Source: Candidatus Kerfeldbacteria bacterium (GTDB lineage Bacteria > Patescibacteriota > Patescibacteriia > UBA9570 > XYC2-FULL-38-9). Taken from it: a stretch of 64,000 bases of DNA. Positions 1-64,000 of the stretch are shown piece after piece. The stretch is taken from positions 129,185-193,184 of the forward strand of contig JBDRKW010000020.1 of NCBI GenBank assembly GCA_043813585.1, read 5' to 3'. Both the position numbers and the translations under genes were made by a program. Numbering within the stretch: the stretch's first letter is position 1; each line of letters starts with the position of its first letter. The notes beneath the pieces were generated by a model. It was given only the letters and a program-made list of their open reading frames with translations. It had not been told where the DNA came from and did not search any database.

Positions 1-66
1 CTTAAAGCGGATGTGCGCCCATAACGTTAATAAAAAAATGATTTTCGATTACTTGATTACACGCAT

Positions 67-1143
67 ATGAAAACAAAGCTATTCACCATCTCAATTCTTC
101 TGGCGTCGGTTGCCCTTGTTGGCCAATCCTGCGGTTCTGTTGCAGACGGAGGGATTTTTATCTCTTCCGATGTGGGTGAGCAGTGGGAGCAAAAGGTGTA
201 TATCGGACAGGAGGGAAGAAAAACAGTTACCATCGGAGGTGTTGATGTGGTAACGATAGAAGTTGACCCGAAATTACCGGGCAACGTGTACGTTGGCACT
301 AAAGAAGACGGCCTGTTCAAGTCCGACAGCAAAGGCGAATCGTGGTGGCAACTGGGCATCGCGCCCGATAAAATTCGCGACGTCGCGGTCAACCCGGTCG
401 ATTCGGGAATTGTGTATACCATTCGCGGATCAGACATCATTAAATCGGCTGACTTTGGAAATAATTGGGAAATTGTATATACAGATACGCAAGGTGCGCT
501 GATTACGCGTATTGCGATCGATTGGTTCAAACCAGACCGCATATTTGCGACAACATCGATCGGCACGATTTTACTGAGCGAAGACAATGGGGCAAACTGG
601 CGCGTCTTATACCAGGTGGACGAACCCATTCTTGGCTTTCTCATATCATACGAAGACAGCCGCGTCCTTTACGTACTCGAACTTGATAAGGCTATTCATA
701 AATCAACGGATGGCGGCAATACCTGGGTCAACCTTTATAACGAGGAGTTTGACGCGGACTTTCATCGGGCGGCTCAGGTAAAAACGTTTGCGATGGATGC
801 AAATAATGCAGATACTCTGTATGCAACTTCAAAAGAGGGTCTCATTAAGACCACTAATGGGGGTGGCAACTGGGAATTCGTAAATACCTTAATCGAACGC
901 GGGGCTGATGAAAATGCGGCGATTTCTGCGGTTACAACCATTCCGGGACAGCCGGATACGCTCATTTTCGCAGTTGGCAGGATTATCCATAAATCTATTG
1001 ACGGTGGAAGAACTTGGAAAACCATTGAAAATTTTCCCTCACAACGCTCAATAACGTACATGGTTGTGGATCCGGAAGATCCAAATAGACTTATTGCTGG
1101 CGTTGAACAGCCAGAAAAGGAACAGAGAGGGTTGATTCAGTAA
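67..1143 (+). CDS. Secreted BNR/Asp-box repeat protein (Ycf48/sortilin-like beta-propeller)
   Basis: N-terminal signal peptide (MKTKLFTISILLASVALVG). Repeated S/T-x-D-G-G-x-T/N-W motifs (STDGGNTW, TTNGGGNW, SIDGGRTW, SEDNGANW) typical of BNR/Asp-box propellers. Confidence 0.6.
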   Translation: MKTKLFTISILLASVALVGQSCGSVADGGIFISSDVGEQWEQKVYIGQEGRKTVTIGGVDVVTIEVDPKLPGNVYVGTKEDGLFKSDSKGESWWQLGIAPDKIRDVAVNPVDSGIVYTIRGSDIIKSADFGNNWEIVYTDTQGALITRIAIDWFKPDRIFATTSIGTILLSEDNGANWRVLYQVDEPILGFLISYEDSRVLYVLELDKAIHKSTDGGNTWVNLYNEEFDADFHRAAQVKTFAMDANNADTLYATSKEGLIKTTNGGGNWEFVNTLIERGADENAAISAVTTIPGQPDTLIFAVGRIIHKSIDGGRTWKTIENFPSQRSITYMVVDPEDPNRLIAGVEQPEKEQRGLIQ

Positions 1144-1157
1144 TTAAAGAACAGACT

Positions 1158-1694
1158 ATGTTTGAAGAAAAAGCAAATAAAGCAATTGAAAACCTAAAAA
1201 CCGAATTGGCAGGCCTGCGAACAAGCCAGGCGACTCCGACACTGGTTGAGCGCATTACTGTAGATGCATATGGTTCTCCAATGCAGCTCCAGGAGCTTGC
1301 CAGCATTAGCGCACCTGAGCCCCAGCTGCTTGTTGTTCAGCCGTGGGATAAAAACCAGATGAAGGCGATAGAGTCGGCGCTATCAGACAGTGATTTAGGA
1401 ATTAATCCCGTTGTCGATGGAGAGATCATTCGTATTGCATTTCCGCCGCTCACTGAAGAAAAACGGACAGAAATGGTGAAGGTGATGAATGACAAAGTTG
1501 AAGACGCCCGCATTGCAGTAAGAAAAATTCGTGAAGAGCATTTAAAAAATCTAAAGAAACTGCAAAAAGACGGTGACCTTTCCGAGGACGATTACTTCCG
1601 TCAGGAAAAGGAAGTTCAGGACACCGTAGACAGCGTAAATAACACCATCAAAGAAGTGGCAGAGGCAAAGGAAAAAGAACTGATGACCGTATAG
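1158..1694 (+). CDS. frr: Ribosome recycling factor
   Basis: 178 aa. N-terminal profile (MFEEKANKAIENLKTELAGLRTSQATPTLVERITVDAYGSPMQL) matches RRF; it sits directly upstream of rseP as in many bacteria. Confidence 0.9.
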   Translation: MFEEKANKAIENLKTELAGLRTSQATPTLVERITVDAYGSPMQLQELASISAPEPQLLVVQPWDKNQMKAIESALSDSDLGINPVVDGEIIRIAFPPLTEEKRTEMVKVMNDKVEDARIAVRKIREEHLKNLKKLQKDGDLSEDDYFRQEKEVQDTVDSVNNTIKEVAEAKEKELMTV

Positions 1695-1698
1695 GCAG

Positions 1699-2832
1699 AT
1701 GGGAACAGCGACAACAATCCTGATATTTATTTTGGTACTAAGCGTTCTTGTGTTTGTTCACGAGCTGGGTCATTTTGTAGCTGCAAAATTATTTGGCATA
1801 CGAGTTGATGAATTCGGTTTTGGCTTTCCTCCTCGAATTTTTGGTAAAACGATAAAAGGAACGCTGTATTCGCTAAACTGGATACCGGTTGGAGGCTTTG
1901 TAAAAATTAAGGGAGTTGCCGGAGATGATAAGGATCTTCAAAAAAATGAAGGTGACAGCGACAGCTTCGCTAACCGGCCGTTTTATAAGAAGTTCATTAT
2001 TTTATTTGCCGGTATATTAATGAATGGATTGCTCGCTGTGCTATTGTTTACAATAACCTTTGTCGTCGGCGTTGCGGCATTGCAGGATGATGTGCAGCCC
2101 GGCGGTACTATTCTGGAAAGCGCTATTATAGTATCAGCGATTGTACCGGAGGGTTCGGCTGCACAAGTAGGTCTGCAAATAGGGGATGCAATACAACGCA
2201 TTAATGAGGAGGAAATTGAGTCATCAGAAGCTCTTCAAGAATATACCTCAAGCAGCGCTGACAAGACCCTCACACTGGAGGTGAAACGGGATAAAGAAGT
2301 GTTTGAAGTTGATGTCATACCAAAAAAAGTCGAACTCGACGGGTATGAATATATTGGGATTGGCGTTGGATTTCAGGAGGTTGTAAAGGTACGATATTCC
2401 TGGTATCAGGCGCTATGGATGGGCACGACGACGACAGGGCAGGTCATCGCGGAAATTGGTATTGCGCTAGTGGGTATTATGAAGAGCGTTTTCACAACAG
2501 GTTCCGTGGGTGAGGATGTGGCCGGTCCGGTGGGAATCGCGGTGCTGACCGGACAGTTTGCGCGCATGGGATTTATTCCGCTATTGCAATTCACAGCGCT
2601 ATTGTCAGTAAACCTGGCAATCTTTAATTTCCTTCCAATACCGGCACTCGACGGCGGACGCCTGATATTCGTGGTACTTGAGCGCATCCGTAGAAAGCCG
2701 GTGAATCAGCAGATTGAAGCGATGATCCATAACATCGGCTTTATATTGCTGCTCATATTCGTACTATTAATTACGTTAAAAGACGTTTCGCAATACAATT
2801 TGGTCGGTTATCTGCGCGGCTTTTTTTCTTGA
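1699..2832 (+). CDS. rseP: RIP site-2 zinc metalloprotease RseP-like
   Basis: HELGH zinc motif in the first TM helix (VFVHELGHFVAAK), a central PDZ-like segment, and the C-terminal LDGG motif (FLPIPALDGGRL). Confidence 0.85.
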   Translation: MGTATTILIFILVLSVLVFVHELGHFVAAKLFGIRVDEFGFGFPPRIFGKTIKGTLYSLNWIPVGGFVKIKGVAGDDKDLQKNEGDSDSFANRPFYKKFIILFAGILMNGLLAVLLFTITFVVGVAALQDDVQPGGTILESAIIVSAIVPEGSAAQVGLQIGDAIQRINEEEIESSEALQEYTSSSADKTLTLEVKRDKEVFEVDVIPKKVELDGYEYIGIGVGFQEVVKVRYSWYQALWMGTTTTGQVIAEIGIALVGIMKSVFTTGSVGEDVAGPVGIAVLTGQFARMGFIPLLQFTALLSVNLAIFNFLPIPALDGGRLIFVVLERIRRKPVNQQIEAMIHNIGFILLLIFVLLITLKDVSQYNLVGYLRGFFS

Positions 2833-2865
2833 CAAAACCGTACAATTATTGTGTTCAGCTAATTA

Positions 2866-2895
2866 TTGACAGTAGAGAGATTCCTCATGTACTAT
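2866..2895 (+). promoter_or_regulatory. Sigma70-like promoter upstream of mreB (TTGACA-N18-TACTAT)
   Basis: TTGACA at 2866-2871 and TACTAT at 2890-2895, about 15 nt upstream of the mreB ATG. Found by motif only. Confidence 0.4.
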
Positions 2896-2909
2896 GAGTC
2901 AGCTATTTT

Positions 2910-3962
2910 TTGAATATGTTCAATAATCTATTCGGTTCATTATCCAAAGATCTTGGCATTGATATCGGTACTGCCAACACCCGTGTCTACGTAAAAGACA
3001 AGGGTATTGTTGTGAATGATCCGTCAGTTGTTGCCATTAATACCCGCAACGACCAGATCATAGCGGTCGGGCAGGAAGCCCGTCAGATGATCGGCAAGAC
3101 GCCTCCGCATATCATAGCTTCGCGGCCATTGGTTGACGGCGTTGTTTCTGATTTCGAAGTAGCCGAGAAAATGCTGAAGTACTTCATTGATAAGGTGCAT
3201 CGAGAGACATTTTCCGTCATCCCGCGGCCGCGAGTCGTTATTTCCATACCCCTGGACGTTACAGAGGTGGAGCGCAAAGCTGTCGAAGACGCAGTTATGA
3301 GTGCAGGCGCGCGCGAAGTGTTTCTCATTGAAGAACCAATGGCGGCCGCAATAGGTTCGCGCGTTCCGATTGAGGATTCAACCGGTCACATGATTGCGGA
3401 TATTGGTGCCGGTACGACATCTATCGCAGTCATCTCTCTCGGAGGCATCGTTTCCTGGCGGTCGATGCGACAGGCAGGAGACGAGTTAAATAAGAATATC
3501 ATCAATTATATTCGCGACCATTTCAATATTCTTCTGGGTGACAGAACGGCGGAAGATGCAAAAATGATGATCGGCACGGCGCTTGAGGATGATGAAGTGC
3601 TTGAGGCGAAAGTACGCGGACGCGATATGATCTCCGGGTTGCCGCGTGAAATTGTCATTACCAGTAATCATCTTCGTGAAGCCACGGCCCGCTCCATTAA
3701 TGCGATGGTCGATAATATCAAGTTGGCGATTGAGGCGACGCCACCGGAATTGGTTGCTGATATTTATGAAAAGGGGATATTGCTCTCAGGCGGGACATCT
3801 CTTCTGCGACACCTGGATAAAAAGATCTCAAATGAAATTTCAATACCGGTAAGCGTCGTGGATGATCCTCTGACTGCAGTTGTCCGCGGTACCGGGATCG
3901 TCCTGGAGGATATTGACGCGGCGAAGGAACTGTTTCTTACATCCCCGTCAGATCTCGAATAA
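2910..3962 (+). CDS. mreB: Rod shape-determining protein MreB (actin homologue)
   Basis: DLGIDIGTANTRVYV phosphate-1 motif, an actin-fold ATPase profile throughout, 350 aa. Confidence 0.9.
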   Translation: MNMFNNLFGSLSKDLGIDIGTANTRVYVKDKGIVVNDPSVVAINTRNDQIIAVGQEARQMIGKTPPHIIASRPLVDGVVSDFEVAEKMLKYFIDKVHRETFSVIPRPRVVISIPLDVTEVERKAVEDAVMSAGAREVFLIEEPMAAAIGSRVPIEDSTGHMIADIGAGTTSIAVISLGGIVSWRSMRQAGDELNKNIINYIRDHFNILLGDRTAEDAKMMIGTALEDDEVLEAKVRGRDMISGLPREIVITSNHLREATARSINAMVDNIKLAIEATPPELVADIYEKGILLSGGTSLLRHLDKKISNEISIPVSVVDDPLTAVVRGTGIVLEDIDAAKELFLTSPSDLE

Positions 3963-3970
3963 CGCTTCAT

Positions 3971-4795
3971 ATGAAGTTTGAGCCACTGAAGTACCTGCGG
4001 TCAAAGACATGGATAGCGCTTTCACTCTGTGTACTCGCGCTTTTTTTGCACTACACAAATTTGGCGCGACCGTTTGAAAATATTCTTATCCGAATGATCC
4101 AGCCGGTCCAGGCTGCCGTATTCAAGGTGAGCCAACTGGATACCATCAGTGGAGTATCAGATGCCGAGTACGGTGGCATGACGCATGACGAACTGGTTGA
4201 AGAAAATAAACAGCTGCGCGATCAGGTAAATAACTTACGCGTTGACAATGCGCATCTTCGAACGCTTGTGGATGATATAACACTACTGAAAGAGCAAGTG
4301 GATTTCCTTGAAAAACGCTCTTTTGCATCAGTGACCGCAAAAGTGACCTCCCGCTCGACAGAAACGCTCTCTCAAACGCTCATTATTAACCGCGGCAGTG
4401 AAGATGGCGTGGCAGTAGGATTGCCGGTAATCGCTGACAATGGAATTGTCGTCGGCACGATAGCAGTTGCGGATCCATACTCAGCAGAAGTACTGTTAAT
4501 CACCAGTTCGGACTCGCTCATCAGCGGAATTGTACAAAACGAGGAACGGAGCCAGGGTATCTTAAAAGGAGAGCATAATATCTCTCTTGTAATGGATTAC
4601 ATTCCGGAGCCTGATTCAATAAAACCGTCTCAATCAGTTGTGACAAGCGGAGCGGATCCGAGCATCCCTAAAGGGCTCGTTATTGGTGAGATTCAGGAGG
4701 TGATTCAGGAGCCGGGATCATTGTTTCAGCGCGCAGCCATTCTGCCGTATTTTGACCCCGCTGCCATGACCATCGTTTCAGTATTGCTACCATAA
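3971..4795 (+). CDS. mreC: Rod shape-determining protein MreC
   Basis: N-terminal TM followed by a coiled coil (NKQLRDQVNNLRVDNAHLRTLVDD), then a beta-rich domain. Position immediately after mreB. Confidence 0.8.
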   Translation: MKFEPLKYLRSKTWIALSLCVLALFLHYTNLARPFENILIRMIQPVQAAVFKVSQLDTISGVSDAEYGGMTHDELVEENKQLRDQVNNLRVDNAHLRTLVDDITLLKEQVDFLEKRSFASVTAKVTSRSTETLSQTLIINRGSEDGVAVGLPVIADNGIVVGTIAVADPYSAEVLLITSSDSLISGIVQNEERSQGILKGEHNISLVMDYIPEPDSIKPSQSVVTSGADPSIPKGLVIGEIQEVIQEPGSLFQRAAILPYFDPAAMTIVSVLLP

Positions 4796-5340
4796 TGCGA
4801 AACTATCTCATTGAACTATGGTGGGTAATTGCGCTAGTACTTCTCGCCGTCATACAAATATCGTTCATTTCAAGCTCGATCCTGCTGCATTACGGAATGC
4901 AAGCTGTGCTTGTTGCTGCAATTATGGTTGCAGCGTATGAACGACCTATGCGGGCACTTTTTATAGCGTCCATTGCCGCGTATATCATGGATCTCAATTC
5001 GGCGTTGCCGTTTGGTATTGTCTTAATTGCCACTGTCGGCGGAGTCGTGCTGTTCCTCTTTTTGAGGCAGAATGTCTTTAAAAATCGTGCACTGCACTCG
5101 CTTGTCATAGGAATGTGTGCGGCGACAATTGCATACCATCTTCTGTTTTTCATGGGGGTCATTTTCTCGCAGTGGTCCGGCACGGTGGAACTATCTGCAT
5201 TTCAATCCCTGGAGTACATCCGTTTTGCGGGCATACAAACGCTTTCACATGCCGTTATCGGCATTATTCTTTATTATGCGATTCAGGTGAGCATCAGGCT
5301 TACTCCGGCAGTGGCTAACCGCAGAAAATATGTCGCGTAA
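4795..5340 (+). CDS. mreD: Rod shape-determining protein MreD (polytopic membrane protein)
   Basis: 181 aa, entirely hydrophobic with 5-6 TM helices. Start overlaps the mreC stop. Called from its position between mreC and PBP2. Confidence 0.55.
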   Translation: MRNYLIELWWVIALVLLAVIQISFISSSILLHYGMQAVLVAAIMVAAYERPMRALFIASIAAYIMDLNSALPFGIVLIATVGGVVLFLFLRQNVFKNRALHSLVIGMCAATIAYHLLFFMGVIFSQWSGTVELSAFQSLEYIRFAGIQTLSHAVIGIILYYAIQVSIRLTPAVANRRKYVA

Positions 5341-7273
5341 GAATCCATTCGAGATCTACGAGGCAGACAACAAGAAGGGAAGTATGCGGACCGGATCGAT
5401 GTCCGGGACTATTATCGATTGTGTCCCTCCGAATCAGCCGGTTCACGGGGAACAGATGAAAAAATCTGCAATGCAGTACTCTTCCCGCAACGCAGTTATC
5501 GTGGCTGTGCTGATGCTTTTTATCATATCAACGCGCGCGTTTTATCTGCAGATACTACAGAACGAACGCTATATCAATCAAGCGGAAGGCAACAGGACCC
5601 ATACAACAGTCATTAAAGCCCTTCGCGGCGTTGTGTATGATCAGAACGGGGTGCCTCTGGTTAGGAACATTCCAAGTTTTCGCTTGATGATAACGGCGCG
5701 GGAGTTACCGCATCGCAGTGATCAGGATTATGAACAGGTGCTGGAATCAATCCAAAGTATATCTGACCTTGGCGACGATGAGTTTAATGAACGGCTGCTC
5801 CGGTCCTTTCAGTCCGGCCAGCCTGTAGAGTTGCGAACCAATATTTCATATAATGACGCGTTACCTCTTATGATTCAAGCACAGCACATTCGCGGTGCGA
5901 GCGTTGAGACGTTCTATGTTCGCGAGTATCTTGCCGGCGAGCCATTTGGCCATATTATGGGGTATATGTCGAAGCTGACAGAAGATGAATACGAAGAAAA
6001 CAGAGATAACGGTTACCAATTCAATGACGATATCGGTAAAACAGGCCTCGAGGCATCCTATGAAGCTGAATTGCGCGGCAGGGACGGCCTTCATAAGAGC
6101 GAGGTTGATTACCGCGGCCGTGAAATTTCAGTCATGTCGGATAGTCGTTCTGAAGCCGGCTTTAATCTGAAACTATCGATAGACATAAATCTCCAGGAAT
6201 ATATCTATAATCTACTTGGCAATGCAGTTGAATTACAGGGGTTGCCCGGAGCAGCTGCCATTGCGCTTGATCCAAATGACGGAAGCGTTCTTGCTCTTGT
6301 GTCGTATCCTTCATTTGACAGCAACGTGTTTACGGGCGGCATATCTCAAAAAGATTATGATGAACTGATCCGGGATGAGAAAAATCCTCTTTTTAACAGA
6401 TGCATCGCCGGTACCTATCCGTCAGGATCCGTATTTAAACCAGTTGTTGCCGCCGCTGCTCTGGAGGAAGGCGTCATAACCGCGAGCACGTCCGTATTCA
6501 GCAGTGGAGGCATACAAATTGATCAGTATTTCTACCCTGATTGGAAAGCAGGCGGCCACGGGGACACAAATGTTATTAAAGCTCTTGCAGAATCAGTAAA
6601 TACCTTTTTTTATCTTGCCGGGGGCGGCGACAACGAAACAACGACAGGTCTCGGCGTTGAGCGCATCACCGGCTACGCGAAGCAATTCGGCTTATCGGAG
6701 CCGTCAGGCATTGATCTTGCCGGAGAGCAGAGTGGATTCCTGCCATCGAAAGCATGGAAGGAGGAATACAAAGATGAGCAGTGGTATATTGGCGATACCT
6801 ATCATCTCGCAATCGGCCAGGGCGACATCCTAGCCACTCCGATACAAATTGCTAATTATACGGCTGCGTTTGCCAATGGCGGGACATTGTTCCGTCCGCA
6901 TATTGTACATTCAATTACCACCCAAAACGATGAACTTGTACGGGATATTGAGGCAGATCCTTTGAGCACGAGTGTAGTTTCTGCGCAAACAATACAGACG
7001 GTTAGGCGCGGACTGCGCGAAGCCGTGTTAACAGGCAGCGCGAAGCTGCTTCAAAGCCTCCCTGTTTCAAGTGCCGGGAAAACCGGTACTGCGCAGTTTG
7101 GAGACGAAGAAAAGACGCATTCCTGGTTTACGGCGTTCGCGCCATATGAAAAACCTGAAATTGTCATCACTGTACTTGCAGAGGAAGGCGGGGAAGGCAA
7201 TGAGACGGCGCTGCCACTTGCACAATCCATTCTTCAGTACTATTTTTCACCTCCGGAAATCGCGGTAGAATAA
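5330..7273 (+). CDS. mrdA: Penicillin-binding protein 2 (elongasome transpeptidase)
   Basis: N-terminal TM, PBP dimerisation domain, and the transpeptidase motifs SVFK (GSVFKPVV), SxN and KTG (SAGKTGTAQF). Last gene of the mre operon. Confidence 0.85.
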   Translation: MSRKNPFEIYEADNKKGSMRTGSMSGTIIDCVPPNQPVHGEQMKKSAMQYSSRNAVIVAVLMLFIISTRAFYLQILQNERYINQAEGNRTHTTVIKALRGVVYDQNGVPLVRNIPSFRLMITARELPHRSDQDYEQVLESIQSISDLGDDEFNERLLRSFQSGQPVELRTNISYNDALPLMIQAQHIRGASVETFYVREYLAGEPFGHIMGYMSKLTEDEYEENRDNGYQFNDDIGKTGLEASYEAELRGRDGLHKSEVDYRGREISVMSDSRSEAGFNLKLSIDINLQEYIYNLLGNAVELQGLPGAAAIALDPNDGSVLALVSYPSFDSNVFTGGISQKDYDELIRDEKNPLFNRCIAGTYPSGSVFKPVVAAAALEEGVITASTSVFSSGGIQIDQYFYPDWKAGGHGDTNVIKALAESVNTFFYLAGGGDNETTTGLGVERITGYAKQFGLSEPSGIDLAGEQSGFLPSKAWKEEYKDEQWYIGDTYHLAIGQGDILATPIQIANYTAAFANGGTLFRPHIVHSITTQNDELVRDIEADPLSTSVVSAQTIQTVRRGLREAVLTGSAKLLQSLPVSSAGKTGTAQFGDEEKTHSWFTAFAPYEKPEIVITVLAEEGGEGNETALPLAQSILQYYFSPPEIAVE

Positions 7274-7276
7274 TTA

Positions 7277-7305
7277 TTGACATCTAAGTTGTTGTATCGT
7301 ATTAT
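7277..7305 (+). promoter_or_regulatory. Sigma70-like promoter upstream of greA (TTGACA-N17-TATTAT)
   Basis: Consensus -35 TTGACA at 7277-7282 with 17-nt spacing to TATTAT at 7300-7305, about 30 nt upstream of the greA ATG. Confidence 0.5.
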
Positions 7306-7334
7306 ATCACCCGTCAACTTCTATTTTTTATTTT

Positions 7335-7802
7335 ATGGAACAGAAGACCATCTACATCACAGAGGAGGGCTTAAAAAAGCTCAAAGACGAGCTGCACGGC
7401 TTGAAAACCGTTAAGCGCAAGGAGATCGCGGAGCGTATACAGGAAGCGAAGGAATTGGGCGACCTCTCTGAAAACGCCGAATATATTGAAGCTAAGGAAG
7501 AGCAGGGGTTTATCGAATCCCGCGTATTGGAGCTGGAGCAAATGATCAAGAATGCAGAAGTCATATCACATCCGACAAACGACGACATCATCCAGATTGG
7601 ATCTGCATTTACCGCCACGAGCGACGCAGGCCTGACTGTTTCATTTTCTATTGTTGGCTCATCTGAGGCCGACCCTTCAAAGAATCTCATTTCCAACGAA
7701 TCACCGCTTGGCCAGGCATTTCTTGGCCACAAAACGGGCGAATCAGTAACTGTTGTTACGCCAAAAGGCGATACGGTCTACACAATCGAATCCATCAAAT
7801 AG
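7335..7802 (+). CDS. greA: Transcription elongation factor GreA
   Basis: 155 aa, N-terminal coiled coil (ITEEGLKKLKDELHGLKT...REIAERIQEAKELGDLSENAEY) and C-terminal FKBP-like domain. Confidence 0.9.
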   Translation: MEQKTIYITEEGLKKLKDELHGLKTVKRKEIAERIQEAKELGDLSENAEYIEAKEEQGFIESRVLELEQMIKNAEVISHPTNDDIIQIGSAFTATSDAGLTVSFSIVGSSEADPSKNLISNESPLGQAFLGHKTGESVTVVTPKGDTVYTIESIK

Positions 7803-7803
7803 C

Positions 7804-9288
7804 ATGACGTTGCCAGAAAGCGAAAGCGAACTCCGAAAGAAGAAAGTCGGGGCGCTTCGCAAAAAAGGAATAAATCCCTATCCATCCAAGGCTGAACACA
7901 GCAGTAGTGTTGGTCTTTTTATTGACATGTTCGGTGACCATGAAAAGAAAGGCGATACGGTCATACTCAGCGGACGAGTCATGCTCATGAGAGCGCACGG
8001 AAAAATCACATTTGCGCATGTGGCCGACGAGACAGGGAAAATTCAGGTTGTTTTTGCCAAACAGGATATGGGCGACGATGCATATGCATTTGTTGCCGAG
8101 TATATCGATGTAGGTGATATAGTGCAGGTAAGCGGGACGGCGTTTGTCACAAAAAAAGGTGAGCAGTCGCTTCTTGTACAGCAGGCGACACTTCTCTCAA
8201 AAGCAATCAACCCACTGCCTGATAAATGGCATGGAATCAAAGACGAAGAGGCGCGATACCGAAAGCGCTATCTGGATATGCTGATGAATCCGGAACTTCG
8301 GGATATGGTTCGCAAAAAAAGCATGTTTTGGAACGCTGTTCGGGATTTTTTACAGAATGAAGGATTTCTTGAGGTTGAAACCCCTGTCCTGGAGGCTGTT
8401 GCCGGAGGTGCTGATGCCCAACCGTTTGTTACACATCATAATGCATTGGATATCGATCTATTTTTGCGCATCTCGATGGGCGAACTGTGGCAAAAACGGT
8501 TAATGGTAGCCGGATTTGATAAAACATTTGAGATCGGAAGGCAATTCCGCAATGAAGGGATCAGTCCTGAGCATCTGCAGGATTACACGCAAATGGAATT
8601 TTATTGGGGCTACGCTGATTATGAAATGGGAATGGAACTGGTTGAGCGCATGTATAAGGAATGCATCAATAAAACATTCGGTACGCTGAAGTTTTCAATC
8701 AAAGGTATGGACGTCGACTTGTCCAAAAAATGGGACCGCATTGATTACGTTGACGCGTTAAAAAAAGCATACAAACTTGACGTGTTGCAGGCGACGGAAA
8801 ATGAACTGCGGACTGCATGCAACAACGCCGGTTCAAGTGCTGACGGCGTCGTGGGCAAAGGAAGGCTCATGGATCTTTTATGGAAGCAGGTAAGAAAAAC
8901 AATCACCGGACCCGCGTTCCTGGTCAACCACCCGGTTGAAGTGTCGCCGCTTGCCAAACGAAAAGAAGACAATCCGGCATTGGTTGAACGATTTCAGGTC
9001 ATTATCGCCGGCAGTGAGCAGGGAAACGGGTATTCAGAGCTGAACGATCCCATCGATCAGCGTCAGCGTTTCGAAGAGCAGACAGAATTGAGGGAAGCCG
9101 GGGATACGGAAGCGCAAATGCATGATGAAGATTTTGTGGAGGCGCTGGAATACGGCATGCCGCCGACATGCGGATTTGGTATGAGCGAGCGGCTGTTTTC
9201 ATTCCTCATGGATAAGCCGATTCGGGAATGCGTAACATTTCCTCTCTTACGGCCAAAACAAGACGATAACAAAGACAATAATGCTTGA
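7804..9288 (+). CDS. lysS: Lysyl-tRNA synthetase (class II)
   Basis: Start chosen at MTLPESE because the ORF otherwise overlaps greA. OB anticodon-binding domain plus a class II core (RNEGIS..HNPEFT-like, GGADAQPFVTHHNALD, FEIGRQFRNEG). Confidence 0.9.
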   Translation: MTLPESESELRKKKVGALRKKGINPYPSKAEHSSSVGLFIDMFGDHEKKGDTVILSGRVMLMRAHGKITFAHVADETGKIQVVFAKQDMGDDAYAFVAEYIDVGDIVQVSGTAFVTKKGEQSLLVQQATLLSKAINPLPDKWHGIKDEEARYRKRYLDMLMNPELRDMVRKKSMFWNAVRDFLQNEGFLEVETPVLEAVAGGADAQPFVTHHNALDIDLFLRISMGELWQKRLMVAGFDKTFEIGRQFRNEGISPEHLQDYTQMEFYWGYADYEMGMELVERMYKECINKTFGTLKFSIKGMDVDLSKKWDRIDYVDALKKAYKLDVLQATENELRTACNNAGSSADGVVGKGRLMDLLWKQVRKTITGPAFLVNHPVEVSPLAKRKEDNPALVERFQVIIAGSEQGNGYSELNDPIDQRQRFEEQTELREAGDTEAQMHDEDFVEALEYGMPPTCGFGMSERLFSFLMDKPIRECVTFPLLRPKQDDNKDNNA

Positions 9289-10567
9289 TATTAAATATAT
9301 TCGCGACCATGCGGAAGATGTGAAGCTGAATGCAACGCATCGCAACATTGATGTTGATATTTCTCTCCTGCTGGAACTCGATGAGCAGCTGCGCAGCCAT
9401 GTACAGCAGGTAGAGCAGCTGCGTGAGGAACGAAATACGAACGCAGAAGCGCTGAAAGGAAGCGAAGATAAAGAATCAAAGGTAGCAAAGGAGCATATTC
9501 AGCGCGGCAAGGAACTGAAAAAGGAAATTGCTGCCAGTGAAGCCGAAATCGAAAAACTTCGCGCAGAATTGCAGCCGCTGCTGGAAGCTGTTCCCAACCT
9601 GACGCATCCGGGCGTGCCTGTCGGCAAAGATGATGCTGATAATAAAGAACTCAAACAGATCGGCGCAATCCCGGAATTTGATTTCGAGATCAAGGACCAT
9701 GTCGAATTAGGCAAATCGCTCGATATCCTTGATTTTGACCGCGGTTCGGAAGTCGCCGGTTCTGGCTTTTACTTTGTGAAGAACGAAGCGGCAGTCATGG
9801 ACCTTGCACTCCAGCAATTTGCGTTCGACCGCTGCCGCGCCAACGGATTCACTCCGATGATCACGCCGGACATTGCATACCAAGAAATCCTGCGCGGTAC
9901 AGGCTTCAATCCAAGGGGGGATGAAAAGCAGATCTATAATATTGAAGGGACGGATTTATCCCTTATTGCAACATCAGAAATCACCGTTGCCGGCTATTTC
10001 AAAGACCGCATCTTCAAGAAGGGCGAACTGGATGCGCCGATAAAAATCGTCGGCCTCTCGCACTGTTTCAGGACAGAGGCGGGTGCGTACGGCCGTGAAT
10101 CACGCGGATTATATCGCGTCCACCAATTCACAAAAGTGGAGATGTTCATTATTTGCAAACCGGAAGATTCGGAAGCGCAGCATGAACATCTGCTGGAGAT
10201 GGAAGAAGAAATATTGCAGGAACTGAAAATCCCGTATCGCGTTGTTGACTGCTGCACCGGCGACCTGGGCGGGCCGGCGTTCAGAAAATACGACATTGAA
10301 GCATGGATGCCGTTCAAGGATTCCTGGGGTGAGGTTACCTCAACATCAAATTGTACGGACTACCAGGCGCGCAGGCTGAACATCAAATATGAAGCAGGTT
10401 CCGGAAAGAAGGAATACGTACACACACTTAACGGAACAGCCGTAGCGCTATCGCGCGTTCCAATTGCAATCATAGAAAACTTCCAACAAAAAGACGGGAC
10501 AGTCGCTATTCCGGATGCACTCCAACCGTATACGTTCGGCGTGACGGCAATTGAATTGAAGAGCTAG
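9281..10567 (+). CDS. serS: Seryl-tRNA synthetase
   Basis: MLDIKYIRDH start, N-terminal coiled-coil arm, class II motifs (GFYFVKNEAA, HCFRTEAG, GTAVALSR). Confidence 0.9.
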   Translation: MLDIKYIRDHAEDVKLNATHRNIDVDISLLLELDEQLRSHVQQVEQLREERNTNAEALKGSEDKESKVAKEHIQRGKELKKEIAASEAEIEKLRAELQPLLEAVPNLTHPGVPVGKDDADNKELKQIGAIPEFDFEIKDHVELGKSLDILDFDRGSEVAGSGFYFVKNEAAVMDLALQQFAFDRCRANGFTPMITPDIAYQEILRGTGFNPRGDEKQIYNIEGTDLSLIATSEITVAGYFKDRIFKKGELDAPIKIVGLSHCFRTEAGAYGRESRGLYRVHQFTKVEMFIICKPEDSEAQHEHLLEMEEEILQELKIPYRVVDCCTGDLGGPAFRKYDIEAWMPFKDSWGEVTSTSNCTDYQARRLNIKYEAGSGKKEYVHTLNGTAVALSRVPIAIIENFQQKDGTVAIPDALQPYTFGVTAIELKS

Positions 10568-11607
10568 TATCCGCGCTTGATGCGCCGTGCAGTTTCAATC
10601 ACTTTTGTCATTGTATATTTCCACGAAAGGGGATAGTCCTGGCAGTGGAGCAGGTCAAGCTGGCTTCCGCCAAATCCCATTTTGAATTTAGAAAGTCCTA
10701 TCCACGGATGCTTCCGCTTGAGGAAAGTGGATACCTGTTTTGATTCGGGAACGATGCCCCAAAAATTATACTGCGTACACCCTCGCTCTTTCGCTTCCTT
10801 GATTGCTTCCCATTGAATCAGGTATGAGGCGGGAATGCGGTTATATTCGGATAACGAAGCTCCATGATGATAGGAAGCCATATCGCCGTAATACATCATT
10901 ATGGCCGCAGAAATGGGCTTATTTTCGTATTCACCGATAAATACCTCCACTTGACCGTCTGTGGCAAATGCACGCACCTGAGCGCGAAAATAGTCGTCTG
11001 TGTAGGGCACAAATCCATGGCGCTGAACTGTTTCCTGGTGAATATCGATAAATGCCTGGACAGATTCGTCACTGGTACTTTTCTTTATCACCACACCGTC
11101 CTTGCTTGCGCGACGAACAAGATTGCGCATGGTTTTTCGCATGCCTTTCATCAGTTCATCTTCGGTGCCCGATATGTCCATCCACCAGATATTTTCCGCA
11201 AGCATGTGAATGGGCGCGTCTTTCCACCCAATGGAATGATAGAGTTCCTTGTTCTCGGGTGAGTTCATGATAAACGGCGATGAGCGTAGAAAATCTGCGT
11301 TCAGTTTCTTACCAAAATCTTTCACGTACGTCGTGAATTCGTTCAGATGCTTCCATTCGTCGCGCCTAAACACAGGGCCATAGGGCATAAACAGATAGGT
11401 GCCCCGCTTAGCTTTCACGAGCGTTGCGAATGCAACTCCGATGAGATCGTCACCCTTAAGGATCTCAAAAAGATATGGGTCCTCACCAACTTTCTCGTGA
11501 AGCTGCTTCATGTTCCATGACTGCAGAAAAGGCGGCCGAGAGACGCTCATTAGGAACTGTTCCCAGCGTTCCTTCGATTCTGATTCTCGAATGATAATGT
11601 CGGACAT
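10564..11607 (-). CDS. FemAB-family aminoacyl-tRNA-dependent peptidoglycan peptidyltransferase (FemX/MurM-like)
   Basis: 347 aa. Sequence pattern of the FemAB family (PF02388-like GNAT duplication): PPFLQSWNMKQ..., YLFMPYGPV, SYLIQWEAIKEAKERGCTQYNFWG. Its stop codon overlaps the serS stop as CTAG. Confidence 0.75.
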   Translation of the reverse strand: MSDIIIRESESKERWEQFLMSVSRPPFLQSWNMKQLHEKVGEDPYLFEILKGDDLIGVAFATLVKAKRGTYLFMPYGPVFRRDEWKHLNEFTTYVKDFGKKLNADFLRSSPFIMNSPENKELYHSIGWKDAPIHMLAENIWWMDISGTEDELMKGMRKTMRNLVRRASKDGVVIKKSTSDESVQAFIDIHQETVQRHGFVPYTDDYFRAQVRAFATDGQVEVFIGEYENKPISAAIMMYYGDMASYHHGASLSEYNRIPASYLIQWEAIKEAKERGCTQYNFWGIVPESKQVSTFLKRKHPWIGLSKFKMGFGGSQLDLLHCQDYPLSWKYTMTKVIETARRIKRGY

Positions 11608-11609
11608 AC

Positions 11610-12872
11610 CTATTGGTAGAATTCTTTAATAGTTTCAATCACATCGTGAGCGTCCTGCTCAGTCGTCTGTATATTTGTCGGCAGATTTACGACCGTTCTT
11701 GCCGCTGCTTCAGCCACGGAGCAGCTGCCTTTCGCATAATGAACAGCCTCCATGTTCGATCCCGGCGGTGCAATAACCGGGTCATACCAGTCACCCAGCA
11801 ATATGCCGCGTTGCTTCGCAAAGGCAACAAGTTCATTGCGCCGTTTTACTTGGATTGTATAGCGCAGCAATGCTGATTTGGCATTCGGCTGAAATACTGG
11901 CAACTGAATGCCTGGGGCGTCATTAAGTTTGCTCGCATAGAGGTCAGCCAGCCGCTGCCTATGTTCCTGCATTTCCTCAAGGACACTCATCTGTGCCACT
12001 GCCGCAGCTGCCATTGCATTTGGCAGGCGGTAGCCCTTTTGCTGCTTCGCTTCCTTTTTTTCTGCTGCAAATAAAACAAGCGGGAATAAACGAATTTTTT
12101 TTGAAACAGCAATAATAATCTTCCCAAGCGAACCGACGTAATAAAAGCGGATTCCCAGAGCAAAGAGCAGGGGATGCAGCAGCCGCTGTTTAATCCAAAT
12201 ATGCGACGGAAACCGCAAACCGAGCCAGTAGTTATTCAGATGCTGCGCGATCTCAGCATCATTTGTAATTGCCATCCCGCCGGACACCGCTGAAATCACC
12301 TTATCGCGTCCGAATGAAAACATCGCGGCCTGGCCAAATGTACCGACGAGCATGCCGTTAACAGTCGCTCCAAGAGAATGTGCGCAATCCTCAATAAGAG
12401 TAACGCCGTGTGAAGTGCAAATCTCCTGAATGCGCTCTATCTGCGCCGGCTGTCCAAACGTATGCTGCACGATGACAGCGCGTATCTTCTTCGACTGGTC
12501 AAGCTTCTTTTCCAAATCAACCGGATCAAGGTTGTAGGTATTGTCAATATCCACATACACCGGCTTGCCATTGGCAGCAATGATGGCATTCGGCACTACA
12601 ACACAGGTAAATGACTGCATTGCCACCTCATCACCTTCCTGTAGATCAAGCGCATCGAGTAATGCATACAATGCTATCCGGCCCGAGCTGAATGATCGCG
12701 CAAAAGAGACTGAAAATTTGCGCTTGAACAAATCATCAAGTTCAGATAGCGCTCGGCCTTTGCGCCACATAAACCAGCGATACGGGTTGATAAGCCAATA
12801 CAATGCGCGTTTCACGTCCTGAGGGCGCGCGTTAGGTGATAAATGAGGCGATATTGGTCGTTTTGCTGGCAT
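11610..12872 (-). CDS. DegT/DnrJ/EryC1/StrS-family PLP-dependent sugar aminotransferase with hydrophobic insertion
   Basis: GDEVAMQSFTCVVVPNAI, DIDNTYNLD, HTFGQP, SFGRDKVIS (PLP lysine) and SGGMAITND are typical of DegT. An approximately 60-aa hydrophobic insert (FPSHIWIKQRLLHPLLFALGIRFYYVGSLGKIIIAVSKKIRLFPLVLFAA) replaces the usual short linker. Confidence 0.75.
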   Translation of the reverse strand: MPAKRPISPHLSPNARPQDVKRALYWLINPYRWFMWRKGRALSELDDLFKRKFSVSFARSFSSGRIALYALLDALDLQEGDEVAMQSFTCVVVPNAIIAANGKPVYVDIDNTYNLDPVDLEKKLDQSKKIRAVIVQHTFGQPAQIERIQEICTSHGVTLIEDCAHSLGATVNGMLVGTFGQAAMFSFGRDKVISAVSGGMAITNDAEIAQHLNNYWLGLRFPSHIWIKQRLLHPLLFALGIRFYYVGSLGKIIIAVSKKIRLFPLVLFAAEKKEAKQQKGYRLPNAMAAAAVAQMSVLEEMQEHRQRLADLYASKLNDAPGIQLPVFQPNAKSALLRYTIQVKRRNELVAFAKQRGILLGDWYDPVIAPPGSNMEAVHYAKGSCSVAEAAARTVVNLPTNIQTTEQDAHDVIETIKEFYQ

Positions 12873-12876
12873 GATA

Positions 12877-14508
12877 TTATTTTTCAGTGCCGGTCAGGTA
12901 GGAAAAGATCGCATCCTGGACACGTCCCTCAATAAGCACGACATCATCTGAGGTAAAATTTGATAACACGCTACTGATCAATTTTTTTGGCCTGTCGTTC
13001 ACGATAATGTTGCCTGCCTGCATGCCGCCCTGCTTTGCAGCATCGCGAAGCGGTTTTGCAAAATCCTTCTTCGTGATAATGAGCTGGTCCACGGTCTTGG
13101 CAAGATAGGTACCGACATTTCGATGGTGCTTGTCCGTTTCAACGCCAAGCTCCTGCATTCCCGGGGTGATGACTATTTTTTTCTTGTCCTCGAACTGGGT
13201 AAGATAGTCTACAGCCGCCATAAACCCATCCGGATTCGAATTGTAATGGTCGTCGATCACGTAGAAGTGGTTTCGACCGTTCAATAAGTGCATTGTCCCT
13301 TCTACAGGCTTCAGTTTTTTAATGCCCTCAGCAATATCCTCAATAGACATGCCCAGGTGATCTGCAGCAGTTGCCGCAGCCAGAATAGAGGAGATAACCT
13401 GCTCGCCATGGAGTGATGTTCGCACAACAGCAGAACGCTTTCCTATGTGAAGCATAAATTGAACTGCGTGGGGCTCAACTTCAATATCTGTCGCATAGGT
13501 ATGCGCCACATCCTGAGTAGAAAACAATTTTAGTTTCGCCTCTGTTTGTTTTGATGCCTCAACGCATGAAGAAATATCTTTATTTACAACTGCAAGGCCT
13601 GTTTTCGGCAGCGACGCAAGTAGCTCCGCTTTTGTATTGCGGATGGCCTCCAGGCTGCCGAACAACGCAAGATGCTGCTCATTGATTGCCGTTAAAATTC
13701 CGATAATCGGTGACGTCAGGTCGCAAATTGCATCAATTTCACCCGGGCGATACGCCCCCATCTCGACAATAAATACTTCATGTTCATCCGTCAGCGAACT
13801 AAGTATGGTCTGCGCCACGCCAATATCAACATTGACATTCTTGGGCGTTGAAATGGTTTTAAACCGTTGATCAAGGATGGTTTGCAGAAATTGCTTGGTT
13901 GATGTTTTTCCGTAACTACCTGTAATACCGATGACTGTCGGGCTCAGCGATGCGAGCTTTTCCTTTGCACTTCGAATAATGCGCTGTTTCTGAACGGAGG
14001 CCAGCGGCTGGAAAAGCAGGACAATAAACGTTGCCGTCAAAGGAATGAGCAAAACCGCAATAATCATCGATAAAAAAGATCCGGTGTAAATACCAATGAC
14101 ATACGCGATTATAATGGAAATAAGCGGTGAGAGAATCGACAGCAACATAGCCTTCGACGTCCATGTAGGAAATACCCGCCAGCGAAGGTAGCGCACCAGC
14201 TCCAGCAGTAAAAACGCAAAAAATAAATAAACAAGCGTGTTGAACAGCAACGAGTTTGCGATATCGATGTACACACTATCCCAGTAGGCAACCAGCCAAA
14301 TGATTAAAAATGCAATTTCAATAAACGTCCAGACATTGAGAGTCGCACGTTTTCCGGAACGGGTTGTCAAAAAATCAACCATGCGATCGGTGCGATACTC
14401 CTTGAGTTGCCAGATATAAATCCAATAAACATTTTTCAGGCCAATGAGCAGCAGGAAGATCAGGATTTGAATCGTTAAAATGAATATTGTCAGAAATTCA
14501 CCATCCAT
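12877..14508 (-). CDS. Membrane-anchored Mur-ligase family protein (MurF-like central and C-terminal domains; N-terminal domain replaced by about 5 TM helices)
   Basis: Residues 1 to about 175 are polytopic membrane. Then come a Mur ligase P-loop (IGITGSYGKTSTK), a central domain, and a MurF-like C-terminal domain (IDDHYNSNPDGFMAAVDYL, ITPGMQELG). Confidence 0.75.
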   Translation of the reverse strand: MDGEFLTIFILTIQILIFLLLIGLKNVYWIYIWQLKEYRTDRMVDFLTTRSGKRATLNVWTFIEIAFLIIWLVAYWDSVYIDIANSLLFNTLVYLFFAFLLLELVRYLRWRVFPTWTSKAMLLSILSPLISIIIAYVIGIYTGSFLSMIIAVLLIPLTATFIVLLFQPLASVQKQRIIRSAKEKLASLSPTVIGITGSYGKTSTKQFLQTILDQRFKTISTPKNVNVDIGVAQTILSSLTDEHEVFIVEMGAYRPGEIDAICDLTSPIIGILTAINEQHLALFGSLEAIRNTKAELLASLPKTGLAVVNKDISSCVEASKQTEAKLKLFSTQDVAHTYATDIEVEPHAVQFMLHIGKRSAVVRTSLHGEQVISSILAAATAADHLGMSIEDIAEGIKKLKPVEGTMHLLNGRNHFYVIDDHYNSNPDGFMAAVDYLTQFEDKKKIVITPGMQELGVETDKHHRNVGTYLAKTVDQLIITKKDFAKPLRDAAKQGGMQAGNIIVNDRPKKLISSVLSNFTSDDVVLIEGRVQDAIFSYLTGTEK

Positions 14509-14509
14509 A

Positions 14510-15322
14510 TTACTTGTTTAAAAAGGGGATTAATGCTTGAGCAATTTGTGCTGCATGCGTCTTATGAATACCGTGGCGTCCATCATTAAATAGCGTCAAC
14601 TGTGCCTGCTTCATGGCGGATTGCATCTGTTCACCGTCTGAAAAGGGTACATAAGTGTCGTCTTTCCCCCAAAAAATATGGATCGGTGCTGTAATCGATG
14701 ATAGACAACCTTTTAGATCCTCATCCACAACTCGAGAAAACGATTCTTTCATCACACCTTCAGCTGCAAGATAATCCTGCGCGCCAATACTTTTATAACC
14801 AAGGGATCGCACAATTGGCAGTAACGGCTTTAACGGAGCAATGCTTAAAATCTTCTTCAGTGTTTTAGCAACAAATCCTATAGTTTCTTTCGACCTTGTT
14901 TCGTGTTTTATTCCGGCAGGTGCGATGAGAGCTGCACGCTGGAATATGTCCGCTTTGCGTGCCAATAATTTAAGTGCAACACGGCCGCCAAACGAGTGGA
15001 TGACTAATTCTGGCCGTGAAATGTGCATATTCGCTAAATATTTTACGACGCATTCTGCATAATCGTCTACACCCCATGCGGAGGGCGGGGGAGCACTCTC
15101 TCCAAAGCCGGGAAAATCGAGGGCATAAAAGGTACTTTTCGATCCGGCATCTCGCAGCGCTTGGAACAACGGCTGGAATGACAGCGCATCTCCACCCCAG
15201 CCATGCAAAAAAAGGACCGGATTTGAACCGTCTCCGTCCTGTATATATGAAATTGTTCCGCTATCAAGCTTTATGCTTTTTCGAATACCAGTCATAACGC
15301 GATTATACATGCATTCAAGCAT
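14510..15322 (-). CDS. Alpha/beta-fold hydrolase
   Basis: HGWGG oxyanion motif, GxSxG nucleophile elbow (HSFGG), 270 aa. Last gene of the cell-envelope operon. Confidence 0.7.
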   Translation of the reverse strand: MLECMYNRVMTGIRKSIKLDSGTISYIQDGDGSNPVLFLHGWGGDALSFQPLFQALRDAGSKSTFYALDFPGFGESAPPPSAWGVDDYAECVVKYLANMHISRPELVIHSFGGRVALKLLARKADIFQRAALIAPAGIKHETRSKETIGFVAKTLKKILSIAPLKPLLPIVRSLGYKSIGAQDYLAAEGVMKESFSRVVDEDLKGCLSSITAPIHIFWGKDDTYVPFSDGEQMQSAMKQAQLTLFNDGRHGIHKTHAAQIAQALIPFLNK

Positions 15323-15398
15323 AAAATCTACCAGAAATCGGATAACATTTCAAGTCTGCTCATTGCGGCAAACGCCTGAATATCATACAATACTGTAG

Positions 15399-16589
15399 AT
15401 GAAAAAAATACTTGGCTCGTACAGGAAAAAGAGCTCCATCCAACGCTTTAAGAATGAAGGGGAGTACCAGACCAGCCGGTATTCAGCCCGTTCTTTCTCT
15501 CCTTCACAGCAGGCAGTGAAAAACAGGCCGAAGCGAGAATGGATGAGCGGAAACACCTGGGCAGGCATTGGGATTGTACTCCTGTTGATTGTCTGTGCCT
15601 GGTATTTTGGCTTTCAATCAAATCGTTTCACTATTGAAGAGGTTCAGGTTGATGGTTTAACCTTCTTAAATGCGGAAGATGTTTCTGCATCTGTCAGTGG
15701 CTATATGAATTCCATGATCCTGTGGGTCTTGCCGCGCAACACCTATTGGACGCTAAATCCAAACAGTGTCATTCGCCATATCGAAACAACATACGAAGCA
15801 ACTGCATCGTTCGATTCTATTGCAGTTTCAAAGGACTTTCCGAATAAGATCGTTATAACGATAAAGGAACGCATTCCAAGTGTTACATGGGTAACGAAAG
15901 ACCAAACAAAGACGGAACACTTCTATGAAATCGACCGGAACGGAATAGTTACAAGGCAGGTGGCGAGTTTTGCAGATACGAATACATCATATCCGAGGAT
16001 ACGGGATGATAACCGTCCATGGCTGGAGGAGGGGTGGGCAATTATTTCAAAGGAATATATTGATTTCCTTCTTGCAATCCACGAATCATTTTACGACGCT
16101 ACTGGTGTTGCAGTAGACTCCTATGTCCTTTTCAAGATAGAGTGTACCGAACAGGAATATGTGGCAGAAAAAATATTCCAGCAGGAGATTCTGGATTCAG
16201 AAAATGAAGAGTTTAAGAATAGGAAGCGAGAGATCCAAGAGCAGTTCCAGGCCGGTGCGTTAACCATAGATGAATCGCTGGATGCGCTCGAATCAATCAA
16301 GCGTGAAGAATTTGAATCTCAAGATGATCTCCAGGATGAAGCATTTGAAAAAATAGAGTGGGAGACGGTCGATGTGCCTGTTGAGTGCGATTTGGTGAAA
16401 GTAGCGCGAGAATTGCGCGTTGTGGCCCATGCATCAGAACATAAGACATTTGAGGTCTATATGGATATGTCGGTTGAACCTGCGATCATTTTAGAGAACG
16501 CAAACGTCGTCATGCATAATCAAGTAGACGACTTGAACCATATACAGTATATAGATCTGCGCGTACCTGATAGGGCGTACATAAAATAA
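15399..16589 (+). CDS. FtsQ/DivIB-like cell division protein (TM plus POTRA) with acidic C-terminal extension
   Basis: Single TM (WAGIGIVLLLIVCAWYFGF) followed by a POTRA-like block (IEEVQVDGLTFLNAEDV...KIVITIKERIPSVTWV), then an E/D-rich tail. Confidence 0.55.
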   Translation: MKKILGSYRKKSSIQRFKNEGEYQTSRYSARSFSPSQQAVKNRPKREWMSGNTWAGIGIVLLLIVCAWYFGFQSNRFTIEEVQVDGLTFLNAEDVSASVSGYMNSMILWVLPRNTYWTLNPNSVIRHIETTYEATASFDSIAVSKDFPNKIVITIKERIPSVTWVTKDQTKTEHFYEIDRNGIVTRQVASFADTNTSYPRIRDDNRPWLEEGWAIISKEYIDFLLAIHESFYDATGVAVDSYVLFKIECTEQEYVAEKIFQQEILDSENEEFKNRKREIQEQFQAGALTIDESLDALESIKREEFESQDDLQDEAFEKIEWETVDVPVECDLVKVARELRVVAHASEHKTFEVYMDMSVEPAIILENANVVMHNQVDDLNHIQYIDLRVPDRAYIK

Positions 16590-16714
16590 TCTGGTTTATA
16601 TCAAAATAACGGCATTTCGCCGCTATCTTTGTTTGTCTATTCTATAGTGTCGTAAAACATATCTTGTGCGACACTTGATATTCTTCCTTAAGACCACTTC
16701 CCTAGCGAATGAAG

Positions 16715-18040
16715 CTATTGAAGATAATTCATTGGGTTGGTAGGAATACCGTTCACACGTATTTCAAAATGAAGATGAGGACCAGTTGAGTACGATCCTG
16801 CACCGGGAGTACCGGGCATTCCGCCGCTACATCCGATCATTTGTCCCCTACTGACGTATTGGTCTGGCTGTACAGTGACGCAACTAACGTGCCCGTAGAC
16901 GCTTGCAAGGCCGTTTCCATGCACAAGCATGATATAAGCATACCGTGAAGTGCCGTCAAAACTTGCAATGCCGACATACCCTGATGCAGCCGCATACACG
17001 TTTGAACCCATTGGCGTTGCGACGTCCATGCCTGAGTGTTCAAACCACCGCCTAAACGGATAATCCTGGCAGTGAAAACCGCAAGTGATTGTCCGCGAAT
17101 CAACCGGCCATGCAAACCGAACAACGCCGTCAAGCAAATCTTGCTCTTCATCAGTAATGCTGTCATTTGAATCATCCCCGTCATTCAGCCTATCCTGAAC
17201 TTCTGTGCGTATATTGATGATCTTCTCCTGTACGCTGCTCTCTAATGCGGAAATCTGGCCTTCAATACTTGATTGTTCATCCTTAACAGTATCGAGCAGT
17301 AATTGAAATTTGTCTTCAGACAGCTTCGTCTCTGCCAGCAGCTGCGCCTTGAATGTTTCCTCCCCTTCCAGGTTGTCTTCATTTAATTCAAGGTTGGTCT
17401 TTTTCAGCGCTATCTCTGCTTTTTTCTCTCCCAATTCAGAGCGCCGGGTCTTTAATTCGGTTCGAACATTCTGAAGCGTATCCAGCGTATCCTGCATGCT
17501 GCTCTGCACGGAGTTCGTATATTCCATGTCTGAGAAGAACTCCGAAAGCGTGCCGTTGCCAAATGTAATTTCGAGCGTCGTGTGCTGGTCATAGGAATAG
17601 ATGCTGCGCAATAGATCGCTGATCATCTCTTTACTCCGATCAATATCTATCTCTGATTCATCAATCTGCTCCTTAAGAACTTCAATTTCAAGCTGCAATA
17701 CATCCAGTTCTATCTCGGCACGGGCGATGTCGATGCGCGTTTCTTCTATCTTATCGTCTAATAATGACACCTGGCTTTGCAATGTGAGTATTTCGTTTTG
17801 TTTCGCCTTAATATTGCTTTCATATACGGCACGCTTCTCTTCAAGCTCCCGAACTTCCGCTGCACGTCTTTCAATTTCAGAGTTCAACTCGACTATATTG
17901 CTATCTGAATTCATTTCATTGTGGACGATCTCTTCAAATTCATCATCACTAATGCGAGCAAATACGGGAACTGCCAAAACAACTCCGATCACGACCGGGA
18001 TAATGATGCTGTACCTCCAAATGTTCGTTGTTTGACTCAT
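16715..18040 (-). CDS. M23 (LytM-type) metallopeptidase with N-terminal coiled coil (EnvC-like)
   Basis: N-terminal TM, long coiled coil, C-terminal M23 motifs (HxxxD region; GHVSCVTVQPDQYVSRGQMIGCSGG; GPHLHFEIRVNG). Confidence 0.8.
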   Translation of the reverse strand: MSQTTNIWRYSIIIPVVIGVVLAVPVFARISDDEFEEIVHNEMNSDSNIVELNSEIERRAAEVRELEEKRAVYESNIKAKQNEILTLQSQVSLLDDKIEETRIDIARAEIELDVLQLEIEVLKEQIDESEIDIDRSKEMISDLLRSIYSYDQHTTLEITFGNGTLSEFFSDMEYTNSVQSSMQDTLDTLQNVRTELKTRRSELGEKKAEIALKKTNLELNEDNLEGEETFKAQLLAETKLSEDKFQLLLDTVKDEQSSIEGQISALESSVQEKIINIRTEVQDRLNDGDDSNDSITDEEQDLLDGVVRFAWPVDSRTITCGFHCQDYPFRRWFEHSGMDVATPMGSNVYAAASGYVGIASFDGTSRYAYIMLVHGNGLASVYGHVSCVTVQPDQYVSRGQMIGCSGGMPGTPGAGSYSTGPHLHFEIRVNGIPTNPMNYLQ

Positions 18041-19531
18041 CTATTTTAGTTTTTCAATCGCCTGCTCGATTCTATTGAGTGATTCTTCCTTTCCTAATAT
18101 CTCGGCCAGTTCAAATGGCGGCGGTGATTTCTCCATTCCGGATAACGCTAGCCGCGTTGGCCAAAGAACATCGCCGTTCTTAAGTCCGTTATCGGAAATC
18201 CATTCCAGAATACTCTTTTCCAGACTTACAGCAACATATTCACTGCTATCAACCTTCTCCAATAACTGATAGATCCCTTTCAGTGCTTCTATTGTACCAT
18301 TTTTGTCTGATTTTTTCCATATCAGCTTGTCCCCTTCGTAGTCGGGCATATGGAGAATCTCATACGAATTAGCCACGTCTAAGAGCGTTTTTGAACGTTC
18401 TTTGAGGTAATGGATAACGGACTCCTGCTTATTATCATCAAAATCTCCAAACCACTGAAGAAAAGCTTCATACGTTCCTCTATAGTCGGATTCCATCTCA
18501 CTCAATGATTTTATGCGTCGTAAAATATCATAGCGATCCAATTTTTGCAGGTACTGCTGGTTCATCCAATCTAATTTGTCTGTGTCAAAAACAGGATTCG
18601 GTGCATTAATTTGAGCAATGTCAAACCGCTGTTCCAACTGTTCAAGCGTAAACAACTCTTCAGTCGTCTTAGGATTCCATCCAAGTAATGCTATAAAATT
18701 TACTATTGCCTCGGGAAGATACCCTTTGTCGCGGAATGACAGTAATGACATCTCTCCCTGCCTCTTGCTCATCTTCCCCCCTTTACTGGAAAGAAATAAT
18801 GACAAATGCACCCATTCTGGTACATCCCATCCAAATGCCTGATACAGTAAAATGTGTTTTGGTGTGGACGGCAGCCACTCCTCTCCCCTGATAATATGCG
18901 TCACGCCCATAAGATGGTCGTCTACGACATTTGCCAGATGATACGTCGGAAAGCCGTCGGATTTTAACAATACCTGATCGTCGATATCCTTTGCATTAAA
19001 TGTTACATCTCCGCGGACTCGATCTTTAACAACAATCTCCCCTTCGTCAGGGACAGATAATCGCACCGTGTGTTCATCACCGTTCTTCAGGCGCCTTTTA
19101 ACTTCATCTTCAGCCAGTTTATTGCAACGCTTATCATATTTAGGCGCTTCGTGGCATTCTTGTTGCTTTGTTCGAAGTTCGTCTAATTCTTCCTTGCTGC
19201 AAAAACAATAATACGCTGCCCCTCCTTTGACTAACTGATCAATATGCTCCTTGTATATATCTATGCGTTCACTTTGAATATACGGACCGTAATCGCCGCC
19301 TTTAATCGGTCCTTCGTCCCAATCAATGCCAAGCCAGGTCAGGCCGTCGAGGATGGCATCAAGGCTGCCCTTAACTGTTCTGGCAGCGTCAGTATCTTCA
19401 ATGCGCAAAATAAACGATCCTCCATTTTTGCGCGCCCAAAGATACGCATAGAGTGCCGACCTAATATTGCCGATATGCGGTTCACCGGTTGGCGATGGTG
19501 CAAAGCGTGTTCTGACTGTCTCTGAAATCAT
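18041..19531 (-). CDS. gltX: Glutamyl-tRNA synthetase
   Basis: RFAPSPTGEPHIGNIRSALY (HIGH), KMSKR, 496 aa. Confidence 0.9.
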   Translation of the reverse strand: MISETVRTRFAPSPTGEPHIGNIRSALYAYLWARKNGGSFILRIEDTDAARTVKGSLDAILDGLTWLGIDWDEGPIKGGDYGPYIQSERIDIYKEHIDQLVKGGAAYYCFCSKEELDELRTKQQECHEAPKYDKRCNKLAEDEVKRRLKNGDEHTVRLSVPDEGEIVVKDRVRGDVTFNAKDIDDQVLLKSDGFPTYHLANVVDDHLMGVTHIIRGEEWLPSTPKHILLYQAFGWDVPEWVHLSLFLSSKGGKMSKRQGEMSLLSFRDKGYLPEAIVNFIALLGWNPKTTEELFTLEQLEQRFDIAQINAPNPVFDTDKLDWMNQQYLQKLDRYDILRRIKSLSEMESDYRGTYEAFLQWFGDFDDNKQESVIHYLKERSKTLLDVANSYEILHMPDYEGDKLIWKKSDKNGTIEALKGIYQLLEKVDSSEYVAVSLEKSILEWISDNGLKNGDVLWPTRLALSGMEKSPPPFELAEILGKEESLNRIEQAIEKLK

Positions 19532-19548
19532 ATGAAAAGGGTACAGAT

Positions 19549-20295
19549 TTATTCCTTTCTACGCAAGCCTCGAAAAAGCAGAAGTGAAATCGGAAACACA
19601 ACAACGGCATTAACAATTCGGATTATCCGGTTGGGCTGCTGCAGCAGGCGCCATAACCATTCGAGATGAACGGCTTGAATCCATCGTGGCGCGCGCGTTG
19701 CCGTTCCCGACCAGAAATCAAACGTCCCTCCAACTCCAATCCCCACAGCCGAAGGGCCCGCCGAATCCAAATGCTTACCTAGCCAGAGTTCCTGCTCGGG
19801 AAAACCAAGCCCAACCAACAGCAGATCTGCCGATATTCCCGTCGGCGGATCGTTAAGCCATTGATCCTTCATTATGGAATGCGCAGAAACAACCGCATCG
19901 GGCCATCGGGTTTTCATTGCAGCTATAATATCCTGTTCACCTGAAAGTCCATCCTTTCTGATAACGCAATGAACCGACAATTTTTTTGCATGTGCGATAT
20001 CCATAAGATGCCCTGCCACATCAACACCGCGAACGGTATTTGTTATGCGGCTGAACAGCCGAATTCCAAATCCATCCGCAACAGAGAGGTCTGCCTTTGA
20101 AAGAACCGCCGCAAAGTCCGGATGGTTCCGCGCATGCAACAAAATCTCAGGGTTTGGCGTGATAATGAGCTTCATGCAGTCACTGTCCACAATCCATTTA
20201 TTGATCCTATCCATTGCTCCGGGTAACGAAACATTATCAATGGGGATCCCAAAAATACTAATGCGTTTTTCTGTATTCATAGCTGGAACCATCAT
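19549..20295 (-). CDS. WecB/TagA/CpsF-family glycosyltransferase (UDP-ManNAc(A) transferase for lipid-linked cell-wall polymer linkage unit)
   Basis: ISIFGIPIDNVSLPGAMDRI...KLIITPNPEILL and VGLGFPEQELW profile of GT26. Confidence 0.75.
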   Translation of the reverse strand: MMVPAMNTEKRISIFGIPIDNVSLPGAMDRINKWIVDSDCMKLIITPNPEILLHARNHPDFAAVLSKADLSVADGFGIRLFSRITNTVRGVDVAGHLMDIAHAKKLSVHCVIRKDGLSGEQDIIAAMKTRWPDAVVSAHSIMKDQWLNDPPTGISADLLLVGLGFPEQELWLGKHLDSAGPSAVGIGVGGTFDFWSGTATRAPRWIQAVHLEWLWRLLQQPNRIIRIVNAVVVFPISLLLFRGLRRKE

Positions 20296-20305
20296 ACAGC
20301 CTCTG

Positions 20306-20334
20306 TTGATTTAATCAAACAAACTTGCTATAGT
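20306..20334 (+). promoter_or_regulatory. Sigma70-like promoter (TTGATT-N17-TATAGT) for the secreted repeat protein
   Basis: TTGATT at 20306-20311 and TATAGT at 20329-20334, in the divergent intergenic region. Confidence 0.45.
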
Positions 20335-20357
20335 TCTAACACTTAAGACACGGAAAT

Positions 20358-21788
20358 ATGTCATTTTTTAGGATTTTACCGCTCATACTTCTAACTGCGC
20401 TTATTTTCATTGCGCCATATCCTGCGCATGCATTTAGTTTTGATAAAAACACGCTGATTACCAACTATCAGATGACGAATGACAGTTATCTGACTGCCGG
20501 TGGCATTGAAGCATTTCTGAGGGAAAAAGGATCCGTACTCGCTGGCTATATGACGACAAGCCGAACCGGGAAAACGAAATTGGTTTCTGAAATTATTAAA
20601 AATGCTTCCCGTAAGTATGACTTGAACCCGATGATGTTCCTCGTTATGGCGCAAAAAGAATCAAGCGCCATTACCAGAGGGACAATGAGTTATGCAATCG
20701 AAAACTGGCTGCTCGGGTACGGCCGCTGCGACAGCTGTTCTGAATCTGTTGCCGCCCCATACCGCGGAATAACAAATCAAATTCATTCTGCTGCAGCACA
20801 GTTTAGGGAAAGCTACTTATCCGATCTGGAAAGCAAAGGCCATACCATTTCCGGATGGGGCCCGGGGCTGACGAAAACGACGATCGACGGCATCAGCGTC
20901 ACGCCGACAAATGATGCGACAGCTGCGCTGTATACGTACAACCCATGCGTAGGCGCATACGGAGGCGGAGACAGCCGGTTTGGCTGCAATTCGGCGTTTC
21001 AGAAGCTCTGGCAGGAGTGGAATCCGAATTTTGTCTCCTATTATCCAAACGGCAGCCTATTGCAGGTCAACGGTACCGTCTACCTGATTCAGGACGGTAA
21101 AAAAAGGCCGTTCACATCAATAAGCGCGCTCGTTTCCAACTATGATTTCGGTGACATCATTCAGGTTCCTTTGTTTGTTGGCGAACAATATCCTGACGGC
21201 GTAGCAATTCAATTCCCAAACTATTCATTATTGCGCAGCCCGGAAGGAACCGTATTTCTGTATGTTGACGGCTATAAGCGCGGCATCACATCGTCTGAAG
21301 TATTTAGAAGCATAGGATTCAATCCGGAAGAAATAGTAGATGTGAACGCTGCTGATATCGACAAGATACCAAATGGGCAACTAATCACTTCAAATTCAAC
21401 GCGGCCTACCGGGGCGTTAGTGCAAAACTCACAGACCGGGGCGATAACATGGGTTGATCCAAACGGAAAGAGGCACGATGTCTGGGACAAGGCAATTCTT
21501 GATAACAACTTCCCTTCTCAAACTCCTGCGCCTCTCAGTCCGGAAGAGCTTAATGAGTATAAGCAAGGCCAACCATTGAAGCTTAAAGATGGAACAATTG
21601 TCACTTCGCCTAATTCCAACTCTGTTTACGTCATTGCCAACGGACGGAAGAGGCCGTTCAAATCAAAAAAGGCGTTTGATGGTCTCGGTTACCAGGCAGG
21701 AAATATTATAATGGTTCCGGATACCGCTCTTGATCTGCACTCACAGGGCAAATTCGTACGCCTAAAAACGTCAAAGAAGAAAAAATAA
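20358..21788 (+). CDS. Secreted protein with unknown N-terminal domain and four tandem repeats of about 55 aa
   Basis: Signal peptide (MSFFRILPLILLTALIFIAPYPAHA). C-terminal repeats share G-x-[VI]-[YF]-x-I/V-x-x-G-x-K-R-x-F (GTVYLIQDGKKRPF, GTVFLYVDGYKRGI, GAITWVDPNGKRHDV, SVYVIANGRKRPF). Confidence 0.5.
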   Translation: MSFFRILPLILLTALIFIAPYPAHAFSFDKNTLITNYQMTNDSYLTAGGIEAFLREKGSVLAGYMTTSRTGKTKLVSEIIKNASRKYDLNPMMFLVMAQKESSAITRGTMSYAIENWLLGYGRCDSCSESVAAPYRGITNQIHSAAAQFRESYLSDLESKGHTISGWGPGLTKTTIDGISVTPTNDATAALYTYNPCVGAYGGGDSRFGCNSAFQKLWQEWNPNFVSYYPNGSLLQVNGTVYLIQDGKKRPFTSISALVSNYDFGDIIQVPLFVGEQYPDGVAIQFPNYSLLRSPEGTVFLYVDGYKRGITSSEVFRSIGFNPEEIVDVNAADIDKIPNGQLITSNSTRPTGALVQNSQTGAITWVDPNGKRHDVWDKAILDNNFPSQTPAPLSPEELNEYKQGQPLKLKDGTIVTSPNSNSVYVIANGRKRPFKSKKAFDGLGYQAGNIIMVPDTALDLHSQGKFVRLKTSKKKK

Positions 21789-21797
21789 TATACACGT

Positions 21798-22586
21798 ATG
21801 CCACTAATTTTTTCAGCGGTCGTCCCAAATCATCCGGAAATTGCTAAAGAGCTGGCAATGCCGGGCAATGTTGAACTTTCACCGACTGCCCAGTCAATCA
21901 AGGAGCTTGAAGGCGAGCTATATTTCATGAAGCCGGATACGATCGTCATCCTCACTTCGCACGGCTCCATAGTTCCTGATCTGATCAATATGAACATTTC
22001 GGGAACAGTGGCTCCGAAATGGCCGGAAGGCATGACTGATATGCCCTCAGATGCCACGTATACCTGTGATGTGGAGTTCATGGCAAGTATCAAGGGTAAA
22101 ATTGACACAAAAGACTTGGAAGTGCCGCTAACTATTATCGCAGAACCGTCGGTTGTGCCGGAAGTTGCAGGTCCTTTAAGTTATTTGATGTCCCATCTGG
22201 AAAGCACGAAGGTCGTTGTCATGTCGACAGCTGACTTTTCATTACAAGAGCACTACCTATTCGGCGAATTTTTGGCAGATCAAATTATGCAAACAAACAA
22301 ACGGGTAGCCGTGTTCGCGACTGGACACCTGTCCTCTGACTCTGCAAAGGCCGAACATGAGAAGAAAACATTTGATTCAATGTGTCTTGAGTGCTTGAAA
22401 GAAAATCGGCGCGAAGAGATACTCCGCCTCAACAATGGGATTCTTAAAGAGACGGACGCGGATATAGTTATTCCTTTGTCAGTAATGCTCGGCATCATAG
22501 CTAAGGTAAATATCTCTCCGGAAGTGCTTTCGTACGAACAAACATACGGATTCGGTCAATTAGTGGCAAACTTCGTTATTAAATAG
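21798..22586 (+). CDS. LigB/MEMO-like (class III extradiol dioxygenase fold) protein
   Basis: Pattern AVVPNHP...IVILTSHGS...VAVFATGHLS resembles the MEMO1/LigB fold signatures. Low confidence. Confidence 0.4.
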   Translation: MPLIFSAVVPNHPEIAKELAMPGNVELSPTAQSIKELEGELYFMKPDTIVILTSHGSIVPDLINMNISGTVAPKWPEGMTDMPSDATYTCDVEFMASIKGKIDTKDLEVPLTIIAEPSVVPEVAGPLSYLMSHLESTKVVVMSTADFSLQEHYLFGEFLADQIMQTNKRVAVFATGHLSSDSAKAEHEKKTFDSMCLECLKENRREEILRLNNGILKETDADIVIPLSVMLGIIAKVNISPEVLSYEQTYGFGQLVANFVIK

Positions 22587-22587
22587 C

Positions 22588-24210
22588 ATGATCGCATCAG
22601 TCGTGCCATATGTCCGTACGCTGCGGGGTAAGGACACATTTGACTATGAAATTCCTGACGAACTGGAGGTGCATCCGGGGTTTCTTGTCTGGATTGAATT
22701 TCGCTCCAAGACAGTCTTTGGAGTTGTAGTTGGGATAACACGCACGTCCACGTTTAAAAAAATAAAACCGATACTTGATATCGTCGATGCGGATCTATGG
22801 CTTCCGAACTACCGCCGGGAGCTGCTTGCCTGGTTTTCTTCATACTATTATGTTTCCCTGCCGCTGGCTTTAAAAACAGTACAATTTCAATTGTTAAAGC
22901 GTCCTCGAAAAGAAACAATAGAAATTAACGCTGCGGCGTCACGAAAAAAATCCAATAAAGTCCTCATTCAGGATGGTTCCGATACGCTGCTTCTCGGCAA
23001 TAATAGGACATCGCTCATAGAAGCATACGCGGGTATTCATGAAAACAGCATCGGTCATACGCTTATCGTCGTCCCTGAGTATTTAGACTGCGTCGAAATG
23101 AAACCAGCGCTTGTGGGGACAAATCATATTATTATCGACAGCGACCCCTCGCCTTCTCAATTACATGAATTGTATGAATTACTGCAGCAAAAAAAAGATT
23201 TGGTCGTTGTAGGCACGAAAAAATTGGCTTTCTTGCCGCTTCATCTTTTTACGACAATTATTCTAGATCAGGAAGAAGCCCGTTCCCATAAGCAGTATGA
23301 TCAAAATCCGCGGTATCATATCCGCGATGTTCTCCTGCAGACACGGGCGTTGATGAAAAAAAATTCGTTGCAACCGTTCACGCTTGTTCGGTCCAGTCAA
23401 TCGCCGTCAATTCATACGCTGCTGGATGTAAAAAACAAAAAATGCATTCTCAATGATATACGCAATCAATGGAGCGGCGCGCACATCCAAACCGTTGATA
23501 TGGAAAAGGAATACGAGAATAAGAACTATTCATGGTTTTCCGAAGATCTGCTGGATATGATTCGCAACTCGAAAAATATATTCCTCTTTCTCAACAGGAC
23601 CGGAAGCTATTCCAATGCAATCTGCCTGAAATGCTCCGCCCTATTAAATAATGTCCAACAAACATGCCCTTCATGCAATAGCAAAAACATTCGTCTTTCC
23701 GGCAAAGGCACTGCTCAGCTGGAGAAAGAAATCAATGAACTTTTTCCAGACCGTTCTGTTTTGCGCCTTGATAATGACCGGGACGGTAACGAATTAACGC
23801 CGCAACAGATTAAAAACAGCGATATCATCATAGGAACAGAGAAAGTATTTCGTGCGCTACAGATGAAATCGCTCGATGGCATCGGCATTCTTTCTGTGGA
23901 CCATCTTCTCATCTATCCGCATTTTCAATCAAGCGAACGCGTATTTCAACTGCTCAGCCGCCTGTTTCAGTACAACATTCCGACCATCCTTCAGACGCAT
24001 TCCCCTAACAACCCTGTTATTCGTGCTGCTATCGAAAATGCTGTAGATCGGTTTGCCGATTATGAGCTTGCTACGAGGGAAATGCTCAAACTGCCTCCGT
24101 ATGAGGAACTATTTACTATCCGAAATATACAAACAAAATCAGTCCGGATAGTTACCGGTCCCCTATCCGCTGACAAGCTGGATCAACGCGACATTGTCGA
24201 TCGCCAGTAG
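22588..24210 (+). CDS. priA: PriA-like primosomal protein with degenerate helicase motifs
   Basis: PriA N-terminal 3-prime DNA-binding domain profile (YEIPDELEVHPGFLVWIEFRSKTVFGVVVG), a Cys-rich zinc segment (CLKCS...CPSC) and priA-def-fmt synteny. The Walker A position reads GNNRTS (not GSGKTE) and DEEH reads DQEE. 540 aa, shorter than typical PriA. Confidence 0.65.
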   Translation: MIASVVPYVRTLRGKDTFDYEIPDELEVHPGFLVWIEFRSKTVFGVVVGITRTSTFKKIKPILDIVDADLWLPNYRRELLAWFSSYYYVSLPLALKTVQFQLLKRPRKETIEINAAASRKKSNKVLIQDGSDTLLLGNNRTSLIEAYAGIHENSIGHTLIVVPEYLDCVEMKPALVGTNHIIIDSDPSPSQLHELYELLQQKKDLVVVGTKKLAFLPLHLFTTIILDQEEARSHKQYDQNPRYHIRDVLLQTRALMKKNSLQPFTLVRSSQSPSIHTLLDVKNKKCILNDIRNQWSGAHIQTVDMEKEYENKNYSWFSEDLLDMIRNSKNIFLFLNRTGSYSNAICLKCSALLNNVQQTCPSCNSKNIRLSGKGTAQLEKEINELFPDRSVLRLDNDRDGNELTPQQIKNSDIIIGTEKVFRALQMKSLDGIGILSVDHLLIYPHFQSSERVFQLLSRLFQYNIPTILQTHSPNNPVIRAAIENAVDRFADYELATREMLKLPPYEELFTIRNIQTKSVRIVTGPLSADKLDQRDIVDRQ

Positions 24211-24254
24211 GATTGACAAAAGCCTGTTTTGATGCTATTTCATACACTAAGACT

Positions 24255-24752
24255 ATGCAATATCGAATTCACACAGTAGATAAAGATCCCGAAGTCCGCG
24301 AGAAATCACAGGACGTCCGGGAATCAGAAATAACGTCGGGCGAATTGACGCCGTTTTTCGACGCGCTTATATCCGCCATGCTGGAAGCGGACGGGATTGG
24401 AATCGCCTCACCCCAGGTCGGCGTAACAAAACGCATTATTGTTGTGTCAAAAGAATATACATCGTCAGAAGATCACCTGATACTCGTTAATCCGCGCATT
24501 GCGTCAACCGGCAGTAGAGTAAGCACGGTTGAGGAGGGCTGTCTTTCTGTTCCCGGCAAAAATGGTCTTGTTGAGCGTCCGGTAAAAGCAAGAATTAAGG
24601 CACTCGGCCGTACGGGTAAACCTGTTGATATCAAAGCAAAAGGAATGTTTGCAAGGATTCTCCAGCACGAAATCGACCATTTGGACGGAATTTTATTTAT
24701 CGACCGGGCTTCGTCTGTTTACGAAGCAACCCAAACTGGCAATTTCGTATAG
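24255..24752 (+). CDS. def: Peptide deformylase
   Basis: GIGIASPQVG, EGCLSVPG and QHEIDHLDG motifs. Start chosen at MQYRIHTV. Confidence 0.85.
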   Translation: MQYRIHTVDKDPEVREKSQDVRESEITSGELTPFFDALISAMLEADGIGIASPQVGVTKRIIVVSKEYTSSEDHLILVNPRIASTGSRVSTVEEGCLSVPGKNGLVERPVKARIKALGRTGKPVDIKAKGMFARILQHEIDHLDGILFIDRASSVYEATQTGNFV

Positions 24753-24754
24753 CA

Positions 24755-25627
24755 ATGAAGATACTTTTCTTTGGTACGCCGGATTTTGCAGTACCAACCC
24801 TGGAACAATGCGCGTCATCATTTGATGTTGTCTATTGCGTCACGCAACCGGACAAACCGGTAGGACGATCGCAAGTAATTACGCCGCCGCCTGTGAAGAC
24901 CAAGGCAATTGAACTTGGCATTCCTGTCGCACAGCCGGATTTGATAAAGAAAAACTCGGAAGGGCGCCAAGAACTTGAAGAGATCATAAAAAAATATAGC
25001 CCGGATGTGGCGGTTGTGGTTGCGTATGGAAAAATTATTCCGTCCGGACTGCTTACAATGCCAAAGCACGGTTTCGTGAATGTGCATGGATCACTGCTTC
25101 CCATGCTACGTGGCGCTTCCCCCATACAGGCGGCTATTGCACAGGGATTCCAAGAAAGCGGCGTTACGATAATGGTTATGGACAAAGGGATGGATACCGG
25201 CCCAATCTTGTCATCGAAACGTATTCTGCTGGACGCAACTGAAACGTCGGGCTCTCTGCATGATCGCCTGATGAATATTGGCGCCGACTTGCTGGTAGAA
25301 ACTCTGCCAAGATATATTACAGGCGATATAACGCCGGTACCTCAAGACAATAAACGCGCTACGTACTGTTCACTCATTACGAAAAATGACGGAGAAATTG
25401 ACTGGAACGCAACACCCAAAGAAATCGATCAGCATATTCGGGCGTTCAGTTCATGGCCTGGCGCCTTTACATTTTGCAACAATAGACGGATAAAAATTAC
25501 AGCAGCTCATCTTGACGGGGAAGGCAAACTTTCGATCACGAGGGTTAAACCCGAAGGTAAGAAAGAAATGCCCTTTGAGGCATTCATTCTCGGAAATCCT
25601 GATTGTCAACTACCGCCACTGCAGTAG
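24755..25627 (+). CDS. fmt: Methionyl-tRNA formyltransferase
   Basis: MKILFFGTPDFAVPTLE, HGSLLP and the SLHDRL region; position after def. Confidence 0.85.
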   Translation: MKILFFGTPDFAVPTLEQCASSFDVVYCVTQPDKPVGRSQVITPPPVKTKAIELGIPVAQPDLIKKNSEGRQELEEIIKKYSPDVAVVVAYGKIIPSGLLTMPKHGFVNVHGSLLPMLRGASPIQAAIAQGFQESGVTIMVMDKGMDTGPILSSKRILLDATETSGSLHDRLMNIGADLLVETLPRYITGDITPVPQDNKRATYCSLITKNDGEIDWNATPKEIDQHIRAFSSWPGAFTFCNNRRIKITAAHLDGEGKLSITRVKPEGKKEMPFEAFILGNPDCQLPPLQ

Positions 25628-27121
25628 CTATGTCTTATTGATCTTACGCACTTTTTTTGTCGTATAAAACCCGAGGTAGCGACCTGTCATCAGATGGGTC
25701 TGCGCATCAATTGCTGAGAATGACCCGAATAAAATAAGGGTCAGGGGTAGCAATATCCATTGAACCATAATCACTCCTATTTTCAAAAATTTATTTCCTG
25801 GTATTTTTGACGGCAGCAGGAATACGTTCAATATCGCAGAAATAAATATTCCTACCATTGCAAAAGTCATAAGCCATTGGAGCACATATGGGGCGTTTTG
25901 AGCAATGACAGTGGCTTTTTCGACGTCTCCGGCCATCCATAGCGGCAAATACCCAAGAATCATGATCAGAAGAGGTGCTGTTGCCCAGGACCACATGCCC
26001 TCCGATAGATTAAACACCAAATTCCATTTGTGACGGCCGATTTTTTTATACTTCCAAAAATGCCATATCATATACGGAAAGTGCTCAATCCCCCACGCCC
26101 AACGCCGCTGCTGTTTATAGAGATTTTTTACCGTATCCCAAAGCTTGCCGGCATGAGCGGTATCCATCGAGACCGCGATATACATGGGCGTTACCTCGTA
26201 ATCACCGTCGTAATGGATAAAGCACTGCAAGAAAATTCTGGAATCCTCTGTAACAATATCGCTCTGCCAAAAACCTACATCAACAAGTGCTTTGAAGCTC
26301 ATTGCATGTGAAGAGAATGTCCATAGCGGTTTCGGGCGTGCGAGTTCCGCCATAAGCCAAAATGTGGTGGAATTGGCAACAACTCTGGTGAAAGATGGGG
26401 ATTCCCAGACATTATTATTATACAAAGCAAGCGGCTGATAACTCGACCGCGTTGGATTAGGATGTTCCAAATATGCATTCGTCAAATAAGCAAAATATTT
26501 CGGGTCCACGACCGTATCAACATCAAATGACGACACAATGCAATTCTCGTATTTCCATCCTTTCGCATCAACATACTCCTTAACCCGGTGGCCGGACCAG
26601 TGAAGATTTGCTCCTTTTGCAGCAACTTCTCCCGGAATATCAGCCGGATGAACAGTGACGATGATGTCATAAAAGACTCCTTCATATTCGTTGCGGATTT
26701 GGTCGGCAACGCTTTTGAAATATTTCTCGTTTCGCTCTTCCCCCGCCAGAATCGGAATAATCTTATCGGTCGGATATGTCGAATTCTTGAGAGCCTCGAT
26801 CGTATTCCTAATGACATGAATGTCCTCATCTACCATGGGTAAAAACACCAGGTGGACTATTTCTTGCCACCGCTCATGCTGCTGCACTTTTGCAAACCAA
26901 TCGACCTTTTGGCTTTTCCTAAATTGCCTCCATGAGGAGGTGACATAAATCACAAAATAGGCCACCCGAAGCAGCCAATAAAAATCGACAATAATGGCGA
27001 CATACACCATTAACACGGGCGCGAGAAACGAAAGCAACAGCACCAAAATAAGCGTTGTCCAGGTTATGGCGCCGGGGATAATCTCCAAGAATCTATATTT
27101 TTGATAGGATGTCAGTTTCAT
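25628..27121 (-). CDS. Processive family-2 glycosyltransferase (membrane-embedded, QxxRW type)
   Basis: GT2 motifs (D, DxD-like DVDT, QRRWAWG) flanked by multiple TM helices at both ends. Start chosen at the internal MKLTSYQ, giving an ATGA overlap with the permease. Confidence 0.7.
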   Translation of the reverse strand: MKLTSYQKYRFLEIIPGAITWTTLILVLLLSFLAPVLMVYVAIIVDFYWLLRVAYFVIYVTSSWRQFRKSQKVDWFAKVQQHERWQEIVHLVFLPMVDEDIHVIRNTIEALKNSTYPTDKIIPILAGEERNEKYFKSVADQIRNEYEGVFYDIIVTVHPADIPGEVAAKGANLHWSGHRVKEYVDAKGWKYENCIVSSFDVDTVVDPKYFAYLTNAYLEHPNPTRSSYQPLALYNNNVWESPSFTRVVANSTTFWLMAELARPKPLWTFSSHAMSFKALVDVGFWQSDIVTEDSRIFLQCFIHYDGDYEVTPMYIAVSMDTAHAGKLWDTVKNLYKQQRRWAWGIEHFPYMIWHFWKYKKIGRHKWNLVFNLSEGMWSWATAPLLIMILGYLPLWMAGDVEKATVIAQNAPYVLQWLMTFAMVGIFISAILNVFLLPSKIPGNKFLKIGVIMVQWILLPLTLILFGSFSAIDAQTHLMTGRYLGFYTTKKVRKINKT

Positions 27122-28281
27122 AATGTAATGAGACCCGTCAAAATCAGGCATTCATAAACAATGCCGAGCACGAAAATGATTTGTACAGTCCAGATTGCCC
27201 AAGGCGATACGTTGAACGTGTATTCCGGCTTCCGTTGTGCGGGCATCGCTTGTGTCTTTCGCAGCATTTGCCATATGATAATACCCTGGAAACCGCCTGT
27301 AATTGCTCCCGCGATGCTGAGAATTTCGACAAATGATGCCAGGTCCATTAAATAGATAATAAGCGGAATTCCCAAAGCGAGAGTAAGCGCAGTTATTTTG
27401 GACCGTCCAAAATCATACTGGTACATCTGTTTTAATGCAAGTCCGATGATGAGAAATGAACTGCCCATTGCCAAAATGCCGAATACAGCGCCAATCCAGA
27501 TGATAACGGAGCCAAACTCGCTGCCGAGTCCGACCACGGCGCTTTCCGTGGTCTCGAGACCGCTGATACCAACCACAATAACAGCAAAAATCGCATATAT
27601 TGCAGCGGTCACGCCCATTCCGATCCAAATCACTTTCGGCATTGCATGCAACGCATGGCGCTTTACAAGATAACGCCGGATTTCTGGGATACTGCTTGCC
27701 GCACCAAATGCAAACAGTATGACGCCATACGGCAGAAACGCTTCCAATCCGTTAAATCGCAGCAGCTCCGCAGTTTCAATGTGCGGAATGCCAATCACGG
27801 CCAACAATACAATTACGAACACGATAGAAATGACAATGACCTGTTCAAAACGAGTCACAAGTCCTAATCCTGTAAAGATGACGGCCGTCCCGACGCCCCA
27901 AAAGATTAATGCGTAAATAAGTTCTGACCCGCCAAAGTACGGCTGAAAAACTATAAATAGAAAATGGCCTGTTTCAACTGTGTACGCTACAAGCGCCGCA
28001 TACATTCCAAAAATCAGGGACAAAAACGCTACAATCTGCCCGGCGCGTCCAAGATATTGCCTGGCATAGCCCGGAAACTGATGTATCCCCGTTGTCCGCA
28101 ATACGACAGTTGCATAGGCAAGAAGCGTCACGACCGATACAAGCGCCAGTAACAAAATATGCATCAGTCCAAAAACAACTCCGGATTGTGCGACAACGTA
28201 CGGTATCCCAAATATTCCGGCTCCGATGGCAGTACCAATCAACAGCGCAATCGCCCCAGCAGCATGCTGCTTCACATTCAT
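27118..28281 (-). CDS. Amino-acid permease (Trp/Tyr-type HAAAP/APC-superfamily transporter)
   Basis: 11-12 TM helices. N-terminal motif LLIGTAIGAGIFGIPYVVAQSG resembles the TnaB/Mtr/TyrP family. Start chosen at MNVKQH. Confidence 0.6.
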   Translation of the reverse strand: MNVKQHAAGAIALLIGTAIGAGIFGIPYVVAQSGVVFGLMHILLLALVSVVTLLAYATVVLRTTGIHQFPGYARQYLGRAGQIVAFLSLIFGMYAALVAYTVETGHFLFIVFQPYFGGSELIYALIFWGVGTAVIFTGLGLVTRFEQVIVISIVFVIVLLAVIGIPHIETAELLRFNGLEAFLPYGVILFAFGAASSIPEIRRYLVKRHALHAMPKVIWIGMGVTAAIYAIFAVIVVGISGLETTESAVVGLGSEFGSVIIWIGAVFGILAMGSSFLIIGLALKQMYQYDFGRSKITALTLALGIPLIIYLMDLASFVEILSIAGAITGGFQGIIIWQMLRKTQAMPAQRKPEYTFNVSPWAIWTVQIIFVLGIVYECLILTGLITL

Positions 28282-28282
28282 A

Positions 28283-29446
28283 CTACGACTTCCTATTCTT
28301 AATGATAGCCAACGTAACGAATGAAAGGATGGCTGCGAGGATTGCAATCGCGCCAATCAAGCCGATGCCTGTAAACAGACTGCCGATATAGTCGCTGAAT
28401 AGCGGTGTTATTAGTTCAATAAATTCTTCAGAAATATCCGCTCCTCCGAGCAACAATTCAAACCTCGCGAGTGCCAGTAACCACAATAGAATTCCACATA
28501 ATGCAGTCAGGATTCCGGAAGATAACAATCCAATCCCGAGCCACAGCATTGCAGCTTGAAGCGACCTGCGATGCAGAATTGCCAGAAGCCCCAAACATAA
28601 TCCGCAAATAATAATCAATAGAAGTGTTACAATCCTAAAAATAGTAAGGCCCAGTTGAATATTGTCTATATTCGTTTCATAACGCTTGATTTTTTCATAT
28701 TCTTCATCGGACAACGGACCAGCAAGAGCCTGAAGTGAATTTTCCTCGGCAATCACGGCAACATGCAATTCATCCTGCAATACCAATTTCAAGAGATTTA
28801 TGGTATCAGGAAATTGATCAACAATGAATTTGGGCGTTATCGGTAAATCGCCCTCTAAAATATAAAACTGACTCGCGGGCCCCAGAACATCCTCAGGCCA
28901 ACAGCCCAGAGTGCGAAAATCAAGCGCATAGTCGCCTTGCGTATCAAGTTCTTCGTACATATGGATAAGATCTTCTATCCCCTCATCAACGCAGGGCGGC
29001 AGCTCTCCAACATCAAAAGAATATTCATCAAGAAGGACCTGAACGTATTTCGTAAAGCGCTCCTTCGGCTCTGCCACGTTTATGACCAAATCAACGTCGC
29101 GCAACGTCATTTCCTTGTTTTGCAATGAAAAAATCTCACTGACGAGGCGTTCAAATTCAGGCCGCAGCCAATCCGGATGAAATGTAAACGCAAGCAGCGC
29201 TGTGACCTCGTTATGGTCTAAAAATGAAAACGGTGAATGTTGTACAGCCTCTTCCGGAATGGCCTGCGCAATCAAAAGCGGTACCGCCTTTGAGTAGGCA
29301 TTGTTATTCTGTAGCGTTTGAAGCAACGGCCCGGGATCCAGTACATACGTCTCTAAACGTACACATATGGCCGCAAGAGGCAAGCATATTGCGAGCACGG
29401 CCACTATAATGATGCTGGCGACACGGTTCATATTATTCAATTTCAA
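28283..29446 (-). CDS. Hypothetical membrane protein (N-terminal TM, large extracytoplasmic domain, C-terminal 3-4 TM)
   Basis: Hydrophobicity pattern only; no recognisable family. Confidence 0.45.
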   Translation of the reverse strand: MKLNNMNRVASIIIVAVLAICLPLAAICVRLETYVLDPGPLLQTLQNNNAYSKAVPLLIAQAIPEEAVQHSPFSFLDHNEVTALLAFTFHPDWLRPEFERLVSEIFSLQNKEMTLRDVDLVINVAEPKERFTKYVQVLLDEYSFDVGELPPCVDEGIEDLIHMYEELDTQGDYALDFRTLGCWPEDVLGPASQFYILEGDLPITPKFIVDQFPDTINLLKLVLQDELHVAVIAEENSLQALAGPLSDEEYEKIKRYETNIDNIQLGLTIFRIVTLLLIIICGLCLGLLAILHRRSLQAAMLWLGIGLLSSGILTALCGILLWLLALARFELLLGGADISEEFIELITPLFSDYIGSLFTGIGLIGAIAILAAILSFVTLAIIKNRKS

Positions 29447-30596
29447 CTGGTATGTAATCCGGTACGAACGCTATCCAAATATTCCCTCGCAAAAGAGGAA
29501 TTTCACGGCCATTATGGTCAAAAAAACGCGTACGATCTTGCCGCGTTTCCTTCTTCCACGTCCCAGTATAAAGCCGGCCATCGTGAAATATCTCTACTAT
29601 GCCTTCCCCGGTAACAGGCCAATTAATCCTGCCCTTCCCCTCGATCGATATGCCCTCGCCAACATGCTGGATGACAATATTGCTCACATGAATAGGACCT
29701 CCCGTATTGGCGTCAGTATGCGCCACCCCTGCGTTGCTCCGCAGATAACTGTTTGCTTCCCGATCGTACCGGTACTCCACGTTATAAGACCCCCCAAATG
29801 CGATTGAAATGCCGGTCATTGCCTTTCCTCCGGCTTGCGCATCTATCTCGTCAAGCGGATCCTGAAACTTCCAAGGGTAATATTGCGGCTGTTCTTCATT
29901 TGCCCACCGATGATCAACATTCGCCCGTGTTAAGTCCTCTGTTGACGTGAATAGATTATGGGGCGCCTCTTTTGATGAATCCCGCCAAAAATAAGTTGAT
30001 TCCCGCAACGCATCGATATCGCGCAGACCAAAACGCTGCAACGCCAGCATTGCCGTATAACTGCCTCCTGCGTGCGAATACGCGCACTCAAGCTCGCTGA
30101 CAAATTCCAGATACGTGTCGCGCGCCGATCGAACCGGGCCTACTGCCACGTTTGCCCCATCTGCATACACAGCCATAAACCGCGTTATACCGCCCTCAAC
30201 AATCACTTCATAAACCACAGATGCCGCTTGGAGGCCCGACTGCGGCCGCACGCCTCCGAATGCGGCGTTTTCAATCATGACACACGACAATACTGGGTTT
30301 GATAGTTCCGCAGGAACGACGACACCGTCAATGCGGCGGGGTAATTCATCTTGAACAATTTCTTCCTTTACCCGCTGGATAACCGTCGGCATATCATATA
30401 TTGCCGATTTTAGCAGTTCGCGTGCATCAAAAAAAGATTGATTTGTCACTGCTACGGCAACAAGCGTATAGCCGCCGAATGATATCAGTCCGAGTCCCAA
30501 AAAAGCACTTATCTTCGAAAGCGGTGAATGGTACTTCTTCATAAAGTCTTGACTGTGCAGGCCTGTGCTTTTCTCCGTTTTTTTCTTGCCGCTCAT
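29433..30596 (-). CDS. DUF3048-like (YerB-like) membrane-anchored or secreted protein, paralogue 1
   Basis: Signal-anchor. Conserved block RPQSGLQAASVVYEVIVEGGITRFMAVYADGANVAVGPVRSARDTYLEF...HAGGS is shared with the downstream paralogue and recalled as DUF3048. Confidence 0.55.
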   Translation of the reverse strand: MSGKKKTEKSTGLHSQDFMKKYHSPLSKISAFLGLGLISFGGYTLVAVAVTNQSFFDARELLKSAIYDMPTVIQRVKEEIVQDELPRRIDGVVVPAELSNPVLSCVMIENAAFGGVRPQSGLQAASVVYEVIVEGGITRFMAVYADGANVAVGPVRSARDTYLEFVSELECAYSHAGGSYTAMLALQRFGLRDIDALRESTYFWRDSSKEAPHNLFTSTEDLTRANVDHRWANEEQPQYYPWKFQDPLDEIDAQAGGKAMTGISIAFGGSYNVEYRYDREANSYLRSNAGVAHTDANTGGPIHVSNIVIQHVGEGISIEGKGRINWPVTGEGIVEIFHDGRLYTGTWKKETRQDRTRFFDHNGREIPLLRGNIWIAFVPDYIPVEIE

Positions 30597-30599
30597 GGG

Positions 30600-31730
30600 C
30601 TAATTATACTCTACCGAACGATCATCGGGAAGTATCTCTATCCATGTATTTCCGGGCGTAAACGTCATCTCCTCTCCGCTATCCGTAATAAAACGGGTTC
30701 TTTGAGAGTGATATTCCTTTATCCATCGACCCTGAATCCGTTCACCATTTTTGAATAAATCAATAGCTCCTTCACCGATTGTTTCCATATCCAGACGACC
30801 GGTTGATTCTTCCATGAGTGTTGTCGGCACGTACTGTATAAGAACATTGGTCACATGAATTTGCTGGCCGGTTGCCGTATCGTTATGAGGTTCGTTCCCG
30901 TTAAACCGCAGGTATTGATTCGCATCCCTATCATATGCATACCGAACCTCATAACTCTGGGTAGAAAATGGGATAACAATATCAGGAGCATTCAACGGCC
31001 TGTCATTCAATACTATGGCTGATTCAAATAACCATGGGTTAAAGGTGCCCTCTCCTTCTTCCAGTTCAAAATCCCGGAGCATGTATCCGATCATTTCGGA
31101 CGACGTGAATAAATTGTGCGGTGCCGCTATTGATTCATCACGCCAAAAATACGCATGATCCCCACCGACCTGATTGACATTGTCCAGAAGATACGAGTTG
31201 TCGATTAACTGGCCAAGCGCCTGCGGACTGCCGCCCGCATGCATATAAACCCCACGGTACTCCTCTGCCCAATCAACAAAATAGTGACGCGCTGACCGCA
31301 CCGGACCGATAACGGTAAGATTTTCGTTTGTTGCATACAGTGCCATAAATCTGGTTATTCCGCCTTCCGCCAGCGCTTCATACACAACACTGGCACTCTG
31401 CAACCCCGTTTGCGGACGCACGGTGACAAGATTCTCAATCATGATCGCTATCGGCAGGACATTTTCATAGCCTCTTGGTGTCGGCACGCCGTCAATACGC
31501 CTCGTTAAAACATCCTCGTCCGTATCATTGCCGCTCAGATCGATATTTACGGTATCGCCGGATCCGTTTGCCTCGCTTGAATGGGATCTGTTGACGATAT
31601 AGATAGAGACAACAACAATAACAACCAACAACCCAATTGCGGCAACTACCAGCCAAACCTGGGCTTTCTTGCTTTCTTTAATTGCCCAAAGGCTATCTTT
31701 AATCCTAATGGACAGTGGCGGCTTCCCCAT
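30600..31730 (-). CDS. DUF3048-like protein, paralogue 2 (possibly with Lys/Arg-rich N-terminal extension to 31883)
   Basis: RPQTGLQSASVVYEALAEGGITRFMALYATNENLTVIGPVRSARHYFVDW...HAGGS. The longest ORF would start at 31883 with a K/R-rich tract, but that overlaps rplY by 143 nt, so the start at MGKPPLS is preferred. Confidence 0.55.
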   Translation of the reverse strand: MGKPPLSIRIKDSLWAIKESKKAQVWLVVAAIGLLVVIVVVSIYIVNRSHSSEANGSGDTVNIDLSGNDTDEDVLTRRIDGVPTPRGYENVLPIAIMIENLVTVRPQTGLQSASVVYEALAEGGITRFMALYATNENLTVIGPVRSARHYFVDWAEEYRGVYMHAGGSPQALGQLIDNSYLLDNVNQVGGDHAYFWRDESIAAPHNLFTSSEMIGYMLRDFELEEGEGTFNPWLFESAIVLNDRPLNAPDIVIPFSTQSYEVRYAYDRDANQYLRFNGNEPHNDTATGQQIHVTNVLIQYVPTTLMEESTGRLDMETIGEGAIDLFKNGERIQGRWIKEYHSQRTRFITDSGEEMTFTPGNTWIEILPDDRSVEYN

Positions 31731-31740
31731 GCTCCTCCTC

Positions 31741-32466
31741 TTATTCTTTCTTAGCGTCTTTCTCGCCTTCTCCTTCTTTCTTCTCTTCCCCTGCTTCAGT
31801 TTCTTCCGTCTCACCTTCCTCATCGGTTTCTTTCTTTCCTTCAACTTCAACATCAGAGATATCTTCAACAACATCTTCTTCAAGCGCTTTCAATTCCTCC
31901 TCGCTTCTCGGCTCAGCAACGGAAACAACGGTTGAGTCCGGCGCCTGCAGGTATTCAACTCCCTCCAATACAGGAAGATCGCGAACGCGGATATCATCAT
32001 CAAATGTCGCAAGAGACGTAAGGTCAACGACAATATGATGCGGCAAATCTTTCGGCAAACACTTCACCTCTAGCTCTGAAATCGTTTTTACGATGATGCC
32101 ACCGAGTTCCTTTTCAGCCGGCGCAATGCCTTCAAATAGTATCTCAACTTCAGCAGTCAGTTCCTCATCCATATTGACGATATAAAAATCAATATGCCTA
32201 TACGAATGCTCAACAGGATGTCGTTGAAGATCATGAACCAAGACCTTCACAGAATCCGAATCATCTATAACTAAATCAATAAGCGTACTTTCCCCTGCCT
32301 GGTCCAGTACCCTTTCAAAATCCAACGCATTAACGGATAACGGCGTTGTCACTTTATCTTTGCCGTAGACAATTGCCGGGATCATTCCGCCTTCCCTCAC
32401 TTTTCCCGCTCCAGCTCGTCCCTTATCTTCCCGCGTAACTGCTTTTAGTGTAATTGCTTCGCTCAT
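31741..32466 (-). CDS. rplY: Ribosomal protein L25/general stress protein Ctc with acidic E/K-rich C-terminal tail
   Basis: MSEAITLKAVTREDKGRAGAGKVREGGMIPAIVYGKDK... L25 profile, C-terminal beta-barrel domain, and a tail of about 50 aa rich in E, K and G. Confidence 0.8.
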   Translation of the reverse strand: MSEAITLKAVTREDKGRAGAGKVREGGMIPAIVYGKDKVTTPLSVNALDFERVLDQAGESTLIDLVIDDSDSVKVLVHDLQRHPVEHSYRHIDFYIVNMDEELTAEVEILFEGIAPAEKELGGIIVKTISELEVKCLPKDLPHHIVVDLTSLATFDDDIRVRDLPVLEGVEYLQAPDSTVVSVAEPRSEEELKALEEDVVEDISDVEVEGKKETDEEGETEETEAGEEKKEGEGEKDAKKE

Positions 32467-32481
32467 AATAGTATGACTAGT

Positions 32482-32799
32482 TTACTTACGTGCTTTAAGA
32501 TTCTCAATAAGTGAACGCGTGCTGATTGCTTCGTGTATAGCAATAATGTCATCTTCCAAAATTCCAGCCTCACTGATAAAGCGCTCAAGTTCGGGTTTTT
32601 GCATATCGGTTGCTAACCCAATCGCTGTTATCATGCCATGCTTGGTTATTGTCAGAAGGACGACACCTCCATTGCAGCTCGGGCATTCAATATGATCTAA
32701 CGAAACATCCCTAGCAGAACGCACTCGTTGCGCTGCTTCAACATTGATTGATTGACCGCATAACGGGCACGTGCTCGTAACGTGGCTTTTTTTATTCAT
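32482..32799 (-). CDS. Small zinc-ribbon protein (CxxC...CxxC), unknown function
   Basis: CPLCGQ ... CPSCNG pairs; 105 aa. Confidence 0.4.
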   Translation of the reverse strand: MNKKSHVTSTCPLCGQSINVEAAQRVRSARDVSLDHIECPSCNGGVVLLTITKHGMITAIGLATDMQKPELERFISEAGILEDDIIAIHEAISTRSLIENLKARK

Positions 32800-32857
32800 T
32801 TTCGGCCAATTATCAGAATTGCATTCTGGAGCATTATAAGATAATCGACTGTTCCTG

Positions 32858-33967
32858 TCAATTCCTGGATACTAGCCCCATTCGATGGACGATTCCAAAC
32901 GCCAACAGCGTTATTACCATAGACGTTCCGCCGGCGCTCACAAGCGGCAATGGCACCCCTGTCACCGGCAATAAACCCATATTCATCCCGAGAACCAAGA
33001 AACTTTGGGACAGAAAATAGACAAAAACGCCAAAGCAAAACAGAAAAACATACATATCCTTTGTGCGTGACATATAAACCCACAGACGAAACAGTATCAT
33101 TCCTATCGAGCCGAGGATTCCCAATACGCTTATAAACCCGAGCTCCTCCGCAATAGCCGCAAATATGAAGTCAGATGTGACTTCAGGGAGAAAATGCAGC
33201 TGACTTTGCGTTCCCAGCCCCAAACCTCTGCCCCAAAAAGACCCTGACCCGATGGCAACAATCGATTGCGTAATATTATAGCCTGTACCCATTGGATCCG
33301 CCTCCGGATTGATAAATGTTGACAGCCTGTCTTTTTGATAATCCTCAAAAAGGAAAAACCATCCGACAAGAAATATTCCAACGGCCATTACTGCCACAGC
33401 GACAAGACCCAATTTTGGCGCGCGGAGCAGGATGGCAAATGAAAACCATAATACAAATAGTATCAGCGCAGACCCAAGGTCAGGCTGCAATACCACCAAT
33501 CCGACAAGGACAGAAGCGGAAATGCCGCTGATGATAAAATACCGGTAGGTACTCATCTGCTCGGGACTTCGTTCAAAATACGCCGCGATAAAAAGGATAA
33601 AAAGAATTTTTGCTATCTCGACCGGTTGAAGCGAATATCCCGCTAAAACAAACCAGCCGGTGGTGCCTTTAATGGTAACGCCAAAAATAAGCACGCCAAC
33701 CAGTAATGCGGATGCAAAAAGGAAATAGATAGCAGCATGTCCCTTGATGGTTCTATGGTCAATAAAAGAAAAAATAACAAACGCGGCCACGCCGATGGCA
33801 ACATACGTCAACTGGTCAAAAAACGGCGACAATGTAGATATTTCCAGGTTCGTACCGATGCTGTACTGCATCACCAGGCCGATGCAAATCAAAAAAAGAA
33901 TTGGCGCTATAATCCACCAATCAACAAATCCAAATCGTTCAGATATTCGAGGCAGCCGTAGCTTCAT
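32858..33967 (-). CDS. SEDS-family peptidoglycan glycosyltransferase (RodA/FtsW)
   Basis: 10-TM FtsW/RodA/SpoVE profile (GxxLGLG, PEVTSDFIFAAIAEELG, LPVTGVPLPLVSAGGTS). Confidence 0.8.
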   Translation of the reverse strand: MKLRLPRISERFGFVDWWIIAPILFLICIGLVMQYSIGTNLEISTLSPFFDQLTYVAIGVAAFVIFSFIDHRTIKGHAAIYFLFASALLVGVLIFGVTIKGTTGWFVLAGYSLQPVEIAKILFILFIAAYFERSPEQMSTYRYFIISGISASVLVGLVVLQPDLGSALILFVLWFSFAILLRAPKLGLVAVAVMAVGIFLVGWFFLFEDYQKDRLSTFINPEADPMGTGYNITQSIVAIGSGSFWGRGLGLGTQSQLHFLPEVTSDFIFAAIAEELGFISVLGILGSIGMILFRLWVYMSRTKDMYVFLFCFGVFVYFLSQSFLVLGMNMGLLPVTGVPLPLVSAGGTSMVITLLAFGIVHRMGLVSRN

Positions 33968-33982
33968 AATCGGCTTTTAAAG

Positions 33983-34828
33983 CTACCTGATGATACGCTC
34001 CTCCGTTATTTTGTCAACGTTTACGTAGATAAGAGGCGAAAGTGACCGCTCCAGTTTCATCGGCCATCGAAAAACCATTTCTTTTGTTTCCAGCGAGCCA
34101 ATCATATCAACAACCACGCTTGCTATGGCCTCAATATTATTGGAGTCATCAACCATAAGCACCACAACCTGCGGCTCTCTAAAACCATAGACGCTTTTAT
34201 TCCTAAGCGTAAAACTCAACTCACTCTTAAAAACACTTGCATCAGTGCCGTCTATATAACGAAAACTCGGCTGAATAAATTCCCACGCATCAACCGGCAG
34301 GACTTCAAGATCTGCCGTTTTTATCCAGCTTGATGACTGCAATACCGCGCTGACTGTAGGCACTGAACTGCCGGTGAACGGAACTCCGCTGCGCACCAGG
34401 TATTTTTCCTGCATTGGGGCCATTGTGATTGTTTCCCTGCCCGCAGAAACGCCACCGGCTAAAATTTCATAATCAAGGCTTGTTGCCGACCATGTTTCAT
34501 TGGGATTGCGCACATGAACTGCGATATCAATACTTGAATCATCTCGCCTGACGGCAGTTGACTTCACAACGACAGGATTCAGCGGCTTTTCGACTTGCCC
34601 ATATGATATGACAGACTGCGACAATCCCGCCTCAATTTCGTTTGTCTGGCCGATATGCGTTAGCCAATTAATCGTAATAATCAAAAACACAAGCACTGAT
34701 GCGCCTGCAACGACTGCTAACGCTACGGTTCCCGCCATTTTGATCTGGCTCCGATGCGTTGCAATCCAATATCCCCGGCTTAAGCTGCCTTGGGATAATT
34801 GATCCGGCTGCTGTGGTGGCTGTTCCAT
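33983..34828 (-). CDS. Hypothetical membrane-anchored protein
   Basis: Single N-terminal TM after a Q/P-rich N-terminus; beta-rich remainder; no recognisable family. Confidence 0.4.
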   Translation of the reverse strand: MEQPPQQPDQLSQGSLSRGYWIATHRSQIKMAGTVALAVVAGASVLVFLIITINWLTHIGQTNEIEAGLSQSVISYGQVEKPLNPVVVKSTAVRRDDSSIDIAVHVRNPNETWSATSLDYEILAGGVSAGRETITMAPMQEKYLVRSGVPFTGSSVPTVSAVLQSSSWIKTADLEVLPVDAWEFIQPSFRYIDGTDASVFKSELSFTLRNKSVYGFREPQVVVLMVDDSNNIEAIASVVVDMIGSLETKEMVFRWPMKLERSLSPLIYVNVDKITEERIIR

Positions 34829-34911
34829 GCCACCAGTGTACCATTCTTGCCCGCACAGTTCAATTATGCTATTATGCTCCTATATATAAAATAAAAATTG
34901 AACAAATAACT

Positions 34912-35202
34912 ATGTTTGATACATCAGTTGACGTCATGTATGGCGTGATCTCGCTCTGCATCCTGGTCTTTACCGGGTTCCTTGTGTGGATTATGTTTTA
35001 TCTCGCTCAGATGTTAAAACAGGGCAATGAAGTCATTACAGAAATTCGCGAAAAAATAGCTGAGTTTGAAGAGGCTCTCTCAACAATTAAGGATAAAGTC
35101 ATGTCTTCAGCTCAGGCAATATCCTTTATTGCCAATGAGGTCGGGTCAGTTGTAGATTTTGTTAAAGACCGGAAGGACAAAAAACGCTCCAGTAAAAAAT
35201 AA
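34912..35202 (+). CDS. Small single-TM protein (97 aa)
   Basis: MFDTSVDVMYGVISLCILVFTGFLVWIMFYL then an amphipathic/charged tail, followed by a terminator. Confidence 0.35.
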   Translation: MFDTSVDVMYGVISLCILVFTGFLVWIMFYLAQMLKQGNEVITEIREKIAEFEEALSTIKDKVMSSAQAISFIANEVGSVVDFVKDRKDKKRSSKK

Positions 35203-35210
35203 GGTATAAA

Positions 35211-35238
35211 AAAACCGCCACTCAAGATTGGCGGTTTT
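35211..35238. terminator. Bidirectional rho-independent terminator hairpin
   Basis: AAAACCGCCA-ctcaagat-TGGCGGTTTT perfect 9-10 bp stem with A/T runs on both sides, between convergent genes. Confidence 0.6.
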
Positions 35239-35246
35239 CAAATTTA

Positions 35247-35693
35247 TTAATATTGGTTAATGGCGTCTATGATCTGGGAATCAGTTCGCAAATTTTCCCA
35301 GAACAGCACGTGTTCTTTGCGAATGACTATCGTATTCTCCGGTTGATGTATCTCTTCTCCTAAACGTATGACCTTAATTGAAGTCTCCTTTTCTCCATTT
35401 TTTGCGTCATCTGTAAGTTGCTCCTGCTGCTGAAGATAATAGACGTCGGTCAATTGAAAATAATTTCTGCTCAACGAATCAAGATGGCCGAAATAGACCT
35501 GCCCGTTTACGAGAAATACCGCCTGGAACGTATTCTTTGGGGTGGTCTTCTCAAACTGCAATTTCTGCATCGACAGGGATGCCCCGACCAAAATAACGGT
35601 CAGCACAATTAGAATGTATGGCACCATCATAACATCGAAGGACCATTGCTTTTTTGTCATTTTTTTGGTTTGCTTATTTGGCATAGTTTTCAT
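35247..35693 (-). CDS. Hypothetical membrane-anchored protein (148 aa)
   Basis: K-rich N-terminus, one TM (VMMVPYILIVLTVILVGASL), no recognisable family. Confidence 0.4.
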   Translation of the reverse strand: MKTMPNKQTKKMTKKQWSFDVMMVPYILIVLTVILVGASLSMQKLQFEKTTPKNTFQAVFLVNGQVYFGHLDSLSRNYFQLTDVYYLQQQEQLTDDAKNGEKETSIKVIRLGEEIHQPENTIVIRKEHVLFWENLRTDSQIIDAINQY

Positions 35694-35732
35694 TTAACAA
35701 TCTGCACACCATAGTATCATAGAAAAACTGTT

Positions 35733-38700
35733 ATGTCATTCATCCATTTACACGTCCATAGCCATTATTCCCTGTTAGACGGGGTCCCAAAGATCCCTGA
35801 ATTGATACATGCAGTAAAAAAAGCAGGTATGCCTGCTGTTGCTCTTACGGACCATGGGAACATGTACGGCGCTATTGAATTCTTCCAGGAAGCGAAAAAA
35901 AACGGCATTAAACCAATTATTGGAATGGAGGTCTATATTGCTCCAAACGGCGTGAAAGAGATGCAGCCGCGCGTTCGGCCTTACCATCTTGTTCTTCTGG
36001 CAAAAAATAGAACCGGCTACGAAAACTTGATTCAACTGACCTCGTATGCCCATCTTGAAGGCTATTATTCCAAACCGCGCGTCGACATCGATATTTTGCG
36101 GCAGCACGCTGACGGGCTTATTGCGCTTACCGCATGTTTGTCGGGGGAAGTACCAAAAACATTTTTAACCGGCGGATATGACAAGGCAAAGGAGGCAGCA
36201 CTTAAATACTCTCAGATTTTTCCTGAAAACCTTTATCTGGAAGTGCAGTACAACCCTTCGATGCCTGAGCAGGAACTCGTTAATCAGGCAATGCTTCAAA
36301 TGCATCAGGAACTGGGACTCCCACTTGTCGCGACAAACGACGTCCACTATATCGCTCCGGAAGACAACGAAGCACAGGACGTGTTGTTATGTATTCAGAC
36401 AAAAAAACTGCTGACAGATACAGAGCGCCTTACTATGATGAACGAAGATTATTCCCTCACTCCTGCATCACGAATGCAGGAACTGTTTGCAAAGTTCCCG
36501 GGCGCCATTGAGAATACTCTCAAAATTGCAGATGAAATCAATATTGAGATACAGCTCGGAAAAATACAAATTCCTCATTTTGATCTTCCAGAAAATGTAA
36601 CGCCTGAGCAGCGTCTTCGCGATCTGTGTAACGAAGGAATACAAAACAAATATAAAGAACGCACAACTGAAATATCAGAACGCCTTGATTATGAATTGGA
36701 TATTATCGAACGAACAGGTTTTGCCTCGTACTTCTTGATTGTTCAGGACTTCATTAACTGGGCAAAAAAACAAAAAATCGCAGTCGGGCCGGGCCGCGGT
36801 TCTGCTGCAGGTTCCATTGTGGCCTATCTGACGAACATTACGGACATTGATCCGATAAAATATGAACTGCTATTTGAGCGGTTCCTAAATCCGGAACGCA
36901 TATCCATGCCTGATATTGATACGGATTTTGCAGATGCCCGCCGCGATGACGTTCTGCGGTATGTTGAACAGCGCTACGGCAAGGACCATGTTGCGCAGAT
37001 CATTACGTTTGGAACGCTTGGGGCTAAAGCAGCGGTTCGCGACGTCGGACGCGTAATGGGCCTGTCATACGGCTATTGCGATAGAATTTCAAAATTAATC
37101 CCAATGTTCATGACGCTCCAGGAAGCGTTGGAATCGGTTTCAGAGCTCTCTGACCTGATAAATGAAGATGCAGATGCCGAACGTCTGATACAAATCGCCC
37201 AAAAGCTGGAAGGCGTCGCCCGCCATACATCCACACACGCGTGTGCTGTCGTCATTACAAAAGAACCTCTTACAAAAACCGTTCCTCTTCAGGTGGATCC
37301 GGACGACAAGGGAATTATCACCCAATATCCCATGAACCCAATTGAAGCTCTGGGTTTGCTGAAAATGGACTTTCTGGGCCTAAAAAACCTTACTATTATT
37401 GAAGATACATTGAATATTGTCGATGCAACAACTGGCAGATCGTTGAATATTGAAGAGATACCCTTAAATAACAAGCCAACATTCAAATTATTGCAGCAAG
37501 CCAATACCATCGGAGTTTTCCAACTTGAAAGTTCCGGCATGCGGAGGTATCTCAAACAACTCAAGCCGACAGAAATGGAAGATATAATCGCAATGGTCTC
37601 GCTCTATCGGCCTGGTCCGATGGACTTCATCCCAGACTATATTTCCGGCAAACATGGAAAAAGAACAATCACCTATTTGGAAAAACGGCTACAACCGATA
37701 CTTGAAAAGACATACGGCATTGCCGTGTACCAGGAACAAATTATGGAGATAGCGCGCCAACTTGCTGGCTTCAGTTATGGCGAAGCGGACGTGCTCCGAA
37801 AAGCGGTTGGTAAGAAAAACAAGGCGCTTCTCGACAAGCAGGAACAAAAAATGATTCAAGGCATGGTTGATAGCGGAATCAGCCACGATATCGCAAAGAG
37901 AATTTGGGAATTCATATTGCCCTTTGCCCGATACGGTTTTAACCGGTCGCACGCTGCCTGTTATGCCATGATCGCCTATCGCACCGCATTCCTGAAGGCC
38001 AACTATCCTGCACAATTCATGGCCGCTCTCCTAAATGCAGATCATGGAAACACGGAACGGGTTGCGCTTGAAATCAACCATGCGCTTTCCATGGGAATTA
38101 AGGTCCTTCCACCGGATATCAATGAAAGCTTTGCATCGTTCACTGTGGTTCGCGCATCCCTGGAGGAGGAAACGCAGCGCATCCGCTTCGGTCTGAAAGC
38201 GATTAAAAATGTCGGCGACAATATTGTTACCGTGATTATTAAAGAACGCAAAGAAAATGGTCCATTCGCGACCTTGGAAGACTTCCTGCGCCGCGTACAG
38301 GACAAGGACCTCAATAAAAAATCGTTAGAGAGCCTTATAAAAACCGGAGCGCTGGACAGCCTTGGAGAAAGAAACAAACTTCTTCTGAATATTGAAGTTC
38401 TTCTGCAATATGCCAAGCAGGCGCAGAATGAATCAATTAGCGGACAAGGTAATCTCTTTGGCGGCCTTAAGAAGGAATCACAGCCAGGCCTGACATTATC
38501 CGAAGTTCCCGAGATTTCTGAAAAGATCCGACTCTCCTGGGAAAAGGAATTACTCGGGCTCTATATCTCCGGGCACCCGCTGAGCCACATTTCACACGTG
38601 TTGGAAAAAAACTCCATCCCTTTTTCCACGCTAAAAAACTTTCCAAAGCGCCAAACAATATCTGTCATAGGGATAGTTACAACAGTAAAGCGGGTAACGA

Positions 38701-39134
38701 CAAAAAATGGGGAAGCGATGCTCTTTGTTGGTTTTGCCGATAATACGGCAGAAATCGAAATTATTATTTTCCCCAAAACCTACCAGAAATATTCCACTTT
38801 CTGGGATGAAGATGCAGTGTTGGAAGTGAAGGGAAAGCTTGACGACAAGGACGGAGCCCTAAAAATACTTGTTGAGGAGGTTAAGCGATTTGATCCGGAT
38901 AATGTATCTCCTGCTCCCCATGTCCGCATCTCGGTTCCCAAAAAAATAAAAAAATCATTGTTTAAGCAATTTTCTGAATTAATCAAGGAGGAGTCCCAAA
39001 GCGAACAAGCACTGTACGCCGTCTATCTTATCGTCGACGGAAAAACAATCGATACAAATGCCAAAATCCCTAAGAAAACTATTAAAGAAATCGAACAGCT
39101 GTTTGGACAACAGGCCGTCTCTGTGGTAGAATAA
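35733..39134 (+). CDS. dnaE: DNA polymerase III alpha subunit
   Basis: PHP domain start MSFIHLHVHSHYSLLDGV; 1133 aa; polymerase core and OB fold. Confidence 0.9.
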   Translation: MSFIHLHVHSHYSLLDGVPKIPELIHAVKKAGMPAVALTDHGNMYGAIEFFQEAKKNGIKPIIGMEVYIAPNGVKEMQPRVRPYHLVLLAKNRTGYENLIQLTSYAHLEGYYSKPRVDIDILRQHADGLIALTACLSGEVPKTFLTGGYDKAKEAALKYSQIFPENLYLEVQYNPSMPEQELVNQAMLQMHQELGLPLVATNDVHYIAPEDNEAQDVLLCIQTKKLLTDTERLTMMNEDYSLTPASRMQELFAKFPGAIENTLKIADEINIEIQLGKIQIPHFDLPENVTPEQRLRDLCNEGIQNKYKERTTEISERLDYELDIIERTGFASYFLIVQDFINWAKKQKIAVGPGRGSAAGSIVAYLTNITDIDPIKYELLFERFLNPERISMPDIDTDFADARRDDVLRYVEQRYGKDHVAQIITFGTLGAKAAVRDVGRVMGLSYGYCDRISKLIPMFMTLQEALESVSELSDLINEDADAERLIQIAQKLEGVARHTSTHACAVVITKEPLTKTVPLQVDPDDKGIITQYPMNPIEALGLLKMDFLGLKNLTIIEDTLNIVDATTGRSLNIEEIPLNNKPTFKLLQQANTIGVFQLESSGMRRYLKQLKPTEMEDIIAMVSLYRPGPMDFIPDYISGKHGKRTITYLEKRLQPILEKTYGIAVYQEQIMEIARQLAGFSYGEADVLRKAVGKKNKALLDKQEQKMIQGMVDSGISHDIAKRIWEFILPFARYGFNRSHAACYAMIAYRTAFLKANYPAQFMAALLNADHGNTERVALEINHALSMGIKVLPPDINESFASFTVVRASLEEETQRIRFGLKAIKNVGDNIVTVIIKERKENGPFATLEDFLRRVQDKDLNKKSLESLIKTGALDSLGERNKLLLNIEVLLQYAKQAQNESISGQGNLFGGLKKESQPGLTLSEVPEISEKIRLSWEKELLGLYISGHPLSHISHVLEKNSIPFSTLKNFPKRQTISVIGIVTTVKRVTTKNGEAMLFVGFADNTAEIEIIIFPKTYQKYSTFWDEDAVLEVKGKLDDKDGALKILVEEVKRFDPDNVSPAPHVRISVPKKIKKSLFKQFSELIKEESQSEQALYAVYLIVDGKTIDTNAKIPKKTIKEIEQLFGQQAVSVVE

Positions 39135-39154
39135 GCGAAAATAATCATAATATT

Positions 39155-40333
39155 ATGGCTCGAAAAAACAAAAAAACAAAGACCGAAGAAGCAAAGACTC
39201 CATCGCTTGGCGCTTCGCGCATTGAGAAACACTACACAAAAATTGTTATTGCGTTTGTTGCGATTACTGTCGTTCTCGTCGGCGTTATCGCCTATTTTTC
39301 ATTTTCAAAAACAACAATTATCGTTCATCCCCGTTCAATGACGCAGGATATTTCCCTTTCCACTACTCTCGAAGAGTTGGACGGCGTTATGGTTATAACT
39401 GACGTCGAAGGCAGCAAGCAGCTTACCGAGCTCACATCGAGCGAAACACGGCCCGGAAAAGCGACAGGAACGGTGACGCTGATAAACAATTATTCAAAAG
39501 ATCAGCCTTTGGTAGAAACAACCCGATTATTATCGGCAGAAGGAGTATTGTTCCGAACACAGGAAACTGTCACAGTGCCTGCTGGCGGAAGCATAGATGT
39601 TCCAGTGATCGCCGATGAAGAAGGCGCGCAGGGCAACCTTGGCCCGACGAAATTTGAAGTTGTTGCCTTATGGGATGGATTGAAGGATGATATTTATGGT
39701 GAAAATGCAGCGCCGATGGACGGTGGCGTTGTCAGCACTGCAGTAGTGACTGAGGAAAATGTCCAGCAAGCTAAAACAGAGCTTCGCGCGGATTTAATCA
39801 AACAAGGTGCTGATGTTATTGCGGTTGAAATTCAAAATTATGACGGCCTTCCTACAAATCCACTGCTTCTTGACAATGCCGCGCAAATGTCGGTTGTGTT
39901 ATCTGAACAAACAGATGTCAATGTCGGCGATGAAGCAAGCCAGGTTACAGCCACGATGACGGCAACTGTCGTTGCACCGGTTATCAACCAGGATAAATTG
40001 AGCGAATACCTTCAGGCAAATATCGATTCTGCAACCCCTGCCGGTTCAACGCTGACATCAGACATATCATTAGACGACGTTACGATCACAGTAGACTCTG
40101 TAAATGACGATTATACGAACGCTGACCTTACAATATCCCTGTCTGTTGAAATGACTGCAACAGAAGTGAATGATATTTTTGACCTGTCGCAAATTACAAA
40201 CCGCAGCGAAGCCGATATTCGCGCCTACCTGACGACGTTTGAGGAAGTCGAATCAGTTGAAGTGCAGTTTTCACCGTTCTGGGTCAAACGAACACCCGCA
40301 TTGTCGGACAATATTACTATCAAAGTTGAATAG
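39155..40333 (+). CDS. Hypothetical membrane-anchored protein with large extracytoplasmic domain
   Basis: Basic N-terminus, single TM (IVIAFVAITVVLVGVIAYF), T/V-rich beta domain; no family recognised. Confidence 0.4.
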   Translation: MARKNKKTKTEEAKTPSLGASRIEKHYTKIVIAFVAITVVLVGVIAYFSFSKTTIIVHPRSMTQDISLSTTLEELDGVMVITDVEGSKQLTELTSSETRPGKATGTVTLINNYSKDQPLVETTRLLSAEGVLFRTQETVTVPAGGSIDVPVIADEEGAQGNLGPTKFEVVALWDGLKDDIYGENAAPMDGGVVSTAVVTEENVQQAKTELRADLIKQGADVIAVEIQNYDGLPTNPLLLDNAAQMSVVLSEQTDVNVGDEASQVTATMTATVVAPVINQDKLSEYLQANIDSATPAGSTLTSDISLDDVTITVDSVNDDYTNADLTISLSVEMTATEVNDIFDLSQITNRSEADIRAYLTTFEEVESVEVQFSPFWVKRTPALSDNITIKVE

Positions 40334-42129
40334 TGCCTTTCCGCATGGAACAAGAACCAAATTCAGTTGACGACCCTCTCGTTCACAAACGGCATTCAGC
40401 GGCCCATCTGCTTGCTGCAACTGTGCTTGAAATGTATCCAGGCACAAAATTTGGAATGGGGCCGACCATAGACGACGGATTCTACTATGATTTTGAGTTT
40501 CCGGTAGGAACAGCTGTATCGGAAAAAGACCTTCCAAAAATTCAAAAAAGGCTGAAGAAGAAAATCCAACAAAAGACAGAGTTTGTCGGAGAGCCACTTT
40601 CGCATAAAAAAGCGCAATCCCTTTTCAAGGACCAGCCGTATAAGCTTGAACTGATGAATGATATTACAGAACGCGGCGAGGAGGCATCACTATGGACCTC
40701 CGGTGATTTTTCTGATATCTGCAAAGGCGGCCATGTGGAGACTTCCAAAGAAATTCCCATTGACGGCCTGAAGCTCCATCGCATAGCGGGCGCTTACTGG
40801 AAAGGCGACGAGAAAAACCCAATGCTGACGCGCATTTATGGATTGCTGTTCAGTACCAAGGATGAGTTAGATACGTATATTGAACGCGTTGAAGATGCAA
40901 AAAACAGGGATCACCGAAAACTGGGCAAGGAGCTGGACCTGTTTATGTTTGCGGATCTGGTCGGAAAAGGATTGCCGATGTTTACCGAACGAGGCGCTAC
41001 GATTCGCCGTGAACTGGAACGCGCTATTGTTGATGAAGAGATCCGCCGCGGGTACAAGCATGTGCATACTCCGGACCTCGCGAATGTTGATCTCTATCGC
41101 ACCTCCGGACACTACCCCTATTACAAAGACACGATGTACTCGCCAATTGCGGTAGATGATGAAGAGATTATTCTGCGCCCAATGTCCTGCCCGCACCATT
41201 TCATGATGTACCAGCATAAACCGCACAGCTACAAGGAACTGCCAATACGGTTAGGGGAACTTGCGAAGCTATACCGTTATGAAAAATCCGGCGAGTTGAC
41301 AGGCCTTATGCGCGTACGCGGCTTTTGCCTTGCTGATGCGCATATCTTTGCCACTGAGGATCAGGCAAAGGATGAGATCATCGGCGTGCTCGATCTTATT
41401 GAGTACTTCGCGCATATTTTCGGACTGAAACGCGGAGAAGACTATAGCTTCCGGCTGTCATTGGGCGACAGGAATAACGAGGAAAAGTACTATAAAAATG
41501 ACGAAAAATGGGATGTCGGGGAAGAAACACTCCGTCAGGCCCTGAAAGATCTCAAAGCCCCGTTTATCGAGGTTGAGGATGAAGCGGCCTTCTACGGCCC
41601 AAAAATTGACGTACAGATGAGAAATGTGCTCGGTAAGGAGGATACGGCCTTTACCGTGCAATACGACTTCTACCTGCCGGAACGCTTTGAAATTGCGTAT
41701 ATTGATGAAGAGGGCAAGGAGCAGCGTCCGGTCGTCATTCATCGATCGTCGATTGGCGCAATTGAACGCACGATGGCGTTCCTGATTGAACACTACGCGG
41801 GTGAATTTCCGCTCTGGCTCTCCCCTTCGCACGTCGCAATACTTTCTGTCGGTGAATCTCATAAACAGTATTGCGAAGAATTGGCCACAATGCTTACAAA
41901 CGAAAGCATTCGCGTTGACCTGGATGTGTCGGACGAAACTGTCGGAAATAAAATACGTAAAAACGTGAAGCTGAAGACTCCCTACATTCTTGTCATAGGA
42001 GACAAAGAGATGGGTTCGAAAGATTTAATGGTGCGAAAGCGCGGCGAGGACTCTGCTGTCCAAGTAAATAAAGAAGATTTTATTACGGGTCTCAAAAAGC
42101 GCATTTCCGAAAAAGCTCTGGACTTGTAA
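40333..42129 (+). CDS. thrS: Threonyl-tRNA synthetase lacking the N-terminal TGS domain
   Basis: Begins directly in the editing (N2) domain (RHSAAHLLAATVLEMYPGTKFGMGPTIDDGFYYDFE). HRKLGKELDLF, class II core and anticodon-binding domain; 598 aa. Confidence 0.9.
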   Translation: MPFRMEQEPNSVDDPLVHKRHSAAHLLAATVLEMYPGTKFGMGPTIDDGFYYDFEFPVGTAVSEKDLPKIQKRLKKKIQQKTEFVGEPLSHKKAQSLFKDQPYKLELMNDITERGEEASLWTSGDFSDICKGGHVETSKEIPIDGLKLHRIAGAYWKGDEKNPMLTRIYGLLFSTKDELDTYIERVEDAKNRDHRKLGKELDLFMFADLVGKGLPMFTERGATIRRELERAIVDEEIRRGYKHVHTPDLANVDLYRTSGHYPYYKDTMYSPIAVDDEEIILRPMSCPHHFMMYQHKPHSYKELPIRLGELAKLYRYEKSGELTGLMRVRGFCLADAHIFATEDQAKDEIIGVLDLIEYFAHIFGLKRGEDYSFRLSLGDRNNEEKYYKNDEKWDVGEETLRQALKDLKAPFIEVEDEAAFYGPKIDVQMRNVLGKEDTAFTVQYDFYLPERFEIAYIDEEGKEQRPVVIHRSSIGAIERTMAFLIEHYAGEFPLWLSPSHVAILSVGESHKQYCEELATMLTNESIRVDLDVSDETVGNKIRKNVKLKTPYILVIGDKEMGSKDLMVRKRGEDSAVQVNKEDFITGLKKRISEKALDL

Positions 42130-42173
42130 CCCATGAATTGACTCAAACATCTATTGCTGGTAAGTTCCCGCAT

Positions 42174-43460
42174 ATGAACTATTTTTTATTGCAGCTGGGC
42201 TGCGCTACCAACAAATCCGACGCGGAACGCATTGCGTCTGTTCTTGATTCGGCCGGCTACGCGCCTGTTGCATCTGCAGAAGAAGCCGATCTTGTTGGCA
42301 TTGTCGCCTGCTCCATCCGCCAATCGGCCATTGACCGGGTCTATGACCGAATCCACAAGTGGAATCTGCAGAAGAAGAAGCGTCCTCTGACAACATTTGT
42401 GTCAGGATGCATTCTGGAGGAAGACAAAAAGAAATTCTTAAAACTATTTGATATTGTATTGCCGCTCAACGATGTGACACAGCTGCCGGAATATCTTCGG
42501 CAACAGGGCACTTCTGCCGGTACGGCCTTTTGGGATATCAAACCCCATCATAGCTCCCTATTCAAAGCGCTCGTACCAATTCAAAACGGCTGTAATAATT
42601 TCTGCACCTATTGCGCTGTCCCCTACACGCGCGGCAGGGAGGAATCCAGGCCGTCGAAGGACATCCTCCAGGAGGTGCAAACTCTGCTAAATAACGGTTA
42701 TAAGCAGATTACGCTGTTAGGCCAGAACGTAAACTCGTACGGTCAGGATACGGACGGACAAGAGATTTCGTTTGCCGCTTTGTTAGACCTTATCGGCACC
42801 ATGGCTGACAGTGCTCGCCAGCATACCTGGGTATATTACACGAGTCCCCATCCCGCCGATATGACGCAGGATGTACTCAAAATCCAGTCAAAACACCGGT
42901 CATTGGCAAACTATCTTAATCTGCCGTTACAGTCAGGTAGTGATGATGTATTAAATCGAATGAACCGCCGCTATACGGCTGAAGAGTATTTTTTGATTCT
43001 GGAGGATGCGCATTCGATCTTGCCGGACCTGACAGTCTCCACTGATTTCATTGTTGGTTTTTCCGGTGAAACTGATAACGAATTCCAATACTCTGTTGAC
43101 GCACTCCAGCGTGGCGCGTTTGATATGGCATTCATCGCGCAATATTCCGAACGTCCCGGCGCTCTGGCGGAAAAACGGTTCCCCGACGACATAGCGAAAG
43201 CGGTAAAAAAGGAGCGCGAACGAACACTGACAAGCGTACTGACAATGACTGCAGCTGCTGCAAATGAAAAACTCGTCGGCCAGACCATACCTGCGCTCGT
43301 AGAAACAACAAGCAGAAAACCGGGGAGACTATTAGCGCGGACTGAAGGTTTAAAGTCGGTAGAATTCATCTCTGATGACAAAAAACTGATCGGCGAATAC
43401 GTCAACCTTCGCGTCGACAGCTGCGACGCGTGGCGTCTGTACGGAATGCTTGCCGGCTAA
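42174..43460 (+). CDS. miaB: MiaB/RimO-family radical-SAM methylthiotransferase
   Basis: MTTase N-terminal domain Cys triad (GCATNKSD, VACSIR, SGCI), radical SAM CNNFCTYC, C-terminal TRAM-like domain. Confidence 0.8.
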   Translation: MNYFLLQLGCATNKSDAERIASVLDSAGYAPVASAEEADLVGIVACSIRQSAIDRVYDRIHKWNLQKKKRPLTTFVSGCILEEDKKKFLKLFDIVLPLNDVTQLPEYLRQQGTSAGTAFWDIKPHHSSLFKALVPIQNGCNNFCTYCAVPYTRGREESRPSKDILQEVQTLLNNGYKQITLLGQNVNSYGQDTDGQEISFAALLDLIGTMADSARQHTWVYYTSPHPADMTQDVLKIQSKHRSLANYLNLPLQSGSDDVLNRMNRRYTAEEYFLILEDAHSILPDLTVSTDFIVGFSGETDNEFQYSVDALQRGAFDMAFIAQYSERPGALAEKRFPDDIAKAVKKERERTLTSVLTMTAAAANEKLVGQTIPALVETTSRKPGRLLARTEGLKSVEFISDDKKLIGEYVNLRVDSCDAWRLYGMLAG

Positions 43461-44302
43461 CCAAAATTTTTCGCCATCTCCTCCATTTCCACTACTACTG
43501 CGGGGTCGTACAACGCGTCAGCAGGCAACCCCGACTGGTAGCGTTCTCGTCTGGTGAGTTGCTGGAGGCGGAATGATTTAATCTGGTCATGACCTTCAAT
43601 AATTGTACTCAGCTCAGGTGGCGCAATGGTGATTCTTGTGTCAATGTTGAGATCTGATAAATGATCAAGTTCTTTCAACACTTTTTTGCGAACCTGGTTA
43701 CTAAAACCACGGTCTTTATAATCGGCAACACACAGCATTGGGGAACGATCATTGCCATGCGGCCAATAAAGCTTCAGCCTCATATACTGGAGAAGTGCAT
43801 CTTTTTCTGTCAAATATTTTCTTTCCTTCAAATACTGTACAGAAGACCGGCCCAGGGCTGAGAGGACATTAAGATCAGCTTCATCCCATGTTTCATGTTC
43901 GGCTAGTCCCACTTCCTGAAGGATAAAGCTCATCTCGCCTTCTATGCTCTCAAGAACCACCATATCAACATTCTCCGGTTCATTAGCTTGTAAGAACACT
44001 TCATGGGGTATTATTGCCATTATGTCATGCGGATCGATATGCAATGACTCAAGCCGTCCGAATCGAACAAACTCATCCCAATTCTTCTGATAGGTTCGGT
44101 ATATGCGCGTTACCAAGTTGCCTTTTTGTATGCTATCCGCGTCTGTGAGCTCCCGGTGAACGGTTGCCTCCATGCCTGTTCCACTGTCTTCTTCAGATTG
44201 CCTTGCGCCTATGAGCCGATTTTTGCGCTGCTGTTCAACACGCTTCGTCATGTCAGGCCTGCCAAGCGCCATGAATGTCCTGCCTCTGCGCCCGAAACCC
44301 AT
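43457..44302 (-). CDS. Hypothetical protein (last gene of the pyrimidine operon)
   Basis: No recognisable motifs; 4-nt overlap with pyrF. Confidence 0.4.
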   Translation of the reverse strand: MGFGRRGRTFMALGRPDMTKRVEQQRKNRLIGARQSEEDSGTGMEATVHRELTDADSIQKGNLVTRIYRTYQKNWDEFVRFGRLESLHIDPHDIMAIIPHEVFLQANEPENVDMVVLESIEGEMSFILQEVGLAEHETWDEADLNVLSALGRSSVQYLKERKYLTEKDALLQYMRLKLYWPHGNDRSPMLCVADYKDRGFSNQVRKKVLKELDHLSDLNIDTRITIAPPELSTIIEGHDQIKSFRLQQLTRRERYQSGLPADALYDPAVVVEMEEMAKNFG

Positions 44303-44303
44303 A

Positions 44304-45062
44304 CTATTCTTCTTCCGAATACTCTTCCCATGCAGCATGCCGGTACTGTTCTGCCGCTTTCACCGGATCATCTGCCTTATATATGCCCCGACCGACGATA
44401 ATCACGTCAGTACCTGACTGCATCGCTTCTCGTGGCGTTTGATATTGCTGGCCGAGCGCATCTCCTGTCGCTTCAAGATTGACGCCAGGCGTAAACACGA
44501 GCATTCCCTTGGGAACATCTGCACTTCCCTTGCCCACGAACCCGATAACGAATTCATCATGCGCGGCAGCCCATTTATAAGCTGTCTTTGTATACTTCCC
44601 TGTTGCTAGCGAGCCTTTTGAACTCATTTCCGCTAGCAACAGCAATCCCCGGCCTTTCGGCAGCCCTACCTCCTTTAATCCCTCGATAACCCCCTCTCCA
44701 GGGATAATATGTGCGTTGGTTATGTCAGCCCAGTCCGAAATATGGTAGATACCCTTCTCATACTGCAATTTAACCGTATTGCCGATGTCGGCAAATTTCC
44801 GGTCCTCAAAAATCAGAAAGTTGTGTTCATGGGCCAGTTTTAACAGATCACTAACCACATCATCGCTGAAATCTTCCATCGTATCGATGTGCGTCTTAAG
44901 AACGCATATTTGCGGACCCAGCGCATCTGCCAGAGCCAAAAACTCCTTAGACCTTGTTACATCCAGTGATAAGCACAAGTTGCTCCGTTTTGAATGGATG
45001 ACCTGTACCAATTTCTTCGCTACCGGATTTTTTACTTCTCCCAGTTTTGAGATTATTCCCAT
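44304..45062 (-). CDS. pyrF: Orotidine-5-prime-phosphate decarboxylase, eukaryote (URA3)-like type
   Basis: NLCLSLDV, KTHID, EDRKFADIGNTVKLQY, DWADITNAH, GSLATGKYTK, DFVIGFVG, GDALGQQY and IIVGRG blocks. Confidence 0.85.
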   Translation of the reverse strand: MGIISKLGEVKNPVAKKLVQVIHSKRSNLCLSLDVTRSKEFLALADALGPQICVLKTHIDTMEDFSDDVVSDLLKLAHEHNFLIFEDRKFADIGNTVKLQYEKGIYHISDWADITNAHIIPGEGVIEGLKEVGLPKGRGLLLLAEMSSKGSLATGKYTKTAYKWAAAHDEFVIGFVGKGSADVPKGMLVFTPGVNLEATGDALGQQYQTPREAMQSGTDVIIVGRGIYKADDPVKAAEQYRHAAWEEYSEEE

Positions 45063-45081
45063 GTATGTTTATTGAATTTTA

Positions 45082-46041
45082 TCAACGCATATTTATCGCG
45101 GAACGTGGCTCTTTATTGCTCTCCGGGCACATTTCTTGGAATCGCTCGATCTCTAATGTGATCATCCCTGCAATTTCCTTGGACAGCTCAGATATTTCAA
45201 GGGCGGCAATCATATCTTCCTTTGTCAACCCCATCTGCTCAACAATATAGCCAAAATCATATCGGTCATAATAAGAATTCATGGAAGCTGCGGCCCATTC
45301 GCCGGATGTTGCGACGGGAAATGTTTCATTTATTTCCTTGATGTAAGCTGCATATGCAGCTGACGCGAGCAATTCACTTTCATTAGCTTTTTTAATATAC
45401 CGGTCAGTTGTACGCCGAATTTCATCCATCTGCCGGACTAAAGTATGGTCGATAATCCAACCCATGACAGACGAAATAAGATATGGATAATCATTCTCCT
45501 TAAGCGCAACATCAAAGCGCTCATAGGCATCGCAAGAATCCATGCCTGTTGCCTCTACGCACTGGACCATCTCATCTGAATGGTTGGGATGCTGCACATG
45601 TGCAGCTTCATGCATAAGATCATCCGGCGCTAACGCGTCAATATCTCCGACTAAAATATGATCATCCTCAACTGTCTTCGTACCGAATGTTACGAGTCTT
45701 GCTGCTGCGTTTTCTTCATCCCCAAAATCAAATACATAGACATTATCATGTTGAATAATTATTTCGAGGTCAGCTAGCGTCTGTTGCAAGTCAGCTATAA
45801 GTTCGTCATTATTGTCAATTGGCTCTCCCCTCCCGCTAAACAGCGGCTGCGCGCGCTTCATTAATTCTACAAAAGGAACGAATTCTATCTTCGCTATGCG
45901 AAGTATTTCTAGAATGCGTTCTTTGTTCGCCTGATCTAAGGGGGCACAACCGCTTAAGGTTGGCATTGCACCCGCAGCAGTAGCGCCCAGGCACTGCAAC
46001 AACCTCCGCCGCGTCATCCCTTCTTGCGGCAGATTACTCAT
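45082..46041 (-). CDS. Hypothetical Tat-signal lipoprotein-like protein with HExxH motif
   Basis: RRRLLQCLGATAAGAMPTLSGC (twin-arginine plus lipobox-like Cys) and HEAAH. Start chosen at MSNLPQ to avoid overlapping pyrE. Confidence 0.45.
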   Translation of the reverse strand: MSNLPQEGMTRRRLLQCLGATAAGAMPTLSGCAPLDQANKERILEILRIAKIEFVPFVELMKRAQPLFSGRGEPIDNNDELIADLQQTLADLEIIIQHDNVYVFDFGDEENAAARLVTFGTKTVEDDHILVGDIDALAPDDLMHEAAHVQHPNHSDEMVQCVEATGMDSCDAYERFDVALKENDYPYLISSVMGWIIDHTLVRQMDEIRRTTDRYIKKANESELLASAAYAAYIKEINETFPVATSGEWAAASMNSYYDRYDFGYIVEQMGLTKEDMIAALEISELSKEIAGMITLEIERFQEMCPESNKEPRSAINMR

Positions 46042-46675
46042 ATCCCATCGCGCTTCCCCATGCTTGCGGATCTTTATTCCACGCAAGGATCTTTTCTTGT
46101 TCGTCCTTCTTGATATAGCCGTTTGCCGAAGCGACATCCACGAGCGTCGAAAAATTCGTCAATGTATGCAGCTGTATATCCGCTTCGGAAAAAGCAGCTC
46201 GCGCCTTTTGCATCTCATAGGTAAAGATAGCGATACAATCGATTACTACGCCGCCTTCTTCGCGCACTGCAAGGCCGGCATCAACCGAACTGCCTCCCGT
46301 GCTGATAAGATCTTCCACAATGAGCACGGTCTGGCCTTTCTTTATAACGCCTTCGATGCGGTTTTTCTTTCCGTGGCCTTTTTCCTTCCCGCGGATATAG
46401 ATCATGGGTTTCTTCAAACGATCTGCGATCCATGCCGCATGCGGTATGCCGGCAGTTGCCGTTCCTCCCACAACATCAAATTCCAAATTCTGCTCACGTA
46501 TCAAATCAAGAAATGCCTGTATAACAACTTCGCGCTTGTCGGGGTAAGAGATGACGAGCCGGTTATCACAATAGATCGGGCTGAGAATGCCTGACGTATA
46601 CCGAAACGGTTCCTCCGTGTTTAATGCCACTGCCTTGATGTCCAGCAGTAATTTTGCGATTTCTTCTGAAGCCAT
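46034..46675 (-). CDS. pyrE: Orotate phosphoribosyltransferase
   Basis: PRPP-binding loop VLIVEDLISTGGSS; FDVVGGTATAGIPHAAW. Confidence 0.85.
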   Translation of the reverse strand: MASEEIAKLLLDIKAVALNTEEPFRYTSGILSPIYCDNRLVISYPDKREVVIQAFLDLIREQNLEFDVVGGTATAGIPHAAWIADRLKKPMIYIRGKEKGHGKKNRIEGVIKKGQTVLIVEDLISTGGSSVDAGLAVREEGGVVIDCIAIFTYEMQKARAAFSEADIQLHTLTNFSTLVDVASANGYIKKDEQEKILAWNKDPQAWGSAMGYE

Positions 46676-46677
46676 AA

Positions 46678-47505
46678 CTAAAATTCGTGTTTAATGCCTT
46701 GCTTATCCCTATGATACTTGCCGAACTCAATAATGCGTAGCGCTTTTGCTCCGGAGATCACAGGCCCTTTCTGGCACGTCGGGAAACCGTCGTCGTCCAC
46801 GCAGCAATTTCCGCAAATCCCGAATCCGCATTTCATGTAGCGCTCAAGCGAAATTTGCGTAGCGACCCCGTAAGTTTTGCCAAGCTCAGCGACTTTCTTC
46901 TGCATCAATTCAGGGCCGCATGCGCATACGACCACATCCTTCCGTTTCCGGTCGCTCATGTCATTAAGTATTTTATCGAGAATATCCGTTGCGAAACCTT
47001 TCACGCCCCGCGAACCGTCATCTGTTGCCGCATGCACTTTTGCGCCCGCTTTTTTCGCGCGCTTTTCGAAAAGCAGATGTTCCCTGCTTCGCGCGCCCAC
47101 GATAAAATCAATCTTGCATTTTTCTTCGGCAGCACGATCTGCTAAAAACGCGAGTGGCGCCGCGCCATATCCTCCGCCAACCGTTATAACATGCTGTTTC
47201 GGTTTCCATGCATAATCCGTGCCGTACGGACCGCTGATTCCAACTTTATCCCCTTTCTTCAGCTTGAACAGCGTCTGGGTCGCTTTACCAAGTTCAAATA
47301 TTGAAAGCTGGAATGAATCCCCCTCGTCTCCGCCGATGGAAAACGGTTTTTGATCGACGCCAGGAATCCACAGCATCACAAACTGCCCCGGCTTGGACTT
47401 TAGCTCATAATCAAAATAGAACGTACGCACTTTTGCCGTCTCCTGGACGATCTCCGCAATAGGAACCATCACCGGCGTATCGGCTCTGTCAGGATTACTC
47501 TTCAT
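46678..47505 (-). CDS. pyrK: Dihydroorotate dehydrogenase electron-transfer subunit
   Basis: FAD/NAD-binding ferredoxin-reductase fold plus a C-terminal [2Fe-2S] Cys cluster (CGFGICGNCC...C). Confidence 0.85.
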   Translation of the reverse strand: MKSNPDRADTPVMVPIAEIVQETAKVRTFYFDYELKSKPGQFVMLWIPGVDQKPFSIGGDEGDSFQLSIFELGKATQTLFKLKKGDKVGISGPYGTDYAWKPKQHVITVGGGYGAAPLAFLADRAAEEKCKIDFIVGARSREHLLFEKRAKKAGAKVHAATDDGSRGVKGFATDILDKILNDMSDRKRKDVVVCACGPELMQKKVAELGKTYGVATQISLERYMKCGFGICGNCCVDDDGFPTCQKGPVISGAKALRIIEFGKYHRDKQGIKHEF

Positions 47506-48421
47506 GCGCCATGCCGATTAGTTCTTTAACTTCTGAAATTCCTTCTTTCCCCATCCGTTCCTGCATCTCTTTTGCGATCAGAGACATCGTCTTCTCGCCC
47601 CGGTAATAAAATGCCGTTCCGACTCCTACCAACGTTGCGCCAGACATCATCATCTGGATAGCATCGTCGCCGGTCGTCACACCACCAGTCCCGATAATCG
47701 GGATAGATACTGCTTCATATATATCCCACACTGCTTTCAGCGCTATAGGTTTCAGTGCCGGACCGGATAATCCTCCGCTCTTATTTGCAAGAACAGGGCG
47801 CCGCGCTTCAATGCTGATCTCCATTCCCAAAGCCGTGTTCACAGCCGTAATCGCATCCGCGCCGGCAGCCTCCGCAATTTTTGCAAGCTCGCCTATCTGC
47901 CATGTATTTGGCGATAGTTTTACGGAAACGGGTACATTTGAATTCTTCTTTACCAGCTTGGTAATTTTCTCTATTGATTCCGGGTCATGCGAAAACGGAC
48001 GGTCATACAGATGGCTTGCGTGCGGACATGAAATATCGATCTCCAGTAAATCTATCGGCGCCTCACGAATCTGTCTGGCTGCCTCGCCAAACTCCTCCCA
48101 TGTCCGCCCATAGATTGATCCGATGAGGACACCGGAGCATAATTCTTGAAATTTACTCAGCTCAGGAAGAGACGCCTCGATTCCCGGCCCCGGCAACCCG
48201 ACGGCGTTTAAGAAATATTCATCCTGGCCCAGCATAGTCGGATTAGGATTTCCTTCTATTGCCTCAACAGTGACCGATTTCATCGTTACACCGCCTGCGC
48301 CATTTTTAACGACGCGCGCCAGTGATGCGCCCGTTACGCCCAGAATACCCGACGCTAAAACAAGCGGATTTTCAAATTTCGAGCCTAGCGCTTCTATTCC
48401 TAACGAGGTTTGTTTATTCAT
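47495..48421 (-). CDS. pyrD: Dihydroorotate dehydrogenase (class 1B) catalytic subunit
   Basis: NPLVLASGILG, the catalytic Cys region CPHAS and TIM-barrel DHOD motifs. Confidence 0.85.
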   Translation of the reverse strand: MNKQTSLGIEALGSKFENPLVLASGILGVTGASLARVVKNGAGGVTMKSVTVEAIEGNPNPTMLGQDEYFLNAVGLPGPGIEASLPELSKFQELCSGVLIGSIYGRTWEEFGEAARQIREAPIDLLEIDISCPHASHLYDRPFSHDPESIEKITKLVKKNSNVPVSVKLSPNTWQIGELAKIAEAAGADAITAVNTALGMEISIEARRPVLANKSGGLSGPALKPIALKAVWDIYEAVSIPIIGTGGVTTGDDAIQMMMSGATLVGVGTAFYYRGEKTMSLIAKEMQERMGKEGISEVKELIGMAHEE

Positions 48422-48473
48422 GCTGTTTTGCCCAATATGGGCTTAGTATACCAGACTTTGCCCCTATAATCGA

Positions 48474-49418
48474 TTAATCGTTTCGGTGACGGTCCAACCA
48501 TACAAGCAAACCGTTTTGCCCGTGCATCCTATTTTCCGCCTGGTCCAATATAACGGCATTGCTGTGATCCATTGCATCCCTTGAGATTTCATAACCGATG
48601 TGGCACGGCATGCAGTGCATAATTTTTGCCTGAGGAGCATAGGTATCGATTGTTTCTGCATTCAGCTGGAACGGCTTGAACATTTCCATTCGCATATTAT
48701 ACTCTTCTTTGAACTCTTCCTTCACCTGTCCGTTCTCGAAAAATTCCATATCCACCCACGTATCGGTATGCACAAAGTCCGCGCCGGTCAATCCTTCCTT
48801 CAGATTTGTCGTGTAGGTCACCAAGCCGGTATCGTTTGCCATTTTATTCAACTCTTCATCAACGCTGATCTCGTGCACTTTGGGTGCAATAATGGCAATT
48901 TCAATCCCGAGCTTTGTTGCCGCAAGCTTCAACGTGTTCGAAACATTATTCTCAATGCCTAACCACGCAATCTTCTTAATATTTTCCAATCCGCCAGCTT
49001 TCTCAATCATGGTAAGAAAATCACTCAGTGCCTGGCACGGATGGTATTTTTCACTGCACCCGTCTATGACGGGAATCCTGTTAAACGATGCTGCCACTTC
49101 CACATCCTCCGCGCGCATCGCGCGCATCATCAGAATATCGCCAAACCGCATCACAGCCTGGATCTCATCCTTATAATCAGTCAGTGAAAATTGCGACGTT
49201 TTTTGGTCAAGGAATATCCCATGCCCACCGAGCCTGGTCATACCCGCCTCAAATGATAACCTCGTTCGCGTGGACCCTTTCTGAAACAGTATGATAGTTG
49301 TCTTCTGCTTCAATGCGTCCTGGTACGTTTCAGGGTTCGCCTTGATATCCGACGCAAGTTCAAGAATCTCCTTAAGTTCATCGGCAGAAACGTCTTTGAG
49401 ATGGATAAAATGTCTCAT
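48474..49418 (-). CDS. Ornithine-carbamoyltransferase-family transcarbamylase with non-canonical substrate loop
   Basis: STRTR, HPCQ and HCMP (OTCase-type rather than the ATCase HPLP) and IENNVSNTL (OTCase DxNNVxNS-like). The ornithine-binding SMG loop reads HTDTWVDMEF. Confidence 0.7.
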   Translation of the reverse strand: MRHFIHLKDVSADELKEILELASDIKANPETYQDALKQKTTIILFQKGSTRTRLSFEAGMTRLGGHGIFLDQKTSQFSLTDYKDEIQAVMRFGDILMMRAMRAEDVEVAASFNRIPVIDGCSEKYHPCQALSDFLTMIEKAGGLENIKKIAWLGIENNVSNTLKLAATKLGIEIAIIAPKVHEISVDEELNKMANDTGLVTYTTNLKEGLTGADFVHTDTWVDMEFFENGQVKEEFKEEYNMRMEMFKPFQLNAETIDTYAPQAKIMHCMPCHIGYEISRDAMDHSNAVILDQAENRMHGQNGLLVWLDRHRND

Positions 49419-49427
49419 ATGCGTATA

Positions 49428-50612
49428 TTAAACTGCTTTGTTATCAATTATTGTAAATAACGGCCAGCCCTGGAGCTCCATCCCCTCGTACGGCGTCCAT
49501 CCGCATTTTGTTTTCAGCCGCTCTTTTGACACGGTCTGCTTCTTCGCCATATCAACGACTGTTCCGCACTGACCTAACGACGGCAGGTTGAATATGGCTA
49601 TCGGCTTGGTATGCATTGCATCGATTAATCGGTCTAAACCGATTTTCCCCTCGTTCACCGCATTCAGCATTAAAGATAAAACAGTATCAATCTCCGGTAT
49701 GCCTGCAGGCGCTGTTTCGTAACCACTCTCCTTCTCCGCCGGTAAATGCGGCGCATGGTCAGTGCTGATCACATCGATTGTTCCGTCCCGTAATCCCGCC
49801 CATAGCGCTTCATTATCCTCTGCAGTTCGCAGCGGCGGATTCACCTTCACATAATCACCCCACTGTTCATAGTGTAATTCATTCAGGAACAAATGATGTG
49901 GCGTCACTTCCGCAAATACGGGCAGTCCGTCATTTTTTGCTTCACGTATCAGATCAACCTCTTCTTTTGTAGAGATATGCGCAATAACTGTCGGCTTATT
50001 AAACTCGCGCACCAATTCAAGCACCATCTTTACAGCGCTTACTGCAACAGCGCGATCTCGAACGCGAGAATGCTTATCACTACCGGAATAATCCGCAAGC
50101 TTCTCGGCATTTTCACTGATCATCACGTCATCTTCAGCATGAACAACAATGACCTTATCCCATTGTTCGTATATTCTGCGTAGCTCATTCTCAGAATCAA
50201 CAAGCAGATCACCGGTTGAAGAACCGACATATATTTTCAGCCCGACCACATCATCGGCAATTCCATTATCCGGTACCACAGTGCCGGATGCGCCTAAATT
50301 GAAAAACGCATGCAAGCCATACTTCTTTTGGCTATGTACTAGAGACTTTTTTTGCTTATAGGTGGCAGCATCAACCATGGCCGGCGTATTATTCGGCATG
50401 TCGATGACCGCGCATATTCCTCCAAACACAGCGGCCTCCGACCCTGTGACCCAGTCTTCTTTCTGCTCTGCACCGGGCACTCGAAAATGAACATGACAAT
50501 CAACAAGGGCTGGCAATAAAACCAACCTCCGCGCTGTTACCTTTTGCTTCACATCCTCCCAATCGCCGTCATCCAGCCATTGCTGCAATTCTTCCTTTGA
50601 TAATTCGGCCAT
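49428..50612 (-). CDS. pyrC: Dihydroorotase
   Basis: DCHVHFRVPG metal-binding motif, amidohydrolase fold, 394 aa. Confidence 0.8.
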   Translation of the reverse strand: MAELSKEELQQWLDDGDWEDVKQKVTARRLVLLPALVDCHVHFRVPGAEQKEDWVTGSEAAVFGGICAVIDMPNNTPAMVDAATYKQKKSLVHSQKKYGLHAFFNLGASGTVVPDNGIADDVVGLKIYVGSSTGDLLVDSENELRRIYEQWDKVIVVHAEDDVMISENAEKLADYSGSDKHSRVRDRAVAVSAVKMVLELVREFNKPTVIAHISTKEEVDLIREAKNDGLPVFAEVTPHHLFLNELHYEQWGDYVKVNPPLRTAEDNEALWAGLRDGTIDVISTDHAPHLPAEKESGYETAPAGIPEIDTVLSLMLNAVNEGKIGLDRLIDAMHTKPIAIFNLPSLGQCGTVVDMAKKQTVSKERLKTKCGWTPYEGMELQGWPLFTIIDNKAV

Positions 50613-51058
50613 TACTTGATCTCGTCAGGACTAAACAGCTTTTCGCAATAATGGCACTTCACCTGCATCTCATTATTTTTAAACAAGGGGTAAAATTTAG
50701 GCTGTTCTGGATCCATATTCGTTATGCATTTCGGATTCGGGCACTTGCCGATATTCTCAAACACTTCCGGCAATTCAGCCGTATATTTCTTTACGATCTT
50801 GAAATCGCGAATGATATTGATCGTGGCTTCCGGCGCAATGAGAGCAACTTGGTTGACGTCCTCCGGTGTTAACTCTTTATCCTCGATCTTAATCAGATCT
50901 TTCTTCGCCCGCTTCTTTGATTTGAAATTCGCGCCCATGGTTACAAAATTGCCGCTCTCAATCAGCTTTAACATACGTATCAGACGTATTGCCTGGCCGG
51001 CCGGGATATGATCAATAACCGTTCCGTTCTTGATTGTAAATACTTTAAATGCTCGCAT
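50612..51058 (-). CDS. pyrI: Aspartate carbamoyltransferase regulatory subunit
   Basis: MRAFKVFTIKNGTVIDHIPAGQAIRLIRML, C-terminal zinc domain CPNPKC...CHYC. Confidence 0.85.
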   Translation of the reverse strand: MRAFKVFTIKNGTVIDHIPAGQAIRLIRMLKLIESGNFVTMGANFKSKKRAKKDLIKIEDKELTPEDVNQVALIAPEATINIIRDFKIVKKYTAELPEVFENIGKCPNPKCITNMDPEQPKFYPLFKNNEMQVKCHYCEKLFSPDEIK

Positions 51059-51063
51059 AGTGG

Positions 51064-51981
51064 TTATTTTACTTTGCCTAATACTAATGAAAGAACCGCC
51101 TGACGGGCAAAGAGACCGTTCTCAGCCTGTTGAAAATAGTATGCGTATTTCGTATTATCGACAGCCGGATCAATTTCATTGACGCGCGGCAGCGGATGCA
51201 TCACTTTCATATTCGGCTTTACTTTCTCCAGCATGTCCGTTGATAAAACATAAACATTTTTTACGCGTTCATATTCTAACGGATCCGGGAATCGTTCTTT
51301 CTGAATGCGCGTCATATAGATGATATCAACCTTATTGATGACGCTTTCAATTTTGTCATGAAGGCTAAATTTAATGTTGCGCTCCTTCAGATACTGCTGG
51401 ATATGCATTGGCATCTGGAGTGCATCCGGTGCAACAAAATAGAGCCGCGCATCGTAATGCGCCAGCGCCTGCGCCAGCGAATGCGTCGTGCGTCCGAATT
51501 TCAAATCGCCTACCAACGCGATTGAGAGGCCTGTCAGTTTTTTCTGCGACTCTTTAATGCTAAATAAATCCAACAGCGTTTGCGTCGGATGCTGATTTGC
51601 CCCATCTCCGCCGTTAATAACCGGTTTGTCGGTCGCTTCCGCAGCCAGCCGTGCCGAACCTTCAGCCGGGTGCCGCATGGCAATCACGTCTGCATACAAC
51701 CCAATATTCTTGATAGAATCATGCAGTGATTCACCTTTTGCAGTTGATGAAACGCCTGCTTCGGCAAAACCGATAATGCTCATACCTAACCGTTCCGCAG
51801 CCGTTTCAAACGACAAACGCGTTCGTGTCGACGGTTCGTAGAACAGGCTTGCCATCACATAGTCCTTTAAGAGTGACGGCTTTGGAGCCTTTTTCATTTT
51901 TTCCGCTACCTGCAGGATATGGTTAATTTCCTGTTTCGTCAGGTCCGTAATGGAAATGATGTCTCTTCCCTTGAAATTCAT
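51064..51981 (-). CDS. pyrB: Aspartate carbamoyltransferase catalytic subunit
   Basis: STRTR, HPTQ-region, VGDLKFGRTTHSL and HPLPR motifs. Confidence 0.9.
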   Translation of the reverse strand: MNFKGRDIISITDLTKQEINHILQVAEKMKKAPKPSLLKDYVMASLFYEPSTRTRLSFETAAERLGMSIIGFAEAGVSSTAKGESLHDSIKNIGLYADVIAMRHPAEGSARLAAEATDKPVINGGDGANQHPTQTLLDLFSIKESQKKLTGLSIALVGDLKFGRTTHSLAQALAHYDARLYFVAPDALQMPMHIQQYLKERNIKFSLHDKIESVINKVDIIYMTRIQKERFPDPLEYERVKNVYVLSTDMLEKVKPNMKVMHPLPRVNEIDPAVDNTKYAYYFQQAENGLFARQAVLSLVLGKVK

Positions 51982-52054
51982 ACTATTACAATGTGTTAAT
52001 AATCGAATGGTCCGCGTCTATTGTACAATTTCTAACGCTGATGCACAACATATT

Positions 52055-55000
52055 CTAAGAAGATTTCTCATACTCGTTCCAGGATTTGGGCTCCAGTGCA
52101 ATTTCGCCCTTTTTTAGGCGATAAAATGCCTGAATAAACGTCTTTGCCAACTGCGCGTTTGAGATCATTGCGACGTTATGGTCAATAGCCATTCTCCGAA
52201 TCTGATAACCGTCAGTAACCGTCTTTCGGTTGTAATGGCGCGGAATATTAATAATAAAGTCAATCTGCCCCTGTTCCAGATATTGAAGTACATTCGGCTG
52301 CTTTTTTTGCGATACCTTATACAACGACTTCACCGGAATCCGCTCTTTTTCTCTCAAATATGCGGCCGTATGCTCGGTGGCTAAAATATTAAAACCGAGT
52401 TCATGCAGCTGTCGAATATATTTTGACAAGCGCGCTTTCTGCTCTTCCGGCCCGATTGCAACTAAAATATTCTTTTTCGGCAACCGGAGGTCTGCCGCCA
52501 TGAGCGCCTTTAAAACGGCTTCATGGTATGAATCACCAAAACACGCGACCTCTCCGGTGGAACCCATTTCGACATAGAGAACCGGATCCGCGCCCTTGAT
52601 GCGCGAATATGAGAACTGGGGCGCCTTCACCGCCACATAATCCAAATCAAGCGTGTTGTATTCGCCGCGAATATCTTCACCGAGCATGGACTTGGTTGCC
52701 ATCTCGATAAAATTGTACTTTGTCGCTTTGGATACGAACGGAAAGCTGCGCGATGCCCGCAAGTTCAGCTCAATAACACGCAGCGTGTTTCCCTTGGCTA
52801 GAAACTGAATATTGAACGGCCCGGTGATCTGGAGCTCCTGTAGAATATTTTTCGTTATGCGCTTGATCTTACGAATCGTTTCCAAATAGGTTTTCTGCGG
52901 AGGCGTGACGACCGTTGCATCGCCTGAATGCACTCCCGCGTTTTCAATATGTTCCGTGAATGCGTAAATGACCAGCTCGCCGTTCTGCGCAACTCCATCA
53001 ATTTCCACTTCCCGGGCATCCTTGATGAACTTTGAAATAACTACGGGATGATCCTTTGATACCAGCGATGCTTCTTCCAGGTACTGCGTTAGCCCTTCTT
53101 CATTAAACGCTATATTCATTGCGGCGCCGGAGAGCACATACGACGGCCGTATCAGTACGGGATATTCTGCCTTTTTCGCAAATGCAACGGCCTGGCTCAT
53201 TGTCGTCAGCTCGCGCCATTCAGGCTGCTCAACGCCCAAATCATCAAGCAGCGATGAAAATTTATTCCGGTCTTCCGCCTGGTCAATATGCTCTGCTGAC
53301 GTGCCAAGTATCTTTACTCCGGCTTCATGCAGCGGAATCGCAAGATTATTCGGCGTCTGGCCTCCCATGGAAACGATAACGCCGTGAGGCGATTCAAAAT
53401 CATGGATATCCATCACGCGCTCCCATGACAATTCCTCAAAATATAACCGGTCGCACGTGTCATAGTCCGTTGACACTGTTTCAGGGTTGCAGTTGATCAT
53501 CACGGTCTGAAAGCCCTTGATCGACGCGGTCTTCACCGCCTCAACACAGCACCAGTCAAACTCCACTGACGAACCGATGCGGTAGGGGCCGCTCCCGAGC
53601 ACGGCAACTGATTTTCTTCCTTTCCGAATGTCGTTCTCAGACCCGTTGTACGTCATGTACAGGTAATTTGTCTGCGAAGGGAACTCACCGGCAAGCGTAT
53701 CGATCTGCTTCACGACGGGCATGACGCCCATTTTCTTTCTGCGCGCCCGGATCGCCCGTTCTGTCGACCCGCGAAGATCCGCAATCTGCTTGTCGGAAAA
53801 ACCGAATTGCTTTGCTTCGCGCATAATGGAAGGGGTGAGCTTTTTTGCTCGTTTGATGTTTTTCTCAAAACGCACAATACGAAACAACTTCTCTAAAAAC
53901 CATCTGTCGATCTTTGTCTCCCTATGTAGCTCCTCTGCAGTTTTCCCGGACCGCATTGCCATGCAGAGTGCGAACAACCGACGGTCTGTCGGGTGCATAA
54001 TTTCATCCTGAACATCATCAATCACAATATCCCCGCCAACAACGCCATCCGCGCCAATACTTAACATGCGGGCTGCTTTTTGGATCGCTTCTTCAAATGT
54101 CCGGCCGATTGCCATGACCTCGCCGACGCTCTTCATCTCTGACCCGATGCGGCGGCTGGCCGCCTTGAACTTTGTTAAATCCCAGCGTGGAATTTTGATC
54201 GCGACATAATCCAACGCCGGCTCAAAACAGGCCTGCGTCTTGCCTGTAATAGTATTCTGAACATCTAGCATGCTATATCCTAACGAAAGTTTCGCTGCCA
54301 CCCAGGCCAGCGGATAGCCGGTTGCCTTTGATGCCAGCGCGGATGAACGCGACAGCCGCGCATTCACCTCAATAACGCGGTACTCGCCGTTTTTTGGGTT
54401 AAGCGCATATTGAATGTTGCATTCCCCCACTATCCCCAAATGCCGAACGGTCTTTAACGCGATTGTACGCAGCCCGTGGTACTCCTCGTTCGTCAATGTT
54501 TGGGATGGCGCAATGACGATGCTCTCACCCGTATGGATCCCCATCGGATCAAAATTTTCCATGTTGCAGACGGTCACGCAATTGTCATACTCGTCACGCA
54601 CCACTTCATATTCAATTTCTTTCCAGCCGCCCAAATATTCTTCCAATAACACCTGCTGCACTGATGAAAAGACTTCCTTCAGCCGCCGTTCGAGCTCCGC
54701 TTCATTTCGTATCATGCCGGAACCCAGACCGCCCAACGAATAGGCGGAACGTATCATTAATGGGTATCCAAGCTCTCTGCCGGCTTCTTTTGCTTCGCCG
54801 ATAGTTCGAACTGCGAAACTCCTTGCCGTATCCACGTTTATTGTCGAAAGCTGCTTCGCAAAGAGATCGCGATCTTCGGTGTTTTCAATCGCATATGTCG
54901 GCGTTCCCAGCACGCGGACGCCAAATCGCTGTAAAATACCGCGCTTATCAAGTTCCAGGCCGACATTCAACGCGGTCTGGCCGCCAAAGCTCAATAAAAT

Positions 55001-55261
55001 TCCGTCAGGCCGTTCCTTCTCAATAACCTGCCTGACCTCATCCGAACGAACGGGAAGAAAGTACGTCTCATCCGCCATATCTTTATCCGTCTGGACGGTG
55101 GCGATATTCGGGTTGATGAGAACCGTTGCAATTCCCTCTTCTTTCATCGCTTTAATCGCCTGCGATCCGGAGTAATCAAATTCACCGGCCTGGCCGATGC
55201 GCAAACCTCCTGAACCCAGGATCAATACTTTTTTCGGTTTTGAAACAGAAGAGGATGTCAT
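52055..55261 (-). CDS. carB: Carbamoyl-phosphate synthase large subunit
   Basis: 1068 aa, duplicated ATP-grasp halves plus a C-terminal MGS-like domain. Confidence 0.9.
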   Translation of the reverse strand: MTSSSVSKPKKVLILGSGGLRIGQAGEFDYSGSQAIKAMKEEGIATVLINPNIATVQTDKDMADETYFLPVRSDEVRQVIEKERPDGILLSFGGQTALNVGLELDKRGILQRFGVRVLGTPTYAIENTEDRDLFAKQLSTINVDTARSFAVRTIGEAKEAGRELGYPLMIRSAYSLGGLGSGMIRNEAELERRLKEVFSSVQQVLLEEYLGGWKEIEYEVVRDEYDNCVTVCNMENFDPMGIHTGESIVIAPSQTLTNEEYHGLRTIALKTVRHLGIVGECNIQYALNPKNGEYRVIEVNARLSRSSALASKATGYPLAWVAAKLSLGYSMLDVQNTITGKTQACFEPALDYVAIKIPRWDLTKFKAASRRIGSEMKSVGEVMAIGRTFEEAIQKAARMLSIGADGVVGGDIVIDDVQDEIMHPTDRRLFALCMAMRSGKTAEELHRETKIDRWFLEKLFRIVRFEKNIKRAKKLTPSIMREAKQFGFSDKQIADLRGSTERAIRARRKKMGVMPVVKQIDTLAGEFPSQTNYLYMTYNGSENDIRKGRKSVAVLGSGPYRIGSSVEFDWCCVEAVKTASIKGFQTVMINCNPETVSTDYDTCDRLYFEELSWERVMDIHDFESPHGVIVSMGGQTPNNLAIPLHEAGVKILGTSAEHIDQAEDRNKFSSLLDDLGVEQPEWRELTTMSQAVAFAKKAEYPVLIRPSYVLSGAAMNIAFNEEGLTQYLEEASLVSKDHPVVISKFIKDAREVEIDGVAQNGELVIYAFTEHIENAGVHSGDATVVTPPQKTYLETIRKIKRITKNILQELQITGPFNIQFLAKGNTLRVIELNLRASRSFPFVSKATKYNFIEMATKSMLGEDIRGEYNTLDLDYVAVKAPQFSYSRIKGADPVLYVEMGSTGEVACFGDSYHEAVLKALMAADLRLPKKNILVAIGPEEQKARLSKYIRQLHELGFNILATEHTAAYLREKERIPVKSLYKVSQKKQPNVLQYLEQGQIDFIINIPRHYNRKTVTDGYQIRRMAIDHNVAMISNAQLAKTFIQAFYRLKKGEIALEPKSWNEYEKSS

Positions 55262-56328
55262 TGTTTCTTGACCAGTGAGATAAAATCATCAAACAGGTAC
55301 TCCGTATCTTCCGGGCCCGGGTTTGCCTCGGGATGAAACTGCACGGAAAAATGCGGTTTGCTCGCATGGCGAATTCCTTCAACTGTGCCGTCATTTGCAT
55401 TGGTGAACCATACATGCCACCACTTTGGCATGGTTGACTCGCGGACGGCAAAACCATGGTTCTGCGTAGTGAGGTAGCAGCGTCCGCTCATTCGGTCAAC
55501 GCATGGCTGGTTTTGCGACCGATGCCCGTATTTTAGCTTGTACGTCTTCGCTCCTGCTGCCAATCCGAGAATCTGCGAACCAAGGCATATCCCAAATATT
55601 GGCTTGGGCGAGTGTAATACTGTTTTCAGATGCGCTATCGTTGCATCAGCCATCTGCGGGTCTCCCGGTCCGTTTGAAATAAATAATCCATCCCAATCTT
55701 CATTGGTGAAATCATAATCCCATGGAACGCGCTTCACAGTTACGCCGCGTTCTGTCAATTTTCGTAAAATGCTCAATTTCATGCCACAATCAACAGCAAT
55801 CACTTTCTTTTTACCGCTACCGTACGTTATTGAACGGGCAGGGCTCACTTCTGCGACTAAATTTCGCTCATTCGGATCAGCAATGTACTTTTTTCCGCGC
55901 GAAGAACCAACCACAATCTGCCCGAGCATGACACCGTGTTCCCGTAGTTTCTTTGTCACTGCCCTCGTATCAATACCGTAAATCGCAGGAACGGAAGATT
56001 CATCCAGCCATTCATGCAGTGACTTTATCGCACCTGCATGTGAATAATCATCTGAATAATACTGGACGATCAAACCCTGGATTTTAACGCCGTCTGATTC
56101 AAACGGGCCCTTAGAAACGCCGTAGTTCCCCACAATTGGATAGGTCATCACTAGAATCTGGTCCTTGAACGACGGGTCGGTAAATGCTTCCGGATACCCG
56201 ACCATGCCGGTCCCGAAGACGATCTCTCCCTGTGTATTGGTCGCCGATCCGAAAGAATATCCCTCAAATCGCGTCCCGTCCTCAAGTACGAGCGCCGCGC
56301 GTATTCTGTTATTCACACCATTCGTCAT
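55258..56328 (-). CDS. carA: Carbamoyl-phosphate synthase small (glutamine amidotransferase) subunit
   Basis: CPSase small-chain N-domain plus a class I GATase domain (GICLGHQ-like ICLGSQ, HPE). Confidence 0.9.
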   Translation of the reverse strand: MTNGVNNRIRAALVLEDGTRFEGYSFGSATNTQGEIVFGTGMVGYPEAFTDPSFKDQILVMTYPIVGNYGVSKGPFESDGVKIQGLIVQYYSDDYSHAGAIKSLHEWLDESSVPAIYGIDTRAVTKKLREHGVMLGQIVVGSSRGKKYIADPNERNLVAEVSPARSITYGSGKKKVIAVDCGMKLSILRKLTERGVTVKRVPWDYDFTNEDWDGLFISNGPGDPQMADATIAHLKTVLHSPKPIFGICLGSQILGLAAGAKTYKLKYGHRSQNQPCVDRMSGRCYLTTQNHGFAVRESTMPKWWHVWFTNANDGTVEGIRHASKPHFSVQFHPEANPGPEDTEYLFDDFISLVKKQ

Positions 56329-56415
56329 ATGATAAATAAATATCCCCCGTCAGGGAGACTCAAATACGCTTATATGCTGCATTAATACTGCGTATCGATT
56401 GTTCATGCTGCGCAT

Positions 56416-56444
56416 ACTATACAACAAATGTATCCCTGTTACAA
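56416..56444 (-). promoter_or_regulatory. Candidate promoter of the car-pyr operon (TTGTAA-N17-TATAGT on minus strand)
   Basis: Reverse complement of 56439-56444 is TTGTAA and of 56416-56421 is TATAGT, about 85 nt upstream of carA. Weak -35. Confidence 0.3.
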
Positions 56445-56620
56445 TACTGGATAGAAGATAATATGTGTGGAAAAAAATATGGGTAAAATAATTATCGCGA
56501 TTCTCGCCATTATTCTCGTTGCAGCCGCCATCGGCGTTCTGATTTTGGGCACGGCAACATCTTAAGCTGCGGCACTGCGATTGAAGAACGCGAGGTGAAC
56601 AACCGCTTTAAAAGATAATT

Positions 56621-58138
56621 CTATTTCTTCAGTTTCTTCTCGAGCAGCTCCGTGGCAATCTCCGGATTGACCTTGCCTTTGGTCGCTTTCATCACCTGCC
56701 CCACCAAAAACATCAATACTTTTTCTTTGCCTGATTTGTATTCTGCCACAACTTCCGGATTTTTGTTGATGACTCCCTCTACTGCGGCATCAATCTCGTT
56801 GGCGTCGCCCATCTGTTCGAGCTGATGGTCCTGCATAATAAGGCTCGGATCCCCGCCTTCGTCATACATGATTTTCAGGATATGCTGGCCGGCTGACGAG
56901 TTAATGCGCTTTTCAAACACGAGCGTCAGCAGCTCGGCAAAATTTTCTGCGGTGAACGGGACTGAAGAAAAATCTTCACCCGCTTTTTTTAGCAGGCCGA
57001 ATAATTCAGATGTCAGCCATGAAAAGGTCATTCTGCCCAATTTGCTGCGGTACTTCTTCCAGATCTCGTCATCTGAACCCGGTTCATCTTCCAGCGAATA
57101 AAGCCACGCCCGGAGTTCCGACATGGTGCGTTCAAAAAACTCGCCAACTGCAGGATCTTCGGTCAGAAGCTTGGCGTCATGATAACTCAACGCATATTCA
57201 TCCTTAAACCGGATTCGGCGCACATAGGGCAGTTCGGGCAGCTTTGCAAGAAGCGACCTGATCTCTTCATCCGAGCGATGCAGCGGCGGCAAGTCGGGTT
57301 CCGGAAAATAGCGATAATCAGCCGCCTCTTCTTTTGTGCGCTGCTCCACTGTAATGCCGCGCTTATCATCCCAACCGCGCGTCGTAATCTGTTCCGGCGC
57401 CTTGTGGTCTTCCCATAATGCGGTCTGCCTTTCAATTTCATACTCCAGCGCCCGTTCTATCGACCGGAACGAATTCATGTTCTTTATTTCCGTCTTTGGA
57501 TACAACGCAGTGTCGCCGATCGGCCGCAATGAAATATTAGCATCACACCGCAGATGCCCTTTTTCCATGTCCGCATGTGAAGCGCCGATATAGCGGGCGA
57601 CCTGCTGAAGCTCCTGCACGAACGCTTTTGCCTCGCCGGCGGAACGAATATCCGGTTGCGTGACCAATTCCACTAATGGAGCTCCTGCACGGTTAAAGTC
57701 GATCAGCGTCTGCCCTTCCGTATCATGACGCGATTTTGCCGCATCTTCTTCCAGATGGAGCCGCTCAATGCGAATGCGCTTCGGCTCCATGTCATCCGCA
57801 TACAGCTCGTAGTAGCCATTGGTCGCAATCGGCATATCGTATTGCGAAATTTGGTAGCCCTTGGGCAAGTCGGGATAAAAATAATTCTTGCGGTCGAACT
57901 TCGTCTCTTTTGTAATCTCACAGGACAACGCAAGCGCAAGCATGGTTCCAAGGCGCACCGCTTCATCGTTTAACTGCGGCAACGTTCCTGGATGCCCCAT
58001 GCAAATCGGACAGATATGTTCATTTGGAATCTCGCTGTCCTTATTCCCCGAACCACAATACATCTTCGACTGTGTCTTAAGGCGAATATGTATTTCGAGT
58101 CCGATTACTGCTTCGTATTGGTCCTTTTTTTCTGCCAT
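56621..58138 (-). CDS. gatB: Asp-tRNA(Asn)/Glu-tRNA(Gln) amidotransferase subunit B
   Basis: MAEKKDQYEAVIGLEIHIRLKTQSKMYCG... GatB profile, C-terminal YqeY-like domain. Confidence 0.9.
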   Translation of the reverse strand: MAEKKDQYEAVIGLEIHIRLKTQSKMYCGSGNKDSEIPNEHICPICMGHPGTLPQLNDEAVRLGTMLALALSCEITKETKFDRKNYFYPDLPKGYQISQYDMPIATNGYYELYADDMEPKRIRIERLHLEEDAAKSRHDTEGQTLIDFNRAGAPLVELVTQPDIRSAGEAKAFVQELQQVARYIGASHADMEKGHLRCDANISLRPIGDTALYPKTEIKNMNSFRSIERALEYEIERQTALWEDHKAPEQITTRGWDDKRGITVEQRTKEEAADYRYFPEPDLPPLHRSDEEIRSLLAKLPELPYVRRIRFKDEYALSYHDAKLLTEDPAVGEFFERTMSELRAWLYSLEDEPGSDDEIWKKYRSKLGRMTFSWLTSELFGLLKKAGEDFSSVPFTAENFAELLTLVFEKRINSSAGQHILKIMYDEGGDPSLIMQDHQLEQMGDANEIDAAVEGVINKNPEVVAEYKSGKEKVLMFLVGQVMKATKGKVNPEIATELLEKKLKK

Positions 58139-58141
58139 AGA

Positions 58142-58564
58142 TTATAAACCGGTACTTCCAAAACCGCCTTCGCCGCGATCTGTCGCATCCAGCGCGTCAA
58201 CGAGTTCAACGGACGGCGAAACGACGGGTTGAATAAGAATTTGGGCAATCTTCTGATGCTTTTCAATGACAACCGGCTCCTGTCCCAGGTTATTGAGGAC
58301 AATCTTCACTTCCCCCCTATACCCCTCATCAATAACTCCTGCCATGGTCTTTAATCCTTCTTTCACGGCGCGTCCGCTTTTATCCCACACCAATGCCACA
58401 TGGCCGGTAGGAATCTGCATGGCAATACCTGTCGGGACTGCGTGACGCTGACCGGGCTGTAAGGTGACTTCTTCGAGTGCGAAAATATCCATGCCCGCAT
58501 CGCCTTGGTGAGCATATTCAGGAATCTTGGCGTTTTCATGCAGCTTCTGAACCTTTACCGTCAT
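58142..58564 (-). CDS. dut: dUTP diphosphatase
   Basis: Five dUTPase motifs (GDAGMDI, GLKTMAGVIDEGYRGE, GGFGSTG). Confidence 0.85.
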   Translation of the reverse strand: MTVKVQKLHENAKIPEYAHQGDAGMDIFALEEVTLQPGQRHAVPTGIAMQIPTGHVALVWDKSGRAVKEGLKTMAGVIDEGYRGEVKIVLNNLGQEPVVIEKHQKIAQILIQPVVSPSVELVDALDATDRGEGGFGSTGL

Positions 58565-59190
58565 TTCTTTATTTGATTCATGATTAAATCAATGATCTTT
58601 TCTTCATTTTCCTCTTTTGGTCCGTCGGTCGACAATATTTCCCAATTGTCGTTTTCCTCAGCCAGCTTCAGAAAATACACGCGAACCTTTTTATGGAATT
58701 CCAACTCTTCTTTATCCATCCGGTTCAGCTCTTCCGGGCCCTCTTCTTTGCGCTGAATGCCGGTTTCCGGATCAATATCAAGATACAACACCATATCAGG
58801 ATCTAGTCCATTGCGCGCATACGCATCCATTTCTTGGATCAGCTCGGTTTCTCTCAGTTCGCGTCCGCCGAGCTGGTAGGCAAATGTCGAACCTGAAAAC
58901 CGATCGCACAACACAACTTTCCCTTCTTCCAATGCAGGCCTGATGACCTCTTCAACATGCTGCGCCCGATCTGCCAGGAATAAAAACAGCTCCGTTCTTG
59001 GGAATACGGAGTGTTTATTTTCATAAAGAATTGCCTTACGGATTACTTTTCCCACTTCTGAACCGCCTGGTTCGTGCGTTTCCAATACGTCATAACCTTC
59101 ATTTCGAAGATACTCTGCAAGCGCCGAAGCATGGCGGGTTTTCCCGCTTCCCTCTCCCCCTTCAAACACGATAAACGTTCCTTTTTTCAT
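58561..59190 (-). CDS. tmk: Thymidylate kinase
   Basis: P-loop FIVFEGGEGSGKT, DR(F/Y) motif, 209 aa. Confidence 0.85.
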   Translation of the reverse strand: MKKGTFIVFEGGEGSGKTRHASALAEYLRNEGYDVLETHEPGGSEVGKVIRKAILYENKHSVFPRTELFLFLADRAQHVEEVIRPALEEGKVVLCDRFSGSTFAYQLGGRELRETELIQEMDAYARNGLDPDMVLYLDIDPETGIQRKEEGPEELNRMDKEELEFHKKVRVYFLKLAEENDNWEILSTDGPKEENEEKIIDLIMNQIKK

Positions 59191-60653
59191 TATTGCGGTA
59201 GCTTGCAGTCAATGTCGCCGTACGGTAACGGTCGGTCTTGAGTATACTGAATTCCCAACCTGTTTGCAATTTCTGCCTTCTGCAGTTCTGCGCCCAAATC
59301 AAAAGCATGGATGGGTACGGAAACGCCCATTTCTGAAGCAATCTGCTCGAATAGTCCTATAGCTGTTTTTCCCGAATAGGTCGAAATTTTCCTGCCTTCA
59401 GGCGTCAGGTGGGTTACCTCAATGGTTTTTTCCGGTGTCGTCTTTATAACGTAATTGCCCCGGGGATCCTGTTCGCACGGCAACGCCGGATAATGCTTGC
59501 CGAGTATATCCTGAACCTGCACGTAACTCTCCTGGTAAATGTGCGCAGAGCCGGAAATCGTCGTAAGCGGCCCCATTTCAAGGCCGATCGCATCTGCTAT
59601 CTCTTTTTGCAATGTACGGAATGCAAGCGTATTCTCCGGCCACGCGCGAAACATATCATTAGAACGAAGGTACGCCGTTACATGCAGTTTGTCATATTTT
59701 ACAACCGCCTGCACCAGGTTGAGGCAAGGCGGATGCTCCGACTCGTCATCAGTATCAACATTCCATAACACGCCAACCGCCCTGCGCGACCACGGCTCTT
59801 TTTTCAACTTCTCGATAATGGATGCAATCTGATCTTTCCCACCAAAATCGCGCATCCTCATGCCGTAAGTATAGCTCAGAGTCGGCTCCATTTTTGCCGT
59901 CATCACCTGGGGCAAATAGTTCTCAAAATGCTCTTTTGTAAACGGAAAATAATCCACAAAATTGATGTTGTCCGGACACTCATCAGTAATAACGGCCGCA
60001 ACATTCAATAATTCCCTCTGCGTGCCGCTCGTATAATGAGAAGTTTTCTCTTCGCCAAACCGCATAATTCCATACAGCAGCTTCAACCAGACATCCGCAA
60101 CTTTCTCGCCGCGGTAGGTATACACCGAACCCTCTGACGGATACCATTCCGATTCAATTTTCGGTTCCGGATACAGCGTCGCCTCGGCCCACGGTTCTGC
60201 CGGCCGGCCGGCCTCGTCAATGGCTTTTTGCACTATGTCCGCCTTTAATTCCCCACGCATATCCACAACGTCCACATTCCTACGAAATAATTCTACAGCT
60301 TCACGCGGAATCTCTTTCTCCACCTGCGATTCTTCTTTTCCAATTACCTCATTTTTTTCGTTGATACCATTTTCAATAAGTTTCGATAATGTATCTGCAG
60401 AACCGATTTTATCCTGGCCGCAAAGCACAATAGTCCGAAGAGTAGGGTTTGCAAGAACATTCCGCAGCAATGGATTGATACCATCGTTGGAATACAGCTG
60501 CCCCATAACCTGATACGATTCATCGCGCAATTTGGACGCAAACGCCTCTTTTGGCGTCCATAATGTAGCAACGCCAACACTCGATGAGCGGTTGCCCACA
60601 ATCAGGTTATCTGCGTAATAAATTGGCCATTCATTCAGTGGCATATCACACAA
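59190..60653 (-). CDS. Thymidylate-synthase-family (ThyA/dNMP hydroxymethylase fold) protein with about 170-aa N-terminal and about 95-aa C-terminal extra domains
   Basis: Central region aligns to ThyA (VWLKLLYGIMRFGEEK, SRRAVGVLWN, PPC catalytic Cys, LRSND, PENT with Asn at the E. coli N177 position, SAHIY). H of PCH is Leu. Flanking domains are unrecognised. Confidence 0.6.
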   Translation of the reverse strand: MCDMPLNEWPIYYADNLIVGNRSSSVGVATLWTPKEAFASKLRDESYQVMGQLYSNDGINPLLRNVLANPTLRTIVLCGQDKIGSADTLSKLIENGINEKNEVIGKEESQVEKEIPREAVELFRRNVDVVDMRGELKADIVQKAIDEAGRPAEPWAEATLYPEPKIESEWYPSEGSVYTYRGEKVADVWLKLLYGIMRFGEEKTSHYTSGTQRELLNVAAVITDECPDNINFVDYFPFTKEHFENYLPQVMTAKMEPTLSYTYGMRMRDFGGKDQIASIIEKLKKEPWSRRAVGVLWNVDTDDESEHPPCLNLVQAVVKYDKLHVTAYLRSNDMFRAWPENTLAFRTLQKEIADAIGLEMGPLTTISGSAHIYQESYVQVQDILGKHYPALPCEQDPRGNYVIKTTPEKTIEVTHLTPEGRKISTYSGKTAIGLFEQIASEMGVSVPIHAFDLGAELQKAEIANRLGIQYTQDRPLPYGDIDCKLPQ

Positions 60654-60706
60654 AGGGTACTAAAAAAGGCGCTTTTTTACAAGCTCCGCGGGCTGCACAC
60701 ATTCTG

Positions 60707-61252
60707 CTACGAATTCAGCTTTGTTATCATCTGATGCACCTCATCTTCCAGGTCTTTGATGGTACCGGTATTTTCAATCACAAATGCCGCCTGGCCGCGA
60801 AATGACGACACCTCTGTCTCTGTCGGAGCCTCTTCTTCTTTTGTGAACTCTTCGAATGACAGTTCCGTTTCGCCGACCTTCTCCCCGCGCGTTGTTGCGC
60901 GTCCGTACCGCATCTTCAACGGCGCATCAATGAATACCAGCGTAAACCCGGGAATATCCTTAAATAAGTCGATCTCACTACGCATGCGGATGCCGTCGAT
61001 AACCGCTATTTCATCCTGCGCTGACAACACATCCTTTTTCAATACTTGCGCCAAAATATCATTGCCGAGTGTTTTACGAAGTCCCGTAGCCACAGCAATG
61101 AGGTGCTCTCGCGATTTTTCCAAATGCAGCCGCGTACAAATATCTGCTAAAATATCCGACATTGTATATGCTTTTGCGCCCAACTCTGCCTGCAAAATGG
61201 CTGATGTCGTCCCCTTTCCTCCAAGTTTTGGGCCTGTCAATCCAATAACCAT
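60707..61252 (-). CDS. P-loop deoxynucleoside-monophosphate kinase-like protein (phage T4 gp1-like)
   Basis: P-loop GLTGPKLGGKGT, recalled as resembling T4 dNMP kinase SGVKRSGKDT; VIDGIR resembles IVPDTR. 181 aa. Confidence 0.45.
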   Translation of the reverse strand: MVIGLTGPKLGGKGTTSAILQAELGAKAYTMSDILADICTRLHLEKSREHLIAVATGLRKTLGNDILAQVLKKDVLSAQDEIAVIDGIRMRSEIDLFKDIPGFTLVFIDAPLKMRYGRATTRGEKVGETELSFEEFTKEEEAPTETEVSSFRGQAAFVIENTGTIKDLEDEVHQMITKLNS

Positions 61253-61782
61253 TATGCCGTATTTAATTGCACTGCATCTCCATCCCTTTCATCAATATCT
61301 TTTGTAAACATCTCGGAAACATGGCCATTCCACCCCTCGCTCGGTTCATAATGGTCATACTGGACACCGGCATCCTTCAAATATTCGATGACTGTTTTAT
61401 TCCGGTAATTCTTTCCAACGACGATTCTCTCCACCCCGGCAGCCACAACATATTTCGCACAATGAATGCAGGGACTGTACAGCGCATACAGTGTTGTACC
61501 TTTTGTTGAAGTTCCTCCGACGACAGCTGCCTGAAGAAGCGCATTATGCTCTGCATGAATCGTACGGACGCAATGTCCGTCTTCCAACAGGTGCCCTATG
61601 TCATCACAATGTTCGAGAGCCGGCGGGGCGCCGTTATACCCGGTAGACACAATCCGCTTATCTTTTACAAGAACTGCACCTGCAAAAAGGCGGTCGCACG
61701 TCGCGCGTGTAGCCACAATCCTGGCAATTGACATGAAATAATCATCCCAGGACGGCCGAATAGTTTGTGATGTCTTACTCAT
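61252..61782 (-). CDS. dCMP deaminase (ComEB-type cytidine/deoxycytidylate deaminase)
   Basis: HAEHNAL and SPCIHCAK zinc-binding motifs. Confidence 0.8.
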   Translation of the reverse strand: MSKTSQTIRPSWDDYFMSIARIVATRATCDRLFAGAVLVKDKRIVSTGYNGAPPALEHCDDIGHLLEDGHCVRTIHAEHNALLQAAVVGGTSTKGTTLYALYSPCIHCAKYVVAAGVERIVVGKNYRNKTVIEYLKDAGVQYDHYEPSEGWNGHVSEMFTKDIDERDGDAVQLNTA

Positions 61783-61825
61783 AGGAGATAGTATAGCAAA
61801 AACGGGGCGTCAATGCCCCGTTTGA

Positions 61826-62506
61826 TTATTCCACAGTTATTTTTATGCTTGGACCCATGCTCGGGCTCAAGTACACTGCTGTCATAAAGGTTCCTTTTGC
61901 TTCAGACGGACGTACTTTAGCGACCGATTCAAGAACAGTCTGGATATTCTCGGACAATGCGCTATCTTCAAACGAAACGCGCCCTATCAGCATATGTATA
62001 TTCCCGCCGTCATCGCAACGGTATGCGATTTTGCCGCCTTTCAGTTCAGTTACCATTTTTTTCACGTCCGGACCGACTGTTTCGGTTTTTGGATTCGGCA
62101 TTAAACCCTGTTGCCCGAGCGTTTTCGCGATCGGACCGAGTTTCTTCATCATATCAGGCGTTGCAACGGCGACATCAAAATCGCACTTACCTGTTGTTTT
62201 GATCTCTTCAATCACCGCATCACCACCGATAATGTCAGCGCCTGCCTCTTTAGCTTCCGCCTCCTTATCAGGAGAAACAAATGCTGCAACGCGCTTTGTC
62301 TTGCCTGACCCGTGCGGTAATACAACTGTCCCGCGGACAAGCTGCTCTGATTTTGACGGATCAATCCCAAGCCGAATATGCAGTTCAATTCCGGCGTCAA
62401 ATTTTACCGGATTCTCTTTCACTTTCTTGATTCCTTCCTCCAATGAATACTGTGTTGTTGCATCAATACTTCCTGATGCCTCTTTGTAACGTTTTGATCG
62501 TGCCAT
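61826..62506 (-). CDS. rplA: Ribosomal protein L1
   Basis: MARSKRYKEA... L1 profile, 226 aa. Confidence 0.9.
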   Translation of the reverse strand: MARSKRYKEASGSIDATTQYSLEEGIKKVKENPVKFDAGIELHIRLGIDPSKSEQLVRGTVVLPHGSGKTKRVAAFVSPDKEAEAKEAGADIIGGDAVIEEIKTTGKCDFDVAVATPDMMKKLGPIAKTLGQQGLMPNPKTETVGPDVKKMVTELKGGKIAYRCDDGGNIHMLIGRVSFEDSALSENIQTVLESVAKVRPSEAKGTFMTAVYLSPSMGPSIKITVE

Positions 62507-62555
62507 AGTTGTGTGTGGTTCAGTCGGGCGTACTCCGCCCTCCCACCCAAATTAC

Positions 62556-62978
62556 TTATTTAACTTCAACGCCCATTTGACGGGCAGTTCCTTCAACGAT
62601 TTTCATCGCCTGCTCGACATCATCCGTGTTGAGGTCAGGCATCTTGATCTCCGCGATTTCGCGGACCTGGTCTTTGGTAATTGAGCCGACCTTTTCAGTC
62701 AGCGGATTTCCTGCGCCTTTCTTGATCTTAGCCGCTTTCTTGATTAATTCGGCGGCCGGCGGCGTCTTCACGACAAAACTAAATGTCCTGTCCTCATACA
62801 CGCTAATGACCACAGGTAGGATATCTCCGCGCTGGTCCTTGGTTTTTTCGTTGAACTGCGTACAGAAATCCTGAATATTCAGTCCGTGCTGTCCGAGTGC
62901 CGGACCAACCGGCGGTGCGGGGTTTGCCGCGCCTGCAGGAATCTGCAGCTTGATCTGTGTTGTTACTGCTTTTGCCAT
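62556..62978 (-). CDS. rplK: Ribosomal protein L11
   Basis: [27 protein letters not shown] motif. Confidence 0.9.
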
Positions 62979-62983
62979 AGGTG

Positions 62984-63529
62984 TTATATCTTTTTAACTT
63001 GCAATGAATCGAGTTCAATCGGCGTCTCGCGGCCGAACATAGACACCATCACCTTGATTTTACCGTGTTCGCTGTCAACTTCGGCCACTTTGCCTTCAAG
63101 CTCCCTAAACGGACCGTCTACGATGCGAACGGTCTCGCCGACCGTAACATCGATGGTATAGGTTGGCTCTTCAATACCCATCCGGCGGTGCAAATTCTTC
63201 ATCTCAGTCTCGTCAATCGGCGTCGGAGTCGTGCCGGTGCCGATAAATCCCGTCACATTCGGCGTATTCCGCACGACATACCACGAATCATCCGTAACGA
63301 TCATGTTCACCAGCACATAGCCGGGGAAGACCTTCTCCTCCACGACTTTGCGCTTGCCGTTCTTAATCTTGATCTTTTTCTCTTTCGGCACCATAACCTC
63401 AAAAATCTTGTCTTCCATGCCCAGCGATTCAATGCGCTGGCGGAGGTTATGGGCCACATTTTCTTCATAGCCGGAATAGGTATGGATCACATACCATCGC
63501 TTTCCATGTTGTGCTGTTTGCTTCGGCAT
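62984..63529 (-). CDS. nusG: Transcription antitermination factor NusG
   Basis: [19 protein letters not shown] domain, C-terminal KOW ([18 protein letters not shown]). Confidence 0.9.
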
Positions 63530-63532
63530 AAT

Positions 63533-63736
63533 CTAAATAATAACTTCTAATATCTTATTGAGTGCAAAGTCGAGTGCCCCGAGAAACACCGCAAATGCCA
63601 GGCTGAACCAGATGACAACCCATGACTTTTTCCATGTTTCCTTGCGTGTCGGCCACGTGACCTTTTTCAATTCCGCATACGCCCCTTTGAGGTACGTTGT
63701 CAGCGGATTTCCTTTGTTTTCTTGTGTTTGTTGCAT
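63533..63736 (-). CDS. secE: Preprotein translocase subunit SecE
   Basis: 67 aa, single TM WVVIWFSLAFAVFLGALDFALNKI; position upstream of nusG. Confidence 0.8.
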   Translation of the reverse strand: MQQTQENKGNPLTTYLKGAYAELKKVTWPTRKETWKKSWVVIWFSLAFAVFLGALDFALNKILEVII

Positions 63737-63783
63737 ATATTGATGGATTTTAAAACACCCGTTGCGGGCGCTCTAAAACAACT

Positions 63784-63812
63784 ATACTTGATCCCGATTA
63801 TATTGTCAACAA
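63784..63812 (-). promoter_or_regulatory. Sigma70-like promoter for secE-nusG-rplK-rplA (TTGACA-N17-TATAGT on minus strand)
   Basis: Reverse complement of 63807-63812 is TTGACA and of 63784-63789 is TATAGT, about 50 nt upstream of secE. A small CCCG-CAA-CGGG hairpin lies in the leader. Confidence 0.5.
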
Positions 63813-63840
63813 TTTATACACGGCAGGCGTTGCAGCGTTA

Positions 63841-64000
63841 AACGAGTTTTGGTACGTTTAAATCCGGTCGTGGAGCCAGGAACGTTTCACCACGCCCGGG
63901 GTCCGAAGGGCCTTGTGAAGAGACCGGTTGACGGTGATCCAGCGTCAGTGGAGACCTTCCCTCATAGGGGGCATGTCAGCCAGGCGCGAAGCAACACCGA
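63841..64000. other. GC-rich (about 60%) non-coding island at the window edge; possible structured RNA (unclassified)
   Basis: No ORF in any frame across it. GC-rich hairpins (GGTCC-GAA-GGGCC, GAGACC repeats) contrast with the roughly 47% GC genome. Truncated by the window end. Confidence 0.25.

Follow-up and report, generated by a model that had tools for sequence, protein, structure and literature searches.

Textbooks describe the Mur ligases MurC to MurF as soluble enzymes of the cytoplasm, and they serve as targets for antibiotics. In the ddl-murF operon of the Bacillus subtilis type and in the dcw cluster, murF is found together with ddl or with murE/mraY, and the division genes ftsQ/ftsA lie nearby. 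Canonical MurF, structurally represented by the enzymes from E. coli (1gg4), A. baumannii (4qdi) and T. maritima (3zl8), is built from domain 1 at the N-terminus, which spans about 80-100 residues, a central ATPase domain and a C-terminal domain. A Mur-ligase fold without the UDP-binding N-domain is found in MurT of the MurT/GatD lipid II amidotransferase (6fqb, 6gs2), which acts on a membrane-bound substrate, lipid II, jointly with a partner enzyme whose gene is adjacent. FemX from Weissella viridescens, FemX from S. aureus and MurM belong to the FemAB family and use aminoacyl-tRNA to attach the first residue of the stem-peptide branch, while nucleotide-sugar aminotransferases such as GDP-perosamine synthase, WbpE, QdtB and ArnB are fold-type I PLP enzymes with a Schiff-base Lys and a cofactor-binding Asp.

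These enzymes are the closest known points of comparison for a gene cassette in Candidatus Kerfeldbacteria (CPR), located in a window of 64,000 nucleotides, which is the whole stretch of DNA that was analyzed. Four closely spaced minus-strand ORFs with gaps of 1, 4 and 2 nt follow each other in the order alpha/beta hydrolase, MurF-like ligase (hereafter TM-MurF), DegT-family PLP enzyme and FemX-like transferase:

15325-15353, minus strand: promoter-like site TTGAAA-17-TAGATT with TG, directly upstream of the hydrolase gene (consensus match only)
14510-15322, minus strand: alpha/beta-fold serine hydrolase, 270 aa, no TM segment (Pfam Abhydrolase_1, 2.8e-21; also Abhydrolase_6)
12877-14508, minus strand: complete TM-MurF ORF (Mur_ligase_M, PF08245, 2e-34; Mur_ligase_C, PF02875, 3.8e-15)
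13975-14508, minus strand: N-terminal membrane domain of TM-MurF, residues 1-178, five TM helices
14383-14418, minus strand: conserved motif 1, YIWQLKEYRTDR, residues 31-42, cytoplasm-facing loop after TM1 (alignment A1)
14152-14169, minus strand: conserved motif 2, PTWTSK, residues 114-119, cytoplasm-facing TM3-TM4 loop (alignment A1)
12877-13974, minus strand: MurF-type ATP-dependent ligase body, residues 179-543 (Mur_ligase_M, Mur_ligase_C)
11610-12872, minus strand: DegT/DnrJ/EryC1/StrS-family PLP enzyme, 420 aa (DegT_DnrJ_EryC1, PF01041, 5.4e-66, 223.7 bits)
12075-12233, minus strand: 53-residue helical insert of DegT, residues 214-266, between the PLP and C-terminal domains (QdtB alignment)
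10564-11607, minus strand: FemX-type (FemABX) aminoacyl-tRNA-dependent transferase, 347 aa, without coiled-coil insert (Pfam FemAB, 4.9e-37)

An earlier note on this DNA had proposed that these four tightly packed genes form a co-transcribed cell-envelope module. The ORFs are real, and both the packing and the conserved gene order support the proposal: about 40 independent CPR loci, with protein identities of 30-60%, share this gene order, which is far beyond chance. The only sensibly placed promoter-like site in the cassette (15353-15325) precedes the first gene within the 76-nt divergent spacer that separates the hydrolase gene from an ftsQ-like gene. Terminator-like matches are not in excess over chance. 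In the window itself, nearby wall genes are limited to the ftsQ-like gene, M23 and MreBCD/PBP2.

The ligase carries all Mur-ligase motifs and shares the central ATPase and C-terminal domains with canonical MurF. The P-loop GITGSYGKTSTK (residues 194-205), EMGAY (249-253), NEQHL (276-280) and TKAE (292-295) align to A. baumannii MurF, and DDHYNSNP (419-426) in the C-terminal domain is aligned to DDTYNANP. What is missing is the UDP-binding N-terminal domain 1. The match to the curated MurF model TIGR01143 begins at model position 63, corresponding to TM-MurF residue 179, and PDB alignments begin at residue 176-192 (chain residue 68-122). MurF is the closest relative by sequence and by fold; the score against TIGR01143, however, amounts to 260 bits and thus stays below the cut-off of 288.6, which together with the lack of one defining MurF domain speaks against an ordinary MurF role. 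Two groups, termed CPR-type and Ddl-type here, can be distinguished by a few residues. The domain 2-3 'GR/HR' motif of Ddl-type TM-MurFs and A. baumannii MurF contains an Arg that is absent from the CPR-type enzymes, while at H462 and R529 the CPR-type enzymes match canonical MurF better than the Ddl-type does. We had considered these group-specific residues (404-405, 462 and 529) as a clue to a different dipeptide and discarded the idea, as the positions show no consistent trend for the CPR type to be the more distant one from canonical MurF.

In place of domain 1, the first 180 or so residues of TM-MurF form a membrane domain that has invariant motifs of its own. Hydrophobicity and the AlphaFold model agree on five hydrophobic helices within residues 1-165 (about 2-35, 59-80, 87-110, 118-142 and 144-165), followed by a linker helix (167-188). 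The distribution of Lys and Arg is as expected if the topology is N-out/C-in and the ligase domain lies in the cytoplasm. In the model (pLDDT 93, pTM 0.88), membrane and ligase parts are packed confidently against each other. W33, Q34, Y38 and R42 of motif 1 and P114, T117 and K119 of motif 2 are invariant in alignment A1. Q34 and Y38 are common to CPR and non-CPR enzymes and T117 is kept in all phyla, whereas position 119 is occupied by Lys in CPR and by Arg outside CPR. The family of this membrane domain comprises 1068 protein clusters and is found only N-terminal to MurF. Of the two unusual membrane proteins that the earlier note had postulated, the ligase is thus borne out, by its helices and predicted topology, while DegT is not (see below).

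Comparison of neighbourhoods (41 CPR-type and 34 Ddl-type non-CPR loci) places the cassette among genes for peptidoglycan precursor synthesis. The hydrolase->TM-MurF pair is found in CPR, Clostridia (including cultured Sedimentibacter, whose orthologues are named MurF by NCBI), Poribacteria, Bacteroidota, Acidobacteriota and Actinomycetota. The Poribacteria carry it where the dcw cluster would normally have murF, in an rsmH-ftsI-murE-ABH-TMmurF-ddl-mraY-murD-ftsW-murG arrangement (ABH, alpha/beta hydrolase), differing from the B. subtilis-type order by the hydrolase gene inserted before murF. Outside CPR, the gene following the pair is ddl, which adjoins TM-MurF in all 34 Ddl-type loci; in CPR, degT and femX stand at this position and ddl adjoins none of the 41 cassettes. 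Microgenomates exhibit a TMmurF-degT-femAB-dgkA-mraY-murD-ftsW-murG cluster, and several CPR loci have ftsQ as the next gene downstream of the cassette and murD-ftsW-murG at a distance of a few kb on its upstream side. No second murF occurs within the Poribacteria, Microgenomates and CPR gene clusters examined. Since TM-MurF resembles MurF in sequence and fold, takes the place of murF in dcw clusters and adjoins ddl, it is most likely the MurF of these lineages and not part of a side pathway. The assignment of the module to a route outside the canonical Mur pathway in the earlier note finds no support in these same observations or in the Microgenomates gene order. A transmembrane MurF, a hydrolase-MurF pair or a degT-femX insertion in dcw clusters is not described in the literature we searched, and this widespread peptidoglycan gene block is apparently undescribed.

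The hydrolase gene is located immediately upstream of that for TM-MurF in 35 of the 41 CPR-type and 31 of the 34 Ddl-type loci. The encoded protein exhibits a complete triad of Ser110 (VIHSFGG), Asp222 (WGKDD) and His250 together with an oxyanion motif HGWG (residues 40-43). In 79 orthologues from CPR and non-CPR phyla the triad is kept in 98-100%, and when HGW is included conservation is 93-100%. Judged by its motifs, the hydrolase is a catalytically intact and conserved partner of TM-MurF. Its nearest solved structures are arylesterases and PDB entry 6i8w, deposited as 'Alpha/beta fold hydrolase', which we take to be P. aeruginosa PlaF. Why a hydrolase should accompany MurF is not accounted for by the explanation we favor.

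The FemX-type protein scores 128 bits against PF02388 (cut-off 24) and also matches Acetyltransf_6 (1.2e-18). Its PDB matches are FemX from S. aureus (6snr, 2.9e-11) and from W. viridescens (1.9e-10), with which, as with MurM, it shares the double-GNAT core of about 340 aa. K299-H300 aligns with the K-H pair of the Weissella enzyme at the end of the 161-300/170-306 alignment; Lys299 thereby lines up with Lys305, the catalytic Lys of Weissella FemX. By analogy, the same chemistry may be expected. Identity to known FemX proteins amounts to only about 20-25%, all scores against NCBIfam equivalog models are far below the cut-offs, and in contrast to known femX the gene is part of a dcw-type cluster and is coupled to a degT gene. 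It follows degT in 40 of the 41 CPR loci, where the degT stop codon and the femX start codon often overlap, and serS is a conserved neighbor of the CPR cassette.

DegT contains the Schiff-base Lys191 in SFGRDKVIS and Asp162 in IEDCAHS, both of which are invariant in 25 homologues along with 34 further positions (model pLDDT 94.7). Closest folds are GDP-perosamine synthase, WbpE, QdtB, DesV and ArnB at 22-26% identity. The protein differs from these sugar aminotransferases by its insert, an N-terminal SPN...PWxW, SGR for SGT and CAH for AAQ, and its gene stands in a peptidoglycan context without a partner dehydratase or oxidase. Scores fall far below the cut-off of every NCBIfam equivalog model (the best being LegC-like, 179 bits versus 420, and PseC, 170 versus 423.5), with the equivalog match broken in two by the insert. 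The source names on the best 120 homologues are all CPR except for one MAG labelled Thermoplasmatota; judging from these sequences, DegT belongs to a CPR-specific subfamily. QdtB (3frk) aligns only to residues 44-213 and 267-414. The intervening insert is conserved in CPR homologues (HP and GK motifs) and is modelled as two helices (224-242 and 249-259, pLDDT >90). The notion that DegT is membrane-associated does not hold: the insert contains several Lys/Arg and has a mean hydrophobicity (Eisenberg) of 0.07-0.25 versus 0.49-0.81 for the TM helices of TM-MurF, and the entire protein offers a single borderline 19-residue hydrophobic window (KD 1.79). DegT was accordingly rejected as a membrane protein.

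Taken from gene content and conserved motifs, the cassette is probably the CPR form of a conserved peptidoglycan-precursor block of the dcw neighborhood in which TM-MurF would perform the ordinary MurF reaction and FemX would introduce a branch. The core, present in at least six phyla, consists of an intact hydrolase followed by a MurF with a membrane domain replacing the UDP-binding N-domain. The comparisons above establish which genes these are, that their catalytic motifs are intact, how the ligase sits in the membrane, and where and how widely the genes are conserved; what we infer for the substrates of all four enzymes and for the roles of hydrolase, membrane domain and DegT runs as follows. 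TM-MurF would use ATP to ligate the terminal dipeptide (D-Ala-D-Ala) onto the stem tripeptide at the inner face of the membrane and pass the product directly to MraY; alternatively, its substrate might be a tripeptide that is already lipid-linked. In CPR, the incoming substrate could differ because ddl never adjoins the cassette. The CPR extension comprises the FemX-type transferase, which most likely uses aminoacyl-tRNA to attach a branch amino acid to the stem peptide, and the DegT-family enzyme with its unique insert, which is translationally coupled to FemX. L-Ser as the donated residue is a guess from the conserved serS neighbor. A membrane MurF without a nucleotide-binding domain and with a hydrolase partner suggests an unrecognized coupling of the last cytoplasmic and the first membrane step of wall synthesis and may even mean a different ligase substrate. 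Envelopes of CPR bacteria are almost unstudied, and from degT-femX in dcw clusters we predict that a lineage-specific modification of peptidoglycan exists and is likely essential. In the Saccharibacterium Southlakia, Tn-seq identifies FemAB-family genes as essential (PMC10633639, supplement).

It is conceivable, albeit unlikely, that the last steps of precursor synthesis have been rewired, with TM-MurF working on lipid-linked tripeptide (lipid I/II) instead of UDP-MurNAc-tripeptide and DegT plus FemX functionally replacing Ddl in CPR. The pair would provide or build another kind of C-terminal unit, for instance by drawing on aminoacyl-tRNA and then modifying the product in a PLP-dependent step. 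The mutual exclusion of ddl and degT-femX coincides exactly with the split between CPR and non-CPR organisms, however, and may be purely phylogenetic. According to reviews, all peptidoglycan genes have been identified in CPR genomes (PMC10221324), and the closer match of the CPR enzymes to canonical MurF at H462 and R529 argues in the same direction. MurE and MurF of Southlakia lack the N-domains and also lack TM domains, so loss of the N-domain alone is no sign of a lipid substrate. In addition, a few CPR loci (L019, L031, L034 and L036) contain FemX without DegT.

A more sweeping version, to which we give a rather poor chance, holds that much of bacterial diversity (most CPR, many Clostridia, Poribacteria and others) finishes the stem peptide at the membrane via a five-helix MurF and an obligatory hydrolase, with DegT and FemX replacing Ddl in CPR. 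MurF would then act on lipid-linked tripeptide or feed MraY directly, and the terminus or branch of the CPR precursor would be built unlike in the textbook D-Ala-D-Ala route.

Quite doubtful is the reading originally put forward in the earlier note, a separate pathway decorating a lipid-linked wall-polymer precursor with an amino-sugar made by DegT and amino acids added by FemAB and the ligase, in the context of a TagA/WecG gene (19549-20295). The proximity of the DegT fold to nucleotide-sugar aminotransferases is consistent with it, as are the adjacent and often overlapping degT and femX genes, which would fit an amine that is made and then aminoacylated. Some O-antigen clusters follow a similar logic. 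The DegT-FemX pair may conceivably form an amino-sugar and aminoacylate it on a lipid-linked precursor. However, the TagA/WecG gene, although only 4 kb away in the window, accompanies the cassette solely in the Kerfeldbacteria loci (L001/L002) and was therefore dismissed as a component of the system. No dehydratase or oxidoreductase forming a keto-sugar is conserved in the cassette across the loci compared, and some DegT-family members use non-sugar substrates (e.g. Fic25). The ligase resides in the murF slot with ddl as neighbor outside CPR, the hydrolase-TM-MurF core occurs in many phyla without DegT or FemAB, and DegT has no true membrane segment.

The last alternative, that the TM region is a separate upstream gene joined by frameshift (as also raised in the earlier note) or mis-assembly and that the tight packing is coincidental, has a negligible chance of being correct and was rejected: nothing in its favor was found, the packing of the AlphaFold model is confident, and the membrane domain has replaced the N-domain in a single conserved ORF, which encodes 500-585 aa and places 4-5 TM helices ahead of a P-loop at about residue 180-220, in more than 80 independent loci from various studies and phyla. 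The same single ORF is present in RefSeq genomes of cultured Sedimentibacter, tractable anaerobes in which the function of TM-MurF is directly testable.

The window belongs to a genome of Candidatus Kerfeldbacteria (CPR/Patescibacteria). The best-supported reading of the four minus-strand genes at window positions 10564-15322 is that of a CPR edition of a peptidoglycan-precursor block from the dcw neighbourhood, in which genes for an alpha/beta hydrolase (ABH) and a MurF-like ligase with an N-terminal membrane domain (TM-MurF) make up the core and degT and femX are CPR-specific additions. The cassette is composed as follows:

14510-15322, minus strand: ABH gene (Pfam Abhydrolase_1, 2.8e-21)
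12877-14508, minus strand: TM-MurF gene (Pfam Mur_ligase_M, 2e-34, and Mur_ligase_C, 3.8e-15)
11610-12872, minus strand: DegT gene (Pfam DegT_DnrJ_EryC1, 5.4e-66, match split in two stretches)
10564-11607, minus strand: FemX-like gene of the FemAB family (Pfam FemAB, 4.9e-37)

Spacers of 1, 4 and 2 nt separate the open reading frames. The only well-placed promoter-like site for the cassette (15353-15325) lies immediately 5' of the ABH gene and terminator-like matches do not exceed the shuffled expectation in number, so that these predictions fit a single transcript. Frequent overlaps of 10-30 nt between DegT and FemAB genes in related loci suggest translational coupling of the two. No tRNA or Rfam elements were found within the window.

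Four homologues (36-49% identity; exact-protein look-ups) keep the order ABH, TM-MurF, DegT, FemAB within differing flanks. Scanning one genome per GTDB species yielded at least 587 relatives, the best 80 loci of which were annotated by phmmer, with queries taken from the window proteins and from a dcw set of Poribacteria. Two classes emerged among these best 80 of at least 587, CPR-type (n=41) and Ddl-type (n=34). In the former, which include Staskawicz-, Nealson-, Yanofsky-, Wildermuth- and Magasanikbacteria, Peribacteria, Paceibacterota and others, ABH is directly upstream in 35/41 loci (most of the other loci are cut by a contig end or carry an additional FemAB gene), DegT follows in 37/41, FemAB is present in 40/41 and ddl was detected in none of the 41. 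The Ddl-type loci feature ABH upstream in 31/34 and an adjacent ddl in all 34, while phmmer revealed DegT and FemAB in 0/34; they stem from Clostridia, among them the cultured Sedimentibacter acidaminivorans DSM 24004 and Sporosalibacterium faouarense, and from Peptococcaceae, Poribacteria, Bacteroidales/Alloprevotella, Bryobacteraceae and Solirubrobacteraceae. Cultured Sedimentibacter species make TM-MurF directly testable. Some CPR-type loci deviate in detail: a second, divergent FemAB-like gene is inserted between ABH and TM-murF in L011 (7008-7988), L025 (1-939) and L037 (7006-7992), a 68-aa DUF5652 ORF sits between murF and degT in L004 (9641-9847), and L019, L031, L034 and L036 contain FemAB and lack DegT.

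For Poribacteria, Pfam confirms the order rsmH-(ftsL)-ftsI-murE-ABH-TMmurF-ddl-mraY-...-murD-ftsW-murG. A Microgenomates contig reads TMmurF-degT-femAB-dgkA-mraY-murD-ftsW-murG, a Gracilibacteria contig ABH-TMmurF-degT-femAB, and several CPR loci carry murD-ftsW-murG a few kb upstream and a ftsQ-like gene directly downstream. The TM-MurF gene thus occupies the position of murF in dcw-type clusters. This contradicts the placement of the ligase outside the Mur pathway in an earlier note, the interpretation of which is otherwise supported in part. The Microgenomates cluster (L087) also harbors a DgkA-type kinase gene between femAB and mraY (4969-5337) and, just past murG, a gene for a 509-aa GT2 glycosyltransferase-alpha/beta hydrolase fusion (10188-11717). 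The searchable literature yielded no account of a transmembrane MurF or a hydrolase partner; the membrane-embedded MurF with its hydrolase partner and the degT-femX insertion specific to CPR dcw clusters appear to be new.

TM-MurF matches a MAG protein at NCBI with 100% identity, and databases label its homologues plainly as MurF. The best NCBIfam model is murF TIGR01143 (260 bits, model positions 63-405 of 418), with a score under the cut-off of 288.6 bits; the MurE, MurD and MurC models reach 70-100 bits. MurFs in the PDB cover residues ~176-527 (best match 190-486), with conservation of the P-loop GITGSYGKTSTK, EMGA, NEQHL, DDHYNSNP and the lysine of KxE. An N-terminal Mur domain was not detected with Pfam. 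At the domain 2-3 junction (residues 404-405, window 13294-13299), the motif arginine is absent in CPR-type TM-MurFs, whereas HR is present in 97-100% of the Ddl-type proteins and GR in A. baumannii MurF.

Residues 1-178 are hydrophobic. The AlphaFold model (37-sequence alignment; mean pLDDT 93.4, pTM 0.88) contains helices at 2-35, 59-80, 87-110, 118-142 and 144-165, followed by a linker helix entering the ligase. The K+R counts of successive loops (0/6/0/4/0/5) give a predicted N-out/C-in topology with a cytoplasmic ligase domain. W33, Q34, Y38 and R42 (motif WQLKEYRxDR) as well as P114, T117 and K119 are invariant in the cytoplasm-facing loops, a degree of conservation that, judged from the alignment, exceeds the needs of a passive anchor. 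Non-CPR TM-MurFs have 4-5 N-terminal transmembrane helices, the P-loop at residue ~175-240 and the motif variants hHhhQLExYK and KKPLVxTxRAKR; Q34, Y38 and T117 are common to both groups.

The nucleophile Ser110 (HSxGG), Asp222 and His250 of ABH are conserved in 98-100% and the HGW oxyanion motif in 93-100% of 79 orthologues from CPR and non-CPR phyla, pointing at an active serine hydrolase or acyltransferase that has accompanied TM-MurF across phyla. W83, D183-Y184 and W218-G219 are family-specific conserved residues. The closest solved relatives, arylesterases and PDB 6i8w (deposition name 'Alpha/beta fold hydrolase'; presumably P. aeruginosa PlaF), are little informative on substrate. One may speculate about trimming or proofreading of stem peptides, e.g. 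a cytoplasmic carboxypeptidase-like step remaking the tripeptide, or about ester cleavage in an intermediate bound to the membrane.

Across 25 homologues of DegT, neither the Schiff-base Lys191 (SFGRDKVIS) nor Asp162 varies, and the protein should therefore be an active PLP enzyme. Its best fold matches are nucleotide-sugar aminotransferases (22-26% identity); no NCBIfam equivalog model comes near its cut-off. The top 120 homologues comprise 379-476 aa and carry CPR source names, save one MAG labelled Thermoplasmatota. QdtB matches residues 44-213 and 267-414; the 53 residues in between form an insert that is conserved among CPR homologues and predicted with confidence to be helical (pLDDT 94.7 for the whole model). 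The earlier note's packed minus-strand ORFs are largely as it described them, but the membrane segment it assigned to DegT had to be rejected: the insert has a much lower hydrophobicity than the transmembrane helices of MurF and bears several Lys/Arg. It could serve as a lid, form an interface or touch the membrane peripherally.

The FemX-like protein (347 aa) is closest to FemX from S. aureus (6snr) and W. viridescens, its K299-H300 aligning with the catalytic K305-H306 of FemX. Among the best 80 of at least 587 loci, serS is located immediately upstream of the ABH gene on the same strand in 31/41 CPR-type loci; in the window it resides at 9281-10567 on the plus strand, convergent with the cassette end. 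This linkage may indicate Ser-tRNA as the FemX donor or merely inherited synteny.

One and the same position strictly holds ddl outside CPR and degT plus femX within CPR, a striking alternation that could be taken to mean that the two genes replaced Ddl in CPR. We consider this improbable because the alternation coincides with phylogeny and CPR carry complete peptidoglycan gene sets according to reviews (PMC10221324). In the best-supported reading, with degT and femX as additions to the ABH/TM-MurF core, TM-MurF would add D-Ala-D-Ala and the FemX-like protein a branch residue, for which the serS linkage hints at Ser.

The cultured Saccharibacterium Southlakia epibionticum differs in that it lacks the TM-MurF cassette and has short MurE and MurF proteins without the UDP-binding N-domain and without transmembrane helices (SEML1_0049 and SEML1_0599, 403 and 426 aa), starting directly at Mur_ligase_M (PMC10633639 supplement). 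Mur ligases devoid of the N-domain may be general in CPR. Both Southlakia FemAB-family genes scored as essential by Tn-seq, and the annotation table of this organism lists no Pfam identifier for either Ddl or alanine racemase (PMC10633639 supplement). Among GTDB-representative records with the CPR-type cassette, the titles of L026, L033, L041 and much of L009-L037 read either 'uncultured Gammaproteobacteria' or 'uncultured Candidatus Saccharibacteria'; as true Saccharibacteria (Southlakia) lack the cassette, these titles look unreliable.

Elsewhere in the window, Pfam assignments on the minus strand at 44304-56328 resemble a full gene set for de novo pyrimidine synthesis (pyrF, a pyrE-like PRTase, pyrK-like, pyrD, two ATCase/OTCase-fold genes, a pyrC-like amidohydrolase, carB and carA). 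To our knowledge, CPR bacteria are usually described as incapable of de novo nucleotide synthesis. In a 487-aa protein (59190-60653, minus strand), an MtrA-like N-terminal region occurs together with a thymidylate-synthase fold and a PterinBD-DUF4346 domain, an unusual architecture for thymidylate synthase; the gene for this protein adjoins those for thymidylate kinase and dCMP deaminase. Tandem DUF3048 paralogues (29433-30596 and 30600-31883, minus strand) neighbor genes for a GT2 glycosyltransferase, an amino-acid permease and RodA/FtsW (32858-33967) and may belong to another envelope-related cluster.

Follow-up and report, generated by a model that had tools for sequence, protein, structure and literature searches.

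A conserved insert, putatively an active-site lid, in a DegT-fold enzyme of Patescibacteria encoded between a membrane-bound MurF-type ligase and a FemAB transferase

A 64,000-nucleotide stretch of DNA from a Candidatus Kerfeldbacteria bacterium (hereafter the window) encodes a DegT-fold enzyme with a hydrophobic segment beyond the catalytic lysine, and it raises the question of what such a segment does in an enzyme of this kind. A preliminary description of the locus proposed that some 60 residues folded in two hydrophobic helices had replaced a short linker and held a normally soluble nucleotide-sugar aminotransferase on the membrane as a monotopic or re-entrant hairpin. The analysis presented here leads with moderate confidence to another reading, in which the insert would form a structured lid over the active site, or a specificity subdomain, in a PLP enzyme modifying peptidoglycan precursors, and not a membrane-spanning anchor. 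The features on which the argument draws are collected in Table 1.

Table 1. Features of the locus, numbered from the first nucleotide of the window
Feature	Position	Strand	Basis
FemAB-family aminoacyl-tRNA-dependent transferase, downstream neighbour	10564..11607	-	PF02388, 4.9e-37
DegT/DnrJ/EryC1/StrS-fold PLP enzyme, 420 aa	11610..12872	-	ORF, PF01041, AF2, Foldseek
Insert of 51 residues, aa 222-272	12057..12209	-	unmatched in PDB alignments; fixed length; pLDDT 95-98; DCA hairpin
Return segment, aa 260-268 (IRLFPLVLF), extended, predicted to line the active-site pocket	12069..12095	-	DCA; non-helical in the model
Codon of the catalytic Schiff-base lysine K191 (SFGRDK)	12300..12302	-	invariant; matched in alignments to solved DegT enzymes
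Codon of D162 (E-D-x-A motif; Asp pairing with the PLP pyridine N)	12387..12389	-	invariant; role from the family
MurF-type ligase, upstream neighbour	12877..14508	-	Mur_ligase_M and Mur_ligase_C
Membrane block at the N terminus of the ligase (aa 1-170), with 4-5 TM segments and a WQxKEYRxDR motif following TM1	13999..14508	-	
Alpha/beta-hydrolase, first gene of the cassette	14510..15322	-	Abhydrolase_1, 2.8e-21
Promoter-like site immediately before the cassette: TTGAAA-17-TAGATT with TG	15325..15353	-	consensus match only

The DegT fold of the enzyme was supported by several independent searches. The protein matched Pfam PF01041 (DegT_DnrJ_EryC1) with 223.7 bits for a gathering cut-off of 19.8 (E 5.4e-66), and this match was broken in two, covering residues 36-213 and then the C-terminal part. 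The AF2 model (pLDDT 96.8) displays the two-domain architecture of fold-type I and is superposable on solved DegT members. GDP-perosamine synthase 3bn1 was the top structure found by Foldseek (E 3.4e-29; TM 0.75 when normalised to the query and 0.86 when normalised to the target). In parallel, phmmer against all PDB chains retrieved QdtB, perosamine synthase, DesV, WbpE, ArnB and PseC-type enzymes, the best at 1.5e-31.

The residues expected around the cofactor were also found. K191 and D162 are invariant among 118 aligned sequences, and the role of the latter is assigned by analogy with Asp170 of Spr1654 (PMC5936713). R65, R189 and D190 are family-specific invariant residues adjoining the cofactor site. 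The initial claim that the PLP fold and the catalytic lysine are intact is upheld by these invariant residues, with Pfam, PDB alignments and Foldseek in agreement, and the sequence strings quoted in its support were all retrieved from the translation (SFGRDK at 186-191, SGGMAITND at 197-205 and LLHPLLFALGIRFYYVGSLGKIIIAVS..LFPLVLFAA at 231-270). With the DegT fold and the PLP residues intact, the enzyme is, as judged from its sequence, catalytically competent.

Its place within the family is a separate matter. When compared to the NCBIfam equivalogs PseC, LegC, WecE, ArnB, DesI and RfbH, the enzyme scored below every cut-off. The closest were LegC with 179 (cut-off 420) and PseC with 170.5 (cut-off 423.5), and the others were far below too. 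It is a member of an insert-bearing, uncurated DegT subfamily of Patescibacteria. With Per (3bn1/3dr4), QdtB (3frk) and the archaeal or metagenomic transaminases 7b0d and 7b0m, it shares the fold-type I PLP fold, the SFxxxK context of the lysine, the aspartate of E-D-x-A, the Y-R-x-x-N motif located after the loop and the C-terminal domain. It differs from all of them by an identity of 19-26%, by the 51-residue insert that replaces the loop after the post-Lys helix, and by its genomic context, which is made of MurF and FemAB and not of sugar-nucleotide pathway genes.

The limits of the insert were obtained by alignment to solved DegT structures, as had been proposed at the outset. The flanks matched up to about residue 213 and again from about residues 267-280, and the printed alignments delimit about 46-55 extra residues. 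For instance, residues 213 and 267 of the enzyme correspond to residues 209 and 213 of QdtB, while residues 211 and 280 correspond to residues 208 and 231 of perosamine synthase. The Y-R-x-x-N motif comes directly after the insert as Y281-R282-L-P-N285. No counterpart of the insert was found among the solved DegT enzymes in the PDB alignments. The insertion announced in the preliminary description is thus real and without solved DegT counterpart, but its size is about 51 residues and not 60. When searched alone, the insert gave zero Pfam matches at E<=10 and chance-level PDB matches only (E 1.6 and 3.4), and a known domain was rejected as its identity.

In the AF2 model, the pLDDT over the insert is 95-98. 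Helices were modelled at 224-242 and 249-259 with an aromatic turn between them, and the start of a third one, 269-274, falls in the insert. The stretch LFPLVLFAA (262-270), which had been counted among the hydrophobic helices in the preliminary description, is mostly non-helical.

Homologues of the enzyme number in the thousands, and the best 120 are full-length proteins of about 405-435 aa with 41-55% identity. The insert was present in all the sequences of both alignments (n=26 and n=118), and its length was 50-52 aa in 118 homologues out of 118, which answers positively the question of its conservation in orthologues and goes well beyond what chance would give. In the larger alignment, E271 is conserved at 100%, Y244 at 99%, H233 and G250 at 98%, P234 at 95%, F237 at 92%, L231 at 91%, K251 at 86%, Q229 at 85% and W226 at 84%. 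Position 258 is occupied by Q, K or R in 97% of the sequences (Q 66%, K 21%, R 10%) and position 259 by K or R in 88%; K272 was also listed as a conserved position of the insert. The mean column entropy is the same in the insert and in the remaining protein (1.83 in both). H233, Y244, K251 and E271 (together with K272) are near-invariant polar residues set in a hydrophobic frame. A sequencing or assembly artefact, or a frameshift into hydrophobic nonsense, was rejected since the insert is kept in the 118 homologues and at 84 independent loci, with invariant residues and a confident model. Nothing was found in favour of such an origin and its probability is negligible.

Hydropathy was then considered. 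The top Kyte-Doolittle 19-residue window (KD19) of the whole protein has a value of 1.79 (residues 252-270) and includes three charged residues, K258, K259 and R261. Across the family, the median of the KD19 maximum is 1.52 and the median number of charged residues in the 51-aa segment is 8. No stretch of the insert stays free of charges for more than about 11 residues. The TM segments of the neighbouring ligase served as positive control, with KD19 values of 2.25-2.84 and uncharged stretches 20-54 aa long. A classical TM or re-entrant hairpin was rejected on this basis, the hydropathy being too low and the charges interrupting it.

In its broader form, the proposal makes the insert an anchor, whether monotopic, interfacial or re-entrant, by which a normally soluble nucleotide-sugar aminotransferase would be kept at the cytoplasmic side of the membrane. 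Several features speak for it: the all-hydrophobic stretches 231-241 and 252-257, an aromatic turn (YYxF, 244-247) flanked by K251, a conserved His-Pro pair in the middle of helix 1, neighbouring proteins that act at the membrane, and a KD19 of at least 1.6 in 41% of the homologues. Moreover, hydrophobic columns represent 37% of the insert and 29% of the other columns, a modest enrichment, and the hydrophobic positions of the insert vary yet stay hydrophobic, being more variable than those found elsewhere, in the core (entropy 1.85 versus 1.32, Mann-Whitney p=8e-4). Such variability is also compatible with a lipid-facing, a partner-facing or a loosely packed surface. It is possible that an exposed hydrophobic face of the insert touches the membrane or a lipid-linked substrate, and coevolution puts much of the element against the protein.

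Monotopic phosphoglycosyl transferases of the PglC type possess a re-entrant membrane helix. The insert resembles them by its hydrophobic helix-turn-helix, by a conserved proline within a helix and by the basic residues nearby. On the contrary, its hydrophobic runs are too short and interrupted by conserved charges, and the insert, located inside the protein sequence, takes the place of a catalytic loop and shows coevolution with the active site. The low hydropathy apart, an anchor does not account well for near-invariant polar positions, a fixed length and a pLDDT of 95-98, nor for the coevolution of the insert with the surroundings of the catalytic lysine and with the N-terminal arm, nor for the nature of the loop that it replaces, nor for its unchanged presence in fusion proteins already tethered by TM segments (see below). 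For all these reasons, the anchor initially proposed is considered unlikely.

What occupies this place in related enzymes is known from sugar aminotransferases, in which both subunits contribute to active-site cavities lying at the dimer interface (PMC5936713). In Spr1654, residues 235-248, which are 36 to 49 residues after Lys199, are flexible and not conserved among the family and become ordered upon ligand binding (PMC5936713). This gating region was proposed to help bind the carboxylate of the amino donor (through Arg229 in ArnB) as well as the nucleotide diphosphate (PMC5936713). At the same distance from K191 are residues 227-240, within the insert. By sequence position relative to the catalytic lysine, the insert is thus a replacement for the flexible substrate-gating loop, and it was not a mere short linker, as first described, that gave way (PMC5936713). 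The short flexible loop that runs in the family from the post-Lys helix to Y-R-x-x-N is absent, and a conserved helical element of 51 aa is found there. Like the gating region of Spr1654 (235-248) and ArnB (Arg229), the element has the same position relative to the catalytic lysine and would lie at the mouth of the active site and the dimer interface, in a region that varies with the substrate (PMC5936713). Nevertheless, the gating region of these enzymes has about 14 residues, is disordered without ligand and is not conserved, whereas the present element has 51 residues of fixed length, is strongly conserved and is confidently folded.

Contacts of the insert were predicted by mean-field DCA (mfDCA) on 285 family sequences (Meff 257, 420 columns), a shallow alignment for which ranks beyond about 60 are tentative; the method cannot tell contacts within a subunit from those between subunits. 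As a control, contacts of the fold were recovered in the top pairs (84-130, 58/60-200, 84-107 and 339-394). Within the insert, an antiparallel hairpin was predicted by the pairs 240-254 (rank 22), 236-257 and 243-256, and the segment 260-268 was placed back on helix 1 by the pair 230-264 (rank 12). The insert was also paired to the body of the protein by 266-361 (rank 15), 184-267 (rank 43) and 267-371 (rank 56) and, tentatively, by 197-264 (rank 73), 92-266 (rank 86) and 190-266 (rank 102). Its partners are residues flanking the catalytic lysine, the 88-95 segment and a loop of the C-terminal domain, and the segment 264-267 is predicted to pack on residues 184, 190, 197, 90-92, 361 and 371. 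In addition, the insert was paired to the N-terminal arm by 8-241 (rank 42) and, with tentative ranks, by 28-249 (rank 77) and 37-227 (rank 82), the pairs 8-241 and 37-227 placing helix 1 on this arm. An insert forming a lid packed over the mouth of the active site and the dimer interface fits these contacts, its placement being deduced from literature mapping and coevolution.

The same data are partly shared by a reading in which the insert is mainly a protein-protein interface, either extending the homodimer or docking the TM-MurF and/or FemAB proteins, with little part in substrate binding. The region forms the dimer interface in sugar aminotransferases (PMC5936713), and DCA ties the insert to the N-terminal arm, which in this fold crosses to the other subunit. 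A variable hydrophobic surface fits too, and the fusions and strict synteny described below imply a physical complex. However, the histidine, tyrosine, lysine and glutamate of the insert are near-invariant over very deep divergence, which is more typical of ligand binding or catalysis, and the predicted contacts reach residues 184, 190 and 197 that flank the catalytic lysine. A predominantly interfacial role appears improbable on these grounds, although it is compatible with a lid.

The genomic context gives another line of evidence. Four genes follow one another closely on the minus strand, with 1, 4 and 2 nt between them, and the third encodes the enzyme. Around this cassette, the window contains mreB, mreC, a class B PBP, greA and two aminoacyl-tRNA synthetases, together with a POTRA protein of the FtsQ type and an M23 peptidase. 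No further Mur ligase was found within the window. The statement that the neighbour is a membrane Mur ligase proved correct, with four to five true TM segments. This ligase scored 260 bits with the murF model TIGR01143 (cut-off 288.6) and matched profile positions 63-405 only, since a membrane block of about 170 aa stands in place of the UDP-binding N-domain.

The cassette was found well beyond the window. A scan of GTDB species representatives identified at least 591 genomes with a relative of the enzyme, and the best 80 loci were essentially all Patescibacterial. The order alpha/beta-hydrolase, TM-MurF, DegT and FemAB, collinear on one strand, was complete at 63 loci out of 84, and about half of the incomplete ones were cut by contig ends. 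Taken separately, MurF was present at 74, FemAB at 73 and the hydrolase at 70 of these 84 loci. The same four-gene order was observed in Kerfeldbacteria, Colwellbacteria, Gracilibacteria and an unclassified Patescibacterium, and in the latter (L003) the cassette is located inside the dcw cluster, between a PBP and mraY-ftsW-murG. At another locus (L001), a GT2 glycosyltransferase gene was observed after the cassette.

A profile built from the insert alone gave 392 matches, 145 of them at E<=1e-10, among 1.84 billion (1.84e9) representative proteins. All the 150 matches listed fit the enzyme type, with the motif at about residues 205-285 in full-length proteins and shifted in fragments and fusions. 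Among the matches listed, seven longer proteins were four DegT-FemAB fusions (P0132, P0170, P0188 and P0236, 747-769 aa) and three MurF(TM)-DegT fusions (P0175, P0203 and P0241, 915-959 aa), in which the TM block is kept. The domains are full-length and joined end to start. The insert is present as well: several of the fusions escaped a strict regex for its motif, but the profile matches and the sequences show it in them. Its retention in membrane-tethered fusions indicates that the insert is not merely an anchor. Such natural fusions point to a unit that is both physical and functional. Given the conserved operon with a TM ligase and these fusions, it is very probable that the enzyme acts close to the membrane. 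The membrane association suggested in the preliminary description is therefore supported indirectly, through the ligase, but not through the insert itself.

The cassette also bears on the simplest alternative, namely an ordinary soluble NDP-sugar aminotransferase for an envelope glycan, in which the insert would be a functionless lineage decoration and the vicinity of MurF and FemAB would result from hitch-hiking. The fold and the best matches are those of sugar aminotransferases, loops at this place vary among family members (PMC5936713), and the glycosyltransferase following the cassette in L001 would suit such a pathway. Against this stand the collinear order at 63 of 84 loci over many Patescibacterial lineages, the independent fusions in both directions and an insert as conserved as the catalytic core. 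Furthermore, no dehydratase or oxidoreductase that would form a keto-sugar was found in the four-gene cassette or its immediate flanks (L001-L004), although such a gene could be located elsewhere in the genome. An ordinary aminotransferase of this kind is thus very improbable.

The preferred reading remains the structured lid. The short flexible gating loop would have been changed into a rigid helical hairpin of fixed length followed by a return segment, 51 residues in all. This lid would sit at the mouth of the active site and the dimer interface, packing on Lys-adjacent residues, on the loop of the C-terminal domain and on the N-terminal arm. It may thereby build a new, partly hydrophobic substrate pocket to which the near-invariant polar residues would contribute. 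The invariant residues R65, R189 and D190 and those of the lid (H233, Y244, K251 and E271) could act just as well on a substrate of the peptide or amino-acid type. Together, the TM-anchored MurF-type ligase, the PLP enzyme and FemAB would form a membrane-proximal assembly acting on peptidoglycan precursors. The latter are plausibly lipid-linked, which would account for the greasy character of the lid. We infer the formation of a complex, the role in peptidoglycan and the lipid-linked nature of the substrate, the peptidoglycan role being drawn from synteny and fusions only.

A precedent for such an arrangement is found in Staphylococcus aureus, where MurT/GatD and FemXAB are cytoplasmic enzymes that modify lipid II, the stem peptide being modified after the soluble Mur steps (PMC6113224). 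MurT has no UDP-binding N-domain since its substrate is lipid II, and the domain would clash with the membrane (PMC6113224). By analogy, the TM-MurF may plausibly act on a lipid-linked substrate, and the same could then hold for the PLP enzyme fused to it. The module resembles the MurT system in having a Mur-type ligase without UDP-binding N-domain and in sharing Fem transferases, and an action on lipid-linked precursors would be a further common point. It differs in the presence of a PLP enzyme and in a ligase that is MurF-like (25 bits only with MurT) and carries its own TM block.

A bolder version of the lid reading holds that the PLP enzyme, in a membrane-bound assembly with TM-MurF and FemAB, takes a lipid-linked peptidoglycan precursor as its direct substrate, with the lid as the pocket for this membrane-embedded molecule. 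This is put forward tentatively and is rather doubtful in its full form. The enzyme might transaminate or epimerise a free amine carried by the stem peptide or by the cross-bridge, or it might make an amino group that FemAB would then acylate. If true, it would be a PLP-dependent step on peptidoglycan precursors without described counterpart.

A search of the literature retrieved no description of the subfamily, the insert or the cassette. Patescibacteria (CPR) account for a large part of bacterial diversity, and the chemistry of their cell walls is essentially uncharacterised. A PLP enzyme between MurF and FemAB has no place in the textbook peptidoglycan pathway. The conserved TM-MurF/PLP-enzyme/FemAB module suggests an undescribed cell-wall precursor step in these bacteria, for which it is a candidate, possibly with late Mur steps at the membrane. 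The insert, which singled out 392 of 1.84 billion proteins, provides a clean sequence signature for this system, and its residues H233, Y244, K251 and E271 are targets for mutagenesis.

In the MurF-type ligase of the cassette, about 170 residues carrying four to five transmembrane segments stand in place of the UDP-binding N-terminal domain. In L003, a locus from an unclassified Patescibacterium, this transmembrane ligase occupies the murF slot of the dcw cluster. Together, the membrane block and the L003 arrangement suggest that, in Patescibacteria, the addition of D-Ala-D-Ala may be a membrane-bound step. The first transmembrane segment is followed by a cytoplasmic motif, WQxKEYRxDR, that is conserved: a strict regular expression matched it in no fewer than 26 of the 84 loci, and it is present in all three natural fusions of the ligase to the DegT enzyme. 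This fusion type and the one joining DegT to FemAB are each spread over several 50%-identity clusters.

Features of the cassette region and natural fusions of its products
Feature	Window position or protein	Strand or orientation	Remark
SerRS/FemAB gene ends	10564-10567	convergent	4-nt overlap
MurF-type ligase	12877-14508	-	N-terminal membrane block 13999-14508
Alpha/beta-hydrolase	14510-15322	-	conserved cassette gene no. 1
MurF(TM)-DegT fusions	P0175, P0203, P0241		natural, end-to-start
DegT-FemAB fusions	P0132, P0170, P0188, P0236		natural, end-to-start

The alpha/beta-hydrolase that heads the cassette is kept in 70 of the 84 loci and displays weak NCBIfam likeness to esterases, lipases and BioH-like enzymes. 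Some lineages harbor partial cassettes, with flanking DNA long enough to show the missing genes, and the module is therefore not invariant. In L005 and L006, DegT directly follows the hydrolase, and in L007, L011, L023, L073 and L082 the DegT-FemAB pair is present and the upstream ligase and hydrolase are absent. Such natural variants could help to dissect the partner needs of the PLP enzyme.

The full Patescibacterial cassette was also found in records labelled as Pacearchaeota, Methylomirabilis, Gammaproteobacteria, Chloroflexota or Thermoplasmatota (L008, L011, L020, L023, L026, L036, L078 and protein P0011). Wrong labelling or binning of MAG contigs probably accounts for these records, not a genuine presence of the cassette outside Patescibacteria.

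Finally, cumulative GC skew over the window (1-64000) climbs until about 8-10 kb, after which it declines steadily as far as the window end. Its turning point coincides with the place where mainly plus-strand genes give way to mainly minus-strand ones, at the convergent SerRS/FemAB junction, and may mark a replication-related strand switch.

Follow-up and report, generated by a model that had tools for sequence, protein, structure and literature searches.

Is a Mur ligase that carries a membrane domain at its amino-terminus still a MurF? In peptidoglycan synthesis MurF uses ATP to ligate a terminal dipeptide, usually D-Ala-D-Ala, onto the MurNAc-tripeptide precursor, and textbooks present it as a soluble cytoplasmic protein. 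Recent genomic surveys of the Mur enzymes treat it in the same way (e.g. PMC10214165). The 64-kb stretch of Candidatus Kerfeldbacteria DNA analysed here (the window) encodes a protein, which we call TM-MurF, with Mur ligase domains behind a strongly hydrophobic N-terminal region (Table 1). The protein is identical to one already recorded from a Candidatus Kerfeldbacteria MAG, where it is labelled 'MurF'. A preliminary description, made from the sequence, had read the hydrophobic region as a substitute for the substrate-binding N-domain of MurF and proposed either a membrane-bound acceptor or an amide ligase of new specificity. We asked whether TM-MurF is such an enzyme, or the organism's own MurF in another form.

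Table 1. Features of the TM-MurF locus, with window positions, and of the mini-MurF genes used for comparison
Feature	Position	Strand	Residues	Description
TM-MurF ORF	12877..14508	minus	543 aa	ATG start; ORF call and translation; N-terminal membrane domain of five helices, followed by middle and C-terminal domains of MurF type
N-terminal membrane domain	13945..14508	minus	1-188	Five TM helices, the last running on into the ligase domain
Motif WQLKEYRTDR	14383..14412	minus	33-42	Cytoplasmic end of TM1
Motif P-T-W-T-S-K	14152..14169	minus	114-119	Cytoplasmic TM3-TM4 loop
P-loop GITGSYGKTSTK	13894..13929	minus	194-205	ATP-binding; coordinates checked
Mur ligase middle (ATPase) domain	13363..13926	minus	195-382	Pfam PF08245 Mur_ligase_M, E 2e-34
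Mur ligase C-terminal domain	12925..13293	minus	406-528	Pfam PF02875 Mur_ligase_C, E 3.8e-15
α/β-hydrolase, soluble	14510..15322	minus	270 aa	Pfam Abhydrolase_1; stop codon 1 nt before the TM-MurF start
DegT/DnrJ/EryC1-family PLP aminotransferase	11610..12872	minus		Next gene downstream, same operon; Pfam PF01041, E 5e-66
FemAB-family (FemX-like) peptidyltransferase	10564..11607	minus		Last gene of the four-gene cassette; Pfam PF02388, E 5e-37
FtsQ-type POTRA protein	15399..16589	plus		dcw-cluster gene, divergent from the cassette; Pfam POTRA_1
Mini-MurF, some Microgenomates	L087:8737-9987			
Mini-MurF, some Microgenomates	L088:8747-9985			

A membrane domain in place of the MurF N-domain

Kyte-Doolittle hydropathy and the helices of the AlphaFold model (pLDDT 96.1, pTM 0.92) agree on five membrane helices in the first ~170 residues, the number that had been proposed from the sequence. 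The helices of the model span residues 2-35, 59-80, 87-110, 118-142 and 144-188, and the domain has almost no external loops. One continuous helix (~155-188) joins the membrane and ligase domains and is rigid in the model. The loops rich in lysine and arginine (residues 26-56, 107-119 and 169-190) all lie on one side of the membrane, so that the N-terminus is predicted to face outwards and the ligase domain to be cytoplasmic. The motifs quoted in the preliminary description are present in the ligase domains, and their coordinates were checked: the P-loop GITGSYGKTSTK and, within the C-terminal domain, IDDHYNSNP (residues 418-426) and ITPGMQELG (residues 447-455).

The proposal that the membrane domain takes the place of the MurF N-domain also held. 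A canonical N-domain was looked for within the first 175 residues using Pfam, NCBIfam and the AlphaFold model, and none was found; Pfam gave no match in residues 1-190, NCBIfam gave none in residues 1-178, and the model shows an all-helical membrane bundle in this region. The NCBIfam murF model, TIGR01143, aligns residues 179-528 with its positions 63-405 of 418, leaving positions 1-62, the N-terminal part of MurF, without a counterpart in TM-MurF.

Homologues with the same architecture exist. More than 3,400 homologues of TM-MurF were found, and nearly all of the best 120 are 500-575 aa in length and cover 94-99% of the query, including the membrane domain; the architecture is therefore not a matter of chance. 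In an alignment of 111 sequences the P-loop residues G197, S198, G200, K201 and K205 are invariant, and E249, H279 and the DxxYNxNP motif are conserved in the core among homologues. The same 111 sequences revealed two conserved motifs on the predicted cytoplasmic face of the membrane domain. In WQLKEYRTDR, W33, Y38 and R42 are invariant, conservation at Q34, K36 and E37 is 90% or more, and the glutamine and tyrosine are likewise invariant in members from outside the CPR bacteria. In P-T-W-T-S-K, the invariant positions are P114 and T117, conservation at K119 is again 90% or more, and this motif aligns with KKPLVxTxRxKR of the non-CPR members.

A profile search with the membrane domain retrieved 1,282 cluster representatives, with the domain N-terminal in every case, from CPR bacteria, Poribacteria, Clostridia, Bacteroidales and others. 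The CPR and non-CPR versions are homologous by hhalign (98.4%, E 5.7e-15), and the membrane domain forms one family across phyla. The protein is not the product of a one-off swap. The membrane domain is under selection, as is evident from the invariant residues in its predicted cytoplasmic loops, its distribution as a cross-phylum family and its confident, rigid model.

The catalytic core is of MurF type

Among the NCBIfam models TM-MurF scores highest against murF, at 260.1 bits, followed by murD (83), murE (81.5), murC (70), cyanophycin synthetase (51), mpl (50), folC (30) and MurT (25). The murF score falls under the curated cutoff of 288.6 bits, which we counted against MurF identity; the shortfall arises because the N-terminal positions of the model go unmatched. 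Against the PDB, sequence and fold comparisons alike gave MurF structures as the top matches, namely 4qdi (1e-39), 4qf5 (Foldseek E 6e-28), 3zl8 and 4cvm. The catalytic core is nearer to MurF than to other Mur ligases.

Aligned with the canonical soluble enzymes of E. coli (1GG4), A. baumannii (4QF5/4QDI), T. maritima (3ZL8) and P. aeruginosa (4CVM), the middle and C-terminal domains of TM-MurF are alike at 25-28% identity over ~375 columns (Foldseek), with the same catalytic motifs. In relatives TM-MurF also shares with canonical MurF its place in the dcw cluster and its ddl and mraY neighbours. The difference lies at the amino-terminus, where canonical MurF has an α/β domain 1 of ~80 aa for the UDP moiety and TM-MurF has the 188-aa five-helix membrane domain. 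Unlike canonical MurF, TM-MurF is a predicted integral membrane protein, scores under the TIGR01143 cutoff and nearly always has an α/β-hydrolase gene alongside. The comparison of models upheld an intact MurF-type core, and none of our findings supports the new specificity that had been suggested for the enzyme.

Two other families were considered. MurT, which with GatD forms the lipid II isoglutamine synthase, is also a Mur ligase homologue without a canonical N-domain, and its substrate, lipid II, is membrane-bound; in contrast to TM-MurF it is soluble, with a DUF1727 C-terminal domain and GatD as its partner. Membership of this family was rejected on a score of 25 bits against the NF052464 cutoff of 800, with no DUF1727 in the protein and no GatD nearby. 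CapB/PgsB with PgsC, the poly-γ-glutamate synthase, offers a functional analogy, in that an amide ligase of Mur type works with a small polytopic membrane component. The genomic context of TM-MurF is one of peptidoglycan and not of capsule synthesis, and this family was rejected on the MurF-type core, the peptidoglycan gene context and the absence of any CapB, PgsB or CapC model among the Pfam and NCBIfam matches.

Partner genes in the window

TM-MurF is the second gene of a four-gene cassette that opens with the hydrolase and continues with DegT and FemAB. In 71 of 77 loci the hydrolase gene immediately precedes TM-MurF, and the 1-nt gap seen here, together with the median of 2 nt across loci, suggests that the two are co-expressed. 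Across 78 hydrolase sequences the oxyanion motif HGWG and the S110/D222/H250 triad do not vary, and the enzyme is predicted to be catalytically competent. Among NCBIfam models the hydrolase comes closest to that of the EstV family lipase, at 94 bits for the protein in the window and 133-145 bits for non-CPR members, set against an equivalog cutoff of 300. The textbook account of the MurF reaction leaves no role for a hydrolase, and we counted this against a housekeeping role for TM-MurF.

DegT follows TM-MurF in 39 of 79 loci, and a FemAB gene is found downstream in 41 of the 79. DegT never occurs alongside ddl and is a companion specific to CPR bacteria, where DegT and FemAB occupy the place that ddl has in other phyla. 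None of the 44 CPR-type loci has a ddl gene within 10 kb of TM-MurF, which also counts against a housekeeping role. The gene is present in 30 non-CPR loci, and the adjacent Ddl there passes the curated cutoffs for a D-Ala-D-Ala ligase and lies far under those of the Van models; a van-type (D-Ala-D-Lac or D-Ala-D-Ser) ligase was rejected as the partner on this basis. This neighbouring Ddl is indirect support for the addition of D-Ala-D-Ala to UDP-MurNAc-tripeptide by TM-MurF.

Within the 64-kb window there is no murC, murD, murE, mraY or ddl, and no other Mur ligase. The cassette sits outside a dcw cluster, beside the ftsQ-like gene only, a further point that we counted against a housekeeping MurF. 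The same divergent arrangement of an FtsQ-type gene and the cassette is repeated in a second Kerfeldbacteria genome (L001).

TM-MurF fills the murF slot in relatives

In seven Poribacteria loci the order is mraW-ftsI-murE-hydrolase-TM-MurF-ddl-mraY, and six of these run on through murD-ftsW-murG-murC within the fetched stretch. CPR copies within the dcw operon place TM-MurF between murA and mraY; in L035, L041 and L055 the hydrolase-TM-MurF-DegT-FemAB cassette stands immediately ahead of mraY. With these dcw-embedded copies in hand, a product of the cassette outside peptidoglycan was set aside. In all 15 loci with at least three dcw genes TM-MurF is the sole MurF-like gene and sits in the murF slot. 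This result rests on a ligase-core comparison in which other ORFs reached at most 38 bits, against 72-140 bits for canonical MurFs and ~150 bits for mini-MurFs. TM-MurF and another form of MurF occurred together in none of 86 loci. Clostridia carry a hydrolase-TM-MurF-ddl triad among housekeeping genes, outside the dcw cluster.

A second form of MurF was found in some Microgenomates. L087 and L088 are sister genomes with a MraY 71% identical to the L035 protein; in both, a MurF of 412-416 aa without an N-domain fills the murA-mraY slot, and the cassette is absent. This mini-MurF resembles TM-MurF in its MurF-type core (33% identity), its position between murA and mraY and its lack of canonical domain 1; it has a GSYGKT P-loop, and its TIGR01143 match begins at model position 64. 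It differs in having no membrane domain, the ~30 residues ahead of the P-loop being the counterpart of the connecting helix of TM-MurF, and in the four-cysteine tail at its C-terminus. It has no hydrolase, DegT or FemAB gene as a neighbour, and the hydrolase gene is missing from the dcw cluster of both mini-MurF genomes examined. The existence of this form in CPR bacteria leaves room for a second MurF beyond the 64-kb window, and we counted it against a housekeeping role for TM-MurF.

Comparison with the MurF of Campylobacterota

MurF from Helicobacter pylori has been described with four N-terminal membrane helices (PMC9448923, reporting Blair et al. 2018), where the protein in the window has five. 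Its gene (HP0740) is 1485 bp long according to the literature, and with four TM domains this is too short to encode a canonical domain 1 as well. The protein is described as an essential precursor enzyme that interacts with Csd5 (PMC9507126); it is reported to co-purify with this membrane protein, with the interaction promoted by the N-terminal transmembrane region of Csd5. In Campylobacter jejuni, Cj0795c (murF), Cj0796c (an α/β-hydrolase, probably essential) and Cj0798c (ddl) lie near one another (PMC5530802), and cj0795c is listed among the essential genes. This grouping of murF, hydrolase and ddl is that of the non-CPR TM-MurF members, and differs from CPR bacteria, where TM-MurF is followed by DegT and FemAB. 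The partner Cj0796c is placed in the EstV family. The model of that family is the best NCBIfam match of the CPR and non-CPR hydrolases, which may be of the same type but reach only 94-145 bits against the cutoff of 300. Taken from the literature, the gene order and this best match of the hydrolase, the TM-MurF family probably includes the MurF of both H. pylori and C. jejuni.

Discussion

We consider TM-MurF to be the housekeeping MurF of this organism in a membrane-integrated form, with a probability of roughly 0.6. We base this on its occupation of the murF slot in relatives, where it is the sole MurF-like gene, on the adjacent ddl in non-CPR members and on the published membrane helices of H. 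pylori MurF. The preliminary description had set the organism's own MurF with a membrane anchor against its proposal of a swapped domain, and on the loci of relatives and the literature this is most probably what the protein is. 'Anchor' is nevertheless an understatement for the membrane domain, given its invariant cytoplasmic-face residues and its coupling to an esterase gene. We propose that the interface motifs would assume part of the job of domain 1 and bind the acceptor at its nucleotide-diphosphate or sugar end. They would also keep the active site at the membrane surface and allow UDP-MurNAc-pentapeptide to be made beside MraY and the morphogenetic machinery. The hydrolase would probably be a partner of the membrane domain.

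Could the acceptor instead be lipid-linked? MraY would then move MurNAc-tripeptide to undecaprenyl phosphate and TM-MurF would add the dipeptide to the tripeptide of lipid I or II at the inner leaflet, with the membrane domain binding the polyprenyl-diphosphate end. TM-MurF lacks the UDP-binding domain 1, and its polytopic domain exceeds what a single-helix anchor would need. The loops predicted to be cytoplasmic, where the diphosphate headgroup would sit, hold basic and aromatic residues that are invariant; the same residues could equally bind UDP. The CPR mini-MurFs, entirely without domain 1, show that UDP recognition by this domain is evidently dispensable in the clade, but they fill the same dcw slot with no membrane domain, and loss of domain 1 alone is therefore no proof of a lipid acceptor. 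MurT offers a precedent as a Mur ligase homologue without the N-domain that acts on lipid II. TM-MurF lies before mraY, however, in the order of the canonical pathway, and our findings hold no direct sign of a lipid substrate. We regard a lipid-linked acceptor as unlikely.

Slightly less likely again is that the membrane domain merely localises an ordinary MurF, for example through protein contacts in the membrane, and plays no role in substrate binding or catalysis. The published interaction of H. pylori MurF with Csd5, promoted by the transmembrane region of the latter, would fit such a tether, as would the mini-MurF core, which fills the murF slot without any N-domain. Five helices, with invariant W, Q, K, Y, R, P and T in predicted cytoplasmic loops from CPR bacteria to Clostridia, nevertheless exceed what tethering would need. 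The model (pTM 0.92) places a rigid helix between the membrane and ligase domains, and the hydrolase gene is tied to the TM form, missing as it is from the dcw cluster of both mini-MurF genomes.

A specialised paralogue, in which the hydrolase, TM-ligase, DegT and FemAB would make or modify another envelope glycopeptide or a stem peptide with a non-canonical end, the housekeeping being left to a separate MurF, would account for the position of the cassette outside the dcw cluster here and in L001, L003 and L005, the Clostridia triad among housekeeping genes, the mutually exclusive DegT/FemAB and ddl in the same position and the existence of mini-MurF as a second type in CPR bacteria, but it is improbable, since TM-MurF is the only MurF-like gene, in the murF slot, wherever dcw clusters are visible, the two forms share none of the 86 loci, and the core groups with MurF and no other Mur ligase.

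A broader proposal, doubtful at present, is that TM-MurF and the esterase constitute a distinct, membrane-coupled way of finishing the stem peptide in at least seven phylum-level groups. The membrane domain might bind C55-PP-MurNAc-tripeptide or dock onto MraY, the serine hydrolase might carry out an additional step outside the textbook pathway, and in CPR bacteria DegT and FemAB might replace Ddl and give a terminus other than D-Ala-D-Ala.

Our search of the literature on membrane-bound or atypical MurF in CPR bacteria returned nothing relevant. In the literature searched there was no mention of the cytoplasmic-face motifs of the membrane domain, of an almost obligatory esterase partner whose catalytic triad is intact, of DegT and FemAB in place of ddl in CPR bacteria or of mini-MurFs lacking the N-domain. 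TM-MurF is most likely a little-studied but widespread form of MurF, predicted to be an integral membrane protein. For this window the outcome is an ordinary one, the cell-wall ligase expected of the organism. If the link to Campylobacterota is true, the membrane domain and esterase would be relevant to pathogens and absent from the E. coli type of MurF, and could be selective drug targets; they would also have implications for the coupling of precursor synthesis to MraY.

Architecture of TM-MurF

The preliminary description had proposed a Mur ligase with its UDP-substrate-binding domain replaced by five membrane helices, and the open reading frame, the five-helix N-terminal region and the Mur-ligase core were all confirmed by hydropathy, AlphaFold and Pfam. 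The motifs it had picked out lie at residues 194-205, 418-426 and 447-455 of this protein, TM-MurF. Within the core, Pfam assigns Mur_ligase_M to residues 195-382 and Mur_ligase_C to 406-528. The NCBIfam murF model aligns residues 179-528 with model positions 63-405 of 418 and scores 260 bits, under its cutoff of 288.6, with all other Mur-ligase models at 83 bits or less. The closest solved relatives by sequence are MurF enzymes (A. baumannii, 1e-39; also E. coli, P. aeruginosa and T. maritima). An AlphaFold model built from 111 homologues (pLDDT 96.1, pTM 0.92) was searched with Foldseek, and in the comparison with MurF that had been suggested these same proteins were the top fold matches (E 6e-28, target TM-score ~0.72 over ~375 aligned columns covering the middle and C-terminal domains only). 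All or nearly all of the 111 homologues keep the P-loop, E249, H279, E295 and the D419/Y422/N425/P426 motif. By sequence and fold, the core is a complete ATP-dependent amide ligase of the MurF type.

A canonical domain 1, the UDP-binding N-terminal domain of ordinary MurF, was sought ahead of this core and none was detected, with Pfam giving no match before residue 190 and the murF model joining only at position 63. The region from residue 5 to 170 contains five hydrophobic spans, modelled as helices at 2-35, 59-80, 87-110, 118-142 and 144-188. The fifth helix continues unbroken into the first β-strand ahead of the P-loop, and in the model this helical link between core and membrane domain is rigid. 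Loops rich in lysine and arginine (26-56, 107-119 and 169-190) all fall on one side and the remaining loops are uncharged and tiny, so the N-terminus is predicted to be outside and the ligase in the cytoplasm, with practically no external domain.

Conservation and distribution of the membrane domain

Among the 111 full-length homologues (34-62% identity) W33, Y38, R42, P114 and T117 are invariant, and Q34, K36, E37, G52, K119 and P168 are conserved in at least 90%. Apart from P168 the conserved residues are found where TM1 ends on the cytoplasmic side or in the loop joining TM3 and TM4; the aromatic and basic ones among them lie in loops predicted to face the cytoplasm. This pattern marks the membrane region as a conserved domain rather than a loose anchor. 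Homologues of the same architecture proved to be many. A profile of the membrane domain, searched against 1.84 billion proteins clustered at 50% identity, matched 1,282 cluster representatives (E ≤ 1e-3), and in all 150 matches listed the domain begins at or before residue 27. Most of these 150 are 480-585 aa long; the shorter quarter or so, at 150-450 aa, are probably fragments.

At least 596 loci came from scanning one genome per species, and the best 80 of them were fetched. According to record titles their CPR sources are Staskawicz-, Nealson-, Yanofsky-, Wildermuth- and Roizmanbacteria, Peribacteria, Saccharibacteria and Paceibacterota, and their non-CPR sources Poribacteria, Clostridia (including Sporosalibacterium faouarense and the cultured Sedimentibacter acidaminivorans DSM 24004), Bacteroidales, Bryobacteraceae and Solirubrobacteraceae. 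The non-CPR proteins match the CPR ones in length and architecture, with LQLE(S/G)Y where the CPR proteins have WQLKEY and KKPLVxTxRxKR where they have PxxTxK. Profile-profile comparison of the two N-domains gave 98.4% probability (E 5.7e-15, 176 columns). At the sequence level they form one old family.

Genomic context

The function of TM-MurF is decided by its genomic context, which we annotated in 86 loci using local phmmer searches seeded with Pfam-verified genes. Seven Poribacteria loci read mraW-ftsI-murE-hydrolase-TM-MurF-ddl-mraY, exactly murF's place in the cell-wall and division (dcw) cluster, and in six of the seven murD-ftsW-murG-murC follows within the fetched stretch. In three CPR loci (L035, L041 and L055) the cassette of hydrolase, TM-MurF, DegT and FemAB genes lies inside the dcw operon, the order in L035 being mraW-ftsL-ftsI-murE-murC-murA-hydrolase-TM-MurF-DegT-FemAB-mraY-murD-ftsW-murG-ftsQ-ftsA. 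Apart from TM-MurF itself, no ORF in the 15 loci with at least three dcw genes scored more than 38 bits in a search with the ligase core; canonical MurFs score 72-140 bits and MurFs without an N-domain (mini-MurFs) ~150 bits, so a second MurF there would show up.

The mini-MurFs come from two Microgenomates genomes, in which MraY shares 71% identity with the L035 protein. Here the murA-X-mraY slot holds a mini-MurF and no cassette. These proteins lack any N-terminal domain, with the P-loop at about residue 33 and the TIGR01143 match beginning at model position 64; they share 33% identity with the window's TM-MurF and carry four cysteines in a C-terminal tail. Close relatives alternate between cassette and mini-MurF in one slot, which argues strongly that the MurF function comes from the cassette. 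A mini-MurF in the murF slot also shows that this clade can do without canonical domain 1.

Partner hydrolase and downstream genes

The alpha/beta-hydrolase gene is immediately 5' of TM-MurF in 71 of the 77 loci with upstream DNA (median gap 2 nt), and the two are probably co-transcribed. All 78 hydrolase sequences compared keep the HGWG oxyanion motif and a triad of S110 (within HSxGG), D222 and H250 unchanged; judged by these residues, the enzyme is catalytically competent. It has no membrane span. Among solved structures it is closest to arylesterases and to an entry titled only 'alpha/beta fold hydrolase' (E ~1e-15). Of the NCBIfam models the 'EstV family lipase' one, named for an H. pylori enzyme, fits best (94-145 bits, under the cutoff of 300). 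The MurF reaction of the textbooks has no known step that requires an esterase. The hydrolase is absent from the two dcw clusters examined that hold a mini-MurF, and so goes with the membrane-integrated version of the enzyme, not with the ligase reaction itself.

Downstream of TM-MurF, ddl is the neighbour in 30 loci, all non-CPR, whereas DegT (39 loci) and FemAB (41 loci) are found only in CPR-type loci. ddl and DegT never occur downstream in one locus, and ddl was found within 10 kb of TM-MurF in none of 44 CPR-type loci. The adjoining non-CPR ddl scores above curated D-Ala-D-Ala ligase cutoffs; a Van-type identity was rejected, with scores far under every Van-type cutoff. This difference between CPR and non-CPR loci may reflect no more than reshuffled operons, a FemX-like enzyme then adding a residue to the cross-bridge, or alternatively the end of the CPR stem peptide may be made by a different route.

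Several aminoacyl-tRNA synthetase genes surround the FemAB-containing cassette (LysRS, SerRS, GluRS and a class II enzyme with a Thr/Ala-type SAD domain). SerRS abuts FemAB in the window, lies one gene past FemAB in related locus L001 and is immediately upstream of the hydrolase in another, L005.

Other genes in the window

The window contains no classical dcw cluster. Envelope genes are plentiful all the same: a full rod-shape set (mreB, mreC, PBP2 and rodA) is spread around the cassette, and there are an EnvC-like coiled-coil M23 peptidase and a TagA/WecG glycosyltransferase as well. A pyrimidine block comprises carA, carB, two aspartate/ornithine carbamoyltransferase-family genes, a dihydroorotase-like amidohydrolase, pyrD with its electron-transfer subunit, and pyrF; it is notable because CPR bacteria usually lack nucleotide synthesis. 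An unusual fusion protein joins an MtrA-like N-terminal region to thymidylate-synthase and PterinBD-DUF4346 domains. The ORF adjoining a DUF3048 pair encodes 387 aa with no Pfam match.

Features of the window and of two related loci (window positions unless a locus is named)
Feature	Position	Strand	Length	Remark
TM-MurF ORF	12877-14508	minus	543 aa	
Alpha/beta-hydrolase gene	14510-15322	minus		immediately upstream of TM-MurF, 1-nt gap
DegT-family aminotransferase and FemAB-family enzyme genes	10564-12872	minus		downstream of TM-MurF
Aminoacyl-tRNA synthetase genes	7753-10567 (+), 18041-19531 (-), 40333-42129 (+)			
Rod-shape, M23 peptidase and TagA/WecG genes	2910-7273 (+), 32858-33967 (-), 16715-18040 (-), 19549-20295 (-)			
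Two tandem DUF3048 paralogues and third ORF	28283-31883	minus	387, 427 aa (paralogues)	
De novo pyrimidine synthesis block	44304-56328	minus		
Fusion protein	59190-60653	minus	487 aa	Pfam
Mini-MurF	L087:8737-9987 and L088:8747-9985		412-416 aa	dcw slot before mraY

Discussion

Literature searches on membrane-bound MurF in CPR found nothing, and a 2023 survey of Mur gene arrangements describes MurF as cytoplasmic and does not mention a membrane form (PMC10214165). TM-MurF does resemble H. pylori MurF, which is described as membrane-integrated: it is reported to have four N-terminal membrane helices (PMC9448923). The H. pylori gene, HP0740, is only 1485 bp long, which leaves no room for four helices plus canonical domain 1. 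H. pylori MurF is described as an essential enzyme of precursor synthesis and as an interaction partner of the membrane protein Csd5 (PMC9507126), and the N-terminal transmembrane region of Csd5 promotes the interaction. In C. jejuni, Cj0795c (murF), Cj0796c (an alpha/beta-hydrolase, apparently essential) and Cj0798c (ddl) lie close together (PMC5530802), the same triad as in non-CPR TM-MurF loci, and an essential-gene list includes cj0795c and cj0798c. From the literature and synteny we infer that the TM-MurF family may be that of Campylobacterota MurF.

We favour, with a probability of roughly 0.6, a MurF that acts at the membrane surface. TM-MurF would join the terminal dipeptide to MurNAc-tripeptide there, with the interface motifs taking the place of domain 1 and gripping the acceptor's diphosphate or nucleotide end, and the product would be released beside MraY and the morphogenetic complexes. 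A lipid-linked acceptor, for which MurT is a precedent, is plausible but has no direct support, and we consider it unlikely. The conserved motifs of the membrane domain and its association with the hydrolase speak against a purely passive tether. A specialised paralogue beside another MurF in the Kerfeldbacteria genome, examined for MurF content over the 64-kb window, is the least probable.

The novel domain swap with new chemistry first proposed is only partly supported: the architecture stands, but TM-MurF is, as the preliminary description had allowed, probably simply the organism's own MurF. Membrane-integrated MurF has already been reported for H. pylori, though it is barely characterised, and TM-MurF is no categorical novelty. 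What merits specialist attention is the wider picture of one N-domain family spread over many phyla with invariant motifs and a near-obligatory esterase, together with the alternation of ddl and DegT/FemAB and the mini-MurFs.
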